32,000 nt of DNA from Geobacter metallireducens GS-15 (lineage in GTDB: Bacteria > Desulfobacterota > Desulfuromonadia > Geobacterales > Geobacteraceae). This document shows, piece by piece, positions 1 to 32,000 of this stretch (positions are counted from its first letter, which is position 1; the number at the start of each line of letters is the position of its first letter). The position numbers were made by a program, and so were the translations under genes. The notes beneath the pieces were generated by a model that searched no databases, had not been told where the DNA came from, and saw nothing but the letters and a program-made list of their open reading frames with translations. The DNA is taken from the NCBI RefSeq assembly GCF_000012925.1, contig NC_007517.1:630001-662000 (forward strand). The letters are read 5' to 3'.

Positions 1-1
1 T

Positions 2-733
2 GCGGCGGCATCAGCGGCCTGTACCGCCATCGACAAGGTTCCCTTTACGGTTCGGAAGCAGGGGGACTACTGTCTCACAAGAGACGTTTCACTGCACGAC
101 GGGGCGGTCGGGATTCTCGTGGAAGCCGATCAGACCGTCATCGACCTGGGGGGGCACCGGCTTCAGGGGACGGGCGGCGAGGGGAGCTACGGCATCCGCT
201 CTGAAAAGGGAGTAACACTCCGCAATGGGACCATCAGCGGCTTCAATATCGGCATCGCCGGCGGGTCCGGTTCGCTCATTGAGAACCTGTGGATCGAGAA
301 GAGCACCCGGACGGGAATCTTGGTGAACGGCGCCGGGAGCGTTGTCCGCAACAACATCGTAACCGATGCACGCGCCGCTTTCGAGGCCTATGGCATCGTG
401 GCGATGGGGGGTAAGAACCGTATCCTCGACAACAGGATCACGGAGATGAAGGGGGCTTCCGGCGGGCGGGGATTCGGGATTCGGGTCTATGCCGCCGGCG
501 GGAACGTCATCGAAGGGAACCAGATCGGCAACGCTTCCTTCATCCCCAACACCTTCGGAATCGTCGTCTCCGGGGCGGAATCCCGTAACAACGCCCTGAA
601 TGCCAACAGCATAACCAACGTGGAAAACGGCATCGTCTATGACCGCGGCGGAAGCGGCACCAACCGCGGCAACCGCACCACCGGTGTCCGCAACCGGTAC
701 GTCGGCGGCACCGACGGGGGCGGGAACGATTAG
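2..733 (+). CDS. Right-handed parallel beta-helix repeat protein (NosD/pectate-lyase-like), C-terminal part; 5' end lies outside the window
   Basis: Frame 2 is open from the window edge (no stop in codons 2..121) to TAG at 731-733. The translation shows short Gly/Asn/Ile-rich turns repeated about every 22 aa (GVTLRNGTISGFNIGI.., SVVRNNIVTD.., NRILDNRITE.., NVIEGNQIGN.., NNALNANSITN..), which is typical of beta-helix proteins. Confidence 0.7.
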   Translation, partial: AAASAACTAIDKVPFTVRKQGDYCLTRDVSLHDGAVGILVEADQTVIDLGGHRLQGTGGEGSYGIRSEKGVTLRNGTISGFNIGIAGGSGSLIENLWIEKSTRTGILVNGAGSVVRNNIVTDARAAFEAYGIVAMGGKNRILDNRITEMKGASGGRGFGIRVYAAGGNVIEGNQIGNASFIPNTFGIVVSGAESRNNALNANSITNVENGIVYDRGGSGTNRGNRTTGVRNRYVGGTDGGGND

Positions 734-759
734 GCACATTGGCATATCGGCAGGACCGC

Positions 760-789
760 AACCCGGTGAGGGTAACCTCTCCGGGTTTT
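760..789 (+). terminator. Candidate intrinsic terminator after the beta-helix gene
   Basis: AACCCGGTGAGG (760-771), GTAA loop, then CCTCTCCGGGTT (776-787). This gives a 12-bp stem with one T.T mismatch, followed by only two more T (a run of four T in all), so the T-tract is short. Confidence 0.45.
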
Positions 790-814
790 CCCGTCGAAAG
801 GAAACCCTGGTTCA

Positions 815-2149
815 ATGACGGGTAACGATCTCATGCAACGCCTGGCTTCGCGGCGTGTTTCCCTGACGCTTATCCTGATGCTCCTCTGCATATGCGTCAT
901 CGGCGCATTGGTCCCCCAGAAGTCGACCCTGGAGCCGGAGAGCTATGCCGCATGGGTCGCAGCCGGAGGGGTCCACGATCTCTGGCTGAAGCTCGGATTT
1001 ACCCGCATTTTTTCAACCTGGTATTTTCTCGCGGTCATGATCCTCTTCTTCGCCAGCACCCTCGCTGCGACGATAATACGCGCCCGGGGCCTGCTGAGAC
1101 GGGAGAAGCCGGAGCCGAGCGCCGCAGCCATGGTGGGGGAGCCCTTTTCGACAACGGTTTCCGGCGTACCGCTGGAAAAGTTGAAATTGCGGGTTTCGGG
1201 CTTTTCCTGGCACGAAGGGCTCTGTGCTGACGGCAGATACCTTGCCGGCACACGCTTCGGGATCGCACGGTGGTCCGTCGTGTCGCTCCACCTGTCGTTG
1301 CTGTTGCTCATCCTCGGCGTTCTCGCGAGCCACGCCACCTATTTTCGCGGCTATATGAAGCTGGGAGTGGGGCAGAGTGAACAACTCGACGAATCGGGCT
1401 TTTTCCAGCAGGACAGGGGGATGTTTGCCCCGGCTCTCCCGCAAGGGCTCAAGATCACGCTTCTTTCCTTCGATAACCGGTATCGGGAAGCGGGTTATCT
1501 CCCCGACATTGCGGCGGATTTTCTGCTGGAAGGCGCAGCCGGAGGCCCCCTCAGGACGAGGCTCCTCCGCTCCGGGATGGTATCCTATGGTGGGCTCGAC
1601 CTCTATCTCTCCGTCCGTCGTGGCTTCGGGGTCATCCTCCACACGGTGCGCCGGGACGGTGGGCGGGCATCGGGCTACGTTAATTTCAACTTTCCCGAGG
1701 GGGGGAAAACTCCCCGGGTCCAAGCCGAAATACCCGGTTCCAATGCGCAGGTTGACGTTGAGTTCCTCTCCCGCAACCGCAGGTACGACGACTTGGCCGG
1801 GATTGCAGCACCGGCAATCCGGATGAGATTCATGCGAAACGGAGGCGTCGTTGCCGAGCGCCTCCTTCGTCCCGGTGAGGGAACGGTAGTGGAAGGGATC
1901 AGCTATACGTTCGGGAAGATAGACTACTGGTGCGACATCGCCGCCACGCGTGATCCCGGCATTTATCTCATTTACGCCGGCTTTGCCGCCGCCGCCCTGA
2001 CCCTGGTCCTTTTTGCGTTCTTTCCGACCGCGGAAATCCGGCTTCTGGGGGCAGGGGGGACGGACTCCGTTCATGTCGCTGTCCGGTGCGAGCGGTTCAG
2101 GTCGGTGGCCGAGCGGATCCTCGAACAAATCACGGAGGAAAGAACCTGA
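815..2149 (+). CDS. ccsB: ResB/CcsB (Ccs1)-family cytochrome c biogenesis protein, System II, copy 1
   Basis: 444-aa ORF. The N-terminal ..RRVSLTLILMLLCICVIGALVPQK.. matches the ResB TM1 '..G..IPQ' signature. A second TM (FSTWYFLAVMILFFAS), an H-containing TM (SLHLSLLLLILGV), a large soluble middle region and a C-terminal TM follow. AAAGGAAA RBS about 10 nt upstream. The stop overlaps the start of the next gene (ATGA). Confidence 0.8.
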   Translation: MTGNDLMQRLASRRVSLTLILMLLCICVIGALVPQKSTLEPESYAAWVAAGGVHDLWLKLGFTRIFSTWYFLAVMILFFASTLAATIIRARGLLRREKPEPSAAAMVGEPFSTTVSGVPLEKLKLRVSGFSWHEGLCADGRYLAGTRFGIARWSVVSLHLSLLLLILGVLASHATYFRGYMKLGVGQSEQLDESGFFQQDRGMFAPALPQGLKITLLSFDNRYREAGYLPDIAADFLLEGAAGGPLRTRLLRSGMVSYGGLDLYLSVRRGFGVILHTVRRDGGRASGYVNFNFPEGGKTPRVQAEIPGSNAQVDVEFLSRNRRYDDLAGIAAPAIRMRFMRNGGVVAERLLRPGEGTVVEGISYTFGKIDYWCDIAATRDPGIYLIYAGFAAAALTLVLFAFFPTAEIRLLGAGGTDSVHVAVRCERFRSVAERILEQITEERT

Positions 2150-2958
2150 TGGACGTCATTTTTTTCTGGATAGCGACAACACTTTATGCCCTGTCGGCGG
2201 TGCTGTACCTGATCCACTTCATCTTCGACAAAAAGTGGGGCGAGAAGGGGGCGGCGGCGCTGGCGGCAGGGGGGATCGTGCCCCACGTGGCTGCCGTCGC
2301 CATGCGCTGGGTGCAGGCCGGACACGGTCCCTACATCACCCGTTACGAGGTTTTTTCATCCGATGCGCTCATCGCGGTTGCAGTCTTCCTCGCGGCCGGC
2401 CTTTTGTACCGGAAGATCAGGGTCGCGGGGGCGATCGTCATGAGCGGAGCCTTTCTGATGATGGGATACGGTGCCCTGTCGGTGGATACCAAGGCTGCGG
2501 CGCCGATCACCTTCAAGAGTTGGTGGTTGGTCATCCACATCCTGTTCGGCAAGGTTATCACCGGAGCCATGCTGATTGCGGGGGCGCTTGCCGTCTTCTA
2601 TCTCTTGAAGAGCAAACGGCCCGAACGCTGGCCAAGACTTCCTGACGTGGCCTCGCTCGACGACCTCTCGTACCGCTTTCTGTCACTGGGCTTCTGCGCT
2701 CTGGGGCTGATGATCGTCGCCGGTTCCATCTGGGCCAACAGCGCATGGGGGCGATACTGGGGGTGGGATCCCATCGAAACGTGGTCTCTCATCTCCTGGA
2801 TAACCGTCGGCGCCATACTCCACCTGCGTCGTCTCCACGGGTGGCGTGGCAGAAGGATGGCCTGGCTCACCATTGCGGCACTTCTTCTCGCCATATTCAC
2901 CGCCTTCCTTATCACCATTGTCAGCCCCGGCATTCACAGCAGTTACATGGTCAAATAG
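2149..2958 (+). CDS. ccsA: CcsA/ResC cytochrome c-type biogenesis protein (heme-handling WWD protein), copy 1
   Basis: Trp-rich WWD motif WGRYWGWDPIETWSLISW followed by HLRR, plus a TM His (WWLVIHILFG). The in-frame ATG at 2149 overlaps the ccsB TGA (2147-2149). The track ORF start at 2086 lies inside ccsB and is unlikely to be used. Confidence 0.9.
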   Translation: MDVIFFWIATTLYALSAVLYLIHFIFDKKWGEKGAAALAAGGIVPHVAAVAMRWVQAGHGPYITRYEVFSSDALIAVAVFLAAGLLYRKIRVAGAIVMSGAFLMMGYGALSVDTKAAAPITFKSWWLVIHILFGKVITGAMLIAGALAVFYLLKSKRPERWPRLPDVASLDDLSYRFLSLGFCALGLMIVAGSIWANSAWGRYWGWDPIETWSLISWITVGAILHLRRLHGWRGRRMAWLTIAALLLAIFTAFLITIVSPGIHSSYMVK

Positions 2959-3212
2959 TGTATTCACCCAGCGTTGGCACGTGGGAAGCTTTACAATGTG
3001 CCATCCGATCGTCGGTTGTAAGGGTCGCGGAAAGGTGTGCCACGGCCGTTCGGCAGATGTTTTAAGTTCATAATAGTTGAGTATATTCTTTCTTTTCCCG
3101 CGTCCTCTCCACCGTCAATAACAATTTCTGTTCCTCCCTCATTTCAATATGAAAAATTTATTATATTAATGTTGTTAAATGGTTGTGCACTGGCGCCGCT
3201 TTTCCCTGATAT

Positions 3213-3228
3213 TGGTACCGCTCTTGCT
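3213..3228 (+). promoter_or_regulatory. Candidate sigma-54 (RpoN) -24/-12 promoter for the cytochrome operon
   Basis: TGGTACCGCTCTTGCT compared with the consensus TGGCACG-N4-TTGCW. It matches 10 of 12 defined positions, has exact spacing, and keeps the invariant GG and GC. It sits in the 486-nt intergenic region about 215 nt upstream of the ATG at 3445, just downstream of a tract that is about 30% GC (hand count over 3061-3180). Confidence 0.5.
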
Positions 3229-3444
3229 GTCAGGTAATTGGACGTTACCGCTCCGGCGGTTTATGTGTAGGGTGCTGGAGGTATAACCGTAAGCATCCAA
3301 GCGTGTTAACCTGTGATGGGCTGTAAATGGATTCCAGTCTTTGAGGCCGAATTAACAGTGGTTTGACAGGCTGGTGTCATAATTTTGCTTTTTTTGAACG
3401 TCTGGACGTTGTTGTGCTCATCATGATTTGACGTGGGGGAAGTC

Positions 3445-6054
3445 ATGGGTACGGAGAATAGAACGAAACGAACCTCTGGTGCAGTACCAGTGCTGGTTGC
3501 CTTTGCGGCTTCGATGGCGCTGGTACTCTTCGTTTTGTGCGGTACGACCCCTGTCCACGCTGGAACCATCACCAGCTGTTCCGGCTGTCACGGCATGCCG
3601 CCGGCGGACGCCGCCTTCCGCAACATCTCCACCGGCGGCTTTGCCGGCAATCACGGTACCCATCTCGGCGCTTCCGCCAGTGCCGGCGACTGTACCAGGT
3701 GCCACAATAATTCCGGTTATCTCAACAGCCACCGGGACGGCAAAATTCAGCTGGCGTCCAATATCAATACCTCGCCGGCTCCCGGCGGCGGCCTGTACAA
3801 GGTATCCGGATCGGCAGTCACCTTCTGGAACCAGACGTCCATTCCGGTCCCCGGGTCATGCAGCAACGTCAACTGCCACTTCGAGGCGGCAACTCCCCTG
3901 TGGGGCTCCACGGCGTTCACCTCTCCGGCCGATTGCAATAAATGTCACGGCGCCCCGCCAAGTGGCGGAACATCGGGCGCGGCCGGCAGCCACTCCCGGC
4001 ACGACCAGTACTATGCCGGTGTCGCCAACTGCCAGAAGTGCCATTCAAACAATACGACCTTCCAGCATGCCACCAGCGCCGGGCATCGCAATCTGAACAT
4101 CAGCTTCGCCGCCGCCCCCAACAACGGCAGCGGCGTCTATTCCGGCCCCCTCAATGATTACCTGCCGAGCCAGATCAATGGGTTCGGCACCTGCACCAGC
4201 CTCTACTGCCACAGTAACGGCCAGAAAAGCATGGGCAACTTCTCCACCGTCACCGTACCGACCTGGGGAACCCCCCTGCCGGCCAACTGCACGGGGTGCC
4301 ACAGGTCCAACAACGCCTCCGGCAACGCCATGGCCACCGGCAGCCATAAACGGCACGTGGGTACTGATTCGCAAGGTTATTCAAACAACATAGCCTGTGC
4401 AAAGTGCCATGCCGCCACGGTCAACGGCACCATGGCCATTGCGGACACCACCGTCCACGTCAACGCCAAGGTTAATATCAAGTTCAACAGCCTCACCACT
4501 GCCGTCAACGGCACCTATGGGGGCCAGGCGACCCCCTATGCCAAGGATCCTGGCACCGCTTACGGCCAGTGCAACAATGTCTACTGCCATTCGAACGTCC
4601 AGAACGACGGCGGGGTCGGCATAACCTACCGGCAGCCCACGTGGGGCAATGGGGCGAGCGGCACCTGCGGCACCTGTCACGGCGGCGGCAACCACTTTAT
4701 GGAGGCTGATATTGCGACCGGCAGCCATACCAAGCATCTGTCATCGACAGCGACTCCCTATACCATGGCGACACGCTGCATAGTCTGTCACAACGTCGGC
4801 GGATTGCCGTTCAACGGCAGCTGCAACAATTCGTGCCATAGCGGGCTATCGCGGCACACTGACGGGAAGATAGACCTTGCGTTCCCGTCCAATTTCGGTG
4901 CTACGGCGGCCTACAACGGCACCCCGAGGCCGGGCAACGGCTACAGCACCTGCTCCAACGTCAACTGCCACTACAGCACCACCACCCCGACCTGGGGAAC
5001 GTCGACCCCCATCGGCTGCCTCGGCTGCCACACCCTTGCCGTGCTGCGGGCCAGCGGCGCCCATGCCAAGCATATCAGCGCCACCGCCTCGCCGACCATG
5101 TACAACTACACCGCCAACCGCTCCACGGCGACGGAATACGACTTCGGCTGCTCCAACTGCCATCCTGTCACCGCAACGGGCAATCACTACAATTCGGTCA
5201 TCAACGTGACCCTCAAGAAGGATGAGGCCGGGGTGGGCTCCCTGCGCGCCAAAAACAGTGCCACGGCGGTCGGCGTCAACGTCGCCAACAGCGGCATCAC
5301 CGGCACAACCAAAGTCAGCATCAGGTGCTCGATGGCCTACTGCCACAGCAACGGCAACGCCGCCGGCCTGGTCTACGCCACCACGCCGGACTGGTACGGC
5401 GGCAGCTTCACCGGCGACCGCTGCGCCAACTGCCACGGCAACGCCCCCAACACCACCATTGCCGGTTCCAAGTCCCACTACAACAACCGCTTCCTCGGCT
5501 ACACCAGCAACCCGGGGGGGCACCAGATTGCAATCCATGCCATGGGGATCTACAGCAGCCCGAGCGGCCTGGCCAAGGCGGGCACCGGCAATGACAGCAG
5601 CCACGGCAATGCCGCCACATCAACAACCATCGGCTGCAATATCTGCCACTACCTGACGGTCACCACCGCCCGCAACGATGACAACTTTGTCTGCAAAACC
5701 TGCCACTATGCCGGCAATACCGTGGGCGCCCTGGCCGGAAACCCGGCCGCCATCGCCGACCGGTCGAAGCACGTCAACGGAACGGCCGATGTGGCGTTCC
5801 AGCCGGTTACCGTGCTTTCCAAGGCGCAGATGCGGCAGATCTACTTCACGTCATACAGCGGCACCTTCAAGCGCAACGGCGTGTACAAGACCTCCGGCGC
5901 GTACGACTCCGCCAAGGCAGCGCTCAACACGGCAACCATGTGGGACGGCGGCAGCAAGACCTGCTCCAATGTCGCCTGCCATAACAGCCAGAGCGTGAAA
6001 TGGACCGATAATGACGGCGCGACAACGTGTGTCAATTGCCATAACGCCATGTAA
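3445..6054 (+). CDS. Secreted multiheme c-type cytochrome with repeated CxxxxCH...CxxCH units (Geobacter-type domain)
   Basis: Signal peptide (..VPVLVAFAASMALVLFVLCGTTPVHA|GT). Manual count gives 14 CxxCH, 6 CX4CH (CSNVNCH, CTSLYCH, CNNVYCH, CSNVNCH, CSMAYCH, CSNVACH) and 1 CX3CH (CNNSCH). The ATG at 3445 is preceded by GGGGGAAG; a GTG at 3433 is an alternative start. Confidence 0.9.
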   Translation: MGTENRTKRTSGAVPVLVAFAASMALVLFVLCGTTPVHAGTITSCSGCHGMPPADAAFRNISTGGFAGNHGTHLGASASAGDCTRCHNNSGYLNSHRDGKIQLASNINTSPAPGGGLYKVSGSAVTFWNQTSIPVPGSCSNVNCHFEAATPLWGSTAFTSPADCNKCHGAPPSGGTSGAAGSHSRHDQYYAGVANCQKCHSNNTTFQHATSAGHRNLNISFAAAPNNGSGVYSGPLNDYLPSQINGFGTCTSLYCHSNGQKSMGNFSTVTVPTWGTPLPANCTGCHRSNNASGNAMATGSHKRHVGTDSQGYSNNIACAKCHAATVNGTMAIADTTVHVNAKVNIKFNSLTTAVNGTYGGQATPYAKDPGTAYGQCNNVYCHSNVQNDGGVGITYRQPTWGNGASGTCGTCHGGGNHFMEADIATGSHTKHLSSTATPYTMATRCIVCHNVGGLPFNGSCNNSCHSGLSRHTDGKIDLAFPSNFGATAAYNGTPRPGNGYSTCSNVNCHYSTTTPTWGTSTPIGCLGCHTLAVLRASGAHAKHISATASPTMYNYTANRSTATEYDFGCSNCHPVTATGNHYNSVINVTLKKDEAGVGSLRAKNSATAVGVNVANSGITGTTKVSIRCSMAYCHSNGNAAGLVYATTPDWYGGSFTGDRCANCHGNAPNTTIAGSKSHYNNRFLGYTSNPGGHQIAIHAMGIYSSPSGLAKAGTGNDSSHGNAATSTTIGCNICHYLTVTTARNDDNFVCKTCHYAGNTVGALAGNPAAIADRSKHVNGTADVAFQPVTVLSKAQMRQIYFTSYSGTFKRNGVYKTSGAYDSAKAALNTATMWDGGSKTCSNVACHNSQSVKWTDNDGATTCVNCHNAM

Positions 6055-6151
6055 CCGGTAAGGTATGCGCTTCGTACAGGGGGGAGGTGTTTTTGCCCCT
6101 GTACGTCGTAACAAAGTAACGGACTTTCCAGCACTGAACGAGGGAACTTAT

Positions 6152-9100
6152 ATGGGAACGACAATCGCCAGGCAGATCAGGAGCATGGGGCTGCGGACTA
6201 AAATCGGCATCATTGTGATGCTGGTCGTGGGCTGTTTCCTGTATCAGATCATGTTCAAGCCGATGATTGGCGATACAGCCACCCAGACCTATTATTTCAC
6301 CACTGATTCCACATCGGTGAACCTCGGCGCCGATGGCAGCACCAGCACCGCGGCGTCGCTCGGCGGCAAAATATCCATGAAGGTCGGTGTCTATGCCTTC
6401 TCCCGCAGTGTCAGCGCCGCGTCCAATACCTCCGAACAGAGGATGATCAGCGCCTATGGGCCGGTCTATGCCGCCAAGCAGACCATTAACGCGCCTGCCG
6501 TCACGATCGGCGTGAGGGACCGCAACGGCACCGCAAATGCCATTTACTGGAAGGCCTACGTCTACGCCTATAACCCGGCGGTGGCCCCCGGCACCGGCAA
6601 CCCCACGGCTACCGGTGCCGCCAATAACGCGAGATTGCTCTGGACATCGGACGAGATGGAGGCCCATCCCTCGGTGCAGACGCCGCTGGACATGACCTTC
6701 ACCAATCCTGCACTGCAGACCATAGATGCCGGACAGCGGATCAAGGTGGTCATCACCGCCCGCCTGGCAAGTACCGCCTCGTCGGCCCGCCTCTTCTGGG
6801 GGGGCGGAAGCAACTATTCGTTCTTTACCGTCACCGAAGCCCCCTATGTGGCTGATTCGGTTACCGTCTCAAACCTGGCCGATTACTATGCCGGCGGTCT
6901 CACCTCCGTCACCCAGGGGGACACCAATGTTCCCATGCTTAGATTCGACCTGTACACCAACGTGGCCGGGGGGGTCAACTGGTCGGGCGGGCTTCTGGAT
7001 AAGATCGGCACCAATACCAGCGTCCTCAACCCCCTTCTGCCGGTGGACGAACCGGGAGACGTCTCCTTTTCGATCTACCGGGATGCCGATAATGACGGCG
7101 TCTTCGAACCCACCGACACCCTGATCGGCGGACCATACAATTTCAGCCAGTTGACCAAACAGGGGTATTCGTTGCCGACTCCGGAAGCACTTACCGCCAC
7201 GCCCCGGCGCTATTTCATCACTTACACCATTCGCAAGAACGCGACCTATAACACCACTGTCGGCGCCCGCATTGTGGATGGCAGTTATTTCACCGTCGAC
7301 GCCGCGGCGACGAACGGCGTGCGAAATGTGACCAGCACGTCGTCCTCAACGCCCCTCATCCAGTATGGGGGCACCCCGGTCGTCAAGAACTACGCGGCGG
7401 ACTGGGATGCCGGCACGTCACTGACGAACATCGCCGAAACCGGCGGGCCGGGCTCCACAACCTCCACCTGTATTACCAGAACCACGGCAGGGTCGGCATT
7501 CCCGCTGGTCGGCCTGCTCAACTACCCCAACCACTCTTGTGCCAGTGTGGCGGGGCAGAACTACAGCAACACCAGCGGCAGCACCCAGCCGGATTTCGTC
7601 AGGCTCTATTTCAGCGGGGACGGCTACCACTCCGATATGCTGTCCATCAAGGGGCGCAGTTTTACCTACCGGCTCTATACCCCGTCAGGCGGCGGCACGG
7701 TCACCCTGCAGATGTTCTACGTCACCAGCGGGGGCGTGCGGGTTAATGCCCCGATTGCATCGACCTACAAATCCACCGGTACTCTCAGCCAGACCATTAC
7801 CACCTCCCTGTCCGGTCAGGATTTTTCCAATGTCCCCCTTGGCGCCCGCCTCGGCATCCAGATCGGCGTCACCGCCAATGCGCAGATCGGCCTCGGCGGC
7901 GCGGTCGGCGCCCAACTGCAGGTGGAGGAAACGGCGGCCCTGAATGAAAACGTCGATGTGGGCGACGGTTTCCCCAGTGTCAATGCCAACGTCTATGCGG
8001 GCGACACCAGCAAGGTGATCGATTCGTTCACCTTGAGCGCTTCCAAGGCAAAGACCGTCTCTTCGATTTCGATCAAGGGCAACCCCCTGTTCAACAGCAC
8101 AAATATCAAAAATGTCTGGATTTATCAGGACAACTCGACCGGCGGCATGCTTGGGGCCCTTGACGGCACCGACACCCTGATCGGGTCCACCTCCGTAATC
8201 ACCGGCAACGTCGCGACGGTTTCGGTCGGCAGCCTGGCCATCGACAACAAGACCAAGCGATTCCTGGTGGTCGTCGATATCGGCGACACCCCCAACACCA
8301 ACGTAATCCTGAACGCTCTGGTCAGTGACCTGGCGGTTGTCACTTCCGGCACCATCGGCGAGAACAGCGACAGTTCGTCGGCGAATCTGACGATCCTGCC
8401 GACCACGACGGTGAGCGGCGGCACTGCCGAGCCTCCCGGCGTGATCGTTCCTTCCGGCGCCGGCGCCACCAAGCTGGATGCGTTCAATCTTGCCACCAAC
8501 GGCGGGGTCAACGACACGTTCTCCAGCGTCACGGTCACGCTTTCGACGACCAGCACCCTGCCCGCGGGCAAGGTCATCTCCGACTACGTTGCGCGGCTTG
8601 ATATCATCAAGGCTGACGGCACTTCCTTCGGGCACCTGACTTCTCCCACCCAGGTCAATAACTGGCAGGTCACGACCACCGGCCTGGCCGCCACCACCAC
8701 GCCCACCGATTATTACGTGGCCGTTACTCCCAAGGCGGGCCAGGGGATTACCTACGACGTCAAGGCCCAGGTTGTCTCGGTGGTCCACTCCAGGACGACC
8801 AACCGGCTGCTGCTGAGCGACCCGTCCAGCGCAACGGTCATCATGGACCAGCAGCCGCCGACCGACCCGACCCTGACTGTCGCCACCGGCACCTATCACA
8901 ATGATATTGACCGCGCCGAGATCAACCTGAACTGGACCACCGCGACCGATACCAGCGGGAGCGCGGTCAGCTACGTTGTCGTGCGTGGCCTGGGGAATGC
9001 GCCGCCGCCACGCAATTGCACGGTGGACAACGTAAAGACCTTCCCGGTTTACTCCGGCACGGGCACATCACTTATCGACAAAAACCTGGATGAAGGCATT

Positions 9101-12100
9101 TCGTACGGCTACCGCGCCTGTGCGGTGGACTCGGTCAACAACGTCAGCGTGGGAACCGCCGGCAGCGCCATCGCCAGTATCAAGAACAGATGTACGGAGC
9201 TTCCCTCACTTGAGATCAATCCCAATGCCTCATACATCAAGGCCGGCAATACGCTGGGCCTGGATGTCGCCATCACCAGCAACGACACGGGCGTCTGTGC
9301 GGCAACCACCTACACGCTCTCGATAGTGGGCACCGACATCGACGACAGCAACTACACCGTCTCCACATTCAGCGGCAACAACTTCATAATCCCGACCATG
9401 GGGTCGCAGTATACGAAGCTGAACATTACCGCGAAGCCCGGCGCGGTTCAGGGGGCGGTCAAGACCTTCCAGGTGAAGGTCGCCAAGAGCTCCGGCGGAG
9501 AAACCCTGCACGCGGACCCGGTCTATGTCACGGTCAACAAATATGGCACCATGATGCACAGCAGTCTGCAACTGGGCACCACCAAGTACGGTATCTGGGG
9601 GAAGAATTACGACTGCGCCACCTGCCATTCCCCCACCGCCACCAATATCAAGCAGGTCAAAAACAGCATCGCCACCCCGACCGGTAACCGGCCGGTCGTG
9701 TTCAATATTCTCTCCACCGCTTCCAGTGCCAATGTGGCTGGTGTTTTCGGCAATGACCACAGAAGCGGGACAGCCACCACCAATGTGTGCGAAGTCTGCC
9801 ACCACAATGCGCGTTTCCACCAGTACAGCTCGTCGAAGGTGACCTGGAAGGACCATAACAACAACGAAGACTGCATGAAGTGCCACTCGCACAAGCTCGG
9901 TTTCAAGACGGTGGCGCAGGCGGGGTCGTGTACCGACTGCCACGGCTATCCCCCCACCATCAAGGAGCAGCTGGTGGTGCCGACGACCAACGTGCTCTCC
10001 TCGTATGCAACCAATGCCGGCTCCCATGGCAAGCACAACGACCGCGGCCTCAAGTGCCAGGCCTGCCACAGCAACGGCAACCACCTGGTCACCGCCGTAC
10101 CGGACAAAAACATCAATATGGGGTTCAAGGTCAACGGGACCAGCTTCCCCGGTTGGTTCGGCCAATACACCACCGGCATAATGCGTTCGCTGACGCCCCG
10201 TAACGGCTATACCTTTGCGACCGCCCCGGGCACGACGGTGCAGCAGGCACCCGGCACCATAATCAACTGCAATGTCTACTGCCACGGCTGGGACGGCAAT
10301 GGCGGCTACAATACCGATCCGGCCTGGACCGGCATCAGCCAGGTCGGCTGCGGCTCATGCCATGCCGCCACCAACGACCAGCCCCCCACCTCCGGCAGCC
10401 ACCACAAGCATGCCAGCAATGAACCCGGTTTCGGCAACGGCATTGCCTGCAGCAAGTGCCACGGTTTCCGCAATTACTCCACCAGCTCGGCCCACATCAA
10501 CGGCAATGTGGAATGGGATCTCTCCACGCTGCCTCCCGGAACCTTCGGGCTGGCCCTTTACAGGGGCGTGGACAAGGGGAACACCGGCGCTCCGGCCCCC
10601 ACGCCGCCGGGCAGTTACGGTTCCTGCTCCAACCTTTACTGCCACAGCAATGTCCAGAGCAACAACGGCACCGGTCCCCCGACGTCCTATTCCACCCCGA
10701 CCTGGGGGGGGACGACCACCTGCAACAGTTGTCACCAGGCGCAGCCGAATGTGACCGGCGGGCATCCGCAGCATGCCGGCGCCGGCGTGACGGGCTTTGA
10801 TTGCCGCATCTGCCATGGAAACGGCGGTGACGCCAACCCGCTCAACCATGCCAACGACTACATAAACTTCCAGTTCGGCGGCCTTGCCGAGAACACGCAC
10901 TATTCCTACAGCTCGGCCAAGGTGCCCGGCTCCGCCTCCTATGGCACCTGCTACAACGGCAACTGCCACGGCTTGCGCCGTCCCAAGACCGGCCCGACCG
11001 CGCTGACCTGGGGCCCGGCCAATGACGCTATCCCGCTTTGCGACAAGTGCCACACTACGGATCCATCCCTCAAAAATGGCTTCTACAGCACCATGGGCCC
11101 CAACGGGACCACCTCGAACACGGACCCGTACGTTGGCGCCCACTTCCAGCATATCACCTCGATGCCGTTCAAGCTGTCGTCCCAGTACGATTGCTCCGAA
11201 TGCCACAACAAGCCGACCGGCCCCTACACTCCCGGCCATATCGACTCGCAGCTGCCGGCCGAGCTGACTTTCGGCGCAACCGCATCGAGCGGCGCGGTCC
11301 TGACCGGTTACACCAGCGCCCAGCACCAGCCCGGCTACAACTACGGTGCCCACCAGTGCAGCAATATCTGGTGCCACGGCTCCGGCATGGACTCCGTCGA
11401 GGGGACCGGCCTCTACGGTTCCGCCGTGAGCGACGGAGCCACCCCCAATGCCAGCCGGATCGCCTCGCCGGTCTGGAATGCACCGTTCCTGAACGGTACC
11501 ACCGCCGACTGCAACAAGTGTCACGCATCACCGCCGCCGGCACCGCTCCCCGGATACAATCACTGGGACGATGACAACAGCCGCCCCTACCAGGCCAACC
11601 AGTGCATCAATTGCCACAAGCATGTCAATGCGGCCGGCAACGGCTTCACCAAGCCGGAAATCCACGCCAACGGCGTTGTCGACAGCTGTCTGACCTGTCA
11701 CGGCCTCCCGCCGACCGACAACAGCATGACCAACCCGCCGATTAATGCCCTGAGTGCCGGCATGACCGGCGCGCACCAGGGGCATTTCCTGAACCCGAAT
11801 ATCGGCAAGCGCTGCACTTTCTGCCACTACAACAATTCCGGCGACATGCCCAGCTACAAGCTGGAGATCGGTTTCAACGCCTTTGGCGGCAAGGTCCGCC
11901 GCGGAACGTTCTACGGCTACTCCACCCTGACCAACAGCTATTCCCAGCCGATTGTCTACTTCGCGACCATCACCAGCACCACCGTGCGGCGGACCACGAA
12001 CACGGCCAAGCTCAATACCTGTGAGAACGTGTACTGCCACGGTGGCGGCTCGGGCGCGGCCCTGCCACCATTGGGGGGCGGCAGCAACACCAAGCCGGAC

Positions 12101-14803
12101 TGGGAGCTGGGCTATACCGAGGCCACCTGCGGCAGCTGCCACGGCGTGACCGGCGAAACCTACCGGACCAGGGGGTCCCATGGCGCCCATGTGGGCACGC
12201 TCTTTGGCGAGCCGAAACTGGCCTGCTCCAACTGCCACGGCGTCAAGGAGAACAACTACCACGTGAACGGCCAAGTGGAGTGGGAGTTCTACACCTCCGC
12301 CAAGCGGATGAACCAGATTGCGGTCAACGACAGCTTTAAAGACAGCCTCGGCAATGTTGTCGTTCCCGGCTACAAAGCCGCCGGCGCCTCGTCCTTTGCG
12401 GCCAAAGGCGGCACCGGCAACCTGGCGCCCAGCGCCGCGTACGGCACCTGCCAGGTCTACTGCCACAGCGACGTTTACGATCACCAATTCAAGGCGATCA
12501 CCTGGGGTAGCGGCGCCACCACCTGCAACTCCTGCCACCGGGACCAGACCTCGGCCGGCAGGTACACCGGCGCGCACCAGAAACATACCGCCAGTTCGGC
12601 CAACGGAGGCTACGGCATCGACTGCGTCATGTGCCACTACGGTTCCGGCGCCGGCAACCCGCTCCATGTGAACGGCACGGTTGACATCATCTTCAACTCG
12701 TCAGTGGTCGGTCCCAATGGCGTGTATGCACCCGGCGCCACCGAAGGGACCGGTACCTGCAAGAATATCCTCTGCCACGTTTCCGACGCAACCACCGGTC
12801 CGGCCTGGAACGGCGGATCTGCCAGCGGCAGCTATGCCACTGGCACCAACAAGCCGACCTGCATCGGCTGCCACAGCGGCGAGGTCGGCGGCCGCACCGC
12901 GGTTATCCCGCAGTTTGCCGGCGCGTCGCACCACGTCCAGGGTGTAACCATGAGCGCCACCTACTGCTACCCGTGCCATATGGAGGCAAACGCCGACGGC
13001 ACCGCCAATGCCACCTACCATGACCGGACCACCGGCAAGTCGGTTGATCTGGTGCTCTATGGCAACGGCACGCGCGGCACGGTCTTCACCAGGTACACGG
13101 CCGCGGGAAGCGCTACCCGCAAGCGGACGGAATACGCCAAGATCAACAACGTCTGCATCGGCTGCCACAGCACCAAGAACAATGCCACAACGCCCTTCAG
13201 CGCCAGCGGCGATACCAGGACACCCAAGACCTATGCCTGGGACAACAGCAGCATCTTCAACCGGTACAGTTCCACCGCCACCACGCTGTGGGGCAAGGTC
13301 ACCGGCAACGACACGGTGAAGAAGGGGCTTAACAAGGCCTTCTCCGCCCATGGCAATGCCAGCGGCAACCAGCGCGGCTGGGCGTTCGGCTCCTACACGG
13401 GCGGCCCGAAACACAGCAACACCAGCGGCGCCGTCAACAATGTGCTCTGCTTCGACTGCCACAACTCCCACGGCACCGTGGCCAGCGGCATCATGACCAG
13501 CTACTCCAGCGCCACGGGCCGCTACAGCGGCGGCATGCTCAAGACCACCGTCCAGGGGGTCGGCGGCTACAACTCCACCTATGCGCCGGTGGCAGGCGGC
13601 GATTCGGCCGCGCCCAACAGGAACGCCTACAACACGGGTGCGTCCCTCTGCTTCGACTGCCACAACAACAAGACGTCCAATACCTCCATGCCGTGGGGCT
13701 ACAATGACACCTTCGGCTCCAACCAGCCCATCTACGGCTTCCATGACAAGCCGTACTTCGGCAACTACTCCACCTTTGCCATGACGGTCACCTATCCGTA
13801 CAAGGCCAGCAACCCTGGCAACAAGGGGGGCCACTACGGCCCGTCGTCACCGCTGACCACTGCCGTCACCCAGCGGACGTTCGCGAACGGCATCAAGGAC
13901 AATCCGTACTCGGCCGGGGTTTCCTCGCCCATCAACGGCCTCTGTACGCCGTGCCACGACCCCCATGGCGTCAGCAAGAACACGACCTATGTGAGCGACC
14001 GCAACTACGGCGTGCCGCTCCTCAAGGGGACCTGGGTCACCTCCCCCTACCGGCAGGATTCGGCACCGCGGAACACCAACGAAGCCCGGGGCGGCAGTAC
14101 CCATTCATCGTCCTATGTGCCCATTACCGTCGGCAGCACGCCCCGGTACTTCATCGACCAGAACAGCATGCAGGCGGGAACGGTGGGCGAACCGACGACC
14201 GCCCGGTCCTGGACGTTCACCACTTCCGCCGCGACACTGCAGACCACGGCCGATACCCAGTTCGCCGGGCTCTGCACCGGCTGCCACAACAAGTCGGTGC
14301 TCAACAACACGGCGGCGGTGACCGGTGCCCCCGGTTCGACCGGAAGCTGGAAAGCCATGACCCGGATCCACAACACCGTCGATGGCTGGGCACTCACAAC
14401 GGGCAGCGGCGGCAACGTGAGCAACAAAGTGCATGCCTTCACCTGCTCCAAGTGCCACACGCCCCACAACGCCCGGCTACCACGGCTCATGGTGACCAAC
14501 TGCCTCGATGCCAAACATCGCGGCGGGGTGGCTGCCGGCGGGAATCCGGTGGAGTACTCGAAATGGTATCAGAGCGGGGCCGGCAAGGGACGGTTCCCTG
14601 TAGGCGGCGGCGGGTTCAAGTCCCGTGGCTCGGCGATCAACCCGGGGACCTGGTTCTTCGGCAAGTCCCAGAGCACGGTCCAGAACGCGGCGCCGGCACT
14701 GACCCTGACCACCCAGACCCAGTGCCACAACACGGCAACAGCCGGTGGCATAACCTACACCAACTACACGACGCAGCACTGGAACAACAAAACACCGTGG
14801 TAG
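6152..14803 (+). CDS. Giant (2,883 aa) putative lipoprotein: adhesin-like beta-rich N-terminal region fused to a 34-site multiheme c-type cytochrome
   Basis: Single uninterrupted ORF. The ATG at 6152 has a GAGGGAA RBS 5 nt upstream. Lipobox LVVG-C has its Cys codon at 6233-6235. Up to the first heme motif (CATCH at 9614-9628) there are no heme-binding motifs and only a few isolated Cys; this part is T/S/N/G-rich and includes an FN3-like segment (about 8849-9185). After that I count 27 CxxCH, 5 CX4CH and 2 CX3CH. Confidence 0.9.
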   Translation: MGTTIARQIRSMGLRTKIGIIVMLVVGCFLYQIMFKPMIGDTATQTYYFTTDSTSVNLGADGSTSTAASLGGKISMKVGVYAFSRSVSAASNTSEQRMISAYGPVYAAKQTINAPAVTIGVRDRNGTANAIYWKAYVYAYNPAVAPGTGNPTATGAANNARLLWTSDEMEAHPSVQTPLDMTFTNPALQTIDAGQRIKVVITARLASTASSARLFWGGGSNYSFFTVTEAPYVADSVTVSNLADYYAGGLTSVTQGDTNVPMLRFDLYTNVAGGVNWSGGLLDKIGTNTSVLNPLLPVDEPGDVSFSIYRDADNDGVFEPTDTLIGGPYNFSQLTKQGYSLPTPEALTATPRRYFITYTIRKNATYNTTVGARIVDGSYFTVDAAATNGVRNVTSTSSSTPLIQYGGTPVVKNYAADWDAGTSLTNIAETGGPGSTTSTCITRTTAGSAFPLVGLLNYPNHSCASVAGQNYSNTSGSTQPDFVRLYFSGDGYHSDMLSIKGRSFTYRLYTPSGGGTVTLQMFYVTSGGVRVNAPIASTYKSTGTLSQTITTSLSGQDFSNVPLGARLGIQIGVTANAQIGLGGAVGAQLQVEETAALNENVDVGDGFPSVNANVYAGDTSKVIDSFTLSASKAKTVSSISIKGNPLFNSTNIKNVWIYQDNSTGGMLGALDGTDTLIGSTSVITGNVATVSVGSLAIDNKTKRFLVVVDIGDTPNTNVILNALVSDLAVVTSGTIGENSDSSSANLTILPTTTVSGGTAEPPGVIVPSGAGATKLDAFNLATNGGVNDTFSSVTVTLSTTSTLPAGKVISDYVARLDIIKADGTSFGHLTSPTQVNNWQVTTTGLAATTTPTDYYVAVTPKAGQGITYDVKAQVVSVVHSRTTNRLLLSDPSSATVIMDQQPPTDPTLTVATGTYHNDIDRAEINLNWTTATDTSGSAVSYVVVRGLGNAPPPRNCTVDNVKTFPVYSGTGTSLIDKNLDEGISYGYRACAVDSVNNVSVGTAGSAIASIKNRCTELPSLEINPNASYIKAGNTLGLDVAITSNDTGVCAATTYTLSIVGTDIDDSNYTVSTFSGNNFIIPTMGSQYTKLNITAKPGAVQGAVKTFQVKVAKSSGGETLHADPVYVTVNKYGTMMHSSLQLGTTKYGIWGKNYDCATCHSPTATNIKQVKNSIATPTGNRPVVFNILSTASSANVAGVFGNDHRSGTATTNVCEVCHHNARFHQYSSSKVTWKDHNNNEDCMKCHSHKLGFKTVAQAGSCTDCHGYPPTIKEQLVVPTTNVLSSYATNAGSHGKHNDRGLKCQACHSNGNHLVTAVPDKNINMGFKVNGTSFPGWFGQYTTGIMRSLTPRNGYTFATAPGTTVQQAPGTIINCNVYCHGWDGNGGYNTDPAWTGISQVGCGSCHAATNDQPPTSGSHHKHASNEPGFGNGIACSKCHGFRNYSTSSAHINGNVEWDLSTLPPGTFGLALYRGVDKGNTGAPAPTPPGSYGSCSNLYCHSNVQSNNGTGPPTSYSTPTWGGTTTCNSCHQAQPNVTGGHPQHAGAGVTGFDCRICHGNGGDANPLNHANDYINFQFGGLAENTHYSYSSAKVPGSASYGTCYNGNCHGLRRPKTGPTALTWGPANDAIPLCDKCHTTDPSLKNGFYSTMGPNGTTSNTDPYVGAHFQHITSMPFKLSSQYDCSECHNKPTGPYTPGHIDSQLPAELTFGATASSGAVLTGYTSAQHQPGYNYGAHQCSNIWCHGSGMDSVEGTGLYGSAVSDGATPNASRIASPVWNAPFLNGTTADCNKCHASPPPAPLPGYNHWDDDNSRPYQANQCINCHKHVNAAGNGFTKPEIHANGVVDSCLTCHGLPPTDNSMTNPPINALSAGMTGAHQGHFLNPNIGKRCTFCHYNNSGDMPSYKLEIGFNAFGGKVRRGTFYGYSTLTNSYSQPIVYFATITSTTVRRTTNTAKLNTCENVYCHGGGSGAALPPLGGGSNTKPDWELGYTEATCGSCHGVTGETYRTRGSHGAHVGTLFGEPKLACSNCHGVKENNYHVNGQVEWEFYTSAKRMNQIAVNDSFKDSLGNVVVPGYKAAGASSFAAKGGTGNLAPSAAYGTCQVYCHSDVYDHQFKAITWGSGATTCNSCHRDQTSAGRYTGAHQKHTASSANGGYGIDCVMCHYGSGAGNPLHVNGTVDIIFNSSVVGPNGVYAPGATEGTGTCKNILCHVSDATTGPAWNGGSASGSYATGTNKPTCIGCHSGEVGGRTAVIPQFAGASHHVQGVTMSATYCYPCHMEANADGTANATYHDRTTGKSVDLVLYGNGTRGTVFTRYTAAGSATRKRTEYAKINNVCIGCHSTKNNATTPFSASGDTRTPKTYAWDNSSIFNRYSSTATTLWGKVTGNDTVKKGLNKAFSAHGNASGNQRGWAFGSYTGGPKHSNTSGAVNNVLCFDCHNSHGTVASGIMTSYSSATGRYSGGMLKTTVQGVGGYNSTYAPVAGGDSAAPNRNAYNTGASLCFDCHNNKTSNTSMPWGYNDTFGSNQPIYGFHDKPYFGNYSTFAMTVTYPYKASNPGNKGGHYGPSSPLTTAVTQRTFANGIKDNPYSAGVSSPINGLCTPCHDPHGVSKNTTYVSDRNYGVPLLKGTWVTSPYRQDSAPRNTNEARGGSTHSSSYVPITVGSTPRYFIDQNSMQAGTVGEPTTARSWTFTTSAATLQTTADTQFAGLCTGCHNKSVLNNTAAVTGAPGSTGSWKAMTRIHNTVDGWALTTGSGGNVSNKVHAFTCSKCHTPHNARLPRLMVTNCLDAKHRGGVAAGGNPVEYSKWYQSGAGKGRFPVGGGGFKSRGSAINPGTWFFGKSQSTVQNAAPALTLTTQTQCHNTATAGGITYTNYTTQHWNNKTPW
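9614..12778 (+). repeat. Protein-level array of about 7 degenerate heme-binding units (CxxCH .. HxxH .. CxxCH .. H-x-N-G .. CX3-4CH .. W-G) inside the giant gene
   Basis: The motif order recurs through this segment, for example CGSCH..GSHHKH..CSKCH..HINGNVEW..CSNLYCHSN..TPTWG, then CNSCH..GGHPQH..CRICH..CYNGNCH, and so on. The repeat is visible in the protein only; the DNA copies are diverged. Confidence 0.7.
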
Positions 14804-14874
14804 AATGCCGGCAGACAGGCGGGGGGGAGTCCGTGGCTTGCCCCCGCCCCGGCACACAGAAAGGAGATGATCGG

Positions 14875-14937
14875 ATGAAAAAGCGCAGCTATGTCAAGCC
14901 GAGGATCGTCGGATCGGCGAATGTTCATCCCTGCTGA
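14875..14937 (+). CDS. 20-codon ORF MKKRSYVKPRIVGSANVHPC; candidate small peptide or RiPP-type precursor
   Basis: Canonical AAGGAG (14861-14866) lies 8 nt upstream of the ATG. The N-terminus is Lys-rich and the C-terminal residue is Cys. TGA at 14935-14937 is followed 24 nt later by a strong intrinsic terminator. The track shows these codons only as the tail of an off-frame 328-aa ORF. Confidence 0.4.
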   Translation: MKKRSYVKPRIVGSANVHPC

Positions 14938-14961
14938 GGCGGAGACCGCAAGGGGAGACAG

Positions 14962-14995
14962 AGGTGGGGCCTGTTCATGGTCCCACCTTTTGTCA
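14962..14995 (+). terminator. Rho-independent terminator closing the cytochrome operon
   Basis: AGGTGGGGCC (14962-14971), 7-nt loop TGTTCAT, then GGTCCCACCT (14979-14988). This is a 10-bp stem with one G.U pair, followed by TTTGTCATTT. Confidence 0.7.
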
Positions 14996-15017
14996 TTTGA
15001 GGGGGTGGGTATTCATG

Positions 15018-15044
15018 TTGCAAGGGCAATTCAGCGCTTGCAAC
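15018..15044 (+). promoter_or_regulatory. Inverted repeat GTTGCAAG-N11-CTTGCAAC upstream of the ankyrin-led operon (possible operator or promoter element)
   Basis: Perfect 8-bp arms at 15018-15025 and 15037-15044, located between the terminator and the ATG at 15133. The right arm contains TTGCAA (a -35-like hexamer) 19 nt upstream of TATACT (15063-15068). That spacing is long, so the sigma-70 assignment is weak. Confidence 0.3.
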
Positions 15045-15132
15045 GTGGTACGGAGTGAAGAGTATACTGTTCGTGATTTCAGCAAGGTGGCCCGAGAATC
15101 CGCGGAATTGCCGCCACTAACGGAGAAAAACG

Positions 15133-16167
15133 ATGCTGAACAAATGTTTGTTGCTGACCGGTGCCCTGATTGCCGTGCTGACCGCCCCCCTGGCCGCTCC
15201 GGCCTACGAATACGACCAGGAGCAGACCCGGAAGCTGATCGAGAACATGGTCAGGGACCTCGGCGGGCATGACGGCCTGCGCGCGAACAGCGGTAAAGTC
15301 ATGCGCTGCGTCCATGGCGGCACGAAAAAGGTGACCATCGTTCAAAACGGTGCGCTGACGACCTACAACGGGGTGTACAGCAACTGCCGCGAAAATGATT
15401 CCATCAGGGACGGCATTTACGACATCGCCCTCGAAGGAAATGAAGTCACCGTCAGTTCCTCAAAACGCTCCATCAACGGTGAACTGTTCGATGCCGCCAT
15501 GGGGGGTGACGCGAAAGCCGTCAAAAGATTGGTCAAGGCCAAGGCCGATGTCAATTATACGGAAAGCATCAAGAAAAGCGGCGGCGGTCACATCGACGAG
15601 TGGACGCCGCTCATGTCGGCTGTGGCCTCGGGAAGCCTGGATTCCGTGAAGCAGCTGGTCACCGCGGGGGCCTGGGTCAACTACATGAACAGCATGGCCG
15701 TGAACGCGCTCTGGATCGCCGCCAATAAGGGCGATGTCGCCATCGTTAAATATCTCCTGAAGTCGGGCGCTTATGTCAATAACCGGAACTTCGAGGATGT
15801 CACGCCGCTCATGGCGGCTTCCATGAACGGGCATGGGGAGGTGGTTAAAGCCCTGATCGCCGCCCGGGCAAAGCTCGATTACGTCCACAGCGGGGGTGAT
15901 ACCGCCCTGATGTTCGCCCTGGCAGGCAGGCACACGGCTGTGGCGCGGCTCCTGCTGGCTGCCGGCGCTGATGTGAACGTGAGGAACCGCGACGGACTCA
16001 CGGCCCTGCACATCGCCGTGTCGGAAGGGAATCTGGAGATGGTGCGCGGGCTTCTGAAACGTAAGGCCGATGTGTCGGCCACAATGGACAGCGGCAAGAA
16101 CGCGCTGGATATAGCCCGAGCCAGGGGAAATGCCGCCATCGTGGAACTGCTGGAAAAGGGACGATAA
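15133..16167 (+). CDS. Secreted (periplasmic) ankyrin-repeat protein
   Basis: Sec-type signal peptide MLNKCLLLTGALIAVLTAPLAAPA|YE. After a 110-aa N-terminal domain there are about 7 tandem 33-aa ankyrin repeats (..TPLMSAVASGSLDSVKQLVTAGAWVN.., ..TPLMAASMNGHGEVVKALIAARAKLD.., ..TALHIAVSEGNLEMVRGLLKRKADVS..). GGAG lies 7 nt upstream of the ATG. Confidence 0.9.
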   Translation: MLNKCLLLTGALIAVLTAPLAAPAYEYDQEQTRKLIENMVRDLGGHDGLRANSGKVMRCVHGGTKKVTIVQNGALTTYNGVYSNCRENDSIRDGIYDIALEGNEVTVSSSKRSINGELFDAAMGGDAKAVKRLVKAKADVNYTESIKKSGGGHIDEWTPLMSAVASGSLDSVKQLVTAGAWVNYMNSMAVNALWIAANKGDVAIVKYLLKSGAYVNNRNFEDVTPLMAASMNGHGEVVKALIAARAKLDYVHSGGDTALMFALAGRHTAVARLLLAAGADVNVRNRDGLTALHIAVSEGNLEMVRGLLKRKADVSATMDSGKNALDIARARGNAAIVELLEKGR

Positions 16168-16168
16168 C

Positions 16169-18682
16169 GTGACGAAGCCTCTACGGCCCGGAGTTCAGCT
16201 CCTGCTCTGCCTGATTGCCTATTTCTCCTCCGGTGCGGCGAGCCTCTGTGCGGAAGTTACCTGGAACCGGATGCTCATCGTGGTGGTGGGCAATTCCCTC
16301 GCCGCGACCTCCATGATCGTCGTGGTCTTCATGGGGGGGCTCGGCCTCGGGGGGTATGCCGGCGGGAAGCTCCTGGCGCGCCGCCGGTGCTCGCTGCTTC
16401 CCTACGCGATCCTTGAAGTTCTCATTGCCGCCTACATCCTCCTCTCGCCAATCCTCTTCGACCTCCTTGCCGGTGCCTTCTCCTCCCTGGCCGAGCAGTG
16501 GGAACAGCCGGCGCTGCTGAGCCTGCTGCGGTTTGCCGTCACCGTGGTGGCCCTGTTGATCCCGGCGACCCTCATGGGGGCGACGTTCCCCGCCATCATG
16601 ACCGGGGTGCGATCCAGGTATCCCGAAAACAGCCATGCGCTCCTCTATGGCGTGAACACCGTGGGGGCGGCGGTGGGCTGTTTCGTGGGGGGGTATCATC
16701 TGCTCTTCGAACTGGGGGTTCAGGCAACGCTCTGGCTGGCCGCCGGACTTGGCGGCGTATCAGTCCTCTGTGTGGCCGTGGCAGCGGTTCTGTCTCCGTC
16801 TCGGGCCTGTTTCCAGCTCGCTCCGGAGCCGGAGGTGGCCGACGAAGGCACTTCTGCTTCCGGCGAGGGGGGGCTGTTCCGGTTCCTGGCGGTTTCCTCC
16901 TTCCTAGTTGGGTTTGTGGCCCTTGCCTACGAGGTGCTGGTCACCCGGATGGTGATTCTCTTTCTGAACAATCTGGCATCCACGTTCGCGCTGGCCCTGA
17001 CCGGCTTCCTGCTGGGGACCGGCGCCGGGGCGCTGCTGGCCAACGGCGCCCATGCCGCAAATAACAGGATCGGCGGGAACGGGGTGCGCCTGTTCGGGGC
17101 CATTGCCCTGTTGTCGGGCATCCTGCTAGCTGCGACCCCCTATGCTATCATGGCGGCCAGCTACCCGCTGCAGGCCCTCGGCATCATCGTCATCCCGATG
17201 GTTTTTCTCGGCTCGCTGCTCCCCTTCGCCATCCGGACCCTGCACGCGAGGGATCGCGAAGCCGCGATCCGGGGGACCTCCTTCCTGTACGCCGCCAATA
17301 CGGTCGGCGGGATGCTGGGGGCCGGCCTCATCAATTATCAGCTTCTGCCGAGGATCGGCCTGCAGGGATCGGTCGGGCTCCTGTTCGGCATCTGCGCCGC
17401 CATTGCCGTCGCCTGCTTCGTCCCGTCCCTGACCCGCGGCTTCAGGTGGGCGACCCTGCTGCTGGTTCCGGCGCTCATGCCGCTCATCACGCTGAATGCC
17501 CTGCCGAACATCATGAACCGCTATGCCCTGAAGATCGCCGAGTGGACCGGGGCCCCCGAGGTTACGATCAGGCTTATTCACGAAGGGCGCGCCGCCAACG
17601 TGACGGTGCTCGATCAGAACGATCCGAAGCAGGGGGAATTCCGGGACATGTATCTGAACGGCATCGAGGAGGCGTCGACCCGCTTCTACCACGCCCAGCT
17701 CTTCAAGCTCCTGGGGATGCTTCCGGTTGTCGTCCATGGGGCCGAACGGCCCCAAAACGCCCTCGTCATCGCCTTCGGCTCGGGGATTACCGCCGGGTCG
17801 GTCCTGGCGTCCGATATGATCTCTTCCCTCGATGTGGTCGATCTGAACCCCGATGTGGAGGGGATCAACAATCTGTTCAAGGAATTCAACGGCGACGTGT
17901 TCCACGAGCCCCGCTTCCGCTTTCACAATGACGATGGCAGAAATTATCTGGTGACCAGCGGGAAAAAATACGATCTGATCATCAGCGACTCGACCCACCC
18001 CTGCTCCTACGACAGCTGGATCCTGTACACCCGGGAGTTTTATCGCGATGTGAAGCGGCGCCTCCCCCCGGGCGGCGTCTTTGCCCAGTGGGTCTCCGTC
18101 TCCGAGATCATGCGGGGCGAGCTCTTCCCGATCTATCTGAATACCTTCCGGAGCGTCTTTCCCCATGCGACCTTCTGGTATGTTTACGGGTCGAACCAGG
18201 CCCTGATGCTCGCCACGCCGGAACCGTTCAGGCTCGATGCCGGCAAGCTCCAGAAGCGCCTGGACCGGCTCGCCCCCTGGTTCAGGGCCGGGGAATACCA
18301 GCTCGATTCAGTCGCGAAGGTGGCGGGCTTCTTCTGGCTTGATGAAGAGATGATGGGCCGGATGATCGGCGCCGAGACCCGTGTGAACACGGATATGCGC
18401 CATTATTTCGAGAAGTCCTCCATGCAGGCCCAAATCCCGCCGCAACGGCAGCTTCCCTTTTTCCAGGCCGATGTCACGCGGTATCTCACCGGTGGTGATG
18501 AACGGCTGCGCAGCGACATCCGAAAGGAGCAGAAGACGGGGTTGCTGCTGACCAGGTATGGTTTCTACAACGATATCAGAGACCTTGGCCAAGCTTACTG
18601 TTTAAGTCCTGAGAACAATAACGTAAAATACTGGATGAGATTCGCCTATTCCGGAAATATCCCCGCGGGACTGTGCCCCTAG
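16169..18682 (+). CDS. Fused polytopic membrane (MFS-like) / spermidine-synthase-like (class I SAM-dependent fold) protein
   Basis: The N-terminal ~450 aa consist of hydrophobic helices. The C-terminal part carries a SpeE-like core: ALVIAFGSGITAG..VDLNPDV..FHNDDGRNYL..KYDLIISDSTHP (compare the DxIIxDSxDP motif of aminopropyltransferases). A GTG at 16169 immediately follows the ankyrin gene TAA; the track start at 16130 overlaps that gene. Confidence 0.75.
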   Translation: MTKPLRPGVQLLLCLIAYFSSGAASLCAEVTWNRMLIVVVGNSLAATSMIVVVFMGGLGLGGYAGGKLLARRRCSLLPYAILEVLIAAYILLSPILFDLLAGAFSSLAEQWEQPALLSLLRFAVTVVALLIPATLMGATFPAIMTGVRSRYPENSHALLYGVNTVGAAVGCFVGGYHLLFELGVQATLWLAAGLGGVSVLCVAVAAVLSPSRACFQLAPEPEVADEGTSASGEGGLFRFLAVSSFLVGFVALAYEVLVTRMVILFLNNLASTFALALTGFLLGTGAGALLANGAHAANNRIGGNGVRLFGAIALLSGILLAATPYAIMAASYPLQALGIIVIPMVFLGSLLPFAIRTLHARDREAAIRGTSFLYAANTVGGMLGAGLINYQLLPRIGLQGSVGLLFGICAAIAVACFVPSLTRGFRWATLLLVPALMPLITLNALPNIMNRYALKIAEWTGAPEVTIRLIHEGRAANVTVLDQNDPKQGEFRDMYLNGIEEASTRFYHAQLFKLLGMLPVVVHGAERPQNALVIAFGSGITAGSVLASDMISSLDVVDLNPDVEGINNLFKEFNGDVFHEPRFRFHNDDGRNYLVTSGKKYDLIISDSTHPCSYDSWILYTREFYRDVKRRLPPGGVFAQWVSVSEIMRGELFPIYLNTFRSVFPHATFWYVYGSNQALMLATPEPFRLDAGKLQKRLDRLAPWFRAGEYQLDSVAKVAGFFWLDEEMMGRMIGAETRVNTDMRHYFEKSSMQAQIPPQRQLPFFQADVTRYLTGGDERLRSDIRKEQKTGLLLTRYGFYNDIRDLGQAYCLSPENNNVKYWMRFAYSGNIPAGLCP

Positions 18683-18684
18683 AC

Positions 18685-20325
18685 ATGCCATTCTTTTTGG
18701 GTGAGCCGAAAAAATACGCGAAGCACGCCGCAGGCATTGCCGCAGCATGGGCCGCGCTTATCTGCCTGGCGGTGTACCTGCGGGCCCTTGGCTGCGATTT
18801 CATCAATTTTGACGATCCGTACTACGTGATCGACAATCCCGGCATCAGGATCCTTGACCGGCAGTTCATCCGGGAGGCATTCACCACCTCCTACCTGGGG
18901 TGGTGGATGCCGCTCACCTGGGCCTCCTTTGCCATCGACTACCATTTCTGGGGGCTCGATCCGCTCGGGTATCACCTGACCAATATCGTGCTCCACGCCC
19001 TGAATGCCGGCCTGGTGGTGCTGGTCGCGGACCGGCTGCTGCGGCGGTGGCAGGGGGAATGGTCCGGGGGGGGGACGAGCTTCCTGTACCCGGCGGTACT
19101 GCTGCTGGCCGGGCTGTTGTGGGGGATTCATCCGCTGCGGGTGGAGTCGGTGGCCTGGGTGACGGAGCGCAAGGACGTGCTCAACGGCGTTTTCGCGCTC
19201 GGCTCGATCTTTTCCTACCTCTGCTACGCTGACCGCGAGGACAACGGGCGCAAGGGTGCCCGGTCCGCCTATGCGGTTTCCCTGCTGTTTTTCCTGCTCT
19301 CGCTCATGGCCAAGCCGGTCAGCGTGGTTATCCCGGCGATGCTGCTGGTACTGGACTGGTACCCGCTGGGGCGTTTGTCGCGCGAAAATGCCGTGAAAAG
19401 GGTCGCCGAAAAACTGCCGTTTTTCGCGCTGGCTCTGGCGGTGGTTGCCGCCACTATAACCCTTGCCAGCGGGGAGTCGATCCTGGTCTCGTTTCATGTT
19501 TTTCCGCTGTACAAGCGCATCATCCTTGCCGGCAGCTCGTTGTTTGCCTATCTCCGCATGGCCGTCTTCCCGGTGGGGCTGGTGAACCTCTACCTGCTTC
19601 CCCGTGTGTTCCCCGCGTCCTATTACCTGGCCGCTCTCGGGATTCTTGCCCTGACCTGCTTCTGCTTCTTTGGCTGGAAGCGCCGGCCGGGGCTGCTGGC
19701 CGCCTGGTTGCTCTTTGTCCTTCCGCTGGCGCCGGTCCTCGGGTTTCTCCAGAACGGCTCCCAGGCCTATGCGGACCGCTTCACCTATCTTCCCGGCGTG
19801 GCCCTGAGCATTGGTGGCGCCGGTCTGCTGGGGGGGATGGTTTCCCGCTGTCGTGGCCGGTCGCGTCAACTGGTCGTGGCGTTAGCCGTGGCGGCGACTA
19901 TCCTCTGCGGCACCGTTTCGTATCACCTGATCGGCGCCTGGAAGAATCCGGAGACGCTCTGGTCGCGGGTGATCGCCGTCGAGCCGATCGGCAGGGCATT
20001 CTATCTCCGGGCGGACTACCGGCAGCAGAAGGGGCGCTACCTGGAGGCGGCGGCCGATCTGGCCGACTCCATCGCCATTGGGGAGCGGGACGGTTTCCCG
20101 GGGGTGTTCAACCTGCATGCCATGCGGGGCGATGCCCTCAACCGGGCCGGGCGTTATGGGGATGCGGTGCGCGAATTCACCACCGCCATCAATCTGAAGC
20201 CAGTTCCGGAGTATTTCTACCATCGGGGAACCGCGCTCATGGCCCTTGGGCGCGGGGAGGAGGCAGCGGCGGATTTTCGGGAGGCCGGCGATGCAACCGG
20301 GCCCATTGCGTGGGAGGTGTATTGA
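18685..20325 (+). CDS. GT-C fold, PMT_2/TMTC-like membrane glycosyltransferase with C-terminal TPR repeats, copy 1
   Basis: TM1 is followed by an acidic loop (LGCDFINFDDPYYVIDNP). It also has HPLRVESVAWVTERKDVL and about 10 TM helices, then TPR-like helices (..YRQQKGRYLEAAADLADSIAI..GRYGDAVREFTTAINLKP..). The ATG at 18685 is 2 nt after the upstream TAG; a GTG at 18673 is an alternative start. Confidence 0.75.
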   Translation: MPFFLGEPKKYAKHAAGIAAAWAALICLAVYLRALGCDFINFDDPYYVIDNPGIRILDRQFIREAFTTSYLGWWMPLTWASFAIDYHFWGLDPLGYHLTNIVLHALNAGLVVLVADRLLRRWQGEWSGGGTSFLYPAVLLLAGLLWGIHPLRVESVAWVTERKDVLNGVFALGSIFSYLCYADREDNGRKGARSAYAVSLLFFLLSLMAKPVSVVIPAMLLVLDWYPLGRLSRENAVKRVAEKLPFFALALAVVAATITLASGESILVSFHVFPLYKRIILAGSSLFAYLRMAVFPVGLVNLYLLPRVFPASYYLAALGILALTCFCFFGWKRRPGLLAAWLLFVLPLAPVLGFLQNGSQAYADRFTYLPGVALSIGGAGLLGGMVSRCRGRSRQLVVALAVAATILCGTVSYHLIGAWKNPETLWSRVIAVEPIGRAFYLRADYRQQKGRYLEAAADLADSIAIGERDGFPGVFNLHAMRGDALNRAGRYGDAVREFTTAINLKPVPEYFYHRGTALMALGRGEEAAADFREAGDATGPIAWEVY

Positions 20326-20372
20326 GCCATGGAATGCGCTCCCGCCATAGCGTTGGCTGACGGTAGGGTCGG

Positions 20373-21593
20373 ATGAACTGGAAGCTTATCCGCATCATCG
20401 ATGTCTGGCTGGGGATCCCGATACTTTTCGGGATTTTTGTTGCCGGGCGGCTCTTCGGGAAGCGGCAGCCGCAGCGGCCGGCCACGGTCAGGCGCATCCT
20501 GCTGATCAAGTTCTGGGGGATCGGCAATCTTTTCATGATGCTCCCGTCGGTTCAGGCGCTGCGTGCGGCCCACCCGGCAGCCGCCATCGATGTTCTCTCG
20601 CTGGACAGCAACCGGGATGCCATCCGGGCCTGCGGCGTGTTTGACGGCGTCGCCACCATAACCACCGCCGGTCCGCTCCGCTTCCTGTTATCGTGGCGGC
20701 GGGCCGTCGCCCTGCTGAGAAGGAACCGCTACGACATCATCATCGACTTCGAGCAGTTCGCGCGGTTTTCCGCGCTGGTTGCCGGCCAGATCGGGGCCGC
20801 GGAAATTATCGGGTTCCGGACCGAGGGACAGCATCGGAGCCTCAATTTCACCGTTCAGGTCCCGTACGACAATGCGATCCATGTCACGCGTTCCTTCCAT
20901 GCCCTCGTTGCGGCTGCCGGAGCGGCACCGGTTGATCGCCTGCCGGCGGCCGGGATCAGCGGCAGCGAAAATCTGCGCGAACGCGGCAAGGAACTGCTCG
21001 CGCAAATCGGAATCGGGCCGGATGAGCTCTGCGTCGTCATGCATGCCGGCACCAGTGGCAATTTCAGTGAGCGCCGCTGGCCGCCCGAACGGTTTTCCTC
21101 CCTTGCCGATACGCTTCATGCCGGGCACAATGCCCGCACCATCTTCACCGGAGCGGCTGAAGAGGCCTTTCTGACCCGTGAAGCGGCAAGGCATCTGCAC
21201 CGGCCGTTGTCCGCCCTAGATCTGGGGGGAAAGCTGAAATTCCGGGACTACCTCGCCCTCATCGCGGCTGCCGATCTGGTGGTTTCGGCCGACACGGCGG
21301 CCGTGCACATGGCATCGGCGGTCGGAACACCGGTGGTCGGGCTGTACGGTCCCAACACGCCACGCCTCTACGGCCCGTGGGGAAGGGGGGGCGTGGCCGT
21401 CTGTCAGGGACTTGACTGTAGCCCCTGCATCACCAACTTCAACGCCAAGCTCCATGTCTGTCGCCACCCCGCGGGACGGGGGGCCTGCATGGGGGCCATC
21501 GGGGTGGAAGATGTGGCGGCTGCCATCCGGCGGAATTTCCTGGAGCCGGATGCCCCGTTTCTGCTCACCAGGCTCTCCGGGGGTATGCGGTGA
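20373..21593 (+). CDS. Glycosyltransferase family 9 (heptosyltransferase-like)
   Basis: N-terminal ILLIKFWGIGNLFMMLPSVQALRAAHPAAAIDVL and C-terminal LIAAADLVVSADTAAVHMASAVGTPVVGLYGP both match the GT9 pattern (..IxxSxxGD..P..; ..NDSGPMHLAAAxGxPxVxLFGP). Confidence 0.8.
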   Translation: MNWKLIRIIDVWLGIPILFGIFVAGRLFGKRQPQRPATVRRILLIKFWGIGNLFMMLPSVQALRAAHPAAAIDVLSLDSNRDAIRACGVFDGVATITTAGPLRFLLSWRRAVALLRRNRYDIIIDFEQFARFSALVAGQIGAAEIIGFRTEGQHRSLNFTVQVPYDNAIHVTRSFHALVAAAGAAPVDRLPAAGISGSENLRERGKELLAQIGIGPDELCVVMHAGTSGNFSERRWPPERFSSLADTLHAGHNARTIFTGAAEEAFLTREAARHLHRPLSALDLGGKLKFRDYLALIAAADLVVSADTAAVHMASAVGTPVVGLYGPNTPRLYGPWGRGGVAVCQGLDCSPCITNFNAKLHVCRHPAGRGACMGAIGVEDVAAAIRRNFLEPDAPFLLTRLSGGMR

Positions 21594-22645
21594 TGCGCTT
21601 CCCGCGGCTGGCATACCGGGTTCTGCGGAGCAACCTGGGGGACCTTCCGGAGCCGTACCGGATGACCTGGGGGGTCACCAGCCGTTGCCAGGCCCGCTGC
21701 GCCATGTGCAACATCTGGCGCCGGCCGGCCGGAGATGAGCTTTCCCTCTCCGAGATCGACCGGTTCCTGGCCCGTTCGAACCGGTTCTCGTGGATCAACC
21801 TGACCGGCGGAGAGATCTTCCTCCGCGACGATATCGACGGGATTCTCGATGTCATCGACCGGCACTGCCGGCAGCTCTGCCTGCTCAACTTCCCCACCAA
21901 CGGCCATGACAGCGACCGGATCGTGGCGGTGGTGCGGGCGTTTCTCGCCAGGATGTCGGTGCCGCGCCTGATGGTTTCGGTCAGCCTCGATGGTCCCCCC
22001 GAACTCCATGACCGGATCCGGGGGGTGGACGGTTCGTGGGAACGGGCCGTGGCAACCTTCCGCCGCTTGCGGGAACTGCGGTCCCGGCGCTTTTCGGTGT
22101 TTCTCGGCTACACCGTGCAGGAAGCCAATCTGGACGGGTTCGACGGCATGCTCCAGGCGGTCAGGCGGGAGGTGGAAGTGACGGATGACGAGCTCCACGT
22201 CAATGTGGCCCATGTTTCCGGGCTCTATTACGATAATGCCACCTTTTCGGGACTGCCGGCTCCGGAGGAGACCTGCCGCCTTCTGGACCGGATCAGCGCG
22301 TCGCGCCGGAGCGGGGTAATGAGTCCGGTCTCGTTCCTCGAACGCCGCTACCAATCCCTGGTCCGTCCGTATCTGGAGCGAGGGACTACGCCGCTTGCCT
22401 GTCAGGCGGCTGCCGCCTCCTGTTACGTCGATCCGGGCGGCACCGTCTATCCCTGCACCGGTTTTGACGCCCCGGTCGGCTCCCTCAGGGAATGGGGGTA
22501 TGATCTGGGGCGGCTCTGGCGCAGCCCACGGCGCCACGAGGTCAGGCAGGCAGTTCGGGATGGGGCCTGTCCGGGATGCTGGACACCCTGCGAGGCATAC
22601 CAGACCATCATGGCGAACCTGTTTGCTGGAGGCGGCAAAGGGTGA
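21593..22645 (+). CDS. Radical SAM enzyme with C-terminal SPASM/twitch-like Cys cluster, copy 1
   Basis: CX3CX2C motif (SRCQARCAMCNIW), GGE motif (NLTGGEIFL), and a C-terminal cluster CQAAAASCYVDPGGTVYPC...CPGCWTPC. The ATG at 21593 overlaps the GT9 TGA (TGATG); a GTG at 21590 is an alternative start. Confidence 0.85.
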   Translation: MRFPRLAYRVLRSNLGDLPEPYRMTWGVTSRCQARCAMCNIWRRPAGDELSLSEIDRFLARSNRFSWINLTGGEIFLRDDIDGILDVIDRHCRQLCLLNFPTNGHDSDRIVAVVRAFLARMSVPRLMVSVSLDGPPELHDRIRGVDGSWERAVATFRRLRELRSRRFSVFLGYTVQEANLDGFDGMLQAVRREVEVTDDELHVNVAHVSGLYYDNATFSGLPAPEETCRLLDRISASRRSGVMSPVSFLERRYQSLVRPYLERGTTPLACQAAAASCYVDPGGTVYPCTGFDAPVGSLREWGYDLGRLWRSPRRHEVRQAVRDGACPGCWTPCEAYQTIMANLFAGGGKG

Positions 22646-23775
22646 TGATCAGGAAGGTCTATCACGATTTCCTGCTGGCGAAGCTGAAGCAGGATGGGGT
22701 GGGGTGGCTTGCCCGGCGGGCGCGCCAGTACCTGCTGCTGCACCTCTCGCCGCTTGCCGGGCGAGCCCTGTGCGGCCCGGTTCACGGAAGCCTCATGGTC
22801 ACCCGCCGCTGTAACTGCGACTGCACCATGTGCGACATCCCCTCGAAGCGCCGGGAATCAGCTGGCACCGGGGGCGACGAGCTGGACACCGCACGCCTCA
22901 AGGAGATCATCGGGGAGTTTGCCCGCCTGGGAACGCCGGGCCTCGGCTTTACCGGCGGCGAGCCGCTGCTCCGCCCGGACATCTACGAACTGCTGGCCTG
23001 CTCCCGGCACAACGGCATGATTACCCATCTCAACACCAACGGTTATTTTCTCGACGACACGGCGGCGCGGTGTATCGTCGATGCCGGGGTGGAATCGGTC
23101 AATATCTCGCTGGACGGGGCCTCTCCGGCGACCCACGACCGGATCAGGAACTGCGGCGGCGCCTTCGAGCGGGCCACGGCGGCTGTGGAGCGCCTGCACC
23201 GGCTGCGCCGGGAGCGGGGAGTGCCGCTGCGCATCAAGATGGTGGCGGTCCTCAGTGAAGCCAACATCGACGAGGCCGGGGATCTGGCGGAACTTTCCCG
23301 CGAACTCGGCGCCGACTGCATCGAGTTCATTCCGTGCCAGCCGCTCACTGGCAATGGGGGTGACAAAGCGACGCCCGATGAGTCCTTCATGAAAAAAGTC
23401 GACCGGCTGGTGGAGTATCTGCTCGCAATGGGCCGGGAGCGGGGGATGGTCGAAAATTCTCCCGCCCACCTGCGGCTGTTCCGGTCATCGGTCGCCGGTG
23501 TCCCGTCTCCGGTGCGCTGCCGGGCAGGGTACCATTCCCTGTTGGTGGACTGCCATGGGGACGTGTTCCCCTGTTTTCCCCGGATGAGCTGGGGCCGGCG
23601 GGCCGGCAATGTCAGGCATGGCAGCCTTGTGGATCTGTGGCGTTCCGATGGGTACCAGACCCATCGCGATATCGCGTCCGCGTGCCGGGACTGTTATCTG
23701 AACTGTCATCTGGAACTGAATCTCTTGTTCGACCACAAAGCGCGGGGGCGATTCCGACGCGGGAGCGAGCGGTGA
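22645..23775 (+). CDS. Radical SAM enzyme with C-terminal SPASM/twitch-like Cys cluster, copy 2
   Basis: CX3CX2C motif (RRCNCDCTMCDIP), GFTGGEPLL, VNISLDGASPATHDRIR, and a C-terminal cluster CRAGYHSLLVDCHGDVFPC...CRDCYLNC. The ATG at 22645 overlaps the upstream TGA (TGATG). Confidence 0.85.
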   Translation: MIRKVYHDFLLAKLKQDGVGWLARRARQYLLLHLSPLAGRALCGPVHGSLMVTRRCNCDCTMCDIPSKRRESAGTGGDELDTARLKEIIGEFARLGTPGLGFTGGEPLLRPDIYELLACSRHNGMITHLNTNGYFLDDTAARCIVDAGVESVNISLDGASPATHDRIRNCGGAFERATAAVERLHRLRRERGVPLRIKMVAVLSEANIDEAGDLAELSRELGADCIEFIPCQPLTGNGGDKATPDESFMKKVDRLVEYLLAMGRERGMVENSPAHLRLFRSSVAGVPSPVRCRAGYHSLLVDCHGDVFPCFPRMSWGRRAGNVRHGSLVDLWRSDGYQTHRDIASACRDCYLNCHLELNLLFDHKARGRFRRGSER

Positions 23776-25613
23776 ATTTCTTTTCTCTGAAACGGGAACA
23801 GGCGCTGGATTTCGTCTGCCTTGCGGTGGTGGTCCTGGCTGTGTATGGGAGAGCCCTTGGCCATGATTTCCAGACCAACTGGGATGACAACTGGTATGTG
23901 CTCTATAACGAAGCCGTGCGCGGTTTTTCATGGGACCATATCCGCAGCGCATTCACCGGTTACTTCGGCGGATATTACGCCCCGGTGCAGGTCGTTTCGT
24001 ACATGCTTGACTATTCGCTCTGGGGGCTCTGGCCCGGCGGCTTCATCCTGACGAACATCCTGCTGCACCTGCTGAACGGGCTCCTGATCTACCGGTTGCT
24101 CCTCGGTTGGTACGGGCAGCGTCTGGTTGCTCTGGTGGCATCGGCAATTTTCCTGGTTCATCCGGTCCAGGTCGAGGCCGTTGCCTGGATCTCCCAGAGA
24201 AAATCACTCCTGGCCCTGCTCTTCTTCCTGATCGCCTGGAAACAGTACTGCCGCTATCGCCTGGCCCCGACAGGGAGAGGACGATGGAGCTATGGGGCAT
24301 CCTGCGGCGCGTTCCTGTTATCGTTGCTGGCCAAGCCGACCACGGTGGTCCTTCCCGTAATCCTGGTGCTGTACGACCACTGCTTTGCCGATGGGGACCG
24401 ACGGTCCCGGTATGCGGACAAGGTTCCCTACGTGCTGCTGGCCGGCATTTTTTCTGCCCTGACCCTCTATACCCAGTCGCCGGAGGTGGCGGAAGGTGGC
24501 CGCACCGCCTACCACGGCGGGAGTCCCCTGGGGACGCTCTACACGATGCTCCCCGTGTTCTGCCGTTATCTGGAAATGCTGGTCTGGCCCGCCGGCCTCA
24601 GTGCCGCCTATGCTCCCCCGATCCGGCAGGCCGTTGACGCCACAGTGGTCCTGTCGGCCCTCCTCCTTGCCGGCATCGCCGTGGCCTCGGTCCGGCTGTA
24701 TCGGGTCGACCGGCGGCTCGCCTTCTGGGTCCTCTTTTTCTGGGTCGGGCTCCTGCCGGTTTCCCAGATCGTGCCGGTCATCTCGCTGCTGTACGACCAC
24801 TATCTCTATCTCCCAATCATCGGCGCGGCCGCCTTGGCCGGATCGGGCGGGGCACTGCTGTGGGAGCGCCTGGCACCGGAGCGCCGTTTCCTGCTCTATG
24901 CGGTTGTGCTGCCGGTGCTGGCGGCCCTTTCCGTGGCCTCTTTTCAGCGGACCGGCGTCTGGAAGAATTCCCTGACCCTCTGGAGCGATGCCGTTGCCAA
25001 GGAACCGGGGAGCGATCTGGCATGGCAGATCCTGGGTGGATCGCTATTGGACGTTGGCAGGATTGCGGAGGCCAGGGAGGCTTATCAGCGGGGCTTTGCG
25101 CTCAATCGGTCAAATACGGAGATCCTCCATGCCCTGGGGCAGATTGCCACCAACACGGGGGAGCTTGACCAGGGATACCGGATGCTGAAGAGGCTCCTGG
25201 AGCTGAAGCCCGATTACGTCTCCGGCTGGGCCAGTCTTGGCACCAATTACATGAAACGGGGCGACTACGGGGAGGCTGAAAGGGCATACCAGCGCGCACA
25301 CTCTTTGCAACCGGAGGCGTGGCAGGTGGTGTCCTTGCTGGGGAATCTGGCGCTGACCCGGGGGCGCCTGGAAGAGGCCCGCGGATACTTCGTGCAGGTG
25401 GAGGCACAGGCGCCGGGGGACGCCGCCAATGCCTATGCCCTGGCGAGCGTCGAGGCCCTGTCGGGCAATGCCGATGCCGGCCTCGCCTGGCTGGAGAAGG
25501 CCGTGCAGCGGGGGTACGACGACTTCGGACGGATGTACGACGATCCGCGGCTGTCGGCCCTGCGGGACAGCCCGCGCTTCGACCGCCTGGTGCGGAACAA
25601 TGCTGGAAGATAG
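23772..25613 (+). CDS. GT-C fold, PMT_2/TMTC-like membrane glycosyltransferase with C-terminal TPR repeats, copy 2 (paralog of 18685..20325)
   Basis: Motifs are collinear with copy 1: LGHDFQTNWDDNWYVLYN, HPVQVEAVAWISQRKSLL, LLSLLAKPTTVVLPVILVLYDH. At least 5 TPR-like repeats follow (..GRIAEAREAYQRGFALN.., ..GDYGEAERAYQRAHSLQP..). The GTG at 23772 overlaps the upstream TGA (GTGA); the track start at 23637 lies inside the radical SAM gene. Confidence 0.8.
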   Translation: MNFFSLKREQALDFVCLAVVVLAVYGRALGHDFQTNWDDNWYVLYNEAVRGFSWDHIRSAFTGYFGGYYAPVQVVSYMLDYSLWGLWPGGFILTNILLHLLNGLLIYRLLLGWYGQRLVALVASAIFLVHPVQVEAVAWISQRKSLLALLFFLIAWKQYCRYRLAPTGRGRWSYGASCGAFLLSLLAKPTTVVLPVILVLYDHCFADGDRRSRYADKVPYVLLAGIFSALTLYTQSPEVAEGGRTAYHGGSPLGTLYTMLPVFCRYLEMLVWPAGLSAAYAPPIRQAVDATVVLSALLLAGIAVASVRLYRVDRRLAFWVLFFWVGLLPVSQIVPVISLLYDHYLYLPIIGAAALAGSGGALLWERLAPERRFLLYAVVLPVLAALSVASFQRTGVWKNSLTLWSDAVAKEPGSDLAWQILGGSLLDVGRIAEAREAYQRGFALNRSNTEILHALGQIATNTGELDQGYRMLKRLLELKPDYVSGWASLGTNYMKRGDYGEAERAYQRAHSLQPEAWQVVSLLGNLALTRGRLEEARGYFVQVEAQAPGDAANAYALASVEALSGNADAGLAWLEKAVQRGYDDFGRMYDDPRLSALRDSPRFDRLVRNNAGR

Positions 25614-25691
25614 GATGCTTGTGACGATGATACGTGGTGCCGGATGGCGATGCGATGAGCCCTGTTATTTATCCTTGGCGGATTTCGAATC

Positions 25692-26372
25692 ATGAAACTG
25701 TCGGTGGTGATGCCGGTTTACAACGAGAAGGCAACCCTTCGTGCCATCTATGAACAGGTGGCGGCGGTGACGATCGACAAGGAGATAATTCTTGTGGATG
25801 ACTGCTCCACCGACGGCACCCGGGAGATCGTCAGGGAACTGGGTGCCACTGGGGCCACGGTGGTTCTCCATGACCGGAACATGGGGAAGGGGGCTGCCTT
25901 GAGGAGCGGCTTCCGGCATGTTACGGGGGACGTGGTTCTCATTCAGGATGCCGATCTTGAGTACGATCCGGGACAGTACCCGCTGCTGATCCAGCCGATT
26001 CTGAACGGCGAGGTCGATGTGGTCTATGGCTCCCGGTTCCTCTCCGGGGAACGCAGCCTCGGCATGTCGTTCTGGAACAGGGCCGGGAACAGGATACTGA
26101 CATATCTTTCCAACACGCTGACAAAACTGGAGCTGACCGACGTCGAAACCTGTTACAAGGTCTTCAGCAGGGACGTCCTGGAGCGGATCACCATAGAAGA
26201 GAACCGGTTCGGCTGTGAACCGGAGATCACCGCAAAGCTGGCGAAACTGGGGGTGAGAATACGTGAGGTCGGGATATCATATCGCGGCAGAACATCCGCC
26301 GAGGGGAAGAAAATCGGCTGGAGGGATTTCATTTCGTCGGTGAGATGCATAGCCAAGTATACTTTGACGTGA
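25692..26372 (+). CDS. Glycosyltransferase family 2, DPM1/ArnC-like polyprenyl-phosphate sugar synthase
   Basis: MKLSVVMPVYNEKATL..IILVDDCSTDGT..VVLIQDADLEYDP.. contains the classic GT2-A DxD/DAD motifs. At 226 aa it is a short soluble form, like dolichyl- or undecaprenyl-phosphate glycosyltransferases. Confidence 0.85.
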   Translation: MKLSVVMPVYNEKATLRAIYEQVAAVTIDKEIILVDDCSTDGTREIVRELGATGATVVLHDRNMGKGAALRSGFRHVTGDVVLIQDADLEYDPGQYPLLIQPILNGEVDVVYGSRFLSGERSLGMSFWNRAGNRILTYLSNTLTKLELTDVETCYKVFSRDVLERITIEENRFGCEPEITAKLAKLGVRIREVGISYRGRTSAEGKKIGWRDFISSVRCIAKYTLT

Positions 26373-26424
26373 TGGGTTGATAACGTCACGGAAGCGTACT
26401 GCCGTTTCACGCTAAAGATCGGGG

Positions 26425-27216
26425 GTGAGTTGCTTGAAGAACAAAATGATCGGCTTTTTCCTGATGGTGTTTTTCTGCTCGATACAGGCAGTTTTTGCCG
26501 CGGATGACACCGGAACCATCACCGGCAAATGGATCACCAAGGAGTACGGCCCCATGACTGACGCGCAGGTGCTGCTGTTCAACGTGGCCAAGGGTCCTCC
26601 TCCGGCAGGCCACAAGTATCTGCGCACCCCCGATATGGGAACCCCCGTCGACCAGGAGGGGGGATTCCGGGTGCAGGCCCCTGCCGGCAGGTACTACCTG
26701 GTCATGCTTAAACGGGTGGACCCCAACAGCGCCGGCCCTCCCCGGGAAGGGGATCCGCAGTATTACGCCCGGGACAAGAAGGGGAAACCGAAGGAGTTCG
26801 TGGTGAAGGCCGGAAAAACCACGAATATCGGCACCATCACCGAGGCGGTCCCCTACCGGAAAGGGGTGGCCGCCGTCAAGGACGGCACGACCGGTATCGA
26901 AGGGACCGTAACCGACAAACAGGGGCAACCCGTGGCCGGTATCCGCGTCTTTGCCTACGAAGCCGCGGAAATGCAAGGGATGCCGCGTTATGCCTCCAAC
27001 GAGACCGGTGCGGACGGGAAGTATGTGCTGGTCCTTACCGGGAAGGGGACCTATTTCCTCAAGGCCCGTACCCATTATGGCGGCGGGAAGCCGGCAGAGG
27101 GCGAATTCCTGGGTGCTTACGGTTCCGGCCCCGTTGTCGTTGATGGCGGGCAACTCCGGCAGGGCATCGATATCCAGGTCACCAGATTCAGTACGCAGCA
27201 ACGCAAGCAGCAATGA
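26425..27216 (+). CDS. Secreted protein with two CarboxypepD_reg/transthyretin-like beta-sandwich modules
   Basis: Signal peptide ..MIGFFLMVFFCSIQAVFA|AD. The modules include ITGKW..DAQVLLFN..EGGFRVQAPAGRYYLVML and IEGTVTDKQGQPVAGIRVFAYE..TGADGKYVLVLTGKGTYFLKA. The start is ambiguous (GTG 26425, TTG 26434 or ATG 26446). Confidence 0.7.
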   Translation: MSCLKNKMIGFFLMVFFCSIQAVFAADDTGTITGKWITKEYGPMTDAQVLLFNVAKGPPPAGHKYLRTPDMGTPVDQEGGFRVQAPAGRYYLVMLKRVDPNSAGPPREGDPQYYARDKKGKPKEFVVKAGKTTNIGTITEAVPYRKGVAAVKDGTTGIEGTVTDKQGQPVAGIRVFAYEAAEMQGMPRYASNETGADGKYVLVLTGKGTYFLKARTHYGGGKPAEGEFLGAYGSGPVVVDGGQLRQGIDIQVTRFSTQQRKQQ

Positions 27217-29216
27217 ATTCCGCAATATCGCTTCTGTTGCTGTCTGTCCTCCTGCTCCTCCCGGCTCCCAGTCGGGCAACGCCGGTGGAGGGGGTGGTGG
27301 TTGCGGAGCAGGGGCCCCTGGAGGGGGCAGTGGTATCCGCCTACGGTTCCCTCAAGGATATCAGCGGTGGAACGCCCCTCTGCCGGTCCTCGCCGGGGGA
27401 AAAGCCCGGCTTCTACCGGTTGAATCTCCCTCCGGGCGCCTACCATCTGGTTGCAACGGGAAATCGGGAAGGGTCGGAGTATTTTTCGTTCCACGGCGCC
27501 AATCCCGTGACCGTCGCCGGCGAGAAGCTCTGGCTCCCCTTTATCGCTACCCCCACGGCTCCGGCCGCAATGAGGAAGTCCGACATCTCCCGGCTCACGG
27601 GGGTCGTCACCTACAAGGGAAAGCCGGTGGCCGGTGCCCAGGTGTCGCTCTATTCCGCCGCCGGGGAACAGTGCAAGGGGCTGGGTGTCGTCACGAAGAC
27701 CACTGACGCCGCGGGGAAATTCGCCATCGACACGGTTGAGGGCGACTACCTGGTGGTGGCCCGGAAGCGGTTGGCGTCCGACAGGGTGATGCAGCTGCGC
27801 AGGGGGGATCTTTTCTGTTACTTTGCCGGCAATCCCGTGACCGTGGCCCCCGGCACGGAAACGGCGGTTGTCATTCCCTGCTATCCCAGGGACGACGTCC
27901 GGGGTTTCCTGGCGGACGGGGCGTCGGTGGGGGGGAAGCGGGGCGGACTGGCCCGCTTCAGGGAGCGAGCCGCGGAGGAACCGAGCCGCTACGGCATTTC
28001 CGGCAGGGTCACCGGCCTGGACGGCAAGCCCGTGGCGGGGCTTGTGGTCATGGCCTTCAAGGGCGAGCCGAACCAGCTCTTCCGCATGAACATCCCCCGG
28101 CTGAAATCGGAATTCATGGCGAAAACCGACGCATCCGGCGCCTTCACGATCGGGTTGAAGGAGCCGGGCACGTACTATCCCGTTGCCCGTGAGTTTACCG
28201 GCATGTCGCCCCATCGGGGGGAGCTGTTCGGACTGTACGAAGGGAATGCGGACCACGCCGTGACCGTGGCGGGGCAGCTTGAGGATGTGAAAATAACGGT
28301 CGGCAGGGTCATGACCGCCAGCGGGGAAGTCCCGGCGCCGGCGGCAACGGTGGAGAAATCCGTGCGGCGCAAGGCTGCGCTGCGCCTGGGCGACACAGTG
28401 ATCGACCGGGATACGGTCTGGAACGGCCGGGTGGAGATTGCCGGAAGGGTGGTGGTGTCCCGGAGAGCTACCCTCACCATCCTCCCGGGAACGGTGGTGA
28501 GGTTCCGGAAAATCGACCGGGACAAGGACGGGATCGGCGACGGCGAGCTGAGGGTGCTCGGAAGGCTGGTGGCGGCGGGGACGCCGCGGCAGCGGATTCG
28601 GTTCATGTCCGCCGAGAAGAAGCCCCGGCCTGGGGATTGGTCGTACATTCTCCTCTTTACCTCGGGGGCGGAGAACGTGCTCCGCTACTGCGTGGTGGAG
28701 CACGCCTTCACGGGGCTCCAGGCCCATTTCTCCCGGGCGGTGGTGAGCGATTCGGTTTTTGCCGGGAACAGCGAAGGGCTGCGGTTCGGCAGGGCCGAAC
28801 TGGTCATCGTCCACAACGACATCGAGCGCAACCGTTACGGCATCCGCTACCACCGGCTGGAGGGGCCGGTGACCATGGAGTACAACCTGATCCGCAACAA
28901 CGACGTGGGGATTTTCTTCGTCCCCTCCGGCCAGAACCGGGTGGATTTCCTGCCGGACGAATACGAGGCGGACCCGGCCTACGCCATGATGCCGGTCATC
29001 AGGTTCAACGCCATAAGCGGGAACCGGGCGCACGACTACCGGTTCGGCGACCGGCAGCGGTACGACACGGTGGCCCGGGACAACTGGTGGGGAACCGCGG
29101 CGCTGGACAGAATTTATTCGAAGATATACGACAGAAAGACCGATGCCGATCTGGGGGCGGTGCTGCTGACCCCCGTTCTCCCCGGGCCTCCGAGTGGCGT
29201 CGGAGTGAGGCAGTGA
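27213..29216 (+). CDS. Secreted fusion of three CarboxypepD_reg-like modules and a C-terminal parallel beta-helix domain
   Basis: ATGA overlap with the upstream gene. Signal peptide LLLLSVLLLLPAPSRA|TP. The modules include VEGVVVAEQGPLEGAVVSAY.., LTGVVTYKGKPVAGAQVSLY..DAAGKFAI.. and ISGRVTGLDGKPVAGLVVMAF..DASGAFTI... The C-terminus carries beta-helix turns (..LRYCVVEHA..VVSDSVFAGNSEG..VIVHNDIERNRYG..MEYNLIRNNDVG..). Confidence 0.75.
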   Translation: MNSAISLLLLSVLLLLPAPSRATPVEGVVVAEQGPLEGAVVSAYGSLKDISGGTPLCRSSPGEKPGFYRLNLPPGAYHLVATGNREGSEYFSFHGANPVTVAGEKLWLPFIATPTAPAAMRKSDISRLTGVVTYKGKPVAGAQVSLYSAAGEQCKGLGVVTKTTDAAGKFAIDTVEGDYLVVARKRLASDRVMQLRRGDLFCYFAGNPVTVAPGTETAVVIPCYPRDDVRGFLADGASVGGKRGGLARFRERAAEEPSRYGISGRVTGLDGKPVAGLVVMAFKGEPNQLFRMNIPRLKSEFMAKTDASGAFTIGLKEPGTYYPVAREFTGMSPHRGELFGLYEGNADHAVTVAGQLEDVKITVGRVMTASGEVPAPAATVEKSVRRKAALRLGDTVIDRDTVWNGRVEIAGRVVVSRRATLTILPGTVVRFRKIDRDKDGIGDGELRVLGRLVAAGTPRQRIRFMSAEKKPRPGDWSYILLFTSGAENVLRYCVVEHAFTGLQAHFSRAVVSDSVFAGNSEGLRFGRAELVIVHNDIERNRYGIRYHRLEGPVTMEYNLIRNNDVGIFFVPSGQNRVDFLPDEYEADPAYAMMPVIRFNAISGNRAHDYRFGDRQRYDTVARDNWWGTAALDRIYSKIYDRKTDADLGAVLLTPVLPGPPSGVGVRQ

Positions 29217-29272
29217 TGCGATCCGGCAAAAAGCAGTTACATCGAGGGCACCAGTTGTAGTAAAGTGCTCTG

Positions 29273-30592
29273 ATGCTCAAGCGTTTCTTCCTTTCCCGAA
29301 AAACCGTTATATCCCTTATTCTTCTCATGCTCGGGGCGATTCTCCTGGGGTACTCGTTCCCGCAACGCTTCCTTACCTCGCCTCCGGAGCTGGACAAGTG
29401 GCAGCTGGCCAATCCGGCCCTGGCAAAACTGTCGCGGGTGCTGGCCCTCGACCATGTCTATACATCACCCTGGTTCGCGGTGCTGCTCGTGCTGTTCCTC
29501 GTTTCGCTCTGCTTCTCCACCTGGGAGCAGTTCCGGCTTGCTCTCCGGAAGAGCCGGGAGGGGGGCGCGGGAGGAGAATCCTTTGAATCTGCCGCCGGCG
29601 CCGCCGAGCTTGCCGCGGGCCTTCGCTCCCTGGGCTATCTGAGGATGGGGGGGCGGGACGGCGCCACCCGGTTTGTCCGCCATCCGTGGGGCTATTGGGG
29701 CAACTTCCTCCTCCACCTGGGGATCGTCGTCTCCATTGCCTCGTCGCTGGTGATCCTTCTCTATGAGAAACGGGCGGTGATCGATCTGCTCGAAGGGGAA
29801 GTGCACAAACCCGGCGCGGACTGGATCAAGGAGGAGCGGGGCCTGCTGGCCGGCAAGCTGGTTCTCCCCGATGCGGTGCGCCTCGACCGGGTTGTGCCGG
29901 AATACTACGACAACGACAACATGCGGCAGCTTACCACCGACTTCAGTTTTGTCGACGCTGCCGGCCGGCCGACGCCGTTGTCGATGCACATCAATAAATC
30001 GATACGGTACAAGGGTGTGCGGATTTTCCAGGGGAAGTCCTACGGCAGGGCATTTTTCGTGAAGTTCACGGGACAGGACGGCCAGGAGCACGGCGAGGTT
30101 TTCTCCCTCGACCAGCCAACTGACCGAAATACTGCCTCATACAAGGATTTTGTCCTCCCCTGGCTGCCGAGCGCACTCAAAACCAAATATTACGGGGATG
30201 CCGACCGGCGTTCCCTTGACGGGAGCAACCCCCTCTTCGTGATGCGCCTCATGGAGGGCGGAAAGGCTGTCGCGGAGCTTCCCCTGAAGGTGGGGGAGAC
30301 GGGGCGCTTGGGCGGCTACACGGCCCAGTTGGTCAAGGTGGAGCGCTGGGGGGGGTTGATTTTTATCGACACCACGGGCATGGCGGGAATTTTCCTCGGA
30401 TTCTTCATCGTCTGCCTGGGCGGGTCGCTGAGCTATTTCTGCCCCCCCCGGGAGTGCTCCCTTTCTCCCTCAGGGGAAGGGTGCCGGCTCTCCTGGCGGG
30501 CAACGCGCTTTGAACGGCTCTACCGCGACGAGTTTGACTATCTCCGCCGGCTGGCGGGGTTGCCCGTTGCGACGGATGAGCGGAATGTTTGA
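29273..30592 (+). CDS. ccsB: ResB/CcsB (Ccs1)-family cytochrome c biogenesis protein, copy 2
   Basis: Same architecture as copy 1: ..KTVISLILLMLGAILLGYSFPQRF.., ..YTSPWFAVLLVLFLVSLCFS.., ..NFLLHLGIVVSIASS.., a large soluble domain and a C-terminal TM (GIFLGFFIVCLGGSL). It is divergent from copy 1 in sequence. Confidence 0.8.
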   Translation: MLKRFFLSRKTVISLILLMLGAILLGYSFPQRFLTSPPELDKWQLANPALAKLSRVLALDHVYTSPWFAVLLVLFLVSLCFSTWEQFRLALRKSREGGAGGESFESAAGAAELAAGLRSLGYLRMGGRDGATRFVRHPWGYWGNFLLHLGIVVSIASSLVILLYEKRAVIDLLEGEVHKPGADWIKEERGLLAGKLVLPDAVRLDRVVPEYYDNDNMRQLTTDFSFVDAAGRPTPLSMHINKSIRYKGVRIFQGKSYGRAFFVKFTGQDGQEHGEVFSLDQPTDRNTASYKDFVLPWLPSALKTKYYGDADRRSLDGSNPLFVMRLMEGGKAVAELPLKVGETGRLGGYTAQLVKVERWGGLIFIDTTGMAGIFLGFFIVCLGGSLSYFCPPRECSLSPSGEGCRLSWRATRFERLYRDEFDYLRRLAGLPVATDERNV

Positions 30593-30620
30593 CTATCTAT
30601 TTCATGGGGAGTTGCATGAC

Positions 30621-31139
30621 ATGATCAAAAAGAGTATTGCCTTGCTTTTGCTGGCCGTTGCGACGGCTTCCTGCAGCAGCGTCGATACGCGGGAAGCGGA
30701 GCAGGTGCGGGAGACGGTGAAACGCTACAACACCCAATTGGCCCAGGGGTACGCGACCATGAACATGGGTGGGCTGGCCCGGGTGGCCGAGGAGCCCCAG
30801 ACTGCCAAGGTCTACTTCCACATGGCGGCCCTGGGCGAGGGGCGGATCAGGATGATGTCGGAGCTCAAGGACATATCCTTCAAGGATATCCGTTTCGCCG
30901 CCGCCACCTCCGCCTCGGTGAAGACCCGGGAGGTCTGGGATTTCCGGCATGTGAACATCGATACCGGGAAAGTGGAGCGGGACGAGAAGGGGTTTGTCTA
31001 CCGGACGAACTACCATCTCGCCAAGAAGAACGGCGCCTGGTGGGTCAGGGATGTTGCCGCGGAGGGCGAGAAGGGGAAAGGCGCCGACACGAAGGCTTCC
31101 CCGGCCGCGCCGGCTTCCGGGAAGGCTTCCGTGCGGTAG
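30621..31139 (+). CDS. Small lipoprotein of unknown function (172 aa)
   Basis: MIKKSIALLLLAVATAS-C is a lipoprotein-type signal (permissive lipobox). GGGGAG lies about 9 nt upstream of the ATG at 30621. The track start at 30510 would overlap ccsB copy 2 by 83 nt. The mature part has alpha+beta character and a Lys/Ala/Pro-rich tail. Confidence 0.65.
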   Translation: MIKKSIALLLLAVATASCSSVDTREAEQVRETVKRYNTQLAQGYATMNMGGLARVAEEPQTAKVYFHMAALGEGRIRMMSELKDISFKDIRFAAATSASVKTREVWDFRHVNIDTGKVERDEKGFVYRTNYHLAKKNGAWWVRDVAAEGEKGKGADTKASPAAPASGKASVR

Positions 31140-31140
31140 G

Positions 31141-31185
31141 CGCCGGTTGACCCGGGGGCGGTACGAATCAACCGGCGATTTTTTC
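31141..31185 (+). terminator. Terminator-like hairpin between the lipoprotein gene and ccsA copy 2
   Basis: CGCCGGTTGA (31141-31150), a 17-nt loop, then TCAACCGGCG (31168-31177). This is a perfect 10-bp stem followed by ATTTTTTC. Confidence 0.6.
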
Positions 31186-31202
31186 AGAGAGGTATGCGTT
31201 TC

Positions 31203-32000
31203 ATGGAAAGCTCTTTTTCGTCAATAACCATCATCCATTGGGCGGCAGTGGTCATCTACGTGCTCGCCACCATCTTCAACGTGGCAGGTCTCATCTTCCG
31301 CAAGGAACGCGCCACGGGGATCAGCTATCTCCTGGTGGGGGCGGGGCTTCTGGTGCACGGCATCGGCATCCTCTGGTGGTGGAAGATTGTCGGGCACGGC
31401 CCGTACATCGGCCGGTTCGAGGTCCTCTCTTCCCAGGCATGGATGGGGCTTTTCCTCTTCATGGTCTTTGCCCACTTCCTGCCGAAGATAAGGCCGGCGA
31501 GCATCCTGGTGTTTCCGGCCGCCTTCCTGATGATCGCCGTCGGCATCTTCTTCGAGCCCCAGGTGAAGATGCTGCCGCCGACGCTGCGCAGTGTCTGGCT
31601 CATCCTCCACGTGACCTTCTACAAGATTTCGGTCTGCACGCTCCTGGTGGCCCTGGCCTTTTCCATCTTCTTCATCCTGCGCAAGCGCACCGGCATCCAG
31701 TGGCTTACCCGCCTCCCCGACATGGAGACCATGGATATTCTCGCCTTCCGCTTCGCCGGCTTCAGCTTCACCTTTTGGGCCATCGCCATGCTGGCGGGGA
31801 GCATCTGGGCCTATGAATCGTGGGGGCGCTTCTGGGGGTGGGACCCCATCGAGACCTGGTCGCTCATTACCTGGGTGGCCTTCGGTATCTACCTGCACCT
31901 GCGGCGCTTCTTCGGGCTGAAGGGGGAAGCGGCGGCTTACCTCTACATCCTCTGCTTCCTGCTGTCGGTCCTCTCCCTCTTCTTTACGCCGCTGATCGGT
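31203..32000 (+). CDS. ccsA: CcsA/ResC cytochrome c-type biogenesis protein, copy 2 (3' end outside the window)
   Basis: It is absent from the ORF track because no stop codon occurs before the window edge. My manual translation from the ATG at 31203 gives MESSFSSITIIHWAAVVIYVL...WLILHVTFYK...SWGRFWGWDPIETWSLITWVAFGIYLHLRR.., which is collinear with copy 1 (WWD motif and flanking His residues). The 225-aa minus-strand ORF at 31221..31898 and the 192-aa + ORF at 31238..31816 are out-of-frame shadows. Confidence 0.85.
   Translation, partial: MESSFSSITIIHWAAVVIYVLATIFNVAGLIFRKERATGISYLLVGAGLLVHGIGILWWWKIVGHGPYIGRFEVLSSQAWMGLFLFMVFAHFLPKIRPASILVFPAAFLMIAVGIFFEPQVKMLPPTLRSVWLILHVTFYKISVCTLLVALAFSIFFILRKRTGIQWLTRLPDMETMDILAFRFAGFSFTFWAIAMLAGSIWAYESWGRFWGWDPIETWSLITWVAFGIYLHLRRFFGLKGEAAAYLYILCFLLSVLSLFFTPLIG

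Follow-up and report, generated by a model that had tools for sequence, protein, structure and literature searches.

A window of 32,000 nucleotides from Geobacter metallireducens GS-15 (all of its features given below lie on the plus strand) carries two ResB/CcsA gene pairs near genes for giant multihaem cytochromes. By their sequences both are real System II synthase pairs with intact catalytic residues; they are accessory to a housekeeping pair encoded elsewhere, and their relatives are linked to large cytochrome genes in several phyla. The reading that we prefer, tentatively and at somewhat less than an even chance, is that both pairs function as accessory System II holocytochrome c synthases, serving giant apocytochromes with many haem sites and not one haem-binding motif. 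Acting together, ResB and CcsA would pass reduced haem through the membrane, keep it in the WWD domain between the two histidines of the periplasmic side, and ligate it there to Cys-Xn-Cys-His sites of an apocytochrome that has been exported by Sec and is still unfolded. The substrate class would be very long apocytochromes with many haem sites, not those with a particular motif such as CX4CH, and module-specific factors, an NTF2-like lipoprotein and TPR membrane proteins, would probably help the pairs.

The two synthase pairs

An earlier note on this DNA had placed a complete ccsB-ccsA pair at 815..2958, and both the coordinates and the family matches are confirmed. resB1 (ccsB-type, 444 aa; 815..2149; the equivalent of Gmet_0578) matches PF05140 at 82 bits (E 4.3e-23, cutoff 24.6), although the match covers no more than the N-terminal half of the model, and ccsA1 (resC-type, 269 aa; 2149..2958; the equivalent of Gmet_0579) matches PF01578 at 104 bits (E 1e-29, cutoff 29.9). 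By family, the resB1 product would be the subunit that exports haem and handles the apocytochrome in an accessory System II synthase, and the ccsA1 product, 100% identical to a G. grbiciae protein at NCBI, is the WWD-domain synthase subunit. The two genes share one base (TGATG at 2147-2151), a ribosome-binding site, GGAGGAAAG, lies just 5', and the TGATG overlap indicates that ccsA1 is translationally coupled to resB1.

The second pair, given in the same note as 29273..30592 and 31203..>32000, stands as to coordinates and families, but it is a trio and not a plain pair, being split by a single lipoprotein gene. resB2 (439 aa; 29273..30592; equivalent to Gmet_0592, = GSU2891) matches PF05140 at 79 bits (E 4.3e-22, cutoff 24.6) and has orthologs at 38-59% identity in Geobacter, Geotalea, Nitrospirae and Desulfobulbaceae loci. 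ccsA2 (31203..>32000; equivalent to Gmet_0594, = GSU2890) matches PF01578 at 114 bits (E 1.3e-32, cutoff 29.9). Its full product has 275 aa (11931-12758 of the overlapping locus L005), only the last 10 codons lying beyond the window, and is 78% identical to a G. anodireducens/sulfurreducens-type protein. The intervening gene (30621..31139; equivalent to Gmet_0593, of the GSU0703 family) encodes a lipoprotein of 172 aa, for which no Pfam or NCBIfam match was found. Its AlphaFold2 model (mean pLDDT 80.7, core above 90) has the intermembrane-space domain of ARC6/PARC6 and the C-terminal domain of Tim44 as best Foldseek matches (E 2e-7), and the modelled fold appears to be NTF2-like. Homologues of this lipoprotein are encoded beside ResB/CcsA in eight loci (L001, L009, L010, L091, L096, L097, L105 and L107), and its gene is a conserved third member of pair-2-type modules.

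Both CcsA proteins keep the WWD motif and the flanking histidines, as the note had claimed, and all four haem-ligand histidines are found in each pair. The WWD motifs of CcsA1 and CcsA2 are WGRYWGWDPIETWSLISW and WGRFWGWDPIETWSLITW, and the pattern WGxxWxWDxxE is present as WGRYWGWDPIETW and WGRFWGWDPIETW, respectively. Alignment to the CcsBA structures 7S9Y and 25VK places the CcsA1 motif on their WWD segment and assigns P-His1, TM-His2 and P-His2 to H130 (WLVIH), H225 (ILHLR) and H263 (GIHS); in CcsA2, the matching sequence contexts assign them to H136, H232 and H270. TM-His1 of ResB1 is H159, which is among only six invariant columns in 13 ResB-like proteins and whose segment is aligned by the ResB family profile (consensus ...LLHLG...) to LLLHASF of 7S9Y. 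TM-His1 of ResB2 is H148, assigned from the matching FLLHLG context. The residue numbering of the haem-ligand histidines of 7S9Y is presumed here.

Among the known systems, the canonical CcsB/ResC equivalog (NCBIfam TIGR03144) and Bacillus subtilis ResBC belong to the same family and have the same domain order and resB-resC gene order. On the other hand, the 'CcsB' equivalog cutoff of TIGR03144 (187.6) is missed by CcsA1 (161.2 bits) and by CcsA2 (136.9 bits for the window part without the last 10 codons), and neither of the thiol-reduction genes resA and ccdA was found beside either pair within the window. Both CcsA proteins are members of the family that have diverged from the canonical equivalog. 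In a comparison with the CcsBA of Helicobacter hepaticus (7S9Y/7S9Z) and with entry 25VK, also a CcsBA, the WWD domain of CcsA1 is aligned and three histidines are conserved; the ResB family profile covers the TM-His1 helix and the first part of the periplasmic domain. Similarity outside this core is low, and the window proteins are separate, much shorter polypeptides (444 + 269 aa versus 828-942 aa); ResB1 alone matched no chain in the PDB. Identity is 22% between ResB1 and ResB2, 37% between CcsA1 and CcsA2, and 63% between CcsA2 and a third CcsA (CcsA3) encoded upstream. Across the pair genes dN/dS is 0.06-0.25 (ResB1 0.17 against a 76%-identical ortholog, CcsA1 0.06, ResB2 0.25), and both pairs are under purifying selection.

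Layout of the cytochrome cluster

The window corresponds gene for gene to Gmet_0577..Gmet_0594 in Table S5 of Aklujkar et al. (2009, PMC2700814), where the order is ResB, ResC, a 14-21-haem cytochrome, an OmcN-like 27-34-haem cytochrome, ankyrin, spermine-synthase-like, GT9, two radical SAM, GT2, ResB, hypothetical and ResC. Its DNA is 100% identical to that of G. metallireducens RCH3 over the first 12 kb, the part compared. The first cytochrome gene (3445..6054; equivalent to Gmet_0580) encodes 869 aa with matches to TIGR01904 (190 bits) and PF09698, and has 21 haem sites (14 CXXCH, 1 CX3CH and 6 CX4CH). Since 42 of its 43 cysteines fall within CX2-4CH motifs, the CX4CH motifs are very probably real haem sites. 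The second (6065..14803; equivalent to Gmet_0581) encodes a giant OmcN-like protein of 2912 aa, also matching TIGR01904, with 34 sites (27 CXXCH, 2 CX3CH and 5 CX4CH) and 58% identity to a G. sulfurreducens-type OmcN in locus L094. Upstream of pair 1, the equivalent of Gmet_0575 is a cytochrome with 8 CX4CH sites.

These two cytochrome genes appear, from consensus matches, to form a transcription unit of their own. A candidate sigma-54-type -24/-12 element, TGGTACCGCTCTTGCT, lies at 3213..3228 in the AT-rich spacer 2959-3444, about 217 nt 5' of the cytochrome start codon. Its pattern is matched twice in the window (0.08 expected from shuffles), and the element is a candidate for the cytochrome operon's own promoter. 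A terminator-like hairpin at 14960..14990 (12-bp stem followed by a T-rich tail; -26 kcal/mol, z = -2.2) comes after the giant cytochrome gene and likely marks the end of the unit. With a putative promoter and terminator of their own, it is doubtful that the cytochrome genes are co-transcribed with pair 1 or pair 2.

Pair 1 appears to close an upstream operon and not to head the cytochrome operon downstream. It is preceded by the gene of a secreted beta-helix (NosD-like) protein of 262 aa, the equivalent of Gmet_0577, of which the 3' part lies at 119..733 and the full called gene (L001 9131-9919) corresponds to window positions -55..733. Orthologs of this conserved upstream neighbour in L089 and L090 match PF05048/PF13229 and are likewise placed before ResB-CcsA. 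Three features suggest the upstream assignment: the stop codon of the beta-helix gene is 81 bp 5' of resB1 while the gap from ccsA1 to the cytochrome gene is about 485 bp, the sigma-54-like promoter lies in the latter spacer, and at the pair-1 ortholog locus L089 ccsA1 is followed by a resolvase gene with no cytochrome gene there.

Pair 2 comes 14.5 kb and eleven genes after the window's cytochrome genes, and the cytochrome that follows it, outside the window, has 23-27 CXXCH sites and 0 CX4CH. A third CcsA gene with a lipoprotein gene is located about 9 kb upstream of position 815 (L001 1-1262), so that three pairs are confirmed from sequence in what is a supercluster of about 45 kb of giant outer-surface multihaem cytochromes (Gmet_0571-0601). 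The impression that two pairs bracket the cytochrome locus is therefore an artefact of the window. Two membrane proteins encoded between the cytochrome genes and pair 2 carry TPR repeats. One (18673..20325; equivalent to Gmet_0584) has them at its C-terminus according to Pfam matches, and a homologue (29% identity, 505 aa) is encoded between resB-lipoprotein and ccsA in L091, a pair-1 relative; the window protein may be a factor that handles or modifies apocytochromes of the cluster. The other (23772..25613; equivalent to Gmet_0588) matches PF23914 TPR_CcmH_CycH at 46 bits (cutoff 42), its TPR domain thus being of the CcmH/CycH cytochrome-biogenesis type, and also shows a weak NrfG match; in L097 its homologue is encoded two genes 5' of ResB (order TPR, B12-radical SAM, ResB). 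Glycosyltransferases, SPASM radical SAM enzymes and TPR membrane proteins are often found near pair-2-type modules. Outside the window, a BchE-like B12/radical SAM enzyme is encoded 1.9 kb downstream of ccsA2.

Accessory status and linkage in related loci

The earlier note had reasoned that the two pairs would be housekeeping if they were the only ccsBA genes of the genome, and others do exist. Aklujkar et al. (2009, PMC2700814) give a count of four ResB/ResC pairs for each genome, with an orphan ResC in G. metallireducens in addition; the housekeeping role falls to Gmet_2901-2900 next to ppcA, the counterpart of GSU0613-0614 (PMC2700814). In G. sulfurreducens Tn-seq data, GSU0613-0614 are almost insertion-free and essential (2 and 5 reads), and the accessory GSU0704/0705 tolerate insertions (21313 and 13601 reads) with no fitness defect under the conditions tested. 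In G. metallireducens transcriptomes, values are 8.3-11.0 for the housekeeping genes, 5.3-5.6 for Gmet_0579 and 6.6-7.1 for Gmet_0594, so the housekeeping genes stand about 2-5 units above the accessory ones. Because the housekeeping pair is located elsewhere, is essential in Tn-seq and has the higher transcript values, the window pairs are accessory, non-housekeeping synthases.

Much of this layout has been known since 2009. The pairs Gmet_0578-0579 and Gmet_0592-0594 are listed by Aklujkar et al. (2009, PMC2700814), who also described two of the pairs as lineage-specific expansions and proposed, for these same genes, that each pair is dedicated to nearby cytochromes. The locus is the same and the observations do not differ, and per-copy dedication as put forward in the earlier note restates that published hypothesis. 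A literature search turned up no study in which a Geobacter accessory pair was deleted or examined by haem staining or haem-peptide measurement. What is added to the 2009 description is that the linkage extends across phyla without tracking CX4CH, and that a lipoprotein, and often a BchE-like enzyme as well, accompanies the pair-2 type.

Related pairs were compared in 14 distinct contexts from several phyla, many of which share ancestry and are thus not independent observations. They almost always adjoin large multihaem cytochromes (in the 14 contexts, every adequately flanked relative does), and the partner cytochrome families differ between loci. For both pair-1 relatives (87%, 72%, 49% and 45% identity) and pair-2 relatives (54-78%), the neighbouring cytochromes have 7-32 haem sites. 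Geobacter, Geotalea, Desulfobulbaceae and Nitrospirae are all represented among these relatives, together with one contig of Deltaproteobacteria type and one labelled Planctomycetota. Close relatives of pair 1 (at least 70% identity) are few, and a Nitrospirae locus (L096) has two pairs in tandem. Any CX4CH site at all occurs in the neighbouring cytochromes of 7 of the 14 contexts, and none occurs in those flanking the pair-1 relatives at 72%, 49% and 45% identity or the pair-2 relatives L010 and L097. The BchE-like enzyme recurs beside ResB/CcsA in six loci (L010, L094, L095, L096, L097 and L105) at 61-87% identity and is more conserved than the synthase subunits themselves, and an ORF of 117-119 aa for a small His-rich membrane protein recurs in related loci as well.

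Possible roles of the accessory synthases

Wolinella succinogenes has three System II isoenzymes with distinct substrates, NrfI for CXXCK, CcsA1 for the CX15CH of MccA, and CcsA2 for general CXXCH sites. As in Geobacter, several synthases are present in one genome, one of them general, and the WWD domain and essential histidine pairs are conserved; the special isoenzymes of Wolinella are encoded beside their special substrates, and the pairs described here are near giant cytochromes. However, the Wolinella enzymes are fused CcsBA polypeptides whereas resB and ccsA are separate ORFs in both window pairs, the Wolinella specificities are proven by deletion whereas those considered here are hypothetical, and the substrates here would mostly have ordinary CXXCH sites, an unusual motif not being consistently present in related clusters. 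Duplicated CcsA-CcsB complexes are also described for anammox bacteria (Ferousi et al., 2013, PMC4222556), a different lineage that is likewise rich in cytochromes and whose genomes encode more than one such complex.

By analogy with NrfI and CcsA1 of Wolinella, the earlier note suggested that one or both pairs could be lyases specialised for the CX4CH/CX3CH sites, which here would be those of the TIGR01904-type repeats. Such sites do lie on both sides of pair 1 (8 upstream; 6 and 5 downstream), nearly all cysteines of the Gmet_0580 equivalent are in CX2-4CH motifs, and half of the related contexts contain CX4CH cytochromes. The other half adjoin cytochromes lacking that motif, as does pair 2 with respect to its nearest downstream cytochrome, and the specialisation is accordingly not supported by co-occurrence; we consider it improbable. 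To our knowledge, the CX4CH sites of Desulfovibrio cytochrome c3 need no dedicated lyase. A different kind of specialisation would be a module in which a pair-2-type synthase, the BchE-like enzyme and the His-rich membrane protein deliver or attach a chemically modified haem, or modify the cytochrome after attachment. A modified haem is considered because, among characterised families, the one closest to the radical SAM enzyme works on a tetrapyrrole, and the position of this enzyme shortly after ccsA2, its recurrence and conservation beyond that of the synthases, and the recurrent membrane ORF are all consistent with it. Yet its match to TIGR02026, which spans model positions 1-449 of 497, reaches 399 bits where the BchE equivalog cutoff is 481, the substrates of B12-radical SAM enzymes are many, and no unusual haem is reported in the literature searched. 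Moreover, pair 1 has no BchE-like neighbour and the enzyme itself lies outside the window, so that this explanation is given only a slim probability.

The accessory pairs might instead share the specificity of the housekeeping pair and, without discriminating between substrates, add export and ligation capacity for cytochromes of 20-34 sites. The canonical WWD motif and four histidines, the mostly ordinary CXXCH sites of the neighbouring cytochromes and the tolerance of insertions all fit this, and several pairs per cluster (three in G. metallireducens, two in L096) are what dosage would predict. Their transcripts are, however, so far under those of the housekeeping pair that little bulk capacity would be added in those conditions, and the low identities between the pairs indicate old lineages kept apart across phyla with their own partner genes, for which divergence of function is a better fit than plain dosage. 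We therefore regard added capacity as somewhat unlikely. That the pairs have no role at present and are surplus remnants of cluster duplication or horizontal transfer is very improbable: lineage-specific expansion, the resolvase gene abutting the pair-1 ortholog in L089 and the scarcity of close pair-1 relatives would agree with it, but the genes are transcribed, their dN/dS is low, their catalytic residues and translational coupling are kept, and synteny is maintained across phyla.

Service to giant cytochromes, the reading that we prefer, is plausible from gene linkage, and we infer that the accessory pairs may mature the neighbouring cytochromes and may do something beyond the ability of the housekeeping pair. 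Adjacency is in itself weak evidence of dedication, since the organism has about 90 cytochrome genes and cytochromes (PpcA, one with 10-11 haems and one with 8) are encoded on the flanks of the housekeeping pair too. It is also conceivable, though quite unlikely, that the pair-2 type represents a cross-phylum module for the maturation of giant cytochromes, composed of ResB, CcsA, the NTF2-like lipoprotein, the small His-rich membrane protein and the BchE-like B12/radical SAM enzyme, with an ability that housekeeping System II lacks, such as chaperoning of very long apocytochromes or attachment or generation of a chemically modified haem.

Geobacter species make on the order of a hundred c-type cytochromes, some with more than 30 haems. 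A linkage that follows giant cytochromes and not CX4CH narrows what to measure. If accessory synthases are needed for giant outer-surface cytochromes, they would offer a handle for heterologous production of these proteins, and the rule of one lyase per special substrate seen in Wolinella would be extended to a whole substrate class.

Identity of the two synthase pairs and their published record

The two ResB/CcsA pairs that the earlier note had reported are present, both on the forward strand, and Pfam confirms them far beyond chance. Pair 1 consists of ResB1 (815-2149, 444 aa; ResB, E 4e-23) and CcsA1 (2149-2958, 269 aa; Cytochrom_C_asm, E 1e-29), and pair 2 contains ResB2 (29273-30592, 439 aa; ResB, E 4e-22) and CcsA2 (31203 to the window end; Cytochrom_C_asm, E 1e-32). 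The pairs belong to the ResB and CcsA families but score below the canonical TIGR03144 equivalog cutoff. As the note had also stated, the WWD motif (WGRYWGWDPIETWSLISW and WGRFWGWDPIETWSLITW) and its flanking histidines (H130 and H263 in CcsA1) are kept in both CcsA copies. CcsA1 can be aligned to two CcsBA synthases of known structure, 25VK and 7S9Y, with the transmembrane histidine H225 conserved too, and matching of sequence contexts gives H136, H270 and H232 of CcsA2 as the equivalents of H130, H263 and H225. A PDB sequence search with ResB1 alone gave no match, and a profile of 13 ResB-like proteins was needed to align the ResB1 H159 segment to the TM-His1 helix of 7S9Y. H159 is one of the six invariant columns in the alignment of these proteins, and H148 of ResB2 stands in a matching FLLHLG context. 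The resB1 and ccsA1 genes overlap by one base in TGATG, which is preceded by the ribosome-binding site GGAGGAAAG; this site, the overlap and public gene calls favour ATG 2149 as the start of ccsA1, and the longer ORF from GTG 2086 was rejected. The pair genes have dN/dS values of 0.06-0.25 against their orthologs. Given these values, the family matches, the conserved WWD motif and histidines and the gene overlap, both pairs look like working synthases.

Every residue needed for System II chemistry is present in the pairs. As established for CcsBA, haem would enter at TM-His1/TM-His2, move to the periplasmic WWD site where P-His1/P-His2 would hold it, and then be ligated to the reduced Cys-Xn-Cys-His of an unfolded apocytochrome.

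Pair 1 and pair 2 are different lineages; identity is 37% between CcsA1 and CcsA2 and 22% between ResB1 and ResB2, and CcsA2 shares 63% with CcsA3, a third CcsA upstream of the window. Close relatives of CcsA1, with at least 70% identity, are few, just six clusters among the 5.8 billion proteins of the database. Proteins of the CcsA2 type occur commonly, at 56-96% identity, in genomes of Geobacter, Geotalea, Desulfuromonadales, Desulfobulbaceae and Nitrospirae and in others labelled Planctomycetota. The lineage of pair 1 appears thinly sampled, since a ResB1-family profile found only six distant matches (24-28% identity) in metagenomes. CcsA1 is 100% identical to a Geobacter grbiciae protein at NCBI. 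Over its first 12 kb the window is base-for-base the same as AGJM01000005.1 (GCA_000243475.2), which we take to be G. metallireducens RCH3, and as one contig of a Logan assembly; over its last 12.7 kb it is identical to a second Logan contig.

The gene order agrees gene for gene with Table S5 of Aklujkar et al. (2009; PMC2700814), running from Gmet_0577 (partial) through 0578 (ResB), 0579 (ResC), 0580 (cytochrome), 0581 (OmcN-like cytochrome), 0582 (ankyrin), 0583 (spermine-synthase-like), 0584, 0585 (GT9), 0586 and 0587 (radical SAM), 0588, 0589 (GT2), 0590, 0591, 0592 (ResB) and 0593 (hypothetical) to 0594 (ResC). Haem-site motif counts also agree with the published ones, the first cytochrome having 21 sites (14 + 1 + 6) and the second 34 (27 + 2 + 5). 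Four ResB genes each have been reported in G. metallireducens and G. sulfurreducens, every one adjoining a ResC/HemX-like gene and multihaem cytochrome genes, with one orphan ResC among haem-biosynthesis genes in both species, and the count of four pairs plus one orphan per genome is that of this paper (Aklujkar et al., 2009). GSU2891-2890 was given there as orthologous to Gmet_0592..0594, Gmet_0572-0573 and Gmet_0578-0579 as lineage-specific expansions, and the purposes of the pairs as ones that 'remain to be determined' (Aklujkar et al., 2009). The pairs are correct as an observation and their dedication to nearby cytochromes is reasonable as a hypothesis, and both have been in print for these very genes since 2009. 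The literature search found no later paper testing the dedicated-pair hypothesis.

Transcription units and candidate partner proteins

The picture of two pairs bracketing the cytochrome locus proved overstated. Pair 1 looks like the tail of an upstream cytochrome operon and not the head of the downstream one, because it starts 81 bp past the stop of a Gmet_0577-like beta-helix gene, is followed by a 485-bp AT-rich spacer holding a sigma-54-type -24/-12 element (TGGTACCGCTCTTGCT, 3213-3228, +, about 217 nt 5' of the cytochrome start codon), and has ortholog loci (87% identity) with the order cytochrome, cytochrome, beta-helix protein, ResB, CcsA. The upstream operon encodes 18 CXXCH and 8 CX4CH sites in the Gmet_0575 equivalent and 13 CXXCH sites in the Gmet_0576 equivalent. 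The sigma-54-type pattern has two matches in the window versus 0.08 expected, and a terminator-like hairpin (14960-14990, +; 12-bp stem, -26 kcal/mol) 3' of the 2912-aa cytochrome gene suggests that the two cytochrome genes are a transcription unit of their own, promoter and terminator assignments both being consensus matches only. An Rfam scan of the whole window returned no riboswitch or other RNA family, which rules out a recognisable cyclic-dinucleotide riboswitch 5' of the cytochrome genes. The cluster of L091, a relative of pair 1, includes a sigma-54 activator gene. In L089, one of the ortholog loci, a resolvase gene (9161-9706, -) and unrelated genes lie 3' of ccsA, in the place that the two cytochrome genes take in the window, and this junction hints at rearrangement or mobile DNA.

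Pair 2 lies 14.5 kb and eleven genes past the cytochromes. After it, beyond the window, come a LuxE-like gene, an ORF for a 119-aa membrane protein, a B12/radical SAM gene and another cytochrome, the readable part of which has 23 CXXCH sites. Between resB2 and ccsA2 is an ORF for a 172-aa lipoprotein (30621-31139, +), and a GC-rich hairpin (31141-31186, +; 10-bp, -20.6 kcal/mol, then TTTTTT) before ccsA2 could be an internal attenuator or mRNA-stability element of the pair-2 operon. The lipoprotein matches no Pfam or NCBIfam family; its AlphaFold2 model is a confident NTF2-like cone (mean pLDDT 80.7, core >90), and the closest structures are the intermembrane-space domain of ARC6/PARC6 and the C-terminal domain of Tim44. 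Because its homologs occur alongside ResB/CcsA twice in G. metallireducens and also in Nitrospirae, Desulfobulbaceae and other contigs, it looks like a third, uncharacterised part of accessory System II modules.

A BchE-like B12-binding radical SAM protein (Gmet_0597 equivalent) is encoded downstream of ccsA2, about 2.6 kb past the window end (14620-16125 of the overlapping contig L005), and matches TIGR02026 with 399 bits, short of the cutoff (481), in an alignment that spans model positions 1-449 of 497. It recurs beside ResB/CcsA with 61-87% identity in six other loci (L010, L094, L095, L096, L097 and L105, the last with a CcsA of the CcsA1 type), and is better conserved than the synthase subunits. 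No description of the association of the lipoprotein and the BchE-like protein with ResB/CcsA, and no discussion of the BchE-like link, was found in the papers searched. The 119-aa His-rich membrane ORF just past the window end (L005 14050-14409), with a weak CopD-like match, follows ccsA2-type genes in Geobacter, Geotalea and Deltaproteobacteria-type loci (49-79% identity), and has a weaker match (30%) in Planctomycetota-labelled contigs.

Two membrane proteins with C-terminal TPR repeats (18673-20325 and 23772-25613, both +) may be apocytochrome chaperones or glycosyltransferase-like modifiers. The second has a CcmH/CycH cytochrome-biogenesis TPR domain (46 bits versus a cutoff of 42) and a weak NrfG match, and L091 carries a homolog of the first within its resB...ccsA operon. 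A cytochrome or envelope modification system may be encoded between the cytochromes and pair 2 (20373-26372, +) by a GT9 heptosyltransferase-like gene, two radical SAM/SPASM genes and a GT2 gene, and a similar set (GT9, radical SAM/SPASM, GT2) with low identities (25-27%) comes directly after ccsA in L097, a distant locus with a relative of pair 2. Several of the eleven intervening genes have similarly placed counterparts in distant loci, most with low identities (22-29%), and the view of these genes as a mere spacer was rejected. The recurrence of the lipoprotein, the BchE-like protein and the TPR membrane proteins is circumstantial and suggests that the accessory synthases operate as part of a larger maturation module. 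After the giant cytochrome, 15133-18682 (+) encodes an ankyrin-repeat protein that has a signal peptide and shares 62% identity with a G. sulfurreducens-type counterpart adjoining OmcN, and an 850-aa fused membrane/spermidine-synthase-like protein.

Genomic contexts of related pairs

Fourteen distinct genomic contexts were compared, including relatives of pair 1 (L089/L090 at 87%, L091 at 72%, L092/L093 at 49%, L104 and L105 at 45% identity), relatives of pair 2 (L009, L010, L094-L097 and L106/L107 at 54-78%) and more distant soil contigs (L099, L100). A genome-collection scan with CcsA2 as query and back-translated WGRFWGWD gave actinobacterial ccsA genes among the matches listed, and L009 and L010 as useful loci. 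In every adequately flanked locus the pair adjoins one or more cytochromes with 7-32 predicted haem sites, and most of these loci encode several cytochromes that are 800-2000 aa long. These contexts support a lasting association of the pairs with large multihaem cytochromes, with the caution that many compared loci share ancestry and that the housekeeping pair likewise has cytochrome genes on its flanks. In Nitrospirae (L096 3735-8498, JACRMS010000004.1), two ResB-CcsA pairs stand in tandem, separated by a lipoprotein gene; on their flanks are a 30-site cytochrome and another that has 25 CXXCH and 7 CX4CH sites, and the BchE-like gene follows, so that duplication of accessory pairs is not confined to Geobacter.

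General and accessory synthases in Geobacter

The two pairs are not the only ccsBA genes of the genome. A third CcsA with a lipoprotein is encoded about 9 kb upstream of the window (1-1262 of the overlapping contig L001), and a fourth, ppcA-adjacent pair, Gmet_2901-2900 (GSU0613-0614 in G. sulfurreducens), encodes the general, housekeeping enzyme. Tn-seq of G. sulfurreducens places GSU0613-0614 on the essential list with 2 and 5 reads; they are named essential by Choi et al. as well. The accessory GSU0704 and GSU0705 have 21313 and 13601 reads with fitness unchanged. In co-culture transcriptomes of G. metallireducens, Gmet_2901 has tabulated values of 9.4-11.0 and Gmet_2900 of 8.3-10.8, against 5.3-5.6 for Gmet_0579 (CcsA1), 6.6-7.1 for Gmet_0594 (CcsA2) and 5.3-7.7 for Gmet_0573.

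The most likely reading, held tentatively, is that the accessory pairs serve the surrounding very long, many-haem cytochromes with the help of module-specific proteins. They might instead simply add synthase capacity, which is rather unlikely and agrees poorly with their low expression, the deep split between the two lineages and the separate conservation of each. The specialisation for CX4CH that the earlier note had proposed seems improbable. The CX4CH sites very probably do bind haem, because 42 of the 43 cysteines of the Gmet_0580 equivalent (3445-6054, +, 869 aa) fall within CX2-4CH motifs, the lone other lying in the signal-peptide region (VLFVLCG), and its six CX4CH sites have the common form C-x-(N/S/M)-(V/L/A)-x-C-H. 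A lyase specific for them is opposed by their presence in just 7 of the 14 contexts, CX4CH being absent around L091, L092/L093, L104, L105, L010, L097 and L099/L100. A module for a modified cofactor is given the same low probability; the nearest characterised family of the BchE-like protein acts on a tetrapyrrole. Functionless leftovers are the least probable reading, opposed by dN/dS, transcription and intact active sites.

The pairs resemble Wolinella NrfI/CcsA1/CcsA2 in that a general enzyme is accompanied by locus-linked extra enzymes. Unlike the Wolinella enzymes, they are unfused, have putative functions and show no consistent special motif.

What the first reader, a model, noticed from the sequence alone, without database searches (positions are those of the whole stretch)
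3577..6042. Periodic three-site heme grammar interleaving canonical CxxCH with CX4CH/CX3CH sites
In the 869-aa cytochrome, and again at 9614..12778 in the giant gene, the same ordered unit recurs about 6 to 7 times each. The unit is CxxCH(G-x-P-P) .. G-[SA]-H-x-[KR]-H .. CxxCH .. H-x-[ND]-G-x-[IV]-x-[LF] .. C-x4-C-H(SN) .. [TP]-x-W-G. This matches the CxxxxCH...CxxCH domain type first noted in Geobacter sulfurreducens proteins, whose structure and heme stoichiometry are, as far as I know, undefined. Together the two proteins carry 55 candidate heme sites, 14 of them non-CxxCH. The invariant HxxH and HxNG motifs could supply distal ligands, implying a rigid and repetitive heme-stacking module.
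Basis: partly seen in the sequence, partly recalled or inferred. Interest (0 to 1): 0.7.

Follow-up and report, generated by a model that had tools for sequence, protein, structure and literature searches.

The report
Known Geobacter CxxxxCH/CxxCH multiheme cytochromes
The repeating heme-site pattern is real, but it belongs to two already-annotated Geobacter metallireducens cytochromes (Gmet_0580, and Gmet_0581, an OmcN homologue) of a long-curated family that strings three-heme modules into long electron wires and still has no solved structure.

Summary
The window is Geobacter metallireducens GS-15. Gene A (3445..6054) is Gmet_0580, with 21 heme motifs. Gene B (6065..14803) is Gmet_0581, with 34 motifs; it is a lipoprotein and an OmcN homologue. 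That gives 55 sites, 14 of them Cx3-4CH, in 6 + 7 ordered units.

Both proteins match the curated CxxxxCH/CxxCH cytochrome domain (TIGR01904/PF09698), so the family is already known. The heme counts 21 and 34 are already in the literature.

What I could add:
- The "2-2-4" spacer grammar tiles the whole family. Some members carry 108 sites as (2-2-4) x ~35. A 2-2-2-2-4 variant reaches 151 sites.
- Each three-motif unit has almost exactly three conserved non-proximal His, and each five-motif unit about five. This argues that the Cx4CH sites bind bis-His heme.
- Proteins end right after a Cx4CH...CxxCH pair. The order HxxH-CxxCH-H-Cx4CH-CxxCH is colinear with cytochrome c7/c3, but only weakly similar to them.
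- Covariation predicts a strong contact between the G-x-H of the HxxH motif and the W-G loop. It also predicts packing between neighbouring units.

No solved structure matches by sequence or by fold. The ligand wiring and true heme occupancy remain untested. Interest is modest.

The parts
3445..6054 (+). Gene A = Gmet_0580 (ABB30823), 869 aa from the ATG at 3445 (an alternative GTG lies at 3433). Secreted CxxxxCH/CxxCH-domain c-type cytochrome with 21 heme motifs.
   Evidence: Exact-sequence look-up; TIGR01904 E 4e-57; motif count; listed as a 21-heme cytochrome in PMC10989804.
3565..3921 (+). A unit 1 (residues 45-163 counted from the GTG): CSGCH, H74xxH77, CTRCH, H100, CSNVNCH, PLWG.
   Evidence: Unit alignment; His positions.
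3922..4275 (+). A unit 2 (residues 164-281): CNKCH, H187xxH190, CQKCH, H212 (invariant in orthologues, while H218 is not), CTSLYCH, PTWG.
4276..4653 (+). A unit 3 (residues 282-407): CTGCH, H305xxH308, CAKCH, H342, CNNVYCH, PTWG.
4654..5004 (+). A unit 4 (residues 408-524): CGTCH, H421, H432xxH435, CIVCH, an extra CNNSCH (Cx3CH, nt 4822-4839), H475, CSNVNCH, PTWG. This unit has four hemes.
   Evidence: In orthologues the extra site is CxxCH, Cx3CH or Cx4CH.
5005..5409 (+). A unit 5 (residues 525-659): CLGCH, H544xxH547, CSNCH, H585, CSMAYCH, PDW.
5410..6042 (+). A terminal irregular block (residues 660-870): CANCH, CNICH, CKTCH, CSNVACH and a final CVNCH three residues before the stop. Five non-proximal His (682, 697, 702, 724, 780) serve five hemes.
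   Evidence: Most listed family heme-site strings end in ...2-2-2-4-2.
6065..14803 (+). Gene B = Gmet_0581 (ABB30824; the annotated start is M30 at nt 6152, giving 2883 aa). Lipoprotein cytochrome c and OmcN homologue with 34 heme motifs.
   Evidence: TIGR01904 E 5e-44. The lipobox VVGC was read directly from the sequence.
6152..9613 (+). B N-terminal region of about 1,150 aa with no heme motif and no Pfam or NCBIfam match. PMC10989804 describes it as carrying a surface-associated Ig-like domain.
9614..9943 (+). B leading hemes: CATCH (residue 1184) and a compact c7-like triheme domain (residues 1231-1293; hemes at 1242, 1270, 1289). Its last heme is also site 1 of unit B1.
   Evidence: Pfam Cytochrome_C7 best stretch 1231-1293 covers profile positions 4-66 of 67; motif list.
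9917..11497 (+). B units 1-4 (residues 1285-1424, 1425-1548, 1549-1654, 1655-1811). Unit 1 has Cx3CH (CNVYCH) at the third site.
11498..11674 (+). Insert between B units 4 and 5 carrying two extra CxxCH sites (CNKCH at 1816, CINCH at 1847).
11675..12847 (+). B units 5-7 (residues 1871-2017, 2018-2149, 2150-2261). Unit 6 has Cx3CH (CQVYCH) at the third site.
12848..14800 (+). B C-terminal region with eight CxxCH sites of a different type, the 'doubled CXXCH' domain, including CxxCHxxH motifs.
   Evidence: TIGR01905 E 2e-12 and PF09699 E 5.7e-13.
815..2958 (+). Divergent ResB-like (815..2149) and CcsA/CcsB-like (2086..2958) system II cytochrome c maturation genes, immediately upstream of gene A.
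   Evidence: Pfam ResB and Cytochrom_C_asm. TIGR03144 CcsB scores 160.9 bits, below its 187.6 cut-off, and the ResB-like protein has no NCBIfam hit.

Best explanation
These are two adjacent genes, 10 nt apart on the same strand and so probably co-transcribed. They encode outer-surface multiheme c-type cytochromes of the curated CxxxxCH/CxxCH domain family: Gmet_0580, and Gmet_0581, which is an OmcN homologue.

Each periodic unit of about 110 aa covalently binds three hemes. Two are bound through CxxCH and one through Cx4CH (occasionally Cx3CH). Each heme is axially ligated by the motif His and by one of three conserved distal His, two from HxxH and one from H-x-[ND]. Tandem units pack against one another, so their hemes should form one continuous single-polypeptide electron wire. 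Gmet_0580 is a secreted 21-heme rod. Gmet_0581 is a lipid-anchored 34-heme protein with a large non-heme N-terminal region.

Shown here: family membership, the periodic grammar, the His:heme stoichiometry, the covariation contacts and the absence of a solved homologue. Inferred: heme occupancy of the Cx3-4CH sites, bis-His ligation, which His binds which heme, the rod-like geometry and the electron-transfer role.
For: Identity and family:
- Exact-sequence look-up identifies the genes and the organism.
- TIGR01904 and PF09698 hits are above their cut-offs, with 6 and 7 stretches.
- 408 homologues have E <= 1e-10, and every named hit in the top 120 that carries a specific name is called a CxxxxCH/CxxCH cytochrome.
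- The unit profile finds 4,446 clusters at 50% identity.

Grammar:
- The 13 units align in one register.
- Heme-site strings of the relatives found with gene A are (2-2-4)n followed by a 2-2-2-4-2 terminus.
- 78% of 744 distinct units read exactly HxxH-CxxCH-Cx4CH-CxxCH.

Occupancy of the Cx4CH sites:
- Every Cys of mature A lies in a heme motif.
- A has 21 conserved non-proximal His for 21 motifs.
- In 2,305 units, 97.8% have at least one His between sites 2 and 3 (76% exactly one). About 95% have none in the other spacers. 49 of the 51 units lacking that His have a Met instead.
- The pentaheme-period relatives most often have five extra His per five motifs.
- One extra site is CxxCH, Cx3CH or Cx4CH in different orthologues.
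- In the unrelated cytochrome MmcA, mass spectrometry shows that Cx3CH and Cx4CH peptides carry heme (PMC10153276).
- From my own knowledge: tetraheme cytochrome c3 binds hemes II and IV through Cx4CH.

Defined packing:
- Mean-field DCA on 1,774 two-unit windows gives Ha-1 <-> W+1 couplings of 3.3-3.4 against a background sd of 0.19.
- It also gives inter-unit couplings of 1.1-1.7 between the Cx4CH region of unit n and the third-His strand of unit n+1.
- An AlphaFold2 two-unit model reaches pTM 0.69.

Biology: PMC10989804 lists the proteins as 21- and 34-heme outer-surface cytochromes and reports a mild DIET phenotype for the Gmet_0581 deletion.
Against: There is no experimental heme count or heme-peptide data for any family member in the literature I could search.

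The structural evidence is weak. The full-length AlphaFold2 model failed (pLDDT 33). The two-unit model is only moderate (pLDDT 67). No model coordinates were available, so heme geometry and ligand wiring could not be read out.

The His budget fixes the number of ligands but not the pairing. The invariant Cys and His residues carry no covariation signal.

The Gmet_0581 deletion phenotype is weak, so the physiological role is unclear.
Confidence: 0.85

Rival explanations
1. The units are ordinary class III (c3/c7-type) triheme domains with long insertions. On this view the proteins are c7 polymers like GSU1996, with c7/c3 ligand wiring, and not a distinct module.
For: - When a unit is re-registered as HxxH..CxxCH..H..Cx4CH..CxxCH, the Pfam Cytochrome_C7 profile aligns end to end (positions 4-66 of 67) in 5 of 6 units tested, with E 5e-5 to 3e-3.
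- The whole-protein PF14522 scores (47.7 and 79 bits) exceed the 24.8-bit cut-off.
- The Cx4CH..CxxCH core profile finds its best single-stretch PDB matches on the Cx4CH -> CxxCH pair of cytochrome c3, which I take to be hemes II and III (1gm4 E 0.0056; 1czj E 0.0029).
- hhalign aligns HxxH..CxxCH with both PpcA and c3.
- Gene B has a genuine compact c7-like domain that shares its last heme with unit 1.
- Proteins end just after a Cx4CH..CxxCH pair.
Against: - Each per-unit score is below the Pfam gathering threshold.
- hhalign probabilities are only 9-24% and cover only about 22 columns.
- Foldseek finds no PDB match with E <= 0.001 for the two-unit model.
- Units are 106-202 aa, against about 70 aa for c7.
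- With c7 or c3 wiring, the leading heme of Gmet_0580 (C49) would have no distal His, because the protein has no spare conserved His upstream.
Confidence: 0.35
2. The Cx4CH and Cx3CH sites do not bind heme. They would form disulfides or bind a metal, so each unit holds two hemes and the proteins hold 14 and 27.
For: There is no direct heme-occupancy data for this family. As I recall it (from memory, not checked here), the original TIGRFAM description tied heme binding to the CxxCH site of the domain and not to the CxxxxCH site.
Against: - The His after the second Cys is invariant at the third site.
- There are three, not two, conserved distal His per unit, and about five per pentaheme unit.
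- Cx3CH substitutes for Cx4CH at the same site.
- CxxCH, Cx3CH and Cx4CH interchange at the extra site of unit 4 across orthologues.
- Cx3CH and Cx4CH carry heme in MmcA and, from my own knowledge, Cx4CH carries heme in cytochrome c3.
Confidence: 0.05
3. The adjacent divergent ResB/CcsA pairs are dedicated heme lyases needed specifically to load the Cx4CH sites. Specialised CcsA isoenzymes of this kind serve CxxCK and Cx15CH sites in Wolinella (from my own knowledge).
For: - A ResB-like/CcsA-like pair lies directly upstream of gene A, and a second pair lies at the right end of the window.
- Both are divergent. The CcsB hit is below its cut-off and neither ResB-like protein has an NCBIfam hit.
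- A ResB gene follows a five-cytochrome cluster in Geomonas.
Against: - Only 9 of 79 related loci have a ResB or CcsA homologue within 10 kb.
- G. pickeringii keeps the cytochrome pair but has no ResB/CcsA pair directly upstream.
- From my own knowledge: general maturation systems can load the Cx4CH sites of cytochrome c3.
Confidence: 0.15

Closest known systems
CxxxxCH/CxxCH domain c-type cytochromes (NCBIfam TIGR01904, Pfam PF09698), e.g. G. sulfurreducens OmcN
   Same: Both proteins are members. Domain hits are far above the cut-offs, with 6 and 7 copies. Gmet_0581 is 63% identical to OmcN. Relatives share the same 2-2-4 grammar.
   Different: Nothing differs in kind. The curated models cover only the Cx4CH...CxxCH core (36 and 73 positions). 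The full repeat is a triheme unit of about 110 aa with HxxH, a third His and an invariant Trp.
Class III cytochromes: tetraheme c3, triheme c7 (PpcA), and the c7-domain polymer GSU1996
   Same: HxxH precedes a CxxCH. Cytochrome c3 uses Cx4CH. The motif order is colinear. Tandem triheme modules form a wire in one polypeptide, and PMC11492766 describes GSU1996 as concatenated c7 modules.
   Different: Similarity is weak: per-unit Pfam scores are below threshold, hhalign probability is 9-24%, and Foldseek finds nothing. Units are 1.5 to 3 times longer. The His budget of Gmet_0580 does not fit c7 wiring at the N-terminus.
MtrC/OmcA-type outer-membrane decaheme cytochromes (Pfam PF22113, domains II/IV)
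   Same: Both are cell-surface multiheme cytochromes. PF22113 scores 42.5 bits (cut-off 30) on residues 165-329 of A.
   Different: There is only one stretch in one protein. Single units score 11-21 bits. The 2-2-4 periodicity and Cx4CH are not MtrC features. No structural comparison was possible.
Methanosarcina acetivorans MmcA
   Same: It has Cx3CH and Cx4CH heme-binding motifs beside CxxCH, and mass spectrometry shows these carry heme.
   Different: It is a heptaheme protein with a different architecture, and its unusual sites are not repeated periodically.
Polymeric cytochrome nanowires (OmcS, OmcE, OmcZ)
   Same: The proposed function is a continuous heme chain for extracellular electron transfer.
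   Different: Those are filaments of small subunits, each with only a few hemes. Here the chain is built by tandem modules within one polypeptide. There was no sequence or fold match.

Membership tests
CxxxxCH/CxxCH domain c-type cytochrome (TIGR01904 / PF09698) | Profile match above the curated cut-off | tested here: met
   TIGR01904 scores 189.8 and 147.9 bits against a cut-off of 27. PF09698 scores 68 and 44.8 bits against 21.7.
CxxxxCH/CxxCH domain c-type cytochrome (TIGR01904 / PF09698) | Cx4CH followed within about 14-30 residues by CxxCH, repeated several times per protein | tested here: met
   There are 6 and 7 matched stretches. The median Cx4CH-to-CxxCH spacer is 24 residues.
CxxxxCH/CxxCH domain c-type cytochrome (TIGR01904 / PF09698) | Covalent heme at both motifs | not testable with these tools
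   Only indirect support is available, from the His:motif stoichiometry.
c-type cytochrome exported to the cell envelope | N-terminal signal peptide or lipobox, with maturation genes available | tested here: met
   Read from the sequence: A has a hydrophobic N-terminus ending VHA|GT, and B has the lipobox VVGC. UniRef names B a lipoprotein cytochrome c. ResB/CcsA genes lie adjacent. No signal-peptide predictor was run.
Class III cytochrome c (c3/c7) | Profile match above the gathering threshold | tested here: inconclusive
   Whole-protein PF14522 scores of 47.7 and 79 bits exceed the 24.8 cut-off. Individual repeat units score 17.8-23.5 bits, below it. For PF02085 the best unit scores 22.8 against 22.9.
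Class III cytochrome c (c3/c7) | Colinear order HxxH, heme, His, heme, heme | tested here: met
   The C7 profile aligns over positions 4-66 of 67 in 5 of 6 re-registered units.
Class III cytochrome c (c3/c7) | Compact fold of about 70-110 aa superposable on c3/c7 | tested here: not met
   Units are 106-202 aa. Foldseek finds no PDB hit with E <= 0.001. The model is only moderate (pLDDT 67), and Foldseek is probably weak on coil-rich models without heme, so this is not a strong negative.
Class III cytochrome c (c3/c7) | c7/c3 pairing of distal His to hemes | not testable with these tools
   The His budget suggests a mismatch at the leading heme of A. No coordinates were available.
MtrC/OmcA domains II/IV (PF22113) | Profile match above threshold and a pentaheme domain | tested here: inconclusive
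   A scores 42.5 bits against a cut-off of 30, in one stretch at 165-329. B has no hit and single units score 11-21 bits.

The most novel reading that the evidence does not exclude
The 2-2-4 triheme unit is a structurally distinct heme-packing module. It would not be a c3/c7, MtrC or OmcS fold. Its distal ligands and packing would cross unit boundaries, with the Cx4CH region of unit n against the third-His strand of unit n+1. Nature would use it to build the longest single-chain heme wires so far seen, with up to about 108-151 heme sites in one polypeptide.
Probability: 0.35. Interest if true: 0.55.

Novelty: already known. Interest (0 to 1): 0.3.

Why it matters
This family is large, with about 4,400 clusters at 50% identity, and is concentrated in Geobacterales and Desulfuromonadales. 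It supplies some of the most heme-rich proteins known, yet none has a solved structure, a measured heme count or measured redox properties.

A defined triheme module would give a concrete construct for structural work. The relevant features are one distal His per heme, a predicted contact between the G-x-H of HxxH and the W-G loop, and predicted packing between units. A fragment of two or three units running from one HxxH to the CxxCH that follows a Cx4CH would be a sensible target.

It would also give a design rule for synthetic protein wires. For genome annotation, the practical message is that Cx3CH and Cx4CH sites in this family should be counted as hemes.

Tried and rejected
- AlphaFold2 on full-length mature Gmet_0580 with 33 orthologues gave an unusable model (pLDDT 33).
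- Foldseek of the two-unit model against the PDB gave only spurious hits with E >= 7.
- phmmer and profile searches of PDB sequences gave nothing for the whole proteins. Unit profiles found only motif-level hits, to c554, reaction-centre cytochromes and c3. The 9yuq_N hit (E 0.0014) did not reappear with the core profile.
- hhalign against PpcA and c3 aligned only the HxxH..CxxCH segment.
It worked with a closer alignment of N-terminal units.
- Co-loss analysis, asking which His disappears when a heme motif is lost, had too few degenerate units (13 heme losses in 2,339 units). Two cases pair loss of the second HxxH His with loss of the Cx4CH site, which is anecdotal.
- Linkage to a dedicated heme lyase was weak: ResB or CcsA lay within 10 kb in 9 of 79 loci.
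- Rfam found no riboswitch or other RNA family anywhere in the window. The promoter and terminator scan upstream of gene A gave nothing above chance.
- P0092 had no encoding contig on record.
- Literature searches for TIGR01904/PF09698, OmcN structure and CX4CH in nanowires found no structural or biochemical study of this family.
Full report
**Observation.** The window encodes two adjacent + strand ORFs, 3433/3445..6054 (gene A) and 6065..14803 (gene B).

The quoted coordinates fall on the first and last motif residues.

Residue shuffles of the same proteins give about 0.1 (A) and 0.06 (B) of each motif type per protein. All 42 Cys of mature A lie in these motifs, as do 68 of 70 Cys in B's cytochrome region.

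**Identity.** An exact-sequence look-up identifies the genes as Geobacter metallireducens GS-15 ABB30823 and ABB30824. By position in the accession series, and by the matching published heme counts, these are Gmet_0580 and Gmet_0581.

PMC10989804 lists them as 21-heme and 34-heme outer-surface cytochromes. It states that Gmet_0581 is 63% identical to G. sulfurreducens OmcN. It reports that deleting Gmet_0581 only delayed co-culture establishment with Methanosarcina subterranea.

Both proteins match NCBIfam TIGR01904, 'CxxxxCH/CxxCH domain c-type cytochrome', with E 4e-57 and 5e-44 over 6 and 7 stretches. Both also match Pfam PF09698.

**Family-wide grammar.** I wrote each heme site as its Cys-Cys spacer length. 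The relatives found with gene A then read (2-2-4)n followed by 2-2-2-4-2. Of 744 distinct units in those proteins, 78% are exactly HxxH-CxxCH-Cx4CH-CxxCH, and 25 carry Cx3CH at the third site.

A unit profile finds 4,446 clusters at 50% identity with E <= 1e-3 in 1.84 billion representatives. The hits include:
- a 3,917-aa protein with 108 sites, tiled almost perfectly as 2-2-4 (34 non-overlapping repeats counted);
- a 5,264-aa protein with 151 sites in a 2-2-2-2-4 period;
- a 4,309-aa protein with 126 sites.

A 2024 survey cites 113 motifs as the record. A genome scan with the conserved N-terminal unit returned 79 loci, nearly all from Geobacterales or Desulfuromonadales.

**Do the Cx3-4CH sites bind heme?** There is no direct evidence for this family. 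The internal bookkeeping, however, is tight.
- Gmet_0580 has 44 His in the ORF as read from the GTG. 21 are motif His, 21 are conserved in orthologues, and 2 are not conserved (H42, H218).
- Across 2,305 distinct canonical units, 97.8% have at least one His between the second and third motifs, and 76% have exactly one.
- About 95% of units have no His in the other spacers.
- 49 of the 51 units lacking the third His have a Met there.
- Trp follows the Cx4CH in 99% of units.
- Pentaheme-period units most often have five extra His.
- The extra heme site in unit 4 of Gmet_0580 is CxxCH, Cx3CH or Cx4CH in different orthologues.

Outside the family, mass spectrometry shows heme on the Cx3CH and Cx4CH peptides of MmcA. 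From my own knowledge, cytochrome c3 binds two of its hemes through Cx4CH. I therefore consider one bis-His heme per motif very likely.

**Module boundaries and relation to c3/c7.** Gmet_0580 ends three residues after the CxxCH that follows its last Cx4CH. Family site strings nearly always end in '4-2'. The curated domains span Cx4CH...CxxCH.

When a unit is re-registered as HxxH..CxxCH..H..Cx4CH..CxxCH, Pfam Cytochrome_C7 aligns over positions 4-66 of 67 in 5 of 6 units. The E-values are only 5e-5 to 3e-3, each below the gathering score. A profile of the Cx4CH..CxxCH core finds its best single-stretch PDB matches on the Cx4CH-to-CxxCH pair of cytochrome c3, which I take to be hemes II and III (E 0.003-0.006). 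hhalign aligns only HxxH..CxxCH to PpcA and c3, with probability 9-24%.

Gene B also carries a genuine compact c7-like domain at residues 1231-1293, whose last heme is the first heme of unit 1.

Two points argue against a simple c7 reading. First, the leading heme of Gmet_0580 has no conserved His upstream. With no spare His in the protein, it must take one of H74 or H77, which is not c7 wiring. Second, units are 106-202 aa long. The relationship to class III cytochromes is plausible but distant and unproven.

**Structure.** No PDB chain matches either protein by sequence.

AlphaFold2 on the full mature Gmet_0580 with 33 orthologues failed (pLDDT 33). A two-unit fragment (residues 164-420) with 57 diverse two-unit rows gave pLDDT 67 and pTM 0.69. 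Foldseek against the PDB returned nothing with E <= 0.001. This is a weak negative. The model lacks heme, is only moderate in confidence and is mostly coil.

The 2024 survey PMC11492766 already shows a predicted wire-like model of a 27-motif G. metallireducens cytochrome. Its heme-insertion script recognised both CXXCH and CXXXXCH motifs. I did not confirm that this protein belongs to the same family.

**Covariation.** I ran mean-field DCA on 1,774 two-unit windows (effective number 1,597). One outstanding coupling of 3.3-3.4, against a background sd of 0.19, links the residue before the first HxxH His to the Gly of W-G about 90 residues downstream. The pairings are S with G, A with N/T/D, and K with T/N.

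Weaker couplings link:
- the segment before HxxH to the strand after the third His;
- the segment after site 1 to the segment after site 2;
- across units, the Cx4CH region of unit n to the third-His strand of unit n+1 (1.1-1.7).

The corresponding intra-unit pair scores only 0.2-0.45.

The windows overlap, so the two halves are not independent replicates. It cannot assign ligands, because the Cys and His residues are invariant.

**Context.** Divergent ResB-like and CcsA/CcsB-like genes lie immediately upstream (815..2958). A second set lies at 29273..>32000. Downstream are genes for an ankyrin-repeat protein, a fused MFS/spermidine-synthase-like protein, TPR proteins, glycosyltransferases and two radical SAM/SPASM proteins.

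G. pickeringii keeps the order cytochrome pair, a 344-aa gene at the ankyrin gene's position, then a spermine-synthase-like gene. It lacks the upstream ResB/CcsA pair. Only 9 of 79 related loci have ResB or CcsA within 10 kb. A lyase dedicated to the Cx4CH sites is therefore possible but poorly supported. No Rfam family is present in the window.

**Verdict.** But these are known, annotated members of a curated family in a model organism.

The contributions here are:
- the family-wide 2-2-4 (and 2-2-2-2-4) tiling;
- the rule of one distal His per heme motif;
- the end-of-protein argument for module boundaries;
- a weak colinearity with class III cytochromes;
- predicted contacts within and between units;
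- confirmation that no solved structure exists in the PDB copy searched.

Novelty: already known. Interest: about 0.3.

Noticed in passing
P0126, P0127, P0133 (metagenomic relatives, not in the window): Family members carry 108 heme motifs (2-2-4 tiled about 35 times, 3,917 aa), 151 motifs (2-2-2-2-4 period, 5,264 aa) and 126 motifs (4,309 aa). A 2024 survey cites 113 motifs as the record. Each is known from only one or two contigs, so an assembly artefact in the repeats is not excluded.
   Followed up: partly
window 4822-4839 (gene A residues 464-469, CNNSCH): Unit 4 of Gmet_0580 has an extra fourth heme site. In orthologues its Cys-Cys spacer is 2, 3 or 4 residues, so spacer length at this site appears interchangeable.
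   Followed up: partly
window 815-2958 and 29273->32000: Two divergent ResB-like plus CcsA/CcsB-like cytochrome c maturation gene sets bracket the roughly 27-kb cluster. In the second set a small lipoprotein-like ORF sits between ResB and CcsA, and the CcsA ORF (from about 31194) runs off the window end. Linkage to the cytochrome family elsewhere is weak (9 of 79 loci).
   Followed up: partly
window 12848-14800 (gene B residues 2262-2912): The C-terminal eight-heme region of Gmet_0581 is a different module, the 'doubled CXXCH' domain (TIGR01905/PF09699). Three of its sites read CxxCHxxH (CFDCHNSHG, CTPCHDPHG, CSKCHTPHN).
   Followed up: partly
window 6152-9613 (gene B N-terminal ~1,150 aa): A large Ser/Thr-rich region without heme motifs has no Pfam or NCBIfam match. 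One paper says it holds a surface Ig-like domain. Its fold and role are uncharacterised here.
   Followed up: no
window 15133-18682: An ankyrin-repeat protein (344 aa) and an 850-aa fused MFS/spermidine-synthase-like protein follow the cytochrome pair. G. pickeringii has a 344-aa gene and an 850-aa spermine-synthase-like gene in the same positions, which suggests a functional link.
   Followed up: partly
window 20373-26372: A GT9 heptosyltransferase-like gene, two radical SAM/SPASM genes, a TPR protein and a GT2 glycosyltransferase lie downstream. G. pickeringii has PqqD plus radical SAM/SPASM genes upstream of its cytochrome pair. This could be a peptide- or cofactor-maturation cassette, and no precursor was looked for.
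   Followed up: no
window 11498-11674 (gene B residues 1812-1870): An insert with two extra CxxCH sites (and His 1833, 1851, 1853, 1867) lies between units 4 and 5. It resembles the extra half-unit that turns the 2-2-4 period into 2-2-2-2-4 in the giant relatives.
   Followed up: no
L016, L027, L036 (MAG labelled Nitrospirae), L020 (MAG labelled Dongiaceae): A few relatives of the N-terminal unit sit in genomes assembled from metagenomes that are labelled outside Desulfuromonadia. These could be horizontal transfer or mis-binning.
   Followed up: no

Follow-up and report, generated by a model that had tools for sequence, protein, structure and literature searches.

The 32,000-nucleotide stretch of Geobacter metallireducens GS-15 DNA analyzed here (hereafter, the window) contains one giant open reading frame (ORF), which raises the question of what gene it is and what its product might do for the cell. 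An exact-sequence look-up matched the product to ABB30824.2 / WP_004512279.1 of GS-15, encoded by omcN (Gmet_0581; 6152..14803, + strand, stop codon included). It is predicted to be a high-molecular-weight c-type cytochrome, 2,883 aa long and carrying 34 heme-binding motifs. The order of genes in the window (CcsA, 21-heme cytochrome, 34-heme cytochrome, ankyrin, spermine-synthase-like and, further on, rSAM-SPASM) is that of the Gmet_0579-0586 annotation (supplement, PMC10989804). With the same sequence, the same neighbors and the same heme count, there is no difference between the two: the giant ORF is omcN, a gene that others have annotated, named and knocked out.

Sequence identity, the 34 motifs and genomic context place Gmet_0581 in the OmcN orthologous group together with GSU2898, the OmcN of a different species, G. 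sulfurreducens. GSU2898 also has 34 hemes (bioRxiv 10.1101/2022.05.22.492868) and is 63% identical to Gmet_0581, itself published as a 34-heme cytochrome (Holmes et al. 2022, PMC10989804). It adjoins GSU2899 as Gmet_0581 adjoins Gmet_0580; both G. sulfurreducens proteins are annotated 'lipoprotein cytochrome c' and both were detected in proteomes (PMC7894505). Our likening of GSU2898 to Gmet_0581, and with it the orthology, rests on the published 63% and the shared 21-heme/34-heme gene pair. The original prediction had not recognized the architecture as that of a characterized protein, a view it was prepared to give up if this domain order had already been studied functionally. Deletions of this OmcN orthologue are published, and the claim of novelty therefore fails. 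OmcN has been tested genetically, and our literature searches found neither biochemical nor structural work on it, nor a heme stain. Neither a survey of Desulfuromonadia cytochromes nor a 2026 paper in mBio mentions OmcN in its main text.

The maximal ORF in the ORF listing of the window runs from 6065 to 14803. A start at the ATG at 6152 is supported by a Shine-Dalgarno sequence, GAGGGA, 6 nt 5' of it and by the alignment, in which an equivalent 'MG..' opens all orthologues. The current GenBank/RefSeq product likewise has 2,883 aa, and an older version of 2,912 aa is on record. A word-indexed homologue search with the N-terminal module gave a single partial match, and no protein in one long match list from such searching exceeded ~1,130 aa. 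This kind of search may therefore miss relatives of full length. A genome scan and an exhaustive search found them: five full-length orthologues of 2,818-2,875 aa, among them that of the cultured strain G. hydrogenophilus DSM 13691, and more distant relatives of 2,335-3,155 aa. All 34 motifs are kept column for column in each of the five orthologues. An artificial fusion of a surface-protein gene to a cytochrome gene, by mis-assembly or a sequencing frameshift, has the unusual size in its favor and nothing else, and we reject it with near certainty: the uninterrupted ORF is common to six independent genomes, its conservation is even over both halves (0.52-0.71 per 100 aa) and across the junction, the identical protein is recorded for strains GS-15 and RCH3 on 33 contigs, and the distant relatives also carry the N-terminal module and then the hemes, in the same order. 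This comparison answers the concern about an assembly join that had been raised with the original prediction. Motifs, orthologues and structural model agree that a genuine, conserved gene encodes, in a single polypeptide, a long non-heme β-rich module and a 34-site heme array.

The heme motifs had been counted by hand as 27, 5 and 2, and the count is exact: there are 27 CxxCH, 5 Cx4CH and 2 Cx3CH motifs, the first at residue 1155 with none earlier. They are distributed over three regions. Residues 1150-1310 (9599..10081, + strand) form a cytochrome c7/c3-like unit in Pfam, with five CxxCH motifs at 1155, 1213, 1241, 1260 and 1302; Cytochrome_C7 scores 79 bits, with its best stretch at 1202-1264, and Cytochrom_c3_2 also matches. 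Residues 1370-2230 (10259..12841, + strand) hold seven GSu_C4xC__C2xCH units, each with a Cx3-4CH motif followed by CxxCH motifs. Scores for the CxxxxCH/CxxCH family lie above both curated cut-offs, at 148.3 bits over seven stretches for TIGR01904 (cut-off 27) and 44.9 bits for PF09698 (cut-off 21.7), which makes OmcN a member of the family that includes OmcG/OmcH and Gmet_0580, with seven copies of the domain. BLAST of segments revealed a large internal duplication (1232-1615 vs 1805-2217), and the region is paralogous to the 21-heme Gmet_0580, with 25% identity over 1259-2129. Unlike OmcN, Gmet_0580 has no non-heme N-terminal module.

The remaining residues, 2230-2883 (12839..14800, + strand), form a conserved C-terminal module with eight hemes. 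The module is also found free-standing, at ~600 aa, in many lineages, where it is annotated 'doubled CXXCH' (PF09699). At E <= 1e-10 it has 258 homologues, many of them 580-620 aa long and with coverage of 84-100%; in a 67-sequence alignment the heme motifs, C2784 and C2858-H2859 are invariant. Its AlphaFold model, built in the apo form, is of moderate quality (pLDDT 62.6), which makes the lack of any significant Foldseek match to the PDB uninformative. By sequence, too, the heme region has no relative in the PDB. Outside the motifs, 39 His residues are invariant among the six orthologues, a number sufficient for all hemes to be bis-His ligated. On the motifs, these conserved His residues and adjacent System II genes, Gmet_0581 is a predicted c-type cytochrome. 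A β module of ~1,100 aa combined with the 8-heme C-terminal module sets apart a sub-family of giants, with lengths of 2,335-3,155 aa and 34-51 motifs.

The heme-free part of the protein, residues 43-1130 (6278..9541, + strand), was modeled by AlphaFold2 as all-β, with about seven β-sandwich domains at approximately 43-232, 237-405, 410-597, 601-748, 751-900, 905-1010 and 1015-1130. The alignment behind the prediction was built from search matches. Over the N-terminal 1,130 aa the mean pLDDT is 80.9, and all strands lie past residue 43. Residues 1-1150 are rich in T (13%), G (10%), S (10%) and N (6%) and poor in Cys, and three Cys pairs within the β domains (440/463, 956/990 and 1014/1049) are invariant. 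The β-type segments had been described as internally repeated. BLAST self-comparison detected no repeat within the module, but profile comparison did relate domains 2 and 4 (237-405 and 601-748; hhalign probability 90%, E = 1.5e-6), so the description stands for this one remote pair.

The FN3-like domain of the original prediction is borne out at residues 905-1010 (8864..9181, + strand). There the orthologue profile matches the sidekick-2 FN3 domain 1wf5 (E = 0.002), and homologues of residues 890-1056 carry Pfam fn3 at up to E = 1e-74, two of which we checked (P0131 and P0155). In the model this stretch consists of strands alone, arranged as a β-sandwich, and it draws more matches in the exhaustive search than any other region. 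Compared directly with Pfam, whole and in six pieces, the N-terminal module itself gave no match, fn3 included. Gmet_0581 has been described in print as having an 'immunoglobulin-like domain' (PMC10989804).

Residues 1-35 (6152..6256, + strand) form a conserved leader, in which MGxxxAxxIRxM..K precedes a hydrophobic helix and which is probably a Sec signal-anchor. It is the single hydrophobic segment of the N-terminus, modeled as helices at 2-11 and 14-35. The string LVVGC, which the original prediction took for a lipoprotein signal, is present inside it, V-V-G-C being residues 25-28. Hydrophobic residues go on past the Cys, however, and the leader is kept in the orthologues and in distant giant cytochromes (P0122-P0136) while the Cys is not: one of the five orthologues has it, and the other four have G-I or G-F. 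For Gmet_0581 a published table lists 1 TM, PS51257 'no' and signal peptide 'no' (supplement, PMC10989804); its product is named 'lipoprotein cytochrome c' in UniProt. By eye we saw no obvious A-x-A signal-peptidase site, and the orthologues share no conserved lipobox. Judged from these sequences, the lipoprotein anchor does not appear to be conserved, and what is conserved instead is the N-terminal helix.

Upstream of omcN lies a System II cytochrome c synthetase pair (815..2958, + strand), recognized by Pfam ResB and Cytochrom_C_asm matches and by TM counts. Its ResB-like gene spans 815-2149 and its CcsA-like gene 2086-2958; the latter is Gmet_0579, the annotation of which is also published. 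Next comes Gmet_0580 (3433..6054, + strand), a CxxxxCH-family cytochrome with a signal peptide, identified from Pfam and the motif list. Its 14 CxxCH, 1 Cx3CH and 6 Cx4CH motifs agree with its publication as a 21-heme cytochrome (PMC10989804), and it matches PF22113 at 42.5 bits (cut-off 30). It ends 97 nt before omcN, with which it probably shares a transcript, and each of the five orthologous loci likewise has it directly upstream of the giant gene. After the omcN stop, a consensus scan gave weak evidence of a terminator-like hairpin of 12 pairs (14960..14990, + strand), followed by Gmet_0582 (15133..16167, + strand), an ankyrin-repeat protein by Pfam Ank with a signal-like N-terminus, published as 'Ankyrin, signal yes' (supplement, PMC10989804). 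An ankyrin gene follows the giant gene in the five orthologous loci as well, so that the triad of 21-heme cytochrome, giant and ankyrin genes is found in 5/5. We found no porin-like or MtrAB-like gene adjoining omcN in the window, and an Rfam scan of the window gave no match.

Deletion of the gene had been suggested as a check, and such mutants have already been published for both species, with phenotypes that are weak or absent. G. metallireducens also has other 34-heme genes, Gmet_0571 and Gmet_2470. Gmet_0581 is highly expressed (PMC10989804), and its deletion only delayed the establishment of co-cultures with Methanosarcina subterranea (Holmes et al. 2022, PMC10989804). In G. sulfurreducens, deletion of omcN produced no phenotype with soluble or insoluble acceptors, according to the accounts of Aklujkar 2013 given in bioRxiv 10.1101/2022.05.22.492868 and PMC6013743. 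In G. soli, OmcN was more abundant on insoluble acceptors (PMC6013743).

Taken together, it is likely that omcN encodes a high-molecular-weight cytochrome of the CxxxxCH/CxxCH family, composed of a helix, a stalk of about seven domains and a 34-heme chain, that acts as an accessory component of extracellular electron transfer. OmcN would be exported by Sec, as supported by the single N-terminal helix and the three invariant Cys pairs in the β domains, and its hemes would be attached outside the cytoplasm by System II, with the adjacent ResB/CcsA paralogues perhaps serving the Cx3-4CH sites. Closely spaced hemes would form a long chain that both conducts and stores electrons, and the string of β-sandwiches would serve as a stalk or spacer, adhesion being unproven. 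OmcN may be an accessory, largely redundant player in extracellular electron transfer, located in the envelope or at the surface of the cell. The published genetics fit such an accessory role: the gene is expressed, its deletion does no more than delay direct interspecies electron transfer to a single methanogen, and G. sulfurreducens can dispense with its orthologue on soluble and insoluble acceptors alike.

In a second reading, which we consider unlikely, OmcN is periplasmic and held in the inner membrane by an uncleaved signal-anchor, its stalk and hemes serving as an electron reservoir or 'capacitor', or as a relay across the periplasm from quinol oxidases of the inner membrane to conduits of the outer membrane. 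With no obvious cleavage site and no conserved lipobox, the protein could indeed stay anchored in the inner membrane by its one conserved hydrophobic helix, and the published table with 1 TM and no signal peptide agrees. The want of a porin-like neighbor in the window points the same way, and the weak phenotypes of deletion mutants would be in keeping with a buffer. Against it, about seven β domains and 34 hemes would probably outreach the periplasm, by our estimate of length. Also counting against it is the name OmcN, which we take to reflect an outer-membrane assignment by its discoverers. The periplasm has been put at roughly 170 Å, and a 27-heme relative is estimated to reach ~350 Å (PMC11492766). 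Published predictions of location differ: G. soli OmcN was predicted to be 'periplasmic' (PMC6013743), but the protein of strain KN400 to be 'extracellular', and two tables of one paper give 'outer membrane/surface' and 'unknown' for Gmet_0581 (PMC10989804).

The original prediction favored a lipoprotein at the cell surface, with an adhesin as its N-terminal module that binds minerals, electrodes or partner cells, and with the 34-heme wire delivering electrons to the bound target. Strings of β-sandwiches do occur in many surface proteins, and sub-domains of this module are also present in other large cytochromes, as well as in giant proteins of Elusimicrobia. The VVG-C of the window sequence fits a lipobox, the UniProt name accords with one, and the sole effect seen on deletion was on electron transfer to a methanogen, a process that depends on contact (PMC10989804). 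Several results nevertheless leave this reading rather doubtful. Beyond the missing lipobox Cys in 4/5 orthologues and the PS51257 'no', Pfam and NCBIfam identified no adhesin domain (Big, cadherin-like or RTX/BAP-type) in residues 1-1150, even piecewise. Foldseek with the model of the N-terminal module matched only generic tandem Ig/FN3/MG (macroglobulin) arrays, at TM 0.09-0.16, and no adhesin-specific fold, which leaves the term 'adhesin' without specific backing. An N-terminal anchor would moreover keep the β module close to the membrane, with the hemes at the far end, an arrangement that suits a stalk and not a distal binding tip. Deletion of omcN in G. sulfurreducens, as far as those secondary accounts describe it, also had no effect on insoluble acceptors.

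A bolder scheme, which strikes us as improbable, would make the OmcN giants a porin-independent route through the envelope. The helix would sit in the inner membrane, a stalk estimated at 25-30 nm would cross the periplasm, and the hemes would reach as far as the outer membrane or past it; the exported ankyrin protein and ResB/CcsA would be assembly factors, and C2784...C2858-H2859 would form a 35th, non-canonical heme site.

Shewanella MtrC, OmcA and MtrF are decaheme surface lipoproteins that combine β and multiheme domains and function in extracellular electron transfer. OmcN, as the accessory cytochrome that we favor, is alike in principle, pairing β domains with multiheme domains, but it has 34 hemes rather than 10, its β domains all precede the hemes instead of being interleaved with them, and its lipobox is not conserved. 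We rejected placement in the MtrC/OmcA family, as OmcN has no match to PF22113 (MtrC/MtrF domain II/IV). OmcZ/Gmet_0930, which has an Ig-like fold (PMC10989804), shares the idea of non-heme β domains fused to a heme chain at or beyond the cell surface, with no detected sequence relationship. OmcZ is an 8-heme protein that polymerizes into filaments, whereas there is no evidence of OmcN polymerizing. Methane-oxidizing archaea possess large multiheme cytochromes with S-layer-type domains. These too share the idea of a non-heme module joined to hemes, and again no sequence relationship to OmcN was detected.

The architecture of OmcN is confirmed and was already known. Our analysis corrects the first reading in three respects: the gene is known and named, the lipoprotein anchor appears not to be conserved, and there is no adhesin fold. 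By itself, the re-analysis raises no new question. Cytochromes of the OmcN type rank with the largest heme proteins of a model electroactive bacterium. To their description we add a domain map, which runs from the N-terminal helix through about seven β-sandwich domains, the c7-like unit and the seven units of CxxxxCH type to the 8-heme C-terminal module, together with the recognition that this last module is widespread and has no solved relative, and that the genes for the 21-heme cytochrome, OmcN and the ankyrin protein form a conserved triad.

The giant open reading frame (ORF) is a single frame on the + strand (maximal extent 6065..14803) that, from an ATG at 6152 with GAGGGA 6 nt upstream, encodes 2,883 aa. 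An exact-sequence look-up identified the product as ABB30824.2/WP_004512279.1, an entry for Geobacter metallireducens GS-15 and also strain RCH3, named "Lipoprotein cytochrome c" in UniProt and "CxxxxCH/CxxCH domain-containing protein" at NCBI. It is preceded by ResB-like, CcsA-like and 21-heme cytochrome genes and followed by genes for a signal-bearing ankyrin protein, a multi-TM spermine-synthase-like protein (11 hydrophobic segments in our scan versus 13 TM in a published table; PMC10989804), a TPR membrane protein, a GT9 glycosyltransferase and two radical-SAM/SPASM proteins. This order equals the published annotation, in which Holmes et al. 2022 (PMC10989804) list Gmet_0580 with 21 hemes (main-text tables) and Gmet_0582 (ankyrin), Gmet_0583 (spermine synthase, 13 TM) and Gmet_0586 (rSAM/SPASM protein; supplement). 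The giant ORF is therefore Gmet_0581, described there as a putative 34-heme outer-surface cytochrome. The original prediction did not recognise the architecture as that of a characterised protein; it is in fact known and belongs to a named locus of the reference genome, in the OmcN group of the Geobacter CxxxxCH family.

A scripted count found 27 CxxCH, 2 Cx3CH and 5 Cx4CH motifs in OmcN, 34 in all and exactly the numbers first counted by hand. The motifs begin at residue 1155; residues 1-1150 are T/G/S/N-rich with seven Cys, and the heme region contains 4% Cys and 4.8% His. With residues 1-1150 as query, a scan of species-representative genomes recovered full-length relatives at five loci (48-71% identity), in three Geobacter MAGs, one Desulfuromonadales MAG and cultured Geobacter hydrogenophilus DSM 13691. 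Each is an unbroken ORF, 2,818-2,875 aa long, whose motif count is again 27/2/5. In the six-way alignment all 34 motifs match by column, and conservation (0.52-0.71 per 100 residues) is even in both halves and over the junction. An assembly join or frameshift, for which a check had been proposed, is thus ruled out.

Within the heme region, Pfam Cytochrome_C7 (79 bits) marks a 5-heme c7-like unit, and TIGR01904 scores 148 bits, above its cut-off of 27, over seven GSu_C4xC__C2xCH units. Residues 1232-1615 and 1805-2217 (window 9845-10996 and 11564-12802) form a large internal duplication of ~400 aa at 28-36% identity, indicating that the array grew through duplicated multi-unit blocks. The 21-heme protein encoded upstream is paralogous to the heme region, with which it shares 25% identity across ~870 residues. 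Residues 2230-2883 constitute a conserved 8-heme module that also occurs as free-standing ~600-aa proteins in many lineages (258 matches at E <= 1e-10, 38-58% identity). This module matched nothing in the PDB by sequence, or by fold using a model of moderate quality (pLDDT 62.6). The 39 invariant non-motif His of the heme region are sufficient for bis-His ligation of all hemes. C2784 and C2858-H2859 (window 14501-14728), which belong to no CxxCH motif, never vary among the six orthologues or across the 67 aligned sequences of the C-terminal module family. A disulfide is one possible role for them; another is a 35th heme site of a non-canonical kind, with a long spacer or a single Cys.

Residues 43-1130, scanned whole and in pieces, matched no Pfam or NCBIfam family. 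An AlphaFold2 model built from an 18-sequence alignment (mean pLDDT 80.9) is helical over residues 2-35 and then all beta, with about seven beta-sandwich domains. Foldseek against the PDB returned only generic tandem Ig/FN3/macroglobulin-domain proteins (TM 0.09-0.16), such as alpha-2-macroglobulin, complement C3, mastigonemes, contactins and cytokine-receptor ectodomains. With generic folds and no family, we rejected assignment to an adhesin class. The FN3-like domain that had been proposed maps to residues 905-1010. Of the suspected internal repeats, domains 2 (237-405) and 4 (601-748) are remotely related by hhalign (90% probability), but BLAST detects none. Three invariant Cys pairs (440/463, 956/990 and 1014/1049) are consistent with an extracytoplasmic location. 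At E <= 1e-3, an exhaustive search with this module yielded 179 proteins, among them eight giant relatives (2,335-3,155 aa, 34-51 heme motifs) with an OmcN-like leader. Sub-domains also occur in both of two other large cytochromes checked and recur weakly in giant Elusimicrobia proteins. Among Elusimicrobia MAGs, heme-free giants of 5,346, 3,150 and 1,920 aa (L006 2-16042, L007 3-15127) carry the domain of residues 150-419 at 26-33% identity.

As to the predicted lipoprotein signal, the string LVVGC is present, but just one of the five orthologues retains its Cys and the other four have G-I or G-F; lipidation therefore does not appear to be a conserved property. What orthologues and more distant giant cytochromes share is a leader in which MGxxxAxxIRxM..K precedes a hydrophobic helix. 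In giant CxxxxCH cytochromes of different lineages (2,335-3,155 aa; window 6152-6256 and P0122-P0136), it extends to MGxxxAxxIRGMxxWxK, with YQG often following the helix. No NCBIfam or Pfam signal-domain model matches this leader, which may be a family-specific targeting signal.

The triad of 21-heme cytochrome, OmcN and ankyrin genes is conserved at the five orthologous loci. The ankyrin-repeat protein, Gmet_0582 (15133-16167, +), carries a signal peptide and may serve as a partner or assembly factor; at each of these loci such a gene stands downstream of the giant one. The window contains two separate ResB-like/CcsA-like System II pairs (815-2958 and 29273-32000, both +), and the second CcsA-like ORF, from ~31200, extends past the window's end. 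Such paralogues adjoining Cx3-4CH cytochromes may be dedicated heme lyases. Beyond the ankyrin gene, a block of envelope-modification-type genes (16130-26372, +) encodes the spermine-synthase-like protein and two multi-TM proteins bearing TPR repeats at their C termini, together with a GT9 heptosyltransferase, a pair of radical-SAM/SPASM proteins and a GT2. The block is in parts syntenic with loci L002 and L004; a tie to the T/S/N-rich stalk, for example via glycosylation, is speculative. Next comes a gene (27213-29216, +) for a secreted protein of 667 aa that combines CarboxypepD_reg-like domains with a NosD-like right-handed beta-helix; a homologue starts at the end of locus L001.

We propose that OmcN would be exported by Sec and its hemes attached by ResB/CcsA, the Cx3-4CH sites possibly by the adjacent paralogous pair. 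The hemes would form a continuous chain, conducting or storing electrons, and the string of beta-sandwiches a stalk. Published predictions of location conflict: outer membrane/surface and unknown (both PMC10989804), periplasmic (G. soli, PMC6013743) and extracellular. An inner-membrane-anchored periplasmic reservoir or relay, to which the G. soli prediction would correspond, seems rather unlikely to us. The surface adhesin-wire originally envisaged is improbable: with an N-terminal anchor, the beta module would be membrane-proximal and the heme array distal, which fits a spacer better than a distal adhesin tip. Membership of the MtrC/OmcA type, defined by PF22113, was rejected for want of any PF22113 match.

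A Gmet_0581 deletion strain reportedly originated with Smith et al. 2013. The deletion experiment suggested with the original prediction has already been published in two species. In G. metallireducens, Gmet_0581 is highly expressed with all partners, and its deletion slowed establishment of co-cultures with Methanosarcina subterranea only, an effect gone after four transfers (PMC10989804). In G. sulfurreducens, omcN deletion left reduction of soluble and insoluble acceptors unaffected, according to the accounts of Aklujkar et al. 2013 in two citing papers (bioRxiv 10.1101/2022.05.22.492868; PMC6013743). OmcN and its neighbor GSU2899 are seen in proteomes (PMC7894505), and in G. soli insoluble acceptors are associated with higher OmcN abundance (PMC6013743).

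These data show the architecture, its conservation and its setting beside a paralogous cytochrome and System II genes. What was first observed is confirmed; the interpretation holds in part, and the novelty does not, as this striking architecture was already known. Published genetics suggests that OmcN is accessory and redundant in Geobacter extracellular electron transfer.

Follow-up and report, generated by a model that had tools for sequence, protein, structure and literature searches.

A candidate polyprenyl-phosphate-sugar glycosylation module in the neighbourhood of giant cytochrome genes in Geobacter metallireducens

TfpW modifies pilin, and the TMTCs modify cadherin domains. TPR domains have other roles as well, since those of CcmI/CycH bind unfolded apocytochromes and others scaffold polysaccharide export, as in BcsC and PgaA. 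TfpW is a protein of 646 aa with 11 transmembrane (TM) helices, a periplasmic TPR domain and an essential DDX motif, and ArnT is the best template both for it and for the TMTCs, whose acceptors are proteins. Surface glycosylation has been seen by cryo-EM on Geobacter OmcS and OmcE, a precedent that favours the reading preferred here.

The window considered in this work is a whole stretch of 32,000 nucleotides from Geobacter metallireducens GS-15, which corresponds to Gmet_0578–Gmet_0594 as judged from haem counts of 21 and 34 together with Table S5 of Aklujkar 2009 (features are collected in Table 1). We propose that Gmet_0584–0589 may form a polyprenyl-phosphate-sugar (Pren-P-sugar), or “three-component”, extracytoplasmic module with likely Ser/Thr acceptors on secreted proteins of the neighbourhood, a reading to which we give slightly less than an even chance. 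Protein O-glycosylation of the TfpW/TMTC kind is our best guess, and decoration of a periplasmic glycan or of LPS is its main rival.

Table 1. Features of the window, with positions counted from its first nucleotide
Feature	Position	Strand	Description
Gmet_0580	3433..6054	+	c-type cytochrome with 21 haems; upstream, in a transcription unit of its own; candidate acceptor
Gmet_0581 (omcN)	6065..14803	+	2912-aa, 34-haem cytochrome; main candidate acceptor
Micro-ORF MKKRSYVKPRIVGSANVHPC	14875..14937	+	20 codons; RBS GAAAGGAG; last gene of omcN unit
Terminator-like hairpin	14960..14990	+	12 bp stem, T-rich tail; intrinsic-terminator type; between omcN unit and ank operon
Gmet_0582 (ank)	15133..16167	+	Ankyrin-repeat protein; Pfam Ank_2 E 4e-42; heads co-directional string
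Gmet_0583	16130..18682	+	Polytopic membrane domain (~13 TM, TM scan) fused to spermidine-synthase-like domain
Gmet_0584	18673..20325	+	GT-C/TPR paralogue 1 (predicted fold); alternative ATG start 18685; DD at residues 47–48; TPR matches
Gmet_0585	20373..21593	+	Divergent GT9 (heptosyltransferase-family); Pfam Glyco_transf_9 E 5.7e-33
Gmet_0586	21590..22645	+	Radical SAM/SPASM enzyme; Pfam Radical_SAM and SPASM
Gmet_0587	22645..23775	+	Radical SAM/SPASM; Pfam Radical_SAM E 7.6e-24 and SPASM
Gmet_0588	23772..25613	+	GT-C/TPR paralogue 2 (predicted fold), 613 aa; 100% match to annotated protein
Gmet_0589	25692..26372	+	Soluble GT2, polyprenyl-phosphate sugar synthase type
Gmet_0590	26425..27216	+	Secreted CarboxypepD_reg (Ig-like beta-sandwich) protein; Pfam E 1.6e-10
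Gmet_0591	27213..29216	+	Secreted; two CarboxypepD_reg (E 1.9e-19) and right-handed beta-helix (Beta_helix 1.4e-6)
Gmet_0592	29273..30592	+	ResB/CcsB copy (System II cytochrome c biogenesis); Pfam ResB E 4e-22
Gmet_0593	30621..31139	+	Small putative lipoprotein between resB and ccsA; lipobox-like N-terminus MIKKSIALLLLAVATASC
Gmet_0594	31203..32000	+	CcsA/ResC copy, runs past window end; translation includes WGRFWGWDPIETW

The initial annotation described Gmet_0584 and Gmet_0588 as paralogous GT-C enzymes of PMT_2/TMTC-like type with an acidic first loop and C-terminal TPR domains. The paralogy (30% identity over 534 aa, E = 8e-36), the Asp-Asp pair of the first loop (INFDDPYY and TNWDDNWY), which is conserved without exception in 56 and in 30 members of the family, and the C-terminal TPR domains, which Pfam detects in both proteins, bear this description out, but the PMT_2/TMTC-like assignment does not hold by Pfam: in the profiling that had been proposed for separating PMT_2, ArnT and DUF1736, the membrane domains matched none of the Pfam GT-C models, PMT, PMT_2 and DUF1736 included, and this held with the cutoff relaxed to E ≤ 10. 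The fold is indicated instead by structure prediction. The AlphaFold (AF2) model of Gmet_0588 has a pLDDT of 92 and a pTM of 0.92, and its top 20 Foldseek matches in the PDB comprise GT-C enzymes only, led by ArnT (5f15) and including AglB, STT3, Pmt4, PglB, Emb, AftA, Pmt1/2 and DPY19. A sequence link to the PMT clan comes from one homologue (L052), which scores above the Pfam threshold for PMT_2. On this combined basis both proteins are predicted to have a GT-C-fold membrane domain. A family profile gave no significant alignment with E. coli ArnT; this and the lack of Pfam GT-C matches count against the preferred reading. The invariant positions of Gmet_0588 are D38-D39, H130-P131, E135, W139, R143, K188 and Y266-x6-P273.

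The description of Gmet_0589 as a DPM1/ArnC-like GT2 is confirmed. It matches Pfam Glycos_transf_2 (E = 4.5e-35), contains the motif D86-A-D88 and has no TM helix predicted in a TM scan. Its best solved relatives are Pren-P sugar synthases throughout, as the preferred reading would have it (P. furiosus dolichol-P-mannose synthase, E = 1.2e-19; ArnC, 1e-14; GtrB, 6e-8), and with E. coli ArnC it shares 28% identity (E = 9e-19). A similar GT2 lies within 10 kb in 32 of 56 loci, each of at least 15 kb and centred on a GT-C/TPR homologue, and in Geomonas, Citrifermentans and Geomobilimonas orthologues with 64–70% identity adjoin GT-C arrays. This pairing of a Pren-P-sugar-type GT2 with two TPR-bearing GT-C-fold proteins upholds the earlier view that the locus follows the logic of lipid-linked periplasmic transfer.

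That view had left out the GT9 and the two radical-SAM/SPASM genes (20373–23775), which together with the two GT-Cs constitute a conserved five-gene core. Gmet_0585 scores under every cutoff of the NCBIfam heptosyltransferase models, and Gmet_0586 reaches no NCBIfam equivalog threshold; the start of Gmet_0587 was picked to agree with a 376-aa orthologue. Upstream of the core, Gmet_0583 matches Pfam Spermine_synth and, with 83 bits where the cutoff is 40, NCBIfam NF037959 “fused MFS/spermidine synthase”; as regards a flippase step, it is the one remaining polytopic membrane protein of the operon. Gmet_0582, which is regarded as periplasmic and whose N-terminus looks signal-peptide-like on inspection, has orthologues (47–64% identity) that adjoin GT-C/TPR genes in 10 of the 56 loci. 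Gmet_0590, a conserved downstream partner and an alternative candidate acceptor, has orthologues (52–70% identity) after GTC2 in L001, L003, L010, L011 and L012.

From ank to ccsA2 all genes are co-directional, with gaps of at most 78 nt (47, 78, 52, 56, 28 and 63 nt) and with overlaps (−38, −10, −4, −1, −4 and −4 nt) that number six rather than the four first counted. No intergenic terminator was found on the + strand from 15133 to 31139, where the terminator-like matches all fall inside genes and are weak (5–7 bp); the operon claimed earlier stands in these respects, and co-transcription from ank to ccsA2 is deduced from the gene layout. In DIET transcriptomes Gmet_0582, 0583, 0584, 0586 and 0589 shift together, by 1.7–2.5-fold, which favours the preferred reading. 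The only strong hairpin sits between omcN/micro-ORF and ank and cuts the cytochrome genes off from the ank operon, which counts against it.

The neighbouring cytochromes are indeed rich in Ser, Thr and Asn, as had been noted (S+T 21%, N 8–9%). Gmet_0580 carries 14 CXXCH, one CX3CH and six CX4CH motifs along with Pfam GSu_C4xC__C2xCH, Cytochrome_C7 and MtrC/F domains. The haem motifs of Gmet_0581 begin at residue 1184 and are preceded by 1183 haem-free, Ser/Thr-rich residues, the N-terminal 1178 aa having no Pfam match; S+T amounts to 17–27% in each 200-aa block of the protein. The N-x-S/T sequons of the 869/873-aa cytochrome, previously put at about 22 and mildly above composition, number 23, whereas shuffling gives means of 16.0–16.2, depending on which of the two starts is taken (p = 0.03–0.04); OmcN has 53 against 44 (p = 0.08). 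The count thus stands, but the argument is beside the point because the WWD motif of the STT3/PglB N-oligosaccharyltransferases is present in neither GT-C. The micro-ORF, which is probably Gmet_3649/GSU2897, follows omcN-like genes in 7 further genomes, with 59, 21 and 8 substitutions at codon positions 3, 1 and 2, respectively.

An OmcN-like cytochrome, the 20-codon micro-ORF, a periplasmic ankyrin protein, one or more GT-C/TPR genes, a GT2 and a CarboxypepD_reg protein recur as a set, in shuffled orders, in about eight genomes. The first four, with or without GT2 and cpd, occur together in the window, L001/L080, L003, L010/L078, L011, L012, L016 and L017. The five-gene core of Geobacter sp. 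AOG1 is flanked by cytochromes of 2049 and 1471 aa, and in L039 another GT-C/TPR paralogue lies upstream of an OmcE-type cluster, and five further genomes share its GT-C-to-ccsA spacing. An ORF with at least 8 haems is present in 24 of the 56 loci and one with at least 20 in 10, these being raw counts over phylogenetically related loci with no genomic background. The co-occurrence in some eight genomes supports a link between the module and giant cytochromes circumstantially. It counts against such a link that many GT-C/TPR arrays have no cytochromes and are accompanied instead by a carbamoyltransferase, a methyltransferase and a YfhO-like gene. G. sulfurreducens retains OmcN (63% identical) and the ankyrin gene and has no orthologue of Gmet_0583–0591, and therefore the module is not needed to make OmcN.

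We infer the following donor, topology and acceptors. At the cytoplasmic face Gmet_0589 would load undecaprenyl phosphate with a monosaccharide taken from a nucleotide sugar, and the lipid-linked sugar would then be flipped into the periplasm, where Gmet_0584 and Gmet_0588 would hand it to acceptors, with catalysis by the invariant Asp-Asp of the first periplasmic loop and acceptor choice by the periplasmic TPR domains. The sugar would most likely end up on Ser/Thr residues of secreted proteins encoded nearby. The Ser/Thr-rich OmcN-type giant cytochrome Gmet_0581 is the first candidate, and the Ig-like CarboxypepD_reg proteins Gmet_0590/0591 come second. For the GT9 and the two radical-SAM/SPASM enzymes, glycan elaboration or acceptor modification is the probable role.

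It is possible, if rather unlikely, that the module builds or decorates a periplasmic or envelope glycan (lipid A/LOS core, lipoglycan or exopolysaccharide) and not protein, a single Pren-P-sugar synthase feeding several GT-Cs that each make a different linkage. Parallels are found in mycobacterial Ppm1 with MptA/B/C or the Emb enzymes, ArnC/ArnT, GtrB/GtrC and CsbB/YfhO. Arrays with up to 7 GT-C paralogues per one or two GT2s would suit this scheme, as would the GT9 gene within the core, the YfhO-like, carbamoyltransferase and methyltransferase genes of other arrays, and lptF/lptG, which adjoin the module on the opposite strand in L080. The Y-x6-P-x8-P motif, which is common to the polymerising Emb enzymes and TfpW, also points this way. 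So does ArnT as the top structural match, but it is equally the best template for the protein-acting TfpW and TMTCs. BcsC and PgaA give weak, sub-threshold NCBIfam matches, which count against protein acceptors; however, family searches of the window found no ArnA/B/D/E/F, Wzx/Wzy or polysaccharide-export gene, the characterised GT-Cs with C-terminal TPR domains (TfpW and TMTC1–4) modify proteins, and the recurring neighbours (OmcN-like cytochrome, ankyrin and CarboxypepD_reg proteins) are secreted.

If proteins are the acceptors, they might be pilins, flagellins or other envelope proteins unrelated to the adjacent cytochromes, Gmet_0583–0591 being an indel whose position has no functional meaning. 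Gmet_0571–0601 comprises ten co-directional operons full of cytochromes, and chance adjacency is therefore likely; Gmet_0583–0591 has no G. sulfurreducens orthologue though both flanks are conserved, and large cytochromes are missing from the surroundings of about half of the GT-C/TPR loci. We nevertheless consider this improbable, since the association of the module with omcN-like genes, the micro-ORF and ank holds across genera in rearranged form (L012, L016, L017, L078), which is hard to explain by inheritance alone, and the AOG1 core lies between other giant cytochromes. Still more doubtful is a mechanistic coupling to haem attachment, the literal form of the co-operonic view in the initial annotation, in which one transcript would supply the GT-Cs and ResB/CcsA (Gmet_0592/0594), and periplasmic TPRs would bind unfolded apocytochromes that the GT-Cs glycosylate while ResB/CcsA ligates haem. 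The terminator-free string from ank to ccsA2 is compatible with it, G. hydrogenophilus retains GTC2–cpd1–resB–lipoprotein–ccsA, and six genomes have a different resB/ccsA pair that is preceded, at a distance of 2.5–5 kb, by another GT-C/TPR paralogue. The TPR domain of Gmet_0588 exceeds the gathering score of PF23914 TPR_CcmH_CycH (45.8 against 42 bits), but the same domain also matches OGT, MamA and PilW, and TPR families cross-hit generically. The closest relative, L080, has omcN, ank and the full module without resB/ccsA downstream, the module is missing from the omcN–ank–resB–ccsA string of G. sulfurreducens, other genes intervene in L078, and the hairpin separates the cytochrome genes, all of which argues against the coupling. 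Judged from comparative gene order, the resB/ccsA adjacency appears to be a lineage feature outside the mechanism and not a conserved module partner. Within this segment, Gmet_0593 (no family match) is 87% identical in G. hydrogenophilus and Gmet_0594 is 91% identical in L011.

The preferred reading, protein O-glycosylation, has parallels in known systems. TfpW, a demonstrated bacterial protein O-glycosyltransferase, has the same architecture as Gmet_0584 and Gmet_0588, and the Y-x6-P-x8-P spacing of the GT-C/TPR family is that of the TfpW/Emb motif. A 2025 preprint has tied OmcE glycosylation to adjacent clusters with GT2, GT4 and GT39 glycosyltransferases and TPR-domain proteins. The GT2 and the two GT-C/TPR enzymes of G. 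metallireducens are candidates for the enzymes that attach sugars to Geobacter extracellular cytochromes, and the modification proposed for their acceptors would parallel that of pilin by TfpW and of cadherin domains by the TMTCs.

The membrane proteins Gmet_0584 and Gmet_0588 are paralogues (30% identity over 534 residues, E 8e-36), and each carries an acidic motif in its first loop (D47-D48 and D38-D39, respectively, with FDDP and WDDN present as quoted) and a confirmed C-terminal TPR domain, just as the initial annotation had described them. The family to which they belong is large, with more than 700 matches at E<=1e-5 among the matches listed, and its members are mostly annotated simply as 'TPR protein'; Gmet_0588 itself is a 100% match to a G. 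metallireducens protein annotated 'TPR_2 repeat protein'. The loop-1 DD is invariant in two family alignments, one with 56 members and one with 30, as are, in the numbering of Gmet_0588, H130-P131, E135, W139, R143, K188 and Y266-x6-P273, while P282 is nearly invariant. AF2/DSSP together with a hydropathy scan predicts a helix count that would agree with 11 TM helices; public annotation gives Gmet_0584 12.

The same annotation had called these proteins PMT_2/TMTC-like, a description which direct family matches do not confirm. Neither membrane domain has a Pfam match at E<=10, including PMT (PF02366), PMT_2 (PF13231) and DUF1736 (PF08409, the TMTC loop TM7-TM8), the last of which was matched by one of 30 homologues at E 0.052. 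A phmmer search of the Gmet_0584 membrane domain against PDB sequences found no match, and the hhalign comparison of the family profile with E. coli ArnT was not significant (probability 0.6%, E 0.1). With the full-length Gmet_0588 model (pLDDT 91.8) Foldseek returned TPR proteins only, and the full-length family profile searched against PDB was likewise swamped by TPR proteins and is uninformative on the catalytic domain; residues 1-402 of Gmet_0588 were therefore modelled alone. The best 20 Foldseek PDB matches of the resulting AF2 model (pLDDT 92, pTM 0.92) are all GT-C enzymes, with probabilities of 0.96-1.00 (at least 0.98 for the best 19) and TMq up to 0.58, in the order ArnT (5f15), AglB, STT3, Pmt4, PglB, EmbA/B, AftA, Pmt1/2 and DPY19. 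By its predicted fold, then, the Gmet_0588 membrane domain belongs to the GT-C superfamily. When Pfam gathering scores are used as the test, the homologue at locus L052, which is 42% identical to Gmet_0588, exceeds the PMT_2 threshold (32.1 bits, cutoff 26.1) and therefore links the window proteins in sequence to the PMT clan, though only transitively; the homologue at L055 reaches 20.3 bits for PMT, where the cutoff is 22.7.

N-glycosylation of the STT3/PglB type is rejected on the absence of the WWD motif from both proteins: a search for WWDxG finds no WW[DE] in them, and what they carry at the C-terminus is a TPR domain. The mild excess of N-x-S/T sequons reported initially for the smaller of the neighbouring cytochromes (869 aa) does exist, being marginal (23 in the 873-aa ORF, where shuffled sequences average 16, and 53 against 44 in OmcN), but since neither GT-C has this motif it is irrelevant to glycosylation by them. 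The TPR region of Gmet_0588 (25120-25450) also scores over the Pfam gathering score of TPR_CcmH_CycH (45.8 against 42 bits), the apocytochrome-binding TPR of System I, which is probably a generic TPR cross-match, though notable beside cytochrome neighbours.

The earlier identification of a DPM1/ArnC-like GT2 is borne out by Gmet_0589, which matches Pfam Glycos_transf_2 (E 4.5e-35) and has a D86-A-D88 motif and no predicted TM helix. Its best PDB relatives are all Pren-P sugar synthases (P. furiosus DPMS 5mlz, 1.2e-19; ArnC, about 1e-14; GtrB, 6e-8), and its identity to E. coli ArnC is 28% (E 9e-19). The DxD motif and the closest relatives thus point to a glycosyltransferase of the Pren-P type (DPMS/ArnC/GtrB/Ppm1). 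It falls under every NCBIfam equivalog cutoff among those tested (AglJ, DPM synthase, PpgS and ArnC), the best being AglJ at 123.5 bits against 325, which gives no sugar assignment. The GT9 protein Gmet_0585 is similarly placed only at the level of the Pfam family, with 81-90 bits against NCBIfam heptosyltransferase models (WaaC/WaaF/WaaQ) whose cutoffs are 135-185.

The arrangement of these genes is given in the table, in which locus tags were set by the exact match of the 613-aa protein, by haem-motif counts, by the gene table of PMC2700814 (Aklujkar et al. 2009) and by PMC10989804 (Holmes et al. 2022).

Table. Genes of the window and their coordinates
Feature	Position (nt)	Strand	Basis
ResB/CcsA, Gmet_0578/0579	815-2958	+	
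Gmet_0580, 21-haem cytochrome, 873-aa ORF	3433-6054	+	haem-motif count
Gmet_0581 (omcN), 34 haems, 2912-aa ORF	6065-14803	+	haem-motif count
20-codon micro-ORF	14875-14937	+	
Ankyrin protein, Gmet_0582	15133-16167	+	
Membrane/spermidine-synthase-like fusion, Gmet_0583	16130-18682	+	
GT-C/TPR 1, Gmet_0584	18673-20325	+	
GT9, Gmet_0585	20373-21593	+	
Radical-SAM/SPASM, Gmet_0586	21590-22645	+	
Radical-SAM/SPASM, Gmet_0587	22645-23775	+	
GT-C/TPR 2, Gmet_0588, 613 aa	23772-25613	+	
GT2, Gmet_0589	25692-26372	+	
CarboxypepD_reg protein, Gmet_0590	26425-27216	+	
CarboxypepD_reg protein, Gmet_0591	27213-29216	+	
ResB, Gmet_0592	29273-30592	+	
Small putative lipoprotein, Gmet_0593	30621-31139	+	
CcsA, Gmet_0594	from 31203, past window end	+	

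Between the ankyrin gene and the second ccsA copy the genes are either separated by gaps of 47, 78, 52, 56, 28 and 63 nt or overlap, and every terminator-like match on the + strand is weak and intragenic. This agrees with the previous claim of a run without terminators and with gaps of at most 80 nt as far as the second ccsB copy, while the four start/stop overlaps counted at that time become six overlapping junctions. A single strong hairpin (12 bp, 14960-14990) lies upstream of the ankyrin gene, 3' of omcN and the micro-ORF, and because of its position the cytochrome genes probably form a separate transcription unit, perhaps with read-through. The hairpin overlaps a second possible one (14982-15009), the two being mutually exclusive; the pair (14960-15009) may simply mark the end of an operon or may act as an attenuator of the downstream ankyrin operon. 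Aklujkar et al. (PMC2700814) describe Gmet_0571-0601 as ten co-directional operons with read-through possible, and in supplementary expression tables Gmet_0582, 0583, 0584, 0586 and 0589 shift together by 1.7-2.5-fold, which is weakly compatible with one transcript. Pfam scans of the partial ORF at 2-733 and of Gmet_0593 gave no match. The latter has a lipobox-like N-terminus (…LAVATASC), sits between resB2 (Gmet_0592) and ccsA2 (Gmet_0594) and is 87% conserved in G. hydrogenophilus; Table S5 of Aklujkar 2009 (PMC2700814) pairs it with GSU0703, beside another resB/resC pair, GSU0704-0705.

The organization of the module was compared across 76 loci centred on GT-C/TPR homologues (loci are named by L numbers), which were obtained by a scan of a genome collection and onto which all window proteins were mapped by tblastn; called genes were read for three loci. 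The full string of omcN, micro-ORF, ankyrin gene, spermidine-synthase-like gene, Gmet_0584, GT9, two radical-SAM genes, Gmet_0588, GT2 and CarboxypepD_reg gene is found in the closest relative (L001/L080), where in L080 the genes that come next are unrelated and on the opposite strand, with no resB/ccsA. L012 has the full string too, but with the GT2 moved between the ankyrin and spermidine-synthase-like genes. A five-gene core that runs from the Gmet_0584 to the Gmet_0588 orthologue, of which the GT9 and the two radical-SAM/SPASM genes are clearly part, occurs at about 55-68% identity in L002/L077, L004, L005 and L009, and L006 and L007 have the GT9, both radical-SAM genes and GT-C/TPR genes at similar identity, with no close Gmet_0584 orthologue (28-30%). 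In Geobacter sp. AOG1 (L077, 1-21752) the core lies between giant multihaem cytochrome genes of 2049 and 1471 aa; it is followed there by a B12-radical-SAM gene and further TPR proteins, and the flanking cytochromes and an NHL protein are on the opposite strand. A short version of the string (omcN-ank-…-epimerase-GT2′-Gmet_0588-Gmet_0590) is present in L010/L078, L003 and G. hydrogenophilus (L011), the last of which also retains resB-lipoprotein-ccsA at 77-91% identity. The link to OmcN-type, ankyrin and CarboxypepD_reg genes outlives rearrangement across genera, which would argue for function over mere inheritance.

The pairing of GT2 with GT-C/TPR is a real recurrent unit. Orthologues of Gmet_0589 (64-70%) adjoin GT-C/TPR arrays in Geomonas, Citrifermentans, Geomobilimonas and others; of the 56 loci that span 15 kb or more, 32 carry a related GT2 no further than 10 kb away, and in 37 there are two to seven GT-C/TPR copies. 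Membrane proteins in which about 13 TM helices are fused to a spermidine-synthase-like domain adjoin such arrays in 10 of the 56, and weaker paralogues of Gmet_0583 are seen in L014, L032, L033, L040, L043, L056, L060 and L064; a protein of this type might act as a flippase or as an aminopropyl or methyl transferase, or have some other role. As to cytochromes, ORFs of 8 or more haems occur in 24/56 loci and ORFs of 20 or more in 10/56 (raw counts, for loci that are not independent). At L039 (9956-21257) purH and purD are separated by a GT-C/TPR paralogue, which stands immediately upstream of purE, resB, ccsA, two multihaem cytochrome genes, an NHL propeller gene and a small cytochrome gene, which is the OmcE-type cluster layout of bioRxiv 10.1101/2025.10.22.684050. 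The GT-C-to-ccsA spacing is the same in L035, L037, L038, L046 and L052, and the paralogues at loci of this type are 42-46% identical to Gmet_0588. Other arrays lack cytochromes and sit among carbamoyltransferase, methyltransferase and YfhO-like genes, so the family as a whole is not cytochrome-specific. Examples of their content are a YfhO-like protein, a SAM methyltransferase, a carbamoyltransferase, a B12-radical-SAM protein and a PMT_2-positive GT-C (L056:4691-7066, L056:11960-12901, L024:567-2081, L024:3909-5771, L024:19394-21127), a composition which suggests that arrays of the L024/L056 type make elaborate modified glycans.

Residues 1-1183 of OmcN (6065-9613) contain no haem motif and have a Ser+Thr content of 17-27%, and a Pfam scan of the N-terminal 1178 aa gave no match; a very large surface domain therefore precedes the haem region. 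The micro-ORF (MKKRSYVKPRIVGSANVHPC) has a conserved GAAAGGAG ribosome-binding site and is found after omcN-like genes in 8 genomes (besides the window, at L001:1013, L003:5821, L010:3613, L011:4761, L012:255, L016:196 and L017:21230). Its substitutions are distributed 59/21/8 over codon positions 3/1/2, a bias which implies selection on the peptide itself. The micro-ORF is probably Gmet_3649/GSU2897, and the peptide has no NCBIfam match. A role as substrate of the radical-SAM/SPASM enzymes was rejected, because the peptide also occurs at loci without them (L003, L011, L016, L017) and loci with the radical-SAM pair but without omcN have no peptide.

Taken as a whole, the genes would constitute a three-component Pren-P-sugar system. 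Gmet_0589 would charge undecaprenyl phosphate, and the product would be flipped across the membrane, for which the 13-TM Gmet_0583 is a candidate by elimination, no GtrA or ArnE/F homologue having been found. Gmet_0584 and Gmet_0588 would then transfer the sugar in the periplasm by means of the DD loop, with the TPR domains picking acceptors; that their donor is linked to polyprenyl phosphate is putative, and is suggested by the adjoining Pren-P-type GT2 and its recurrence (32/56 loci). The foremost candidate acceptor is OmcN, through its Ser/Thr-rich, haem-free N-terminal 1183 residues, followed by the Ig-like CarboxypepD_reg proteins. Protein O-glycosylation is favoured here by analogy with TfpW and the TMTCs and in view of the secreted proteins that recur as neighbours. 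Decoration of a periplasmic glycan, LOS or lipoglycan is the possibility to be taken most seriously besides this, though we think it somewhat unlikely: a fold like that of ArnT, the GT9, a proline motif resembling that of Emb and the many paralogues for each GT2 would all suit it, but it fits poorly with the TPR domains and the secreted-protein neighbours. It is distinctly unlikely, in our estimate, that proteins are glycosylated but that the acceptors have nothing to do with cytochromes, a reading to which the presence of the module as an indel relative to G. sulfurreducens lends some weight.

The initial annotation had further tied the module to haem lyase. That link is lineage-specific, since L080 has the module without resB/ccsA, and G. 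sulfurreducens has resB/ccsA, together with omcN, GSU2897 and the ankyrin gene, without the module, Gmet_0583-0591 being listed as 'none' (PMC2700814). Both cases weaken the proposal of a direct mechanistic coupling of glycosylation to haem ligation, for which the prospects are accordingly slim. A broader and speculative proposal, in which we place little confidence, is that the Geobacterales GT-C/TPR family, with up to seven tandem copies per locus, comprises the missing O-glycosyltransferases of extracellular multihaem cytochromes; dedicated paralogues beside each cluster (OmcN-type giants here, OmcE-type nanowires elsewhere) would act on unfolded periplasmic apocytochromes about System II haem ligation, and the ankyrin protein, the core of GT9 and twin radical-SAM proteins, and the 20-aa micro-peptide would be parts of an undescribed cytochrome-specific maturation pathway.

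Cryo-EM of Geobacter OmcS and OmcE filaments has revealed surface glycan-like densities, and the authors argue that such glycans insulate the wires and affect bundling; the literature found on these glycans names no responsible enzyme. Deletion of the omcN-type 34-haem cytochrome impaired the founding of DIET co-cultures with Methanosarcina subterranea (PMC10989804). Because the three-gene set Gmet_0584/0588/0589 adjoins this cytochrome, the glycosylation question is directly testable, and G. sulfurreducens, which has no orthologues of the module, is a possible transfer host. Even if the acceptor is instead a glycan, the bacterial GT-C/TPR enzymes of this family make up a large group for which no characterization was found in the literature searched. 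Gmet_0582-0589 were found in supplementary expression tables and in no main text, and no literature was found on a Geobacter mannosyltransferase in combination with TPR and cytochrome.

The closest characterized bacterial enzyme is TfpW of P. aeruginosa Pa5196/PA7, a GT-C pilin O-arabinofuranosyltransferase of 646 aa with 11 TM helices that O-glycosylates pilin from a polyprenyl-P-arabinose donor; the likeness is drawn from its published description. TfpW has an acidic DDX, which is essential, in its first periplasmic loop and a large TPR domain on the periplasmic side at its C-terminus, and its best structural template is ArnT; the window family shares the acidic first loop, the C-terminal TPR domain and the ArnT-like fold, the periplasmic placing of loop and TPR domain being putative. 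Its Y-x6-P-F-x7-P motif has the same spacing as Y266-x6-P273-x8-P282, although the residue after the first proline is F in TfpW and A or V in the window family. TfpW uses a polyprenyl-phosphate monosaccharide donor, as the window GT-Cs putatively do. The tfpW gene is directly downstream of that of its acceptor, pilA, whereas no pilin gene is found among the window genes, and the window module differs also in having two paralogues that bracket a GT9 and two radical-SAM/SPASM genes.

Among eukaryotic systems, TMTC1-4 (GT105) and PMT/POMT (GT39) resemble the module in the GT-C domain, the first-loop DD, ArnT as closest structure, TPRs after the membrane domain (luminal in the eukaryotic enzymes), a DPM1-type GT2 for the lipid-linked donor, and multiple paralogues; the window proteins differ in matching no DUF1736, PMT or PMT_2 model, in having no MIR domain and in belonging to a bacterial periplasm. 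The logic of a GT2 that loads Und-P with a sugar, a flipping step and a GT-C that passes the sugar on at the extracytoplasmic side is common to ArnC/ArnT, GtrA/B/C, CsbB/GtcA/YfhO and mycobacterial Ppm1 with its GT-C mannosyltransferases, but the targets of these systems are lipid A, O-antigen, teichoic acids or lipoglycans, and no TPR is present in their GT-Cs. The window contains no ArnA/B/D/E/F or GtrA homologue, only the ArnC-like GT2, which has none of the TM helices that ArnC and GtrB carry at the C-terminus.

This enzymatic logic is already known, and the notion of Geobacter cytochrome clusters with their own glycosylation genes was put forward for OmcE in 2025. That preprint (bioRxiv 10.1101/2025.10.22.684050) ties OmcE glycosylation in Geobacter/Geomonas to adjacent clusters in which cytochrome genes are flanked by GT2, GT4, GT39 and TPR proteins; they differ in locus (the Gmet_2901/2900 side) and in cytochrome family, and no enzyme-acceptor pair is named. 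The window module goes beyond the OmcE clusters in its ankyrin protein, spermidine-synthase-like membrane protein, GT9, two radical-SAM/SPASM and CarboxypepD_reg proteins. What is new is a second and differently composed example, in which twin GT-C/TPR genes bracket a GT9 and two radical-SAM/SPASM genes, with ankyrin and spermidine-synthase-like genes besides.
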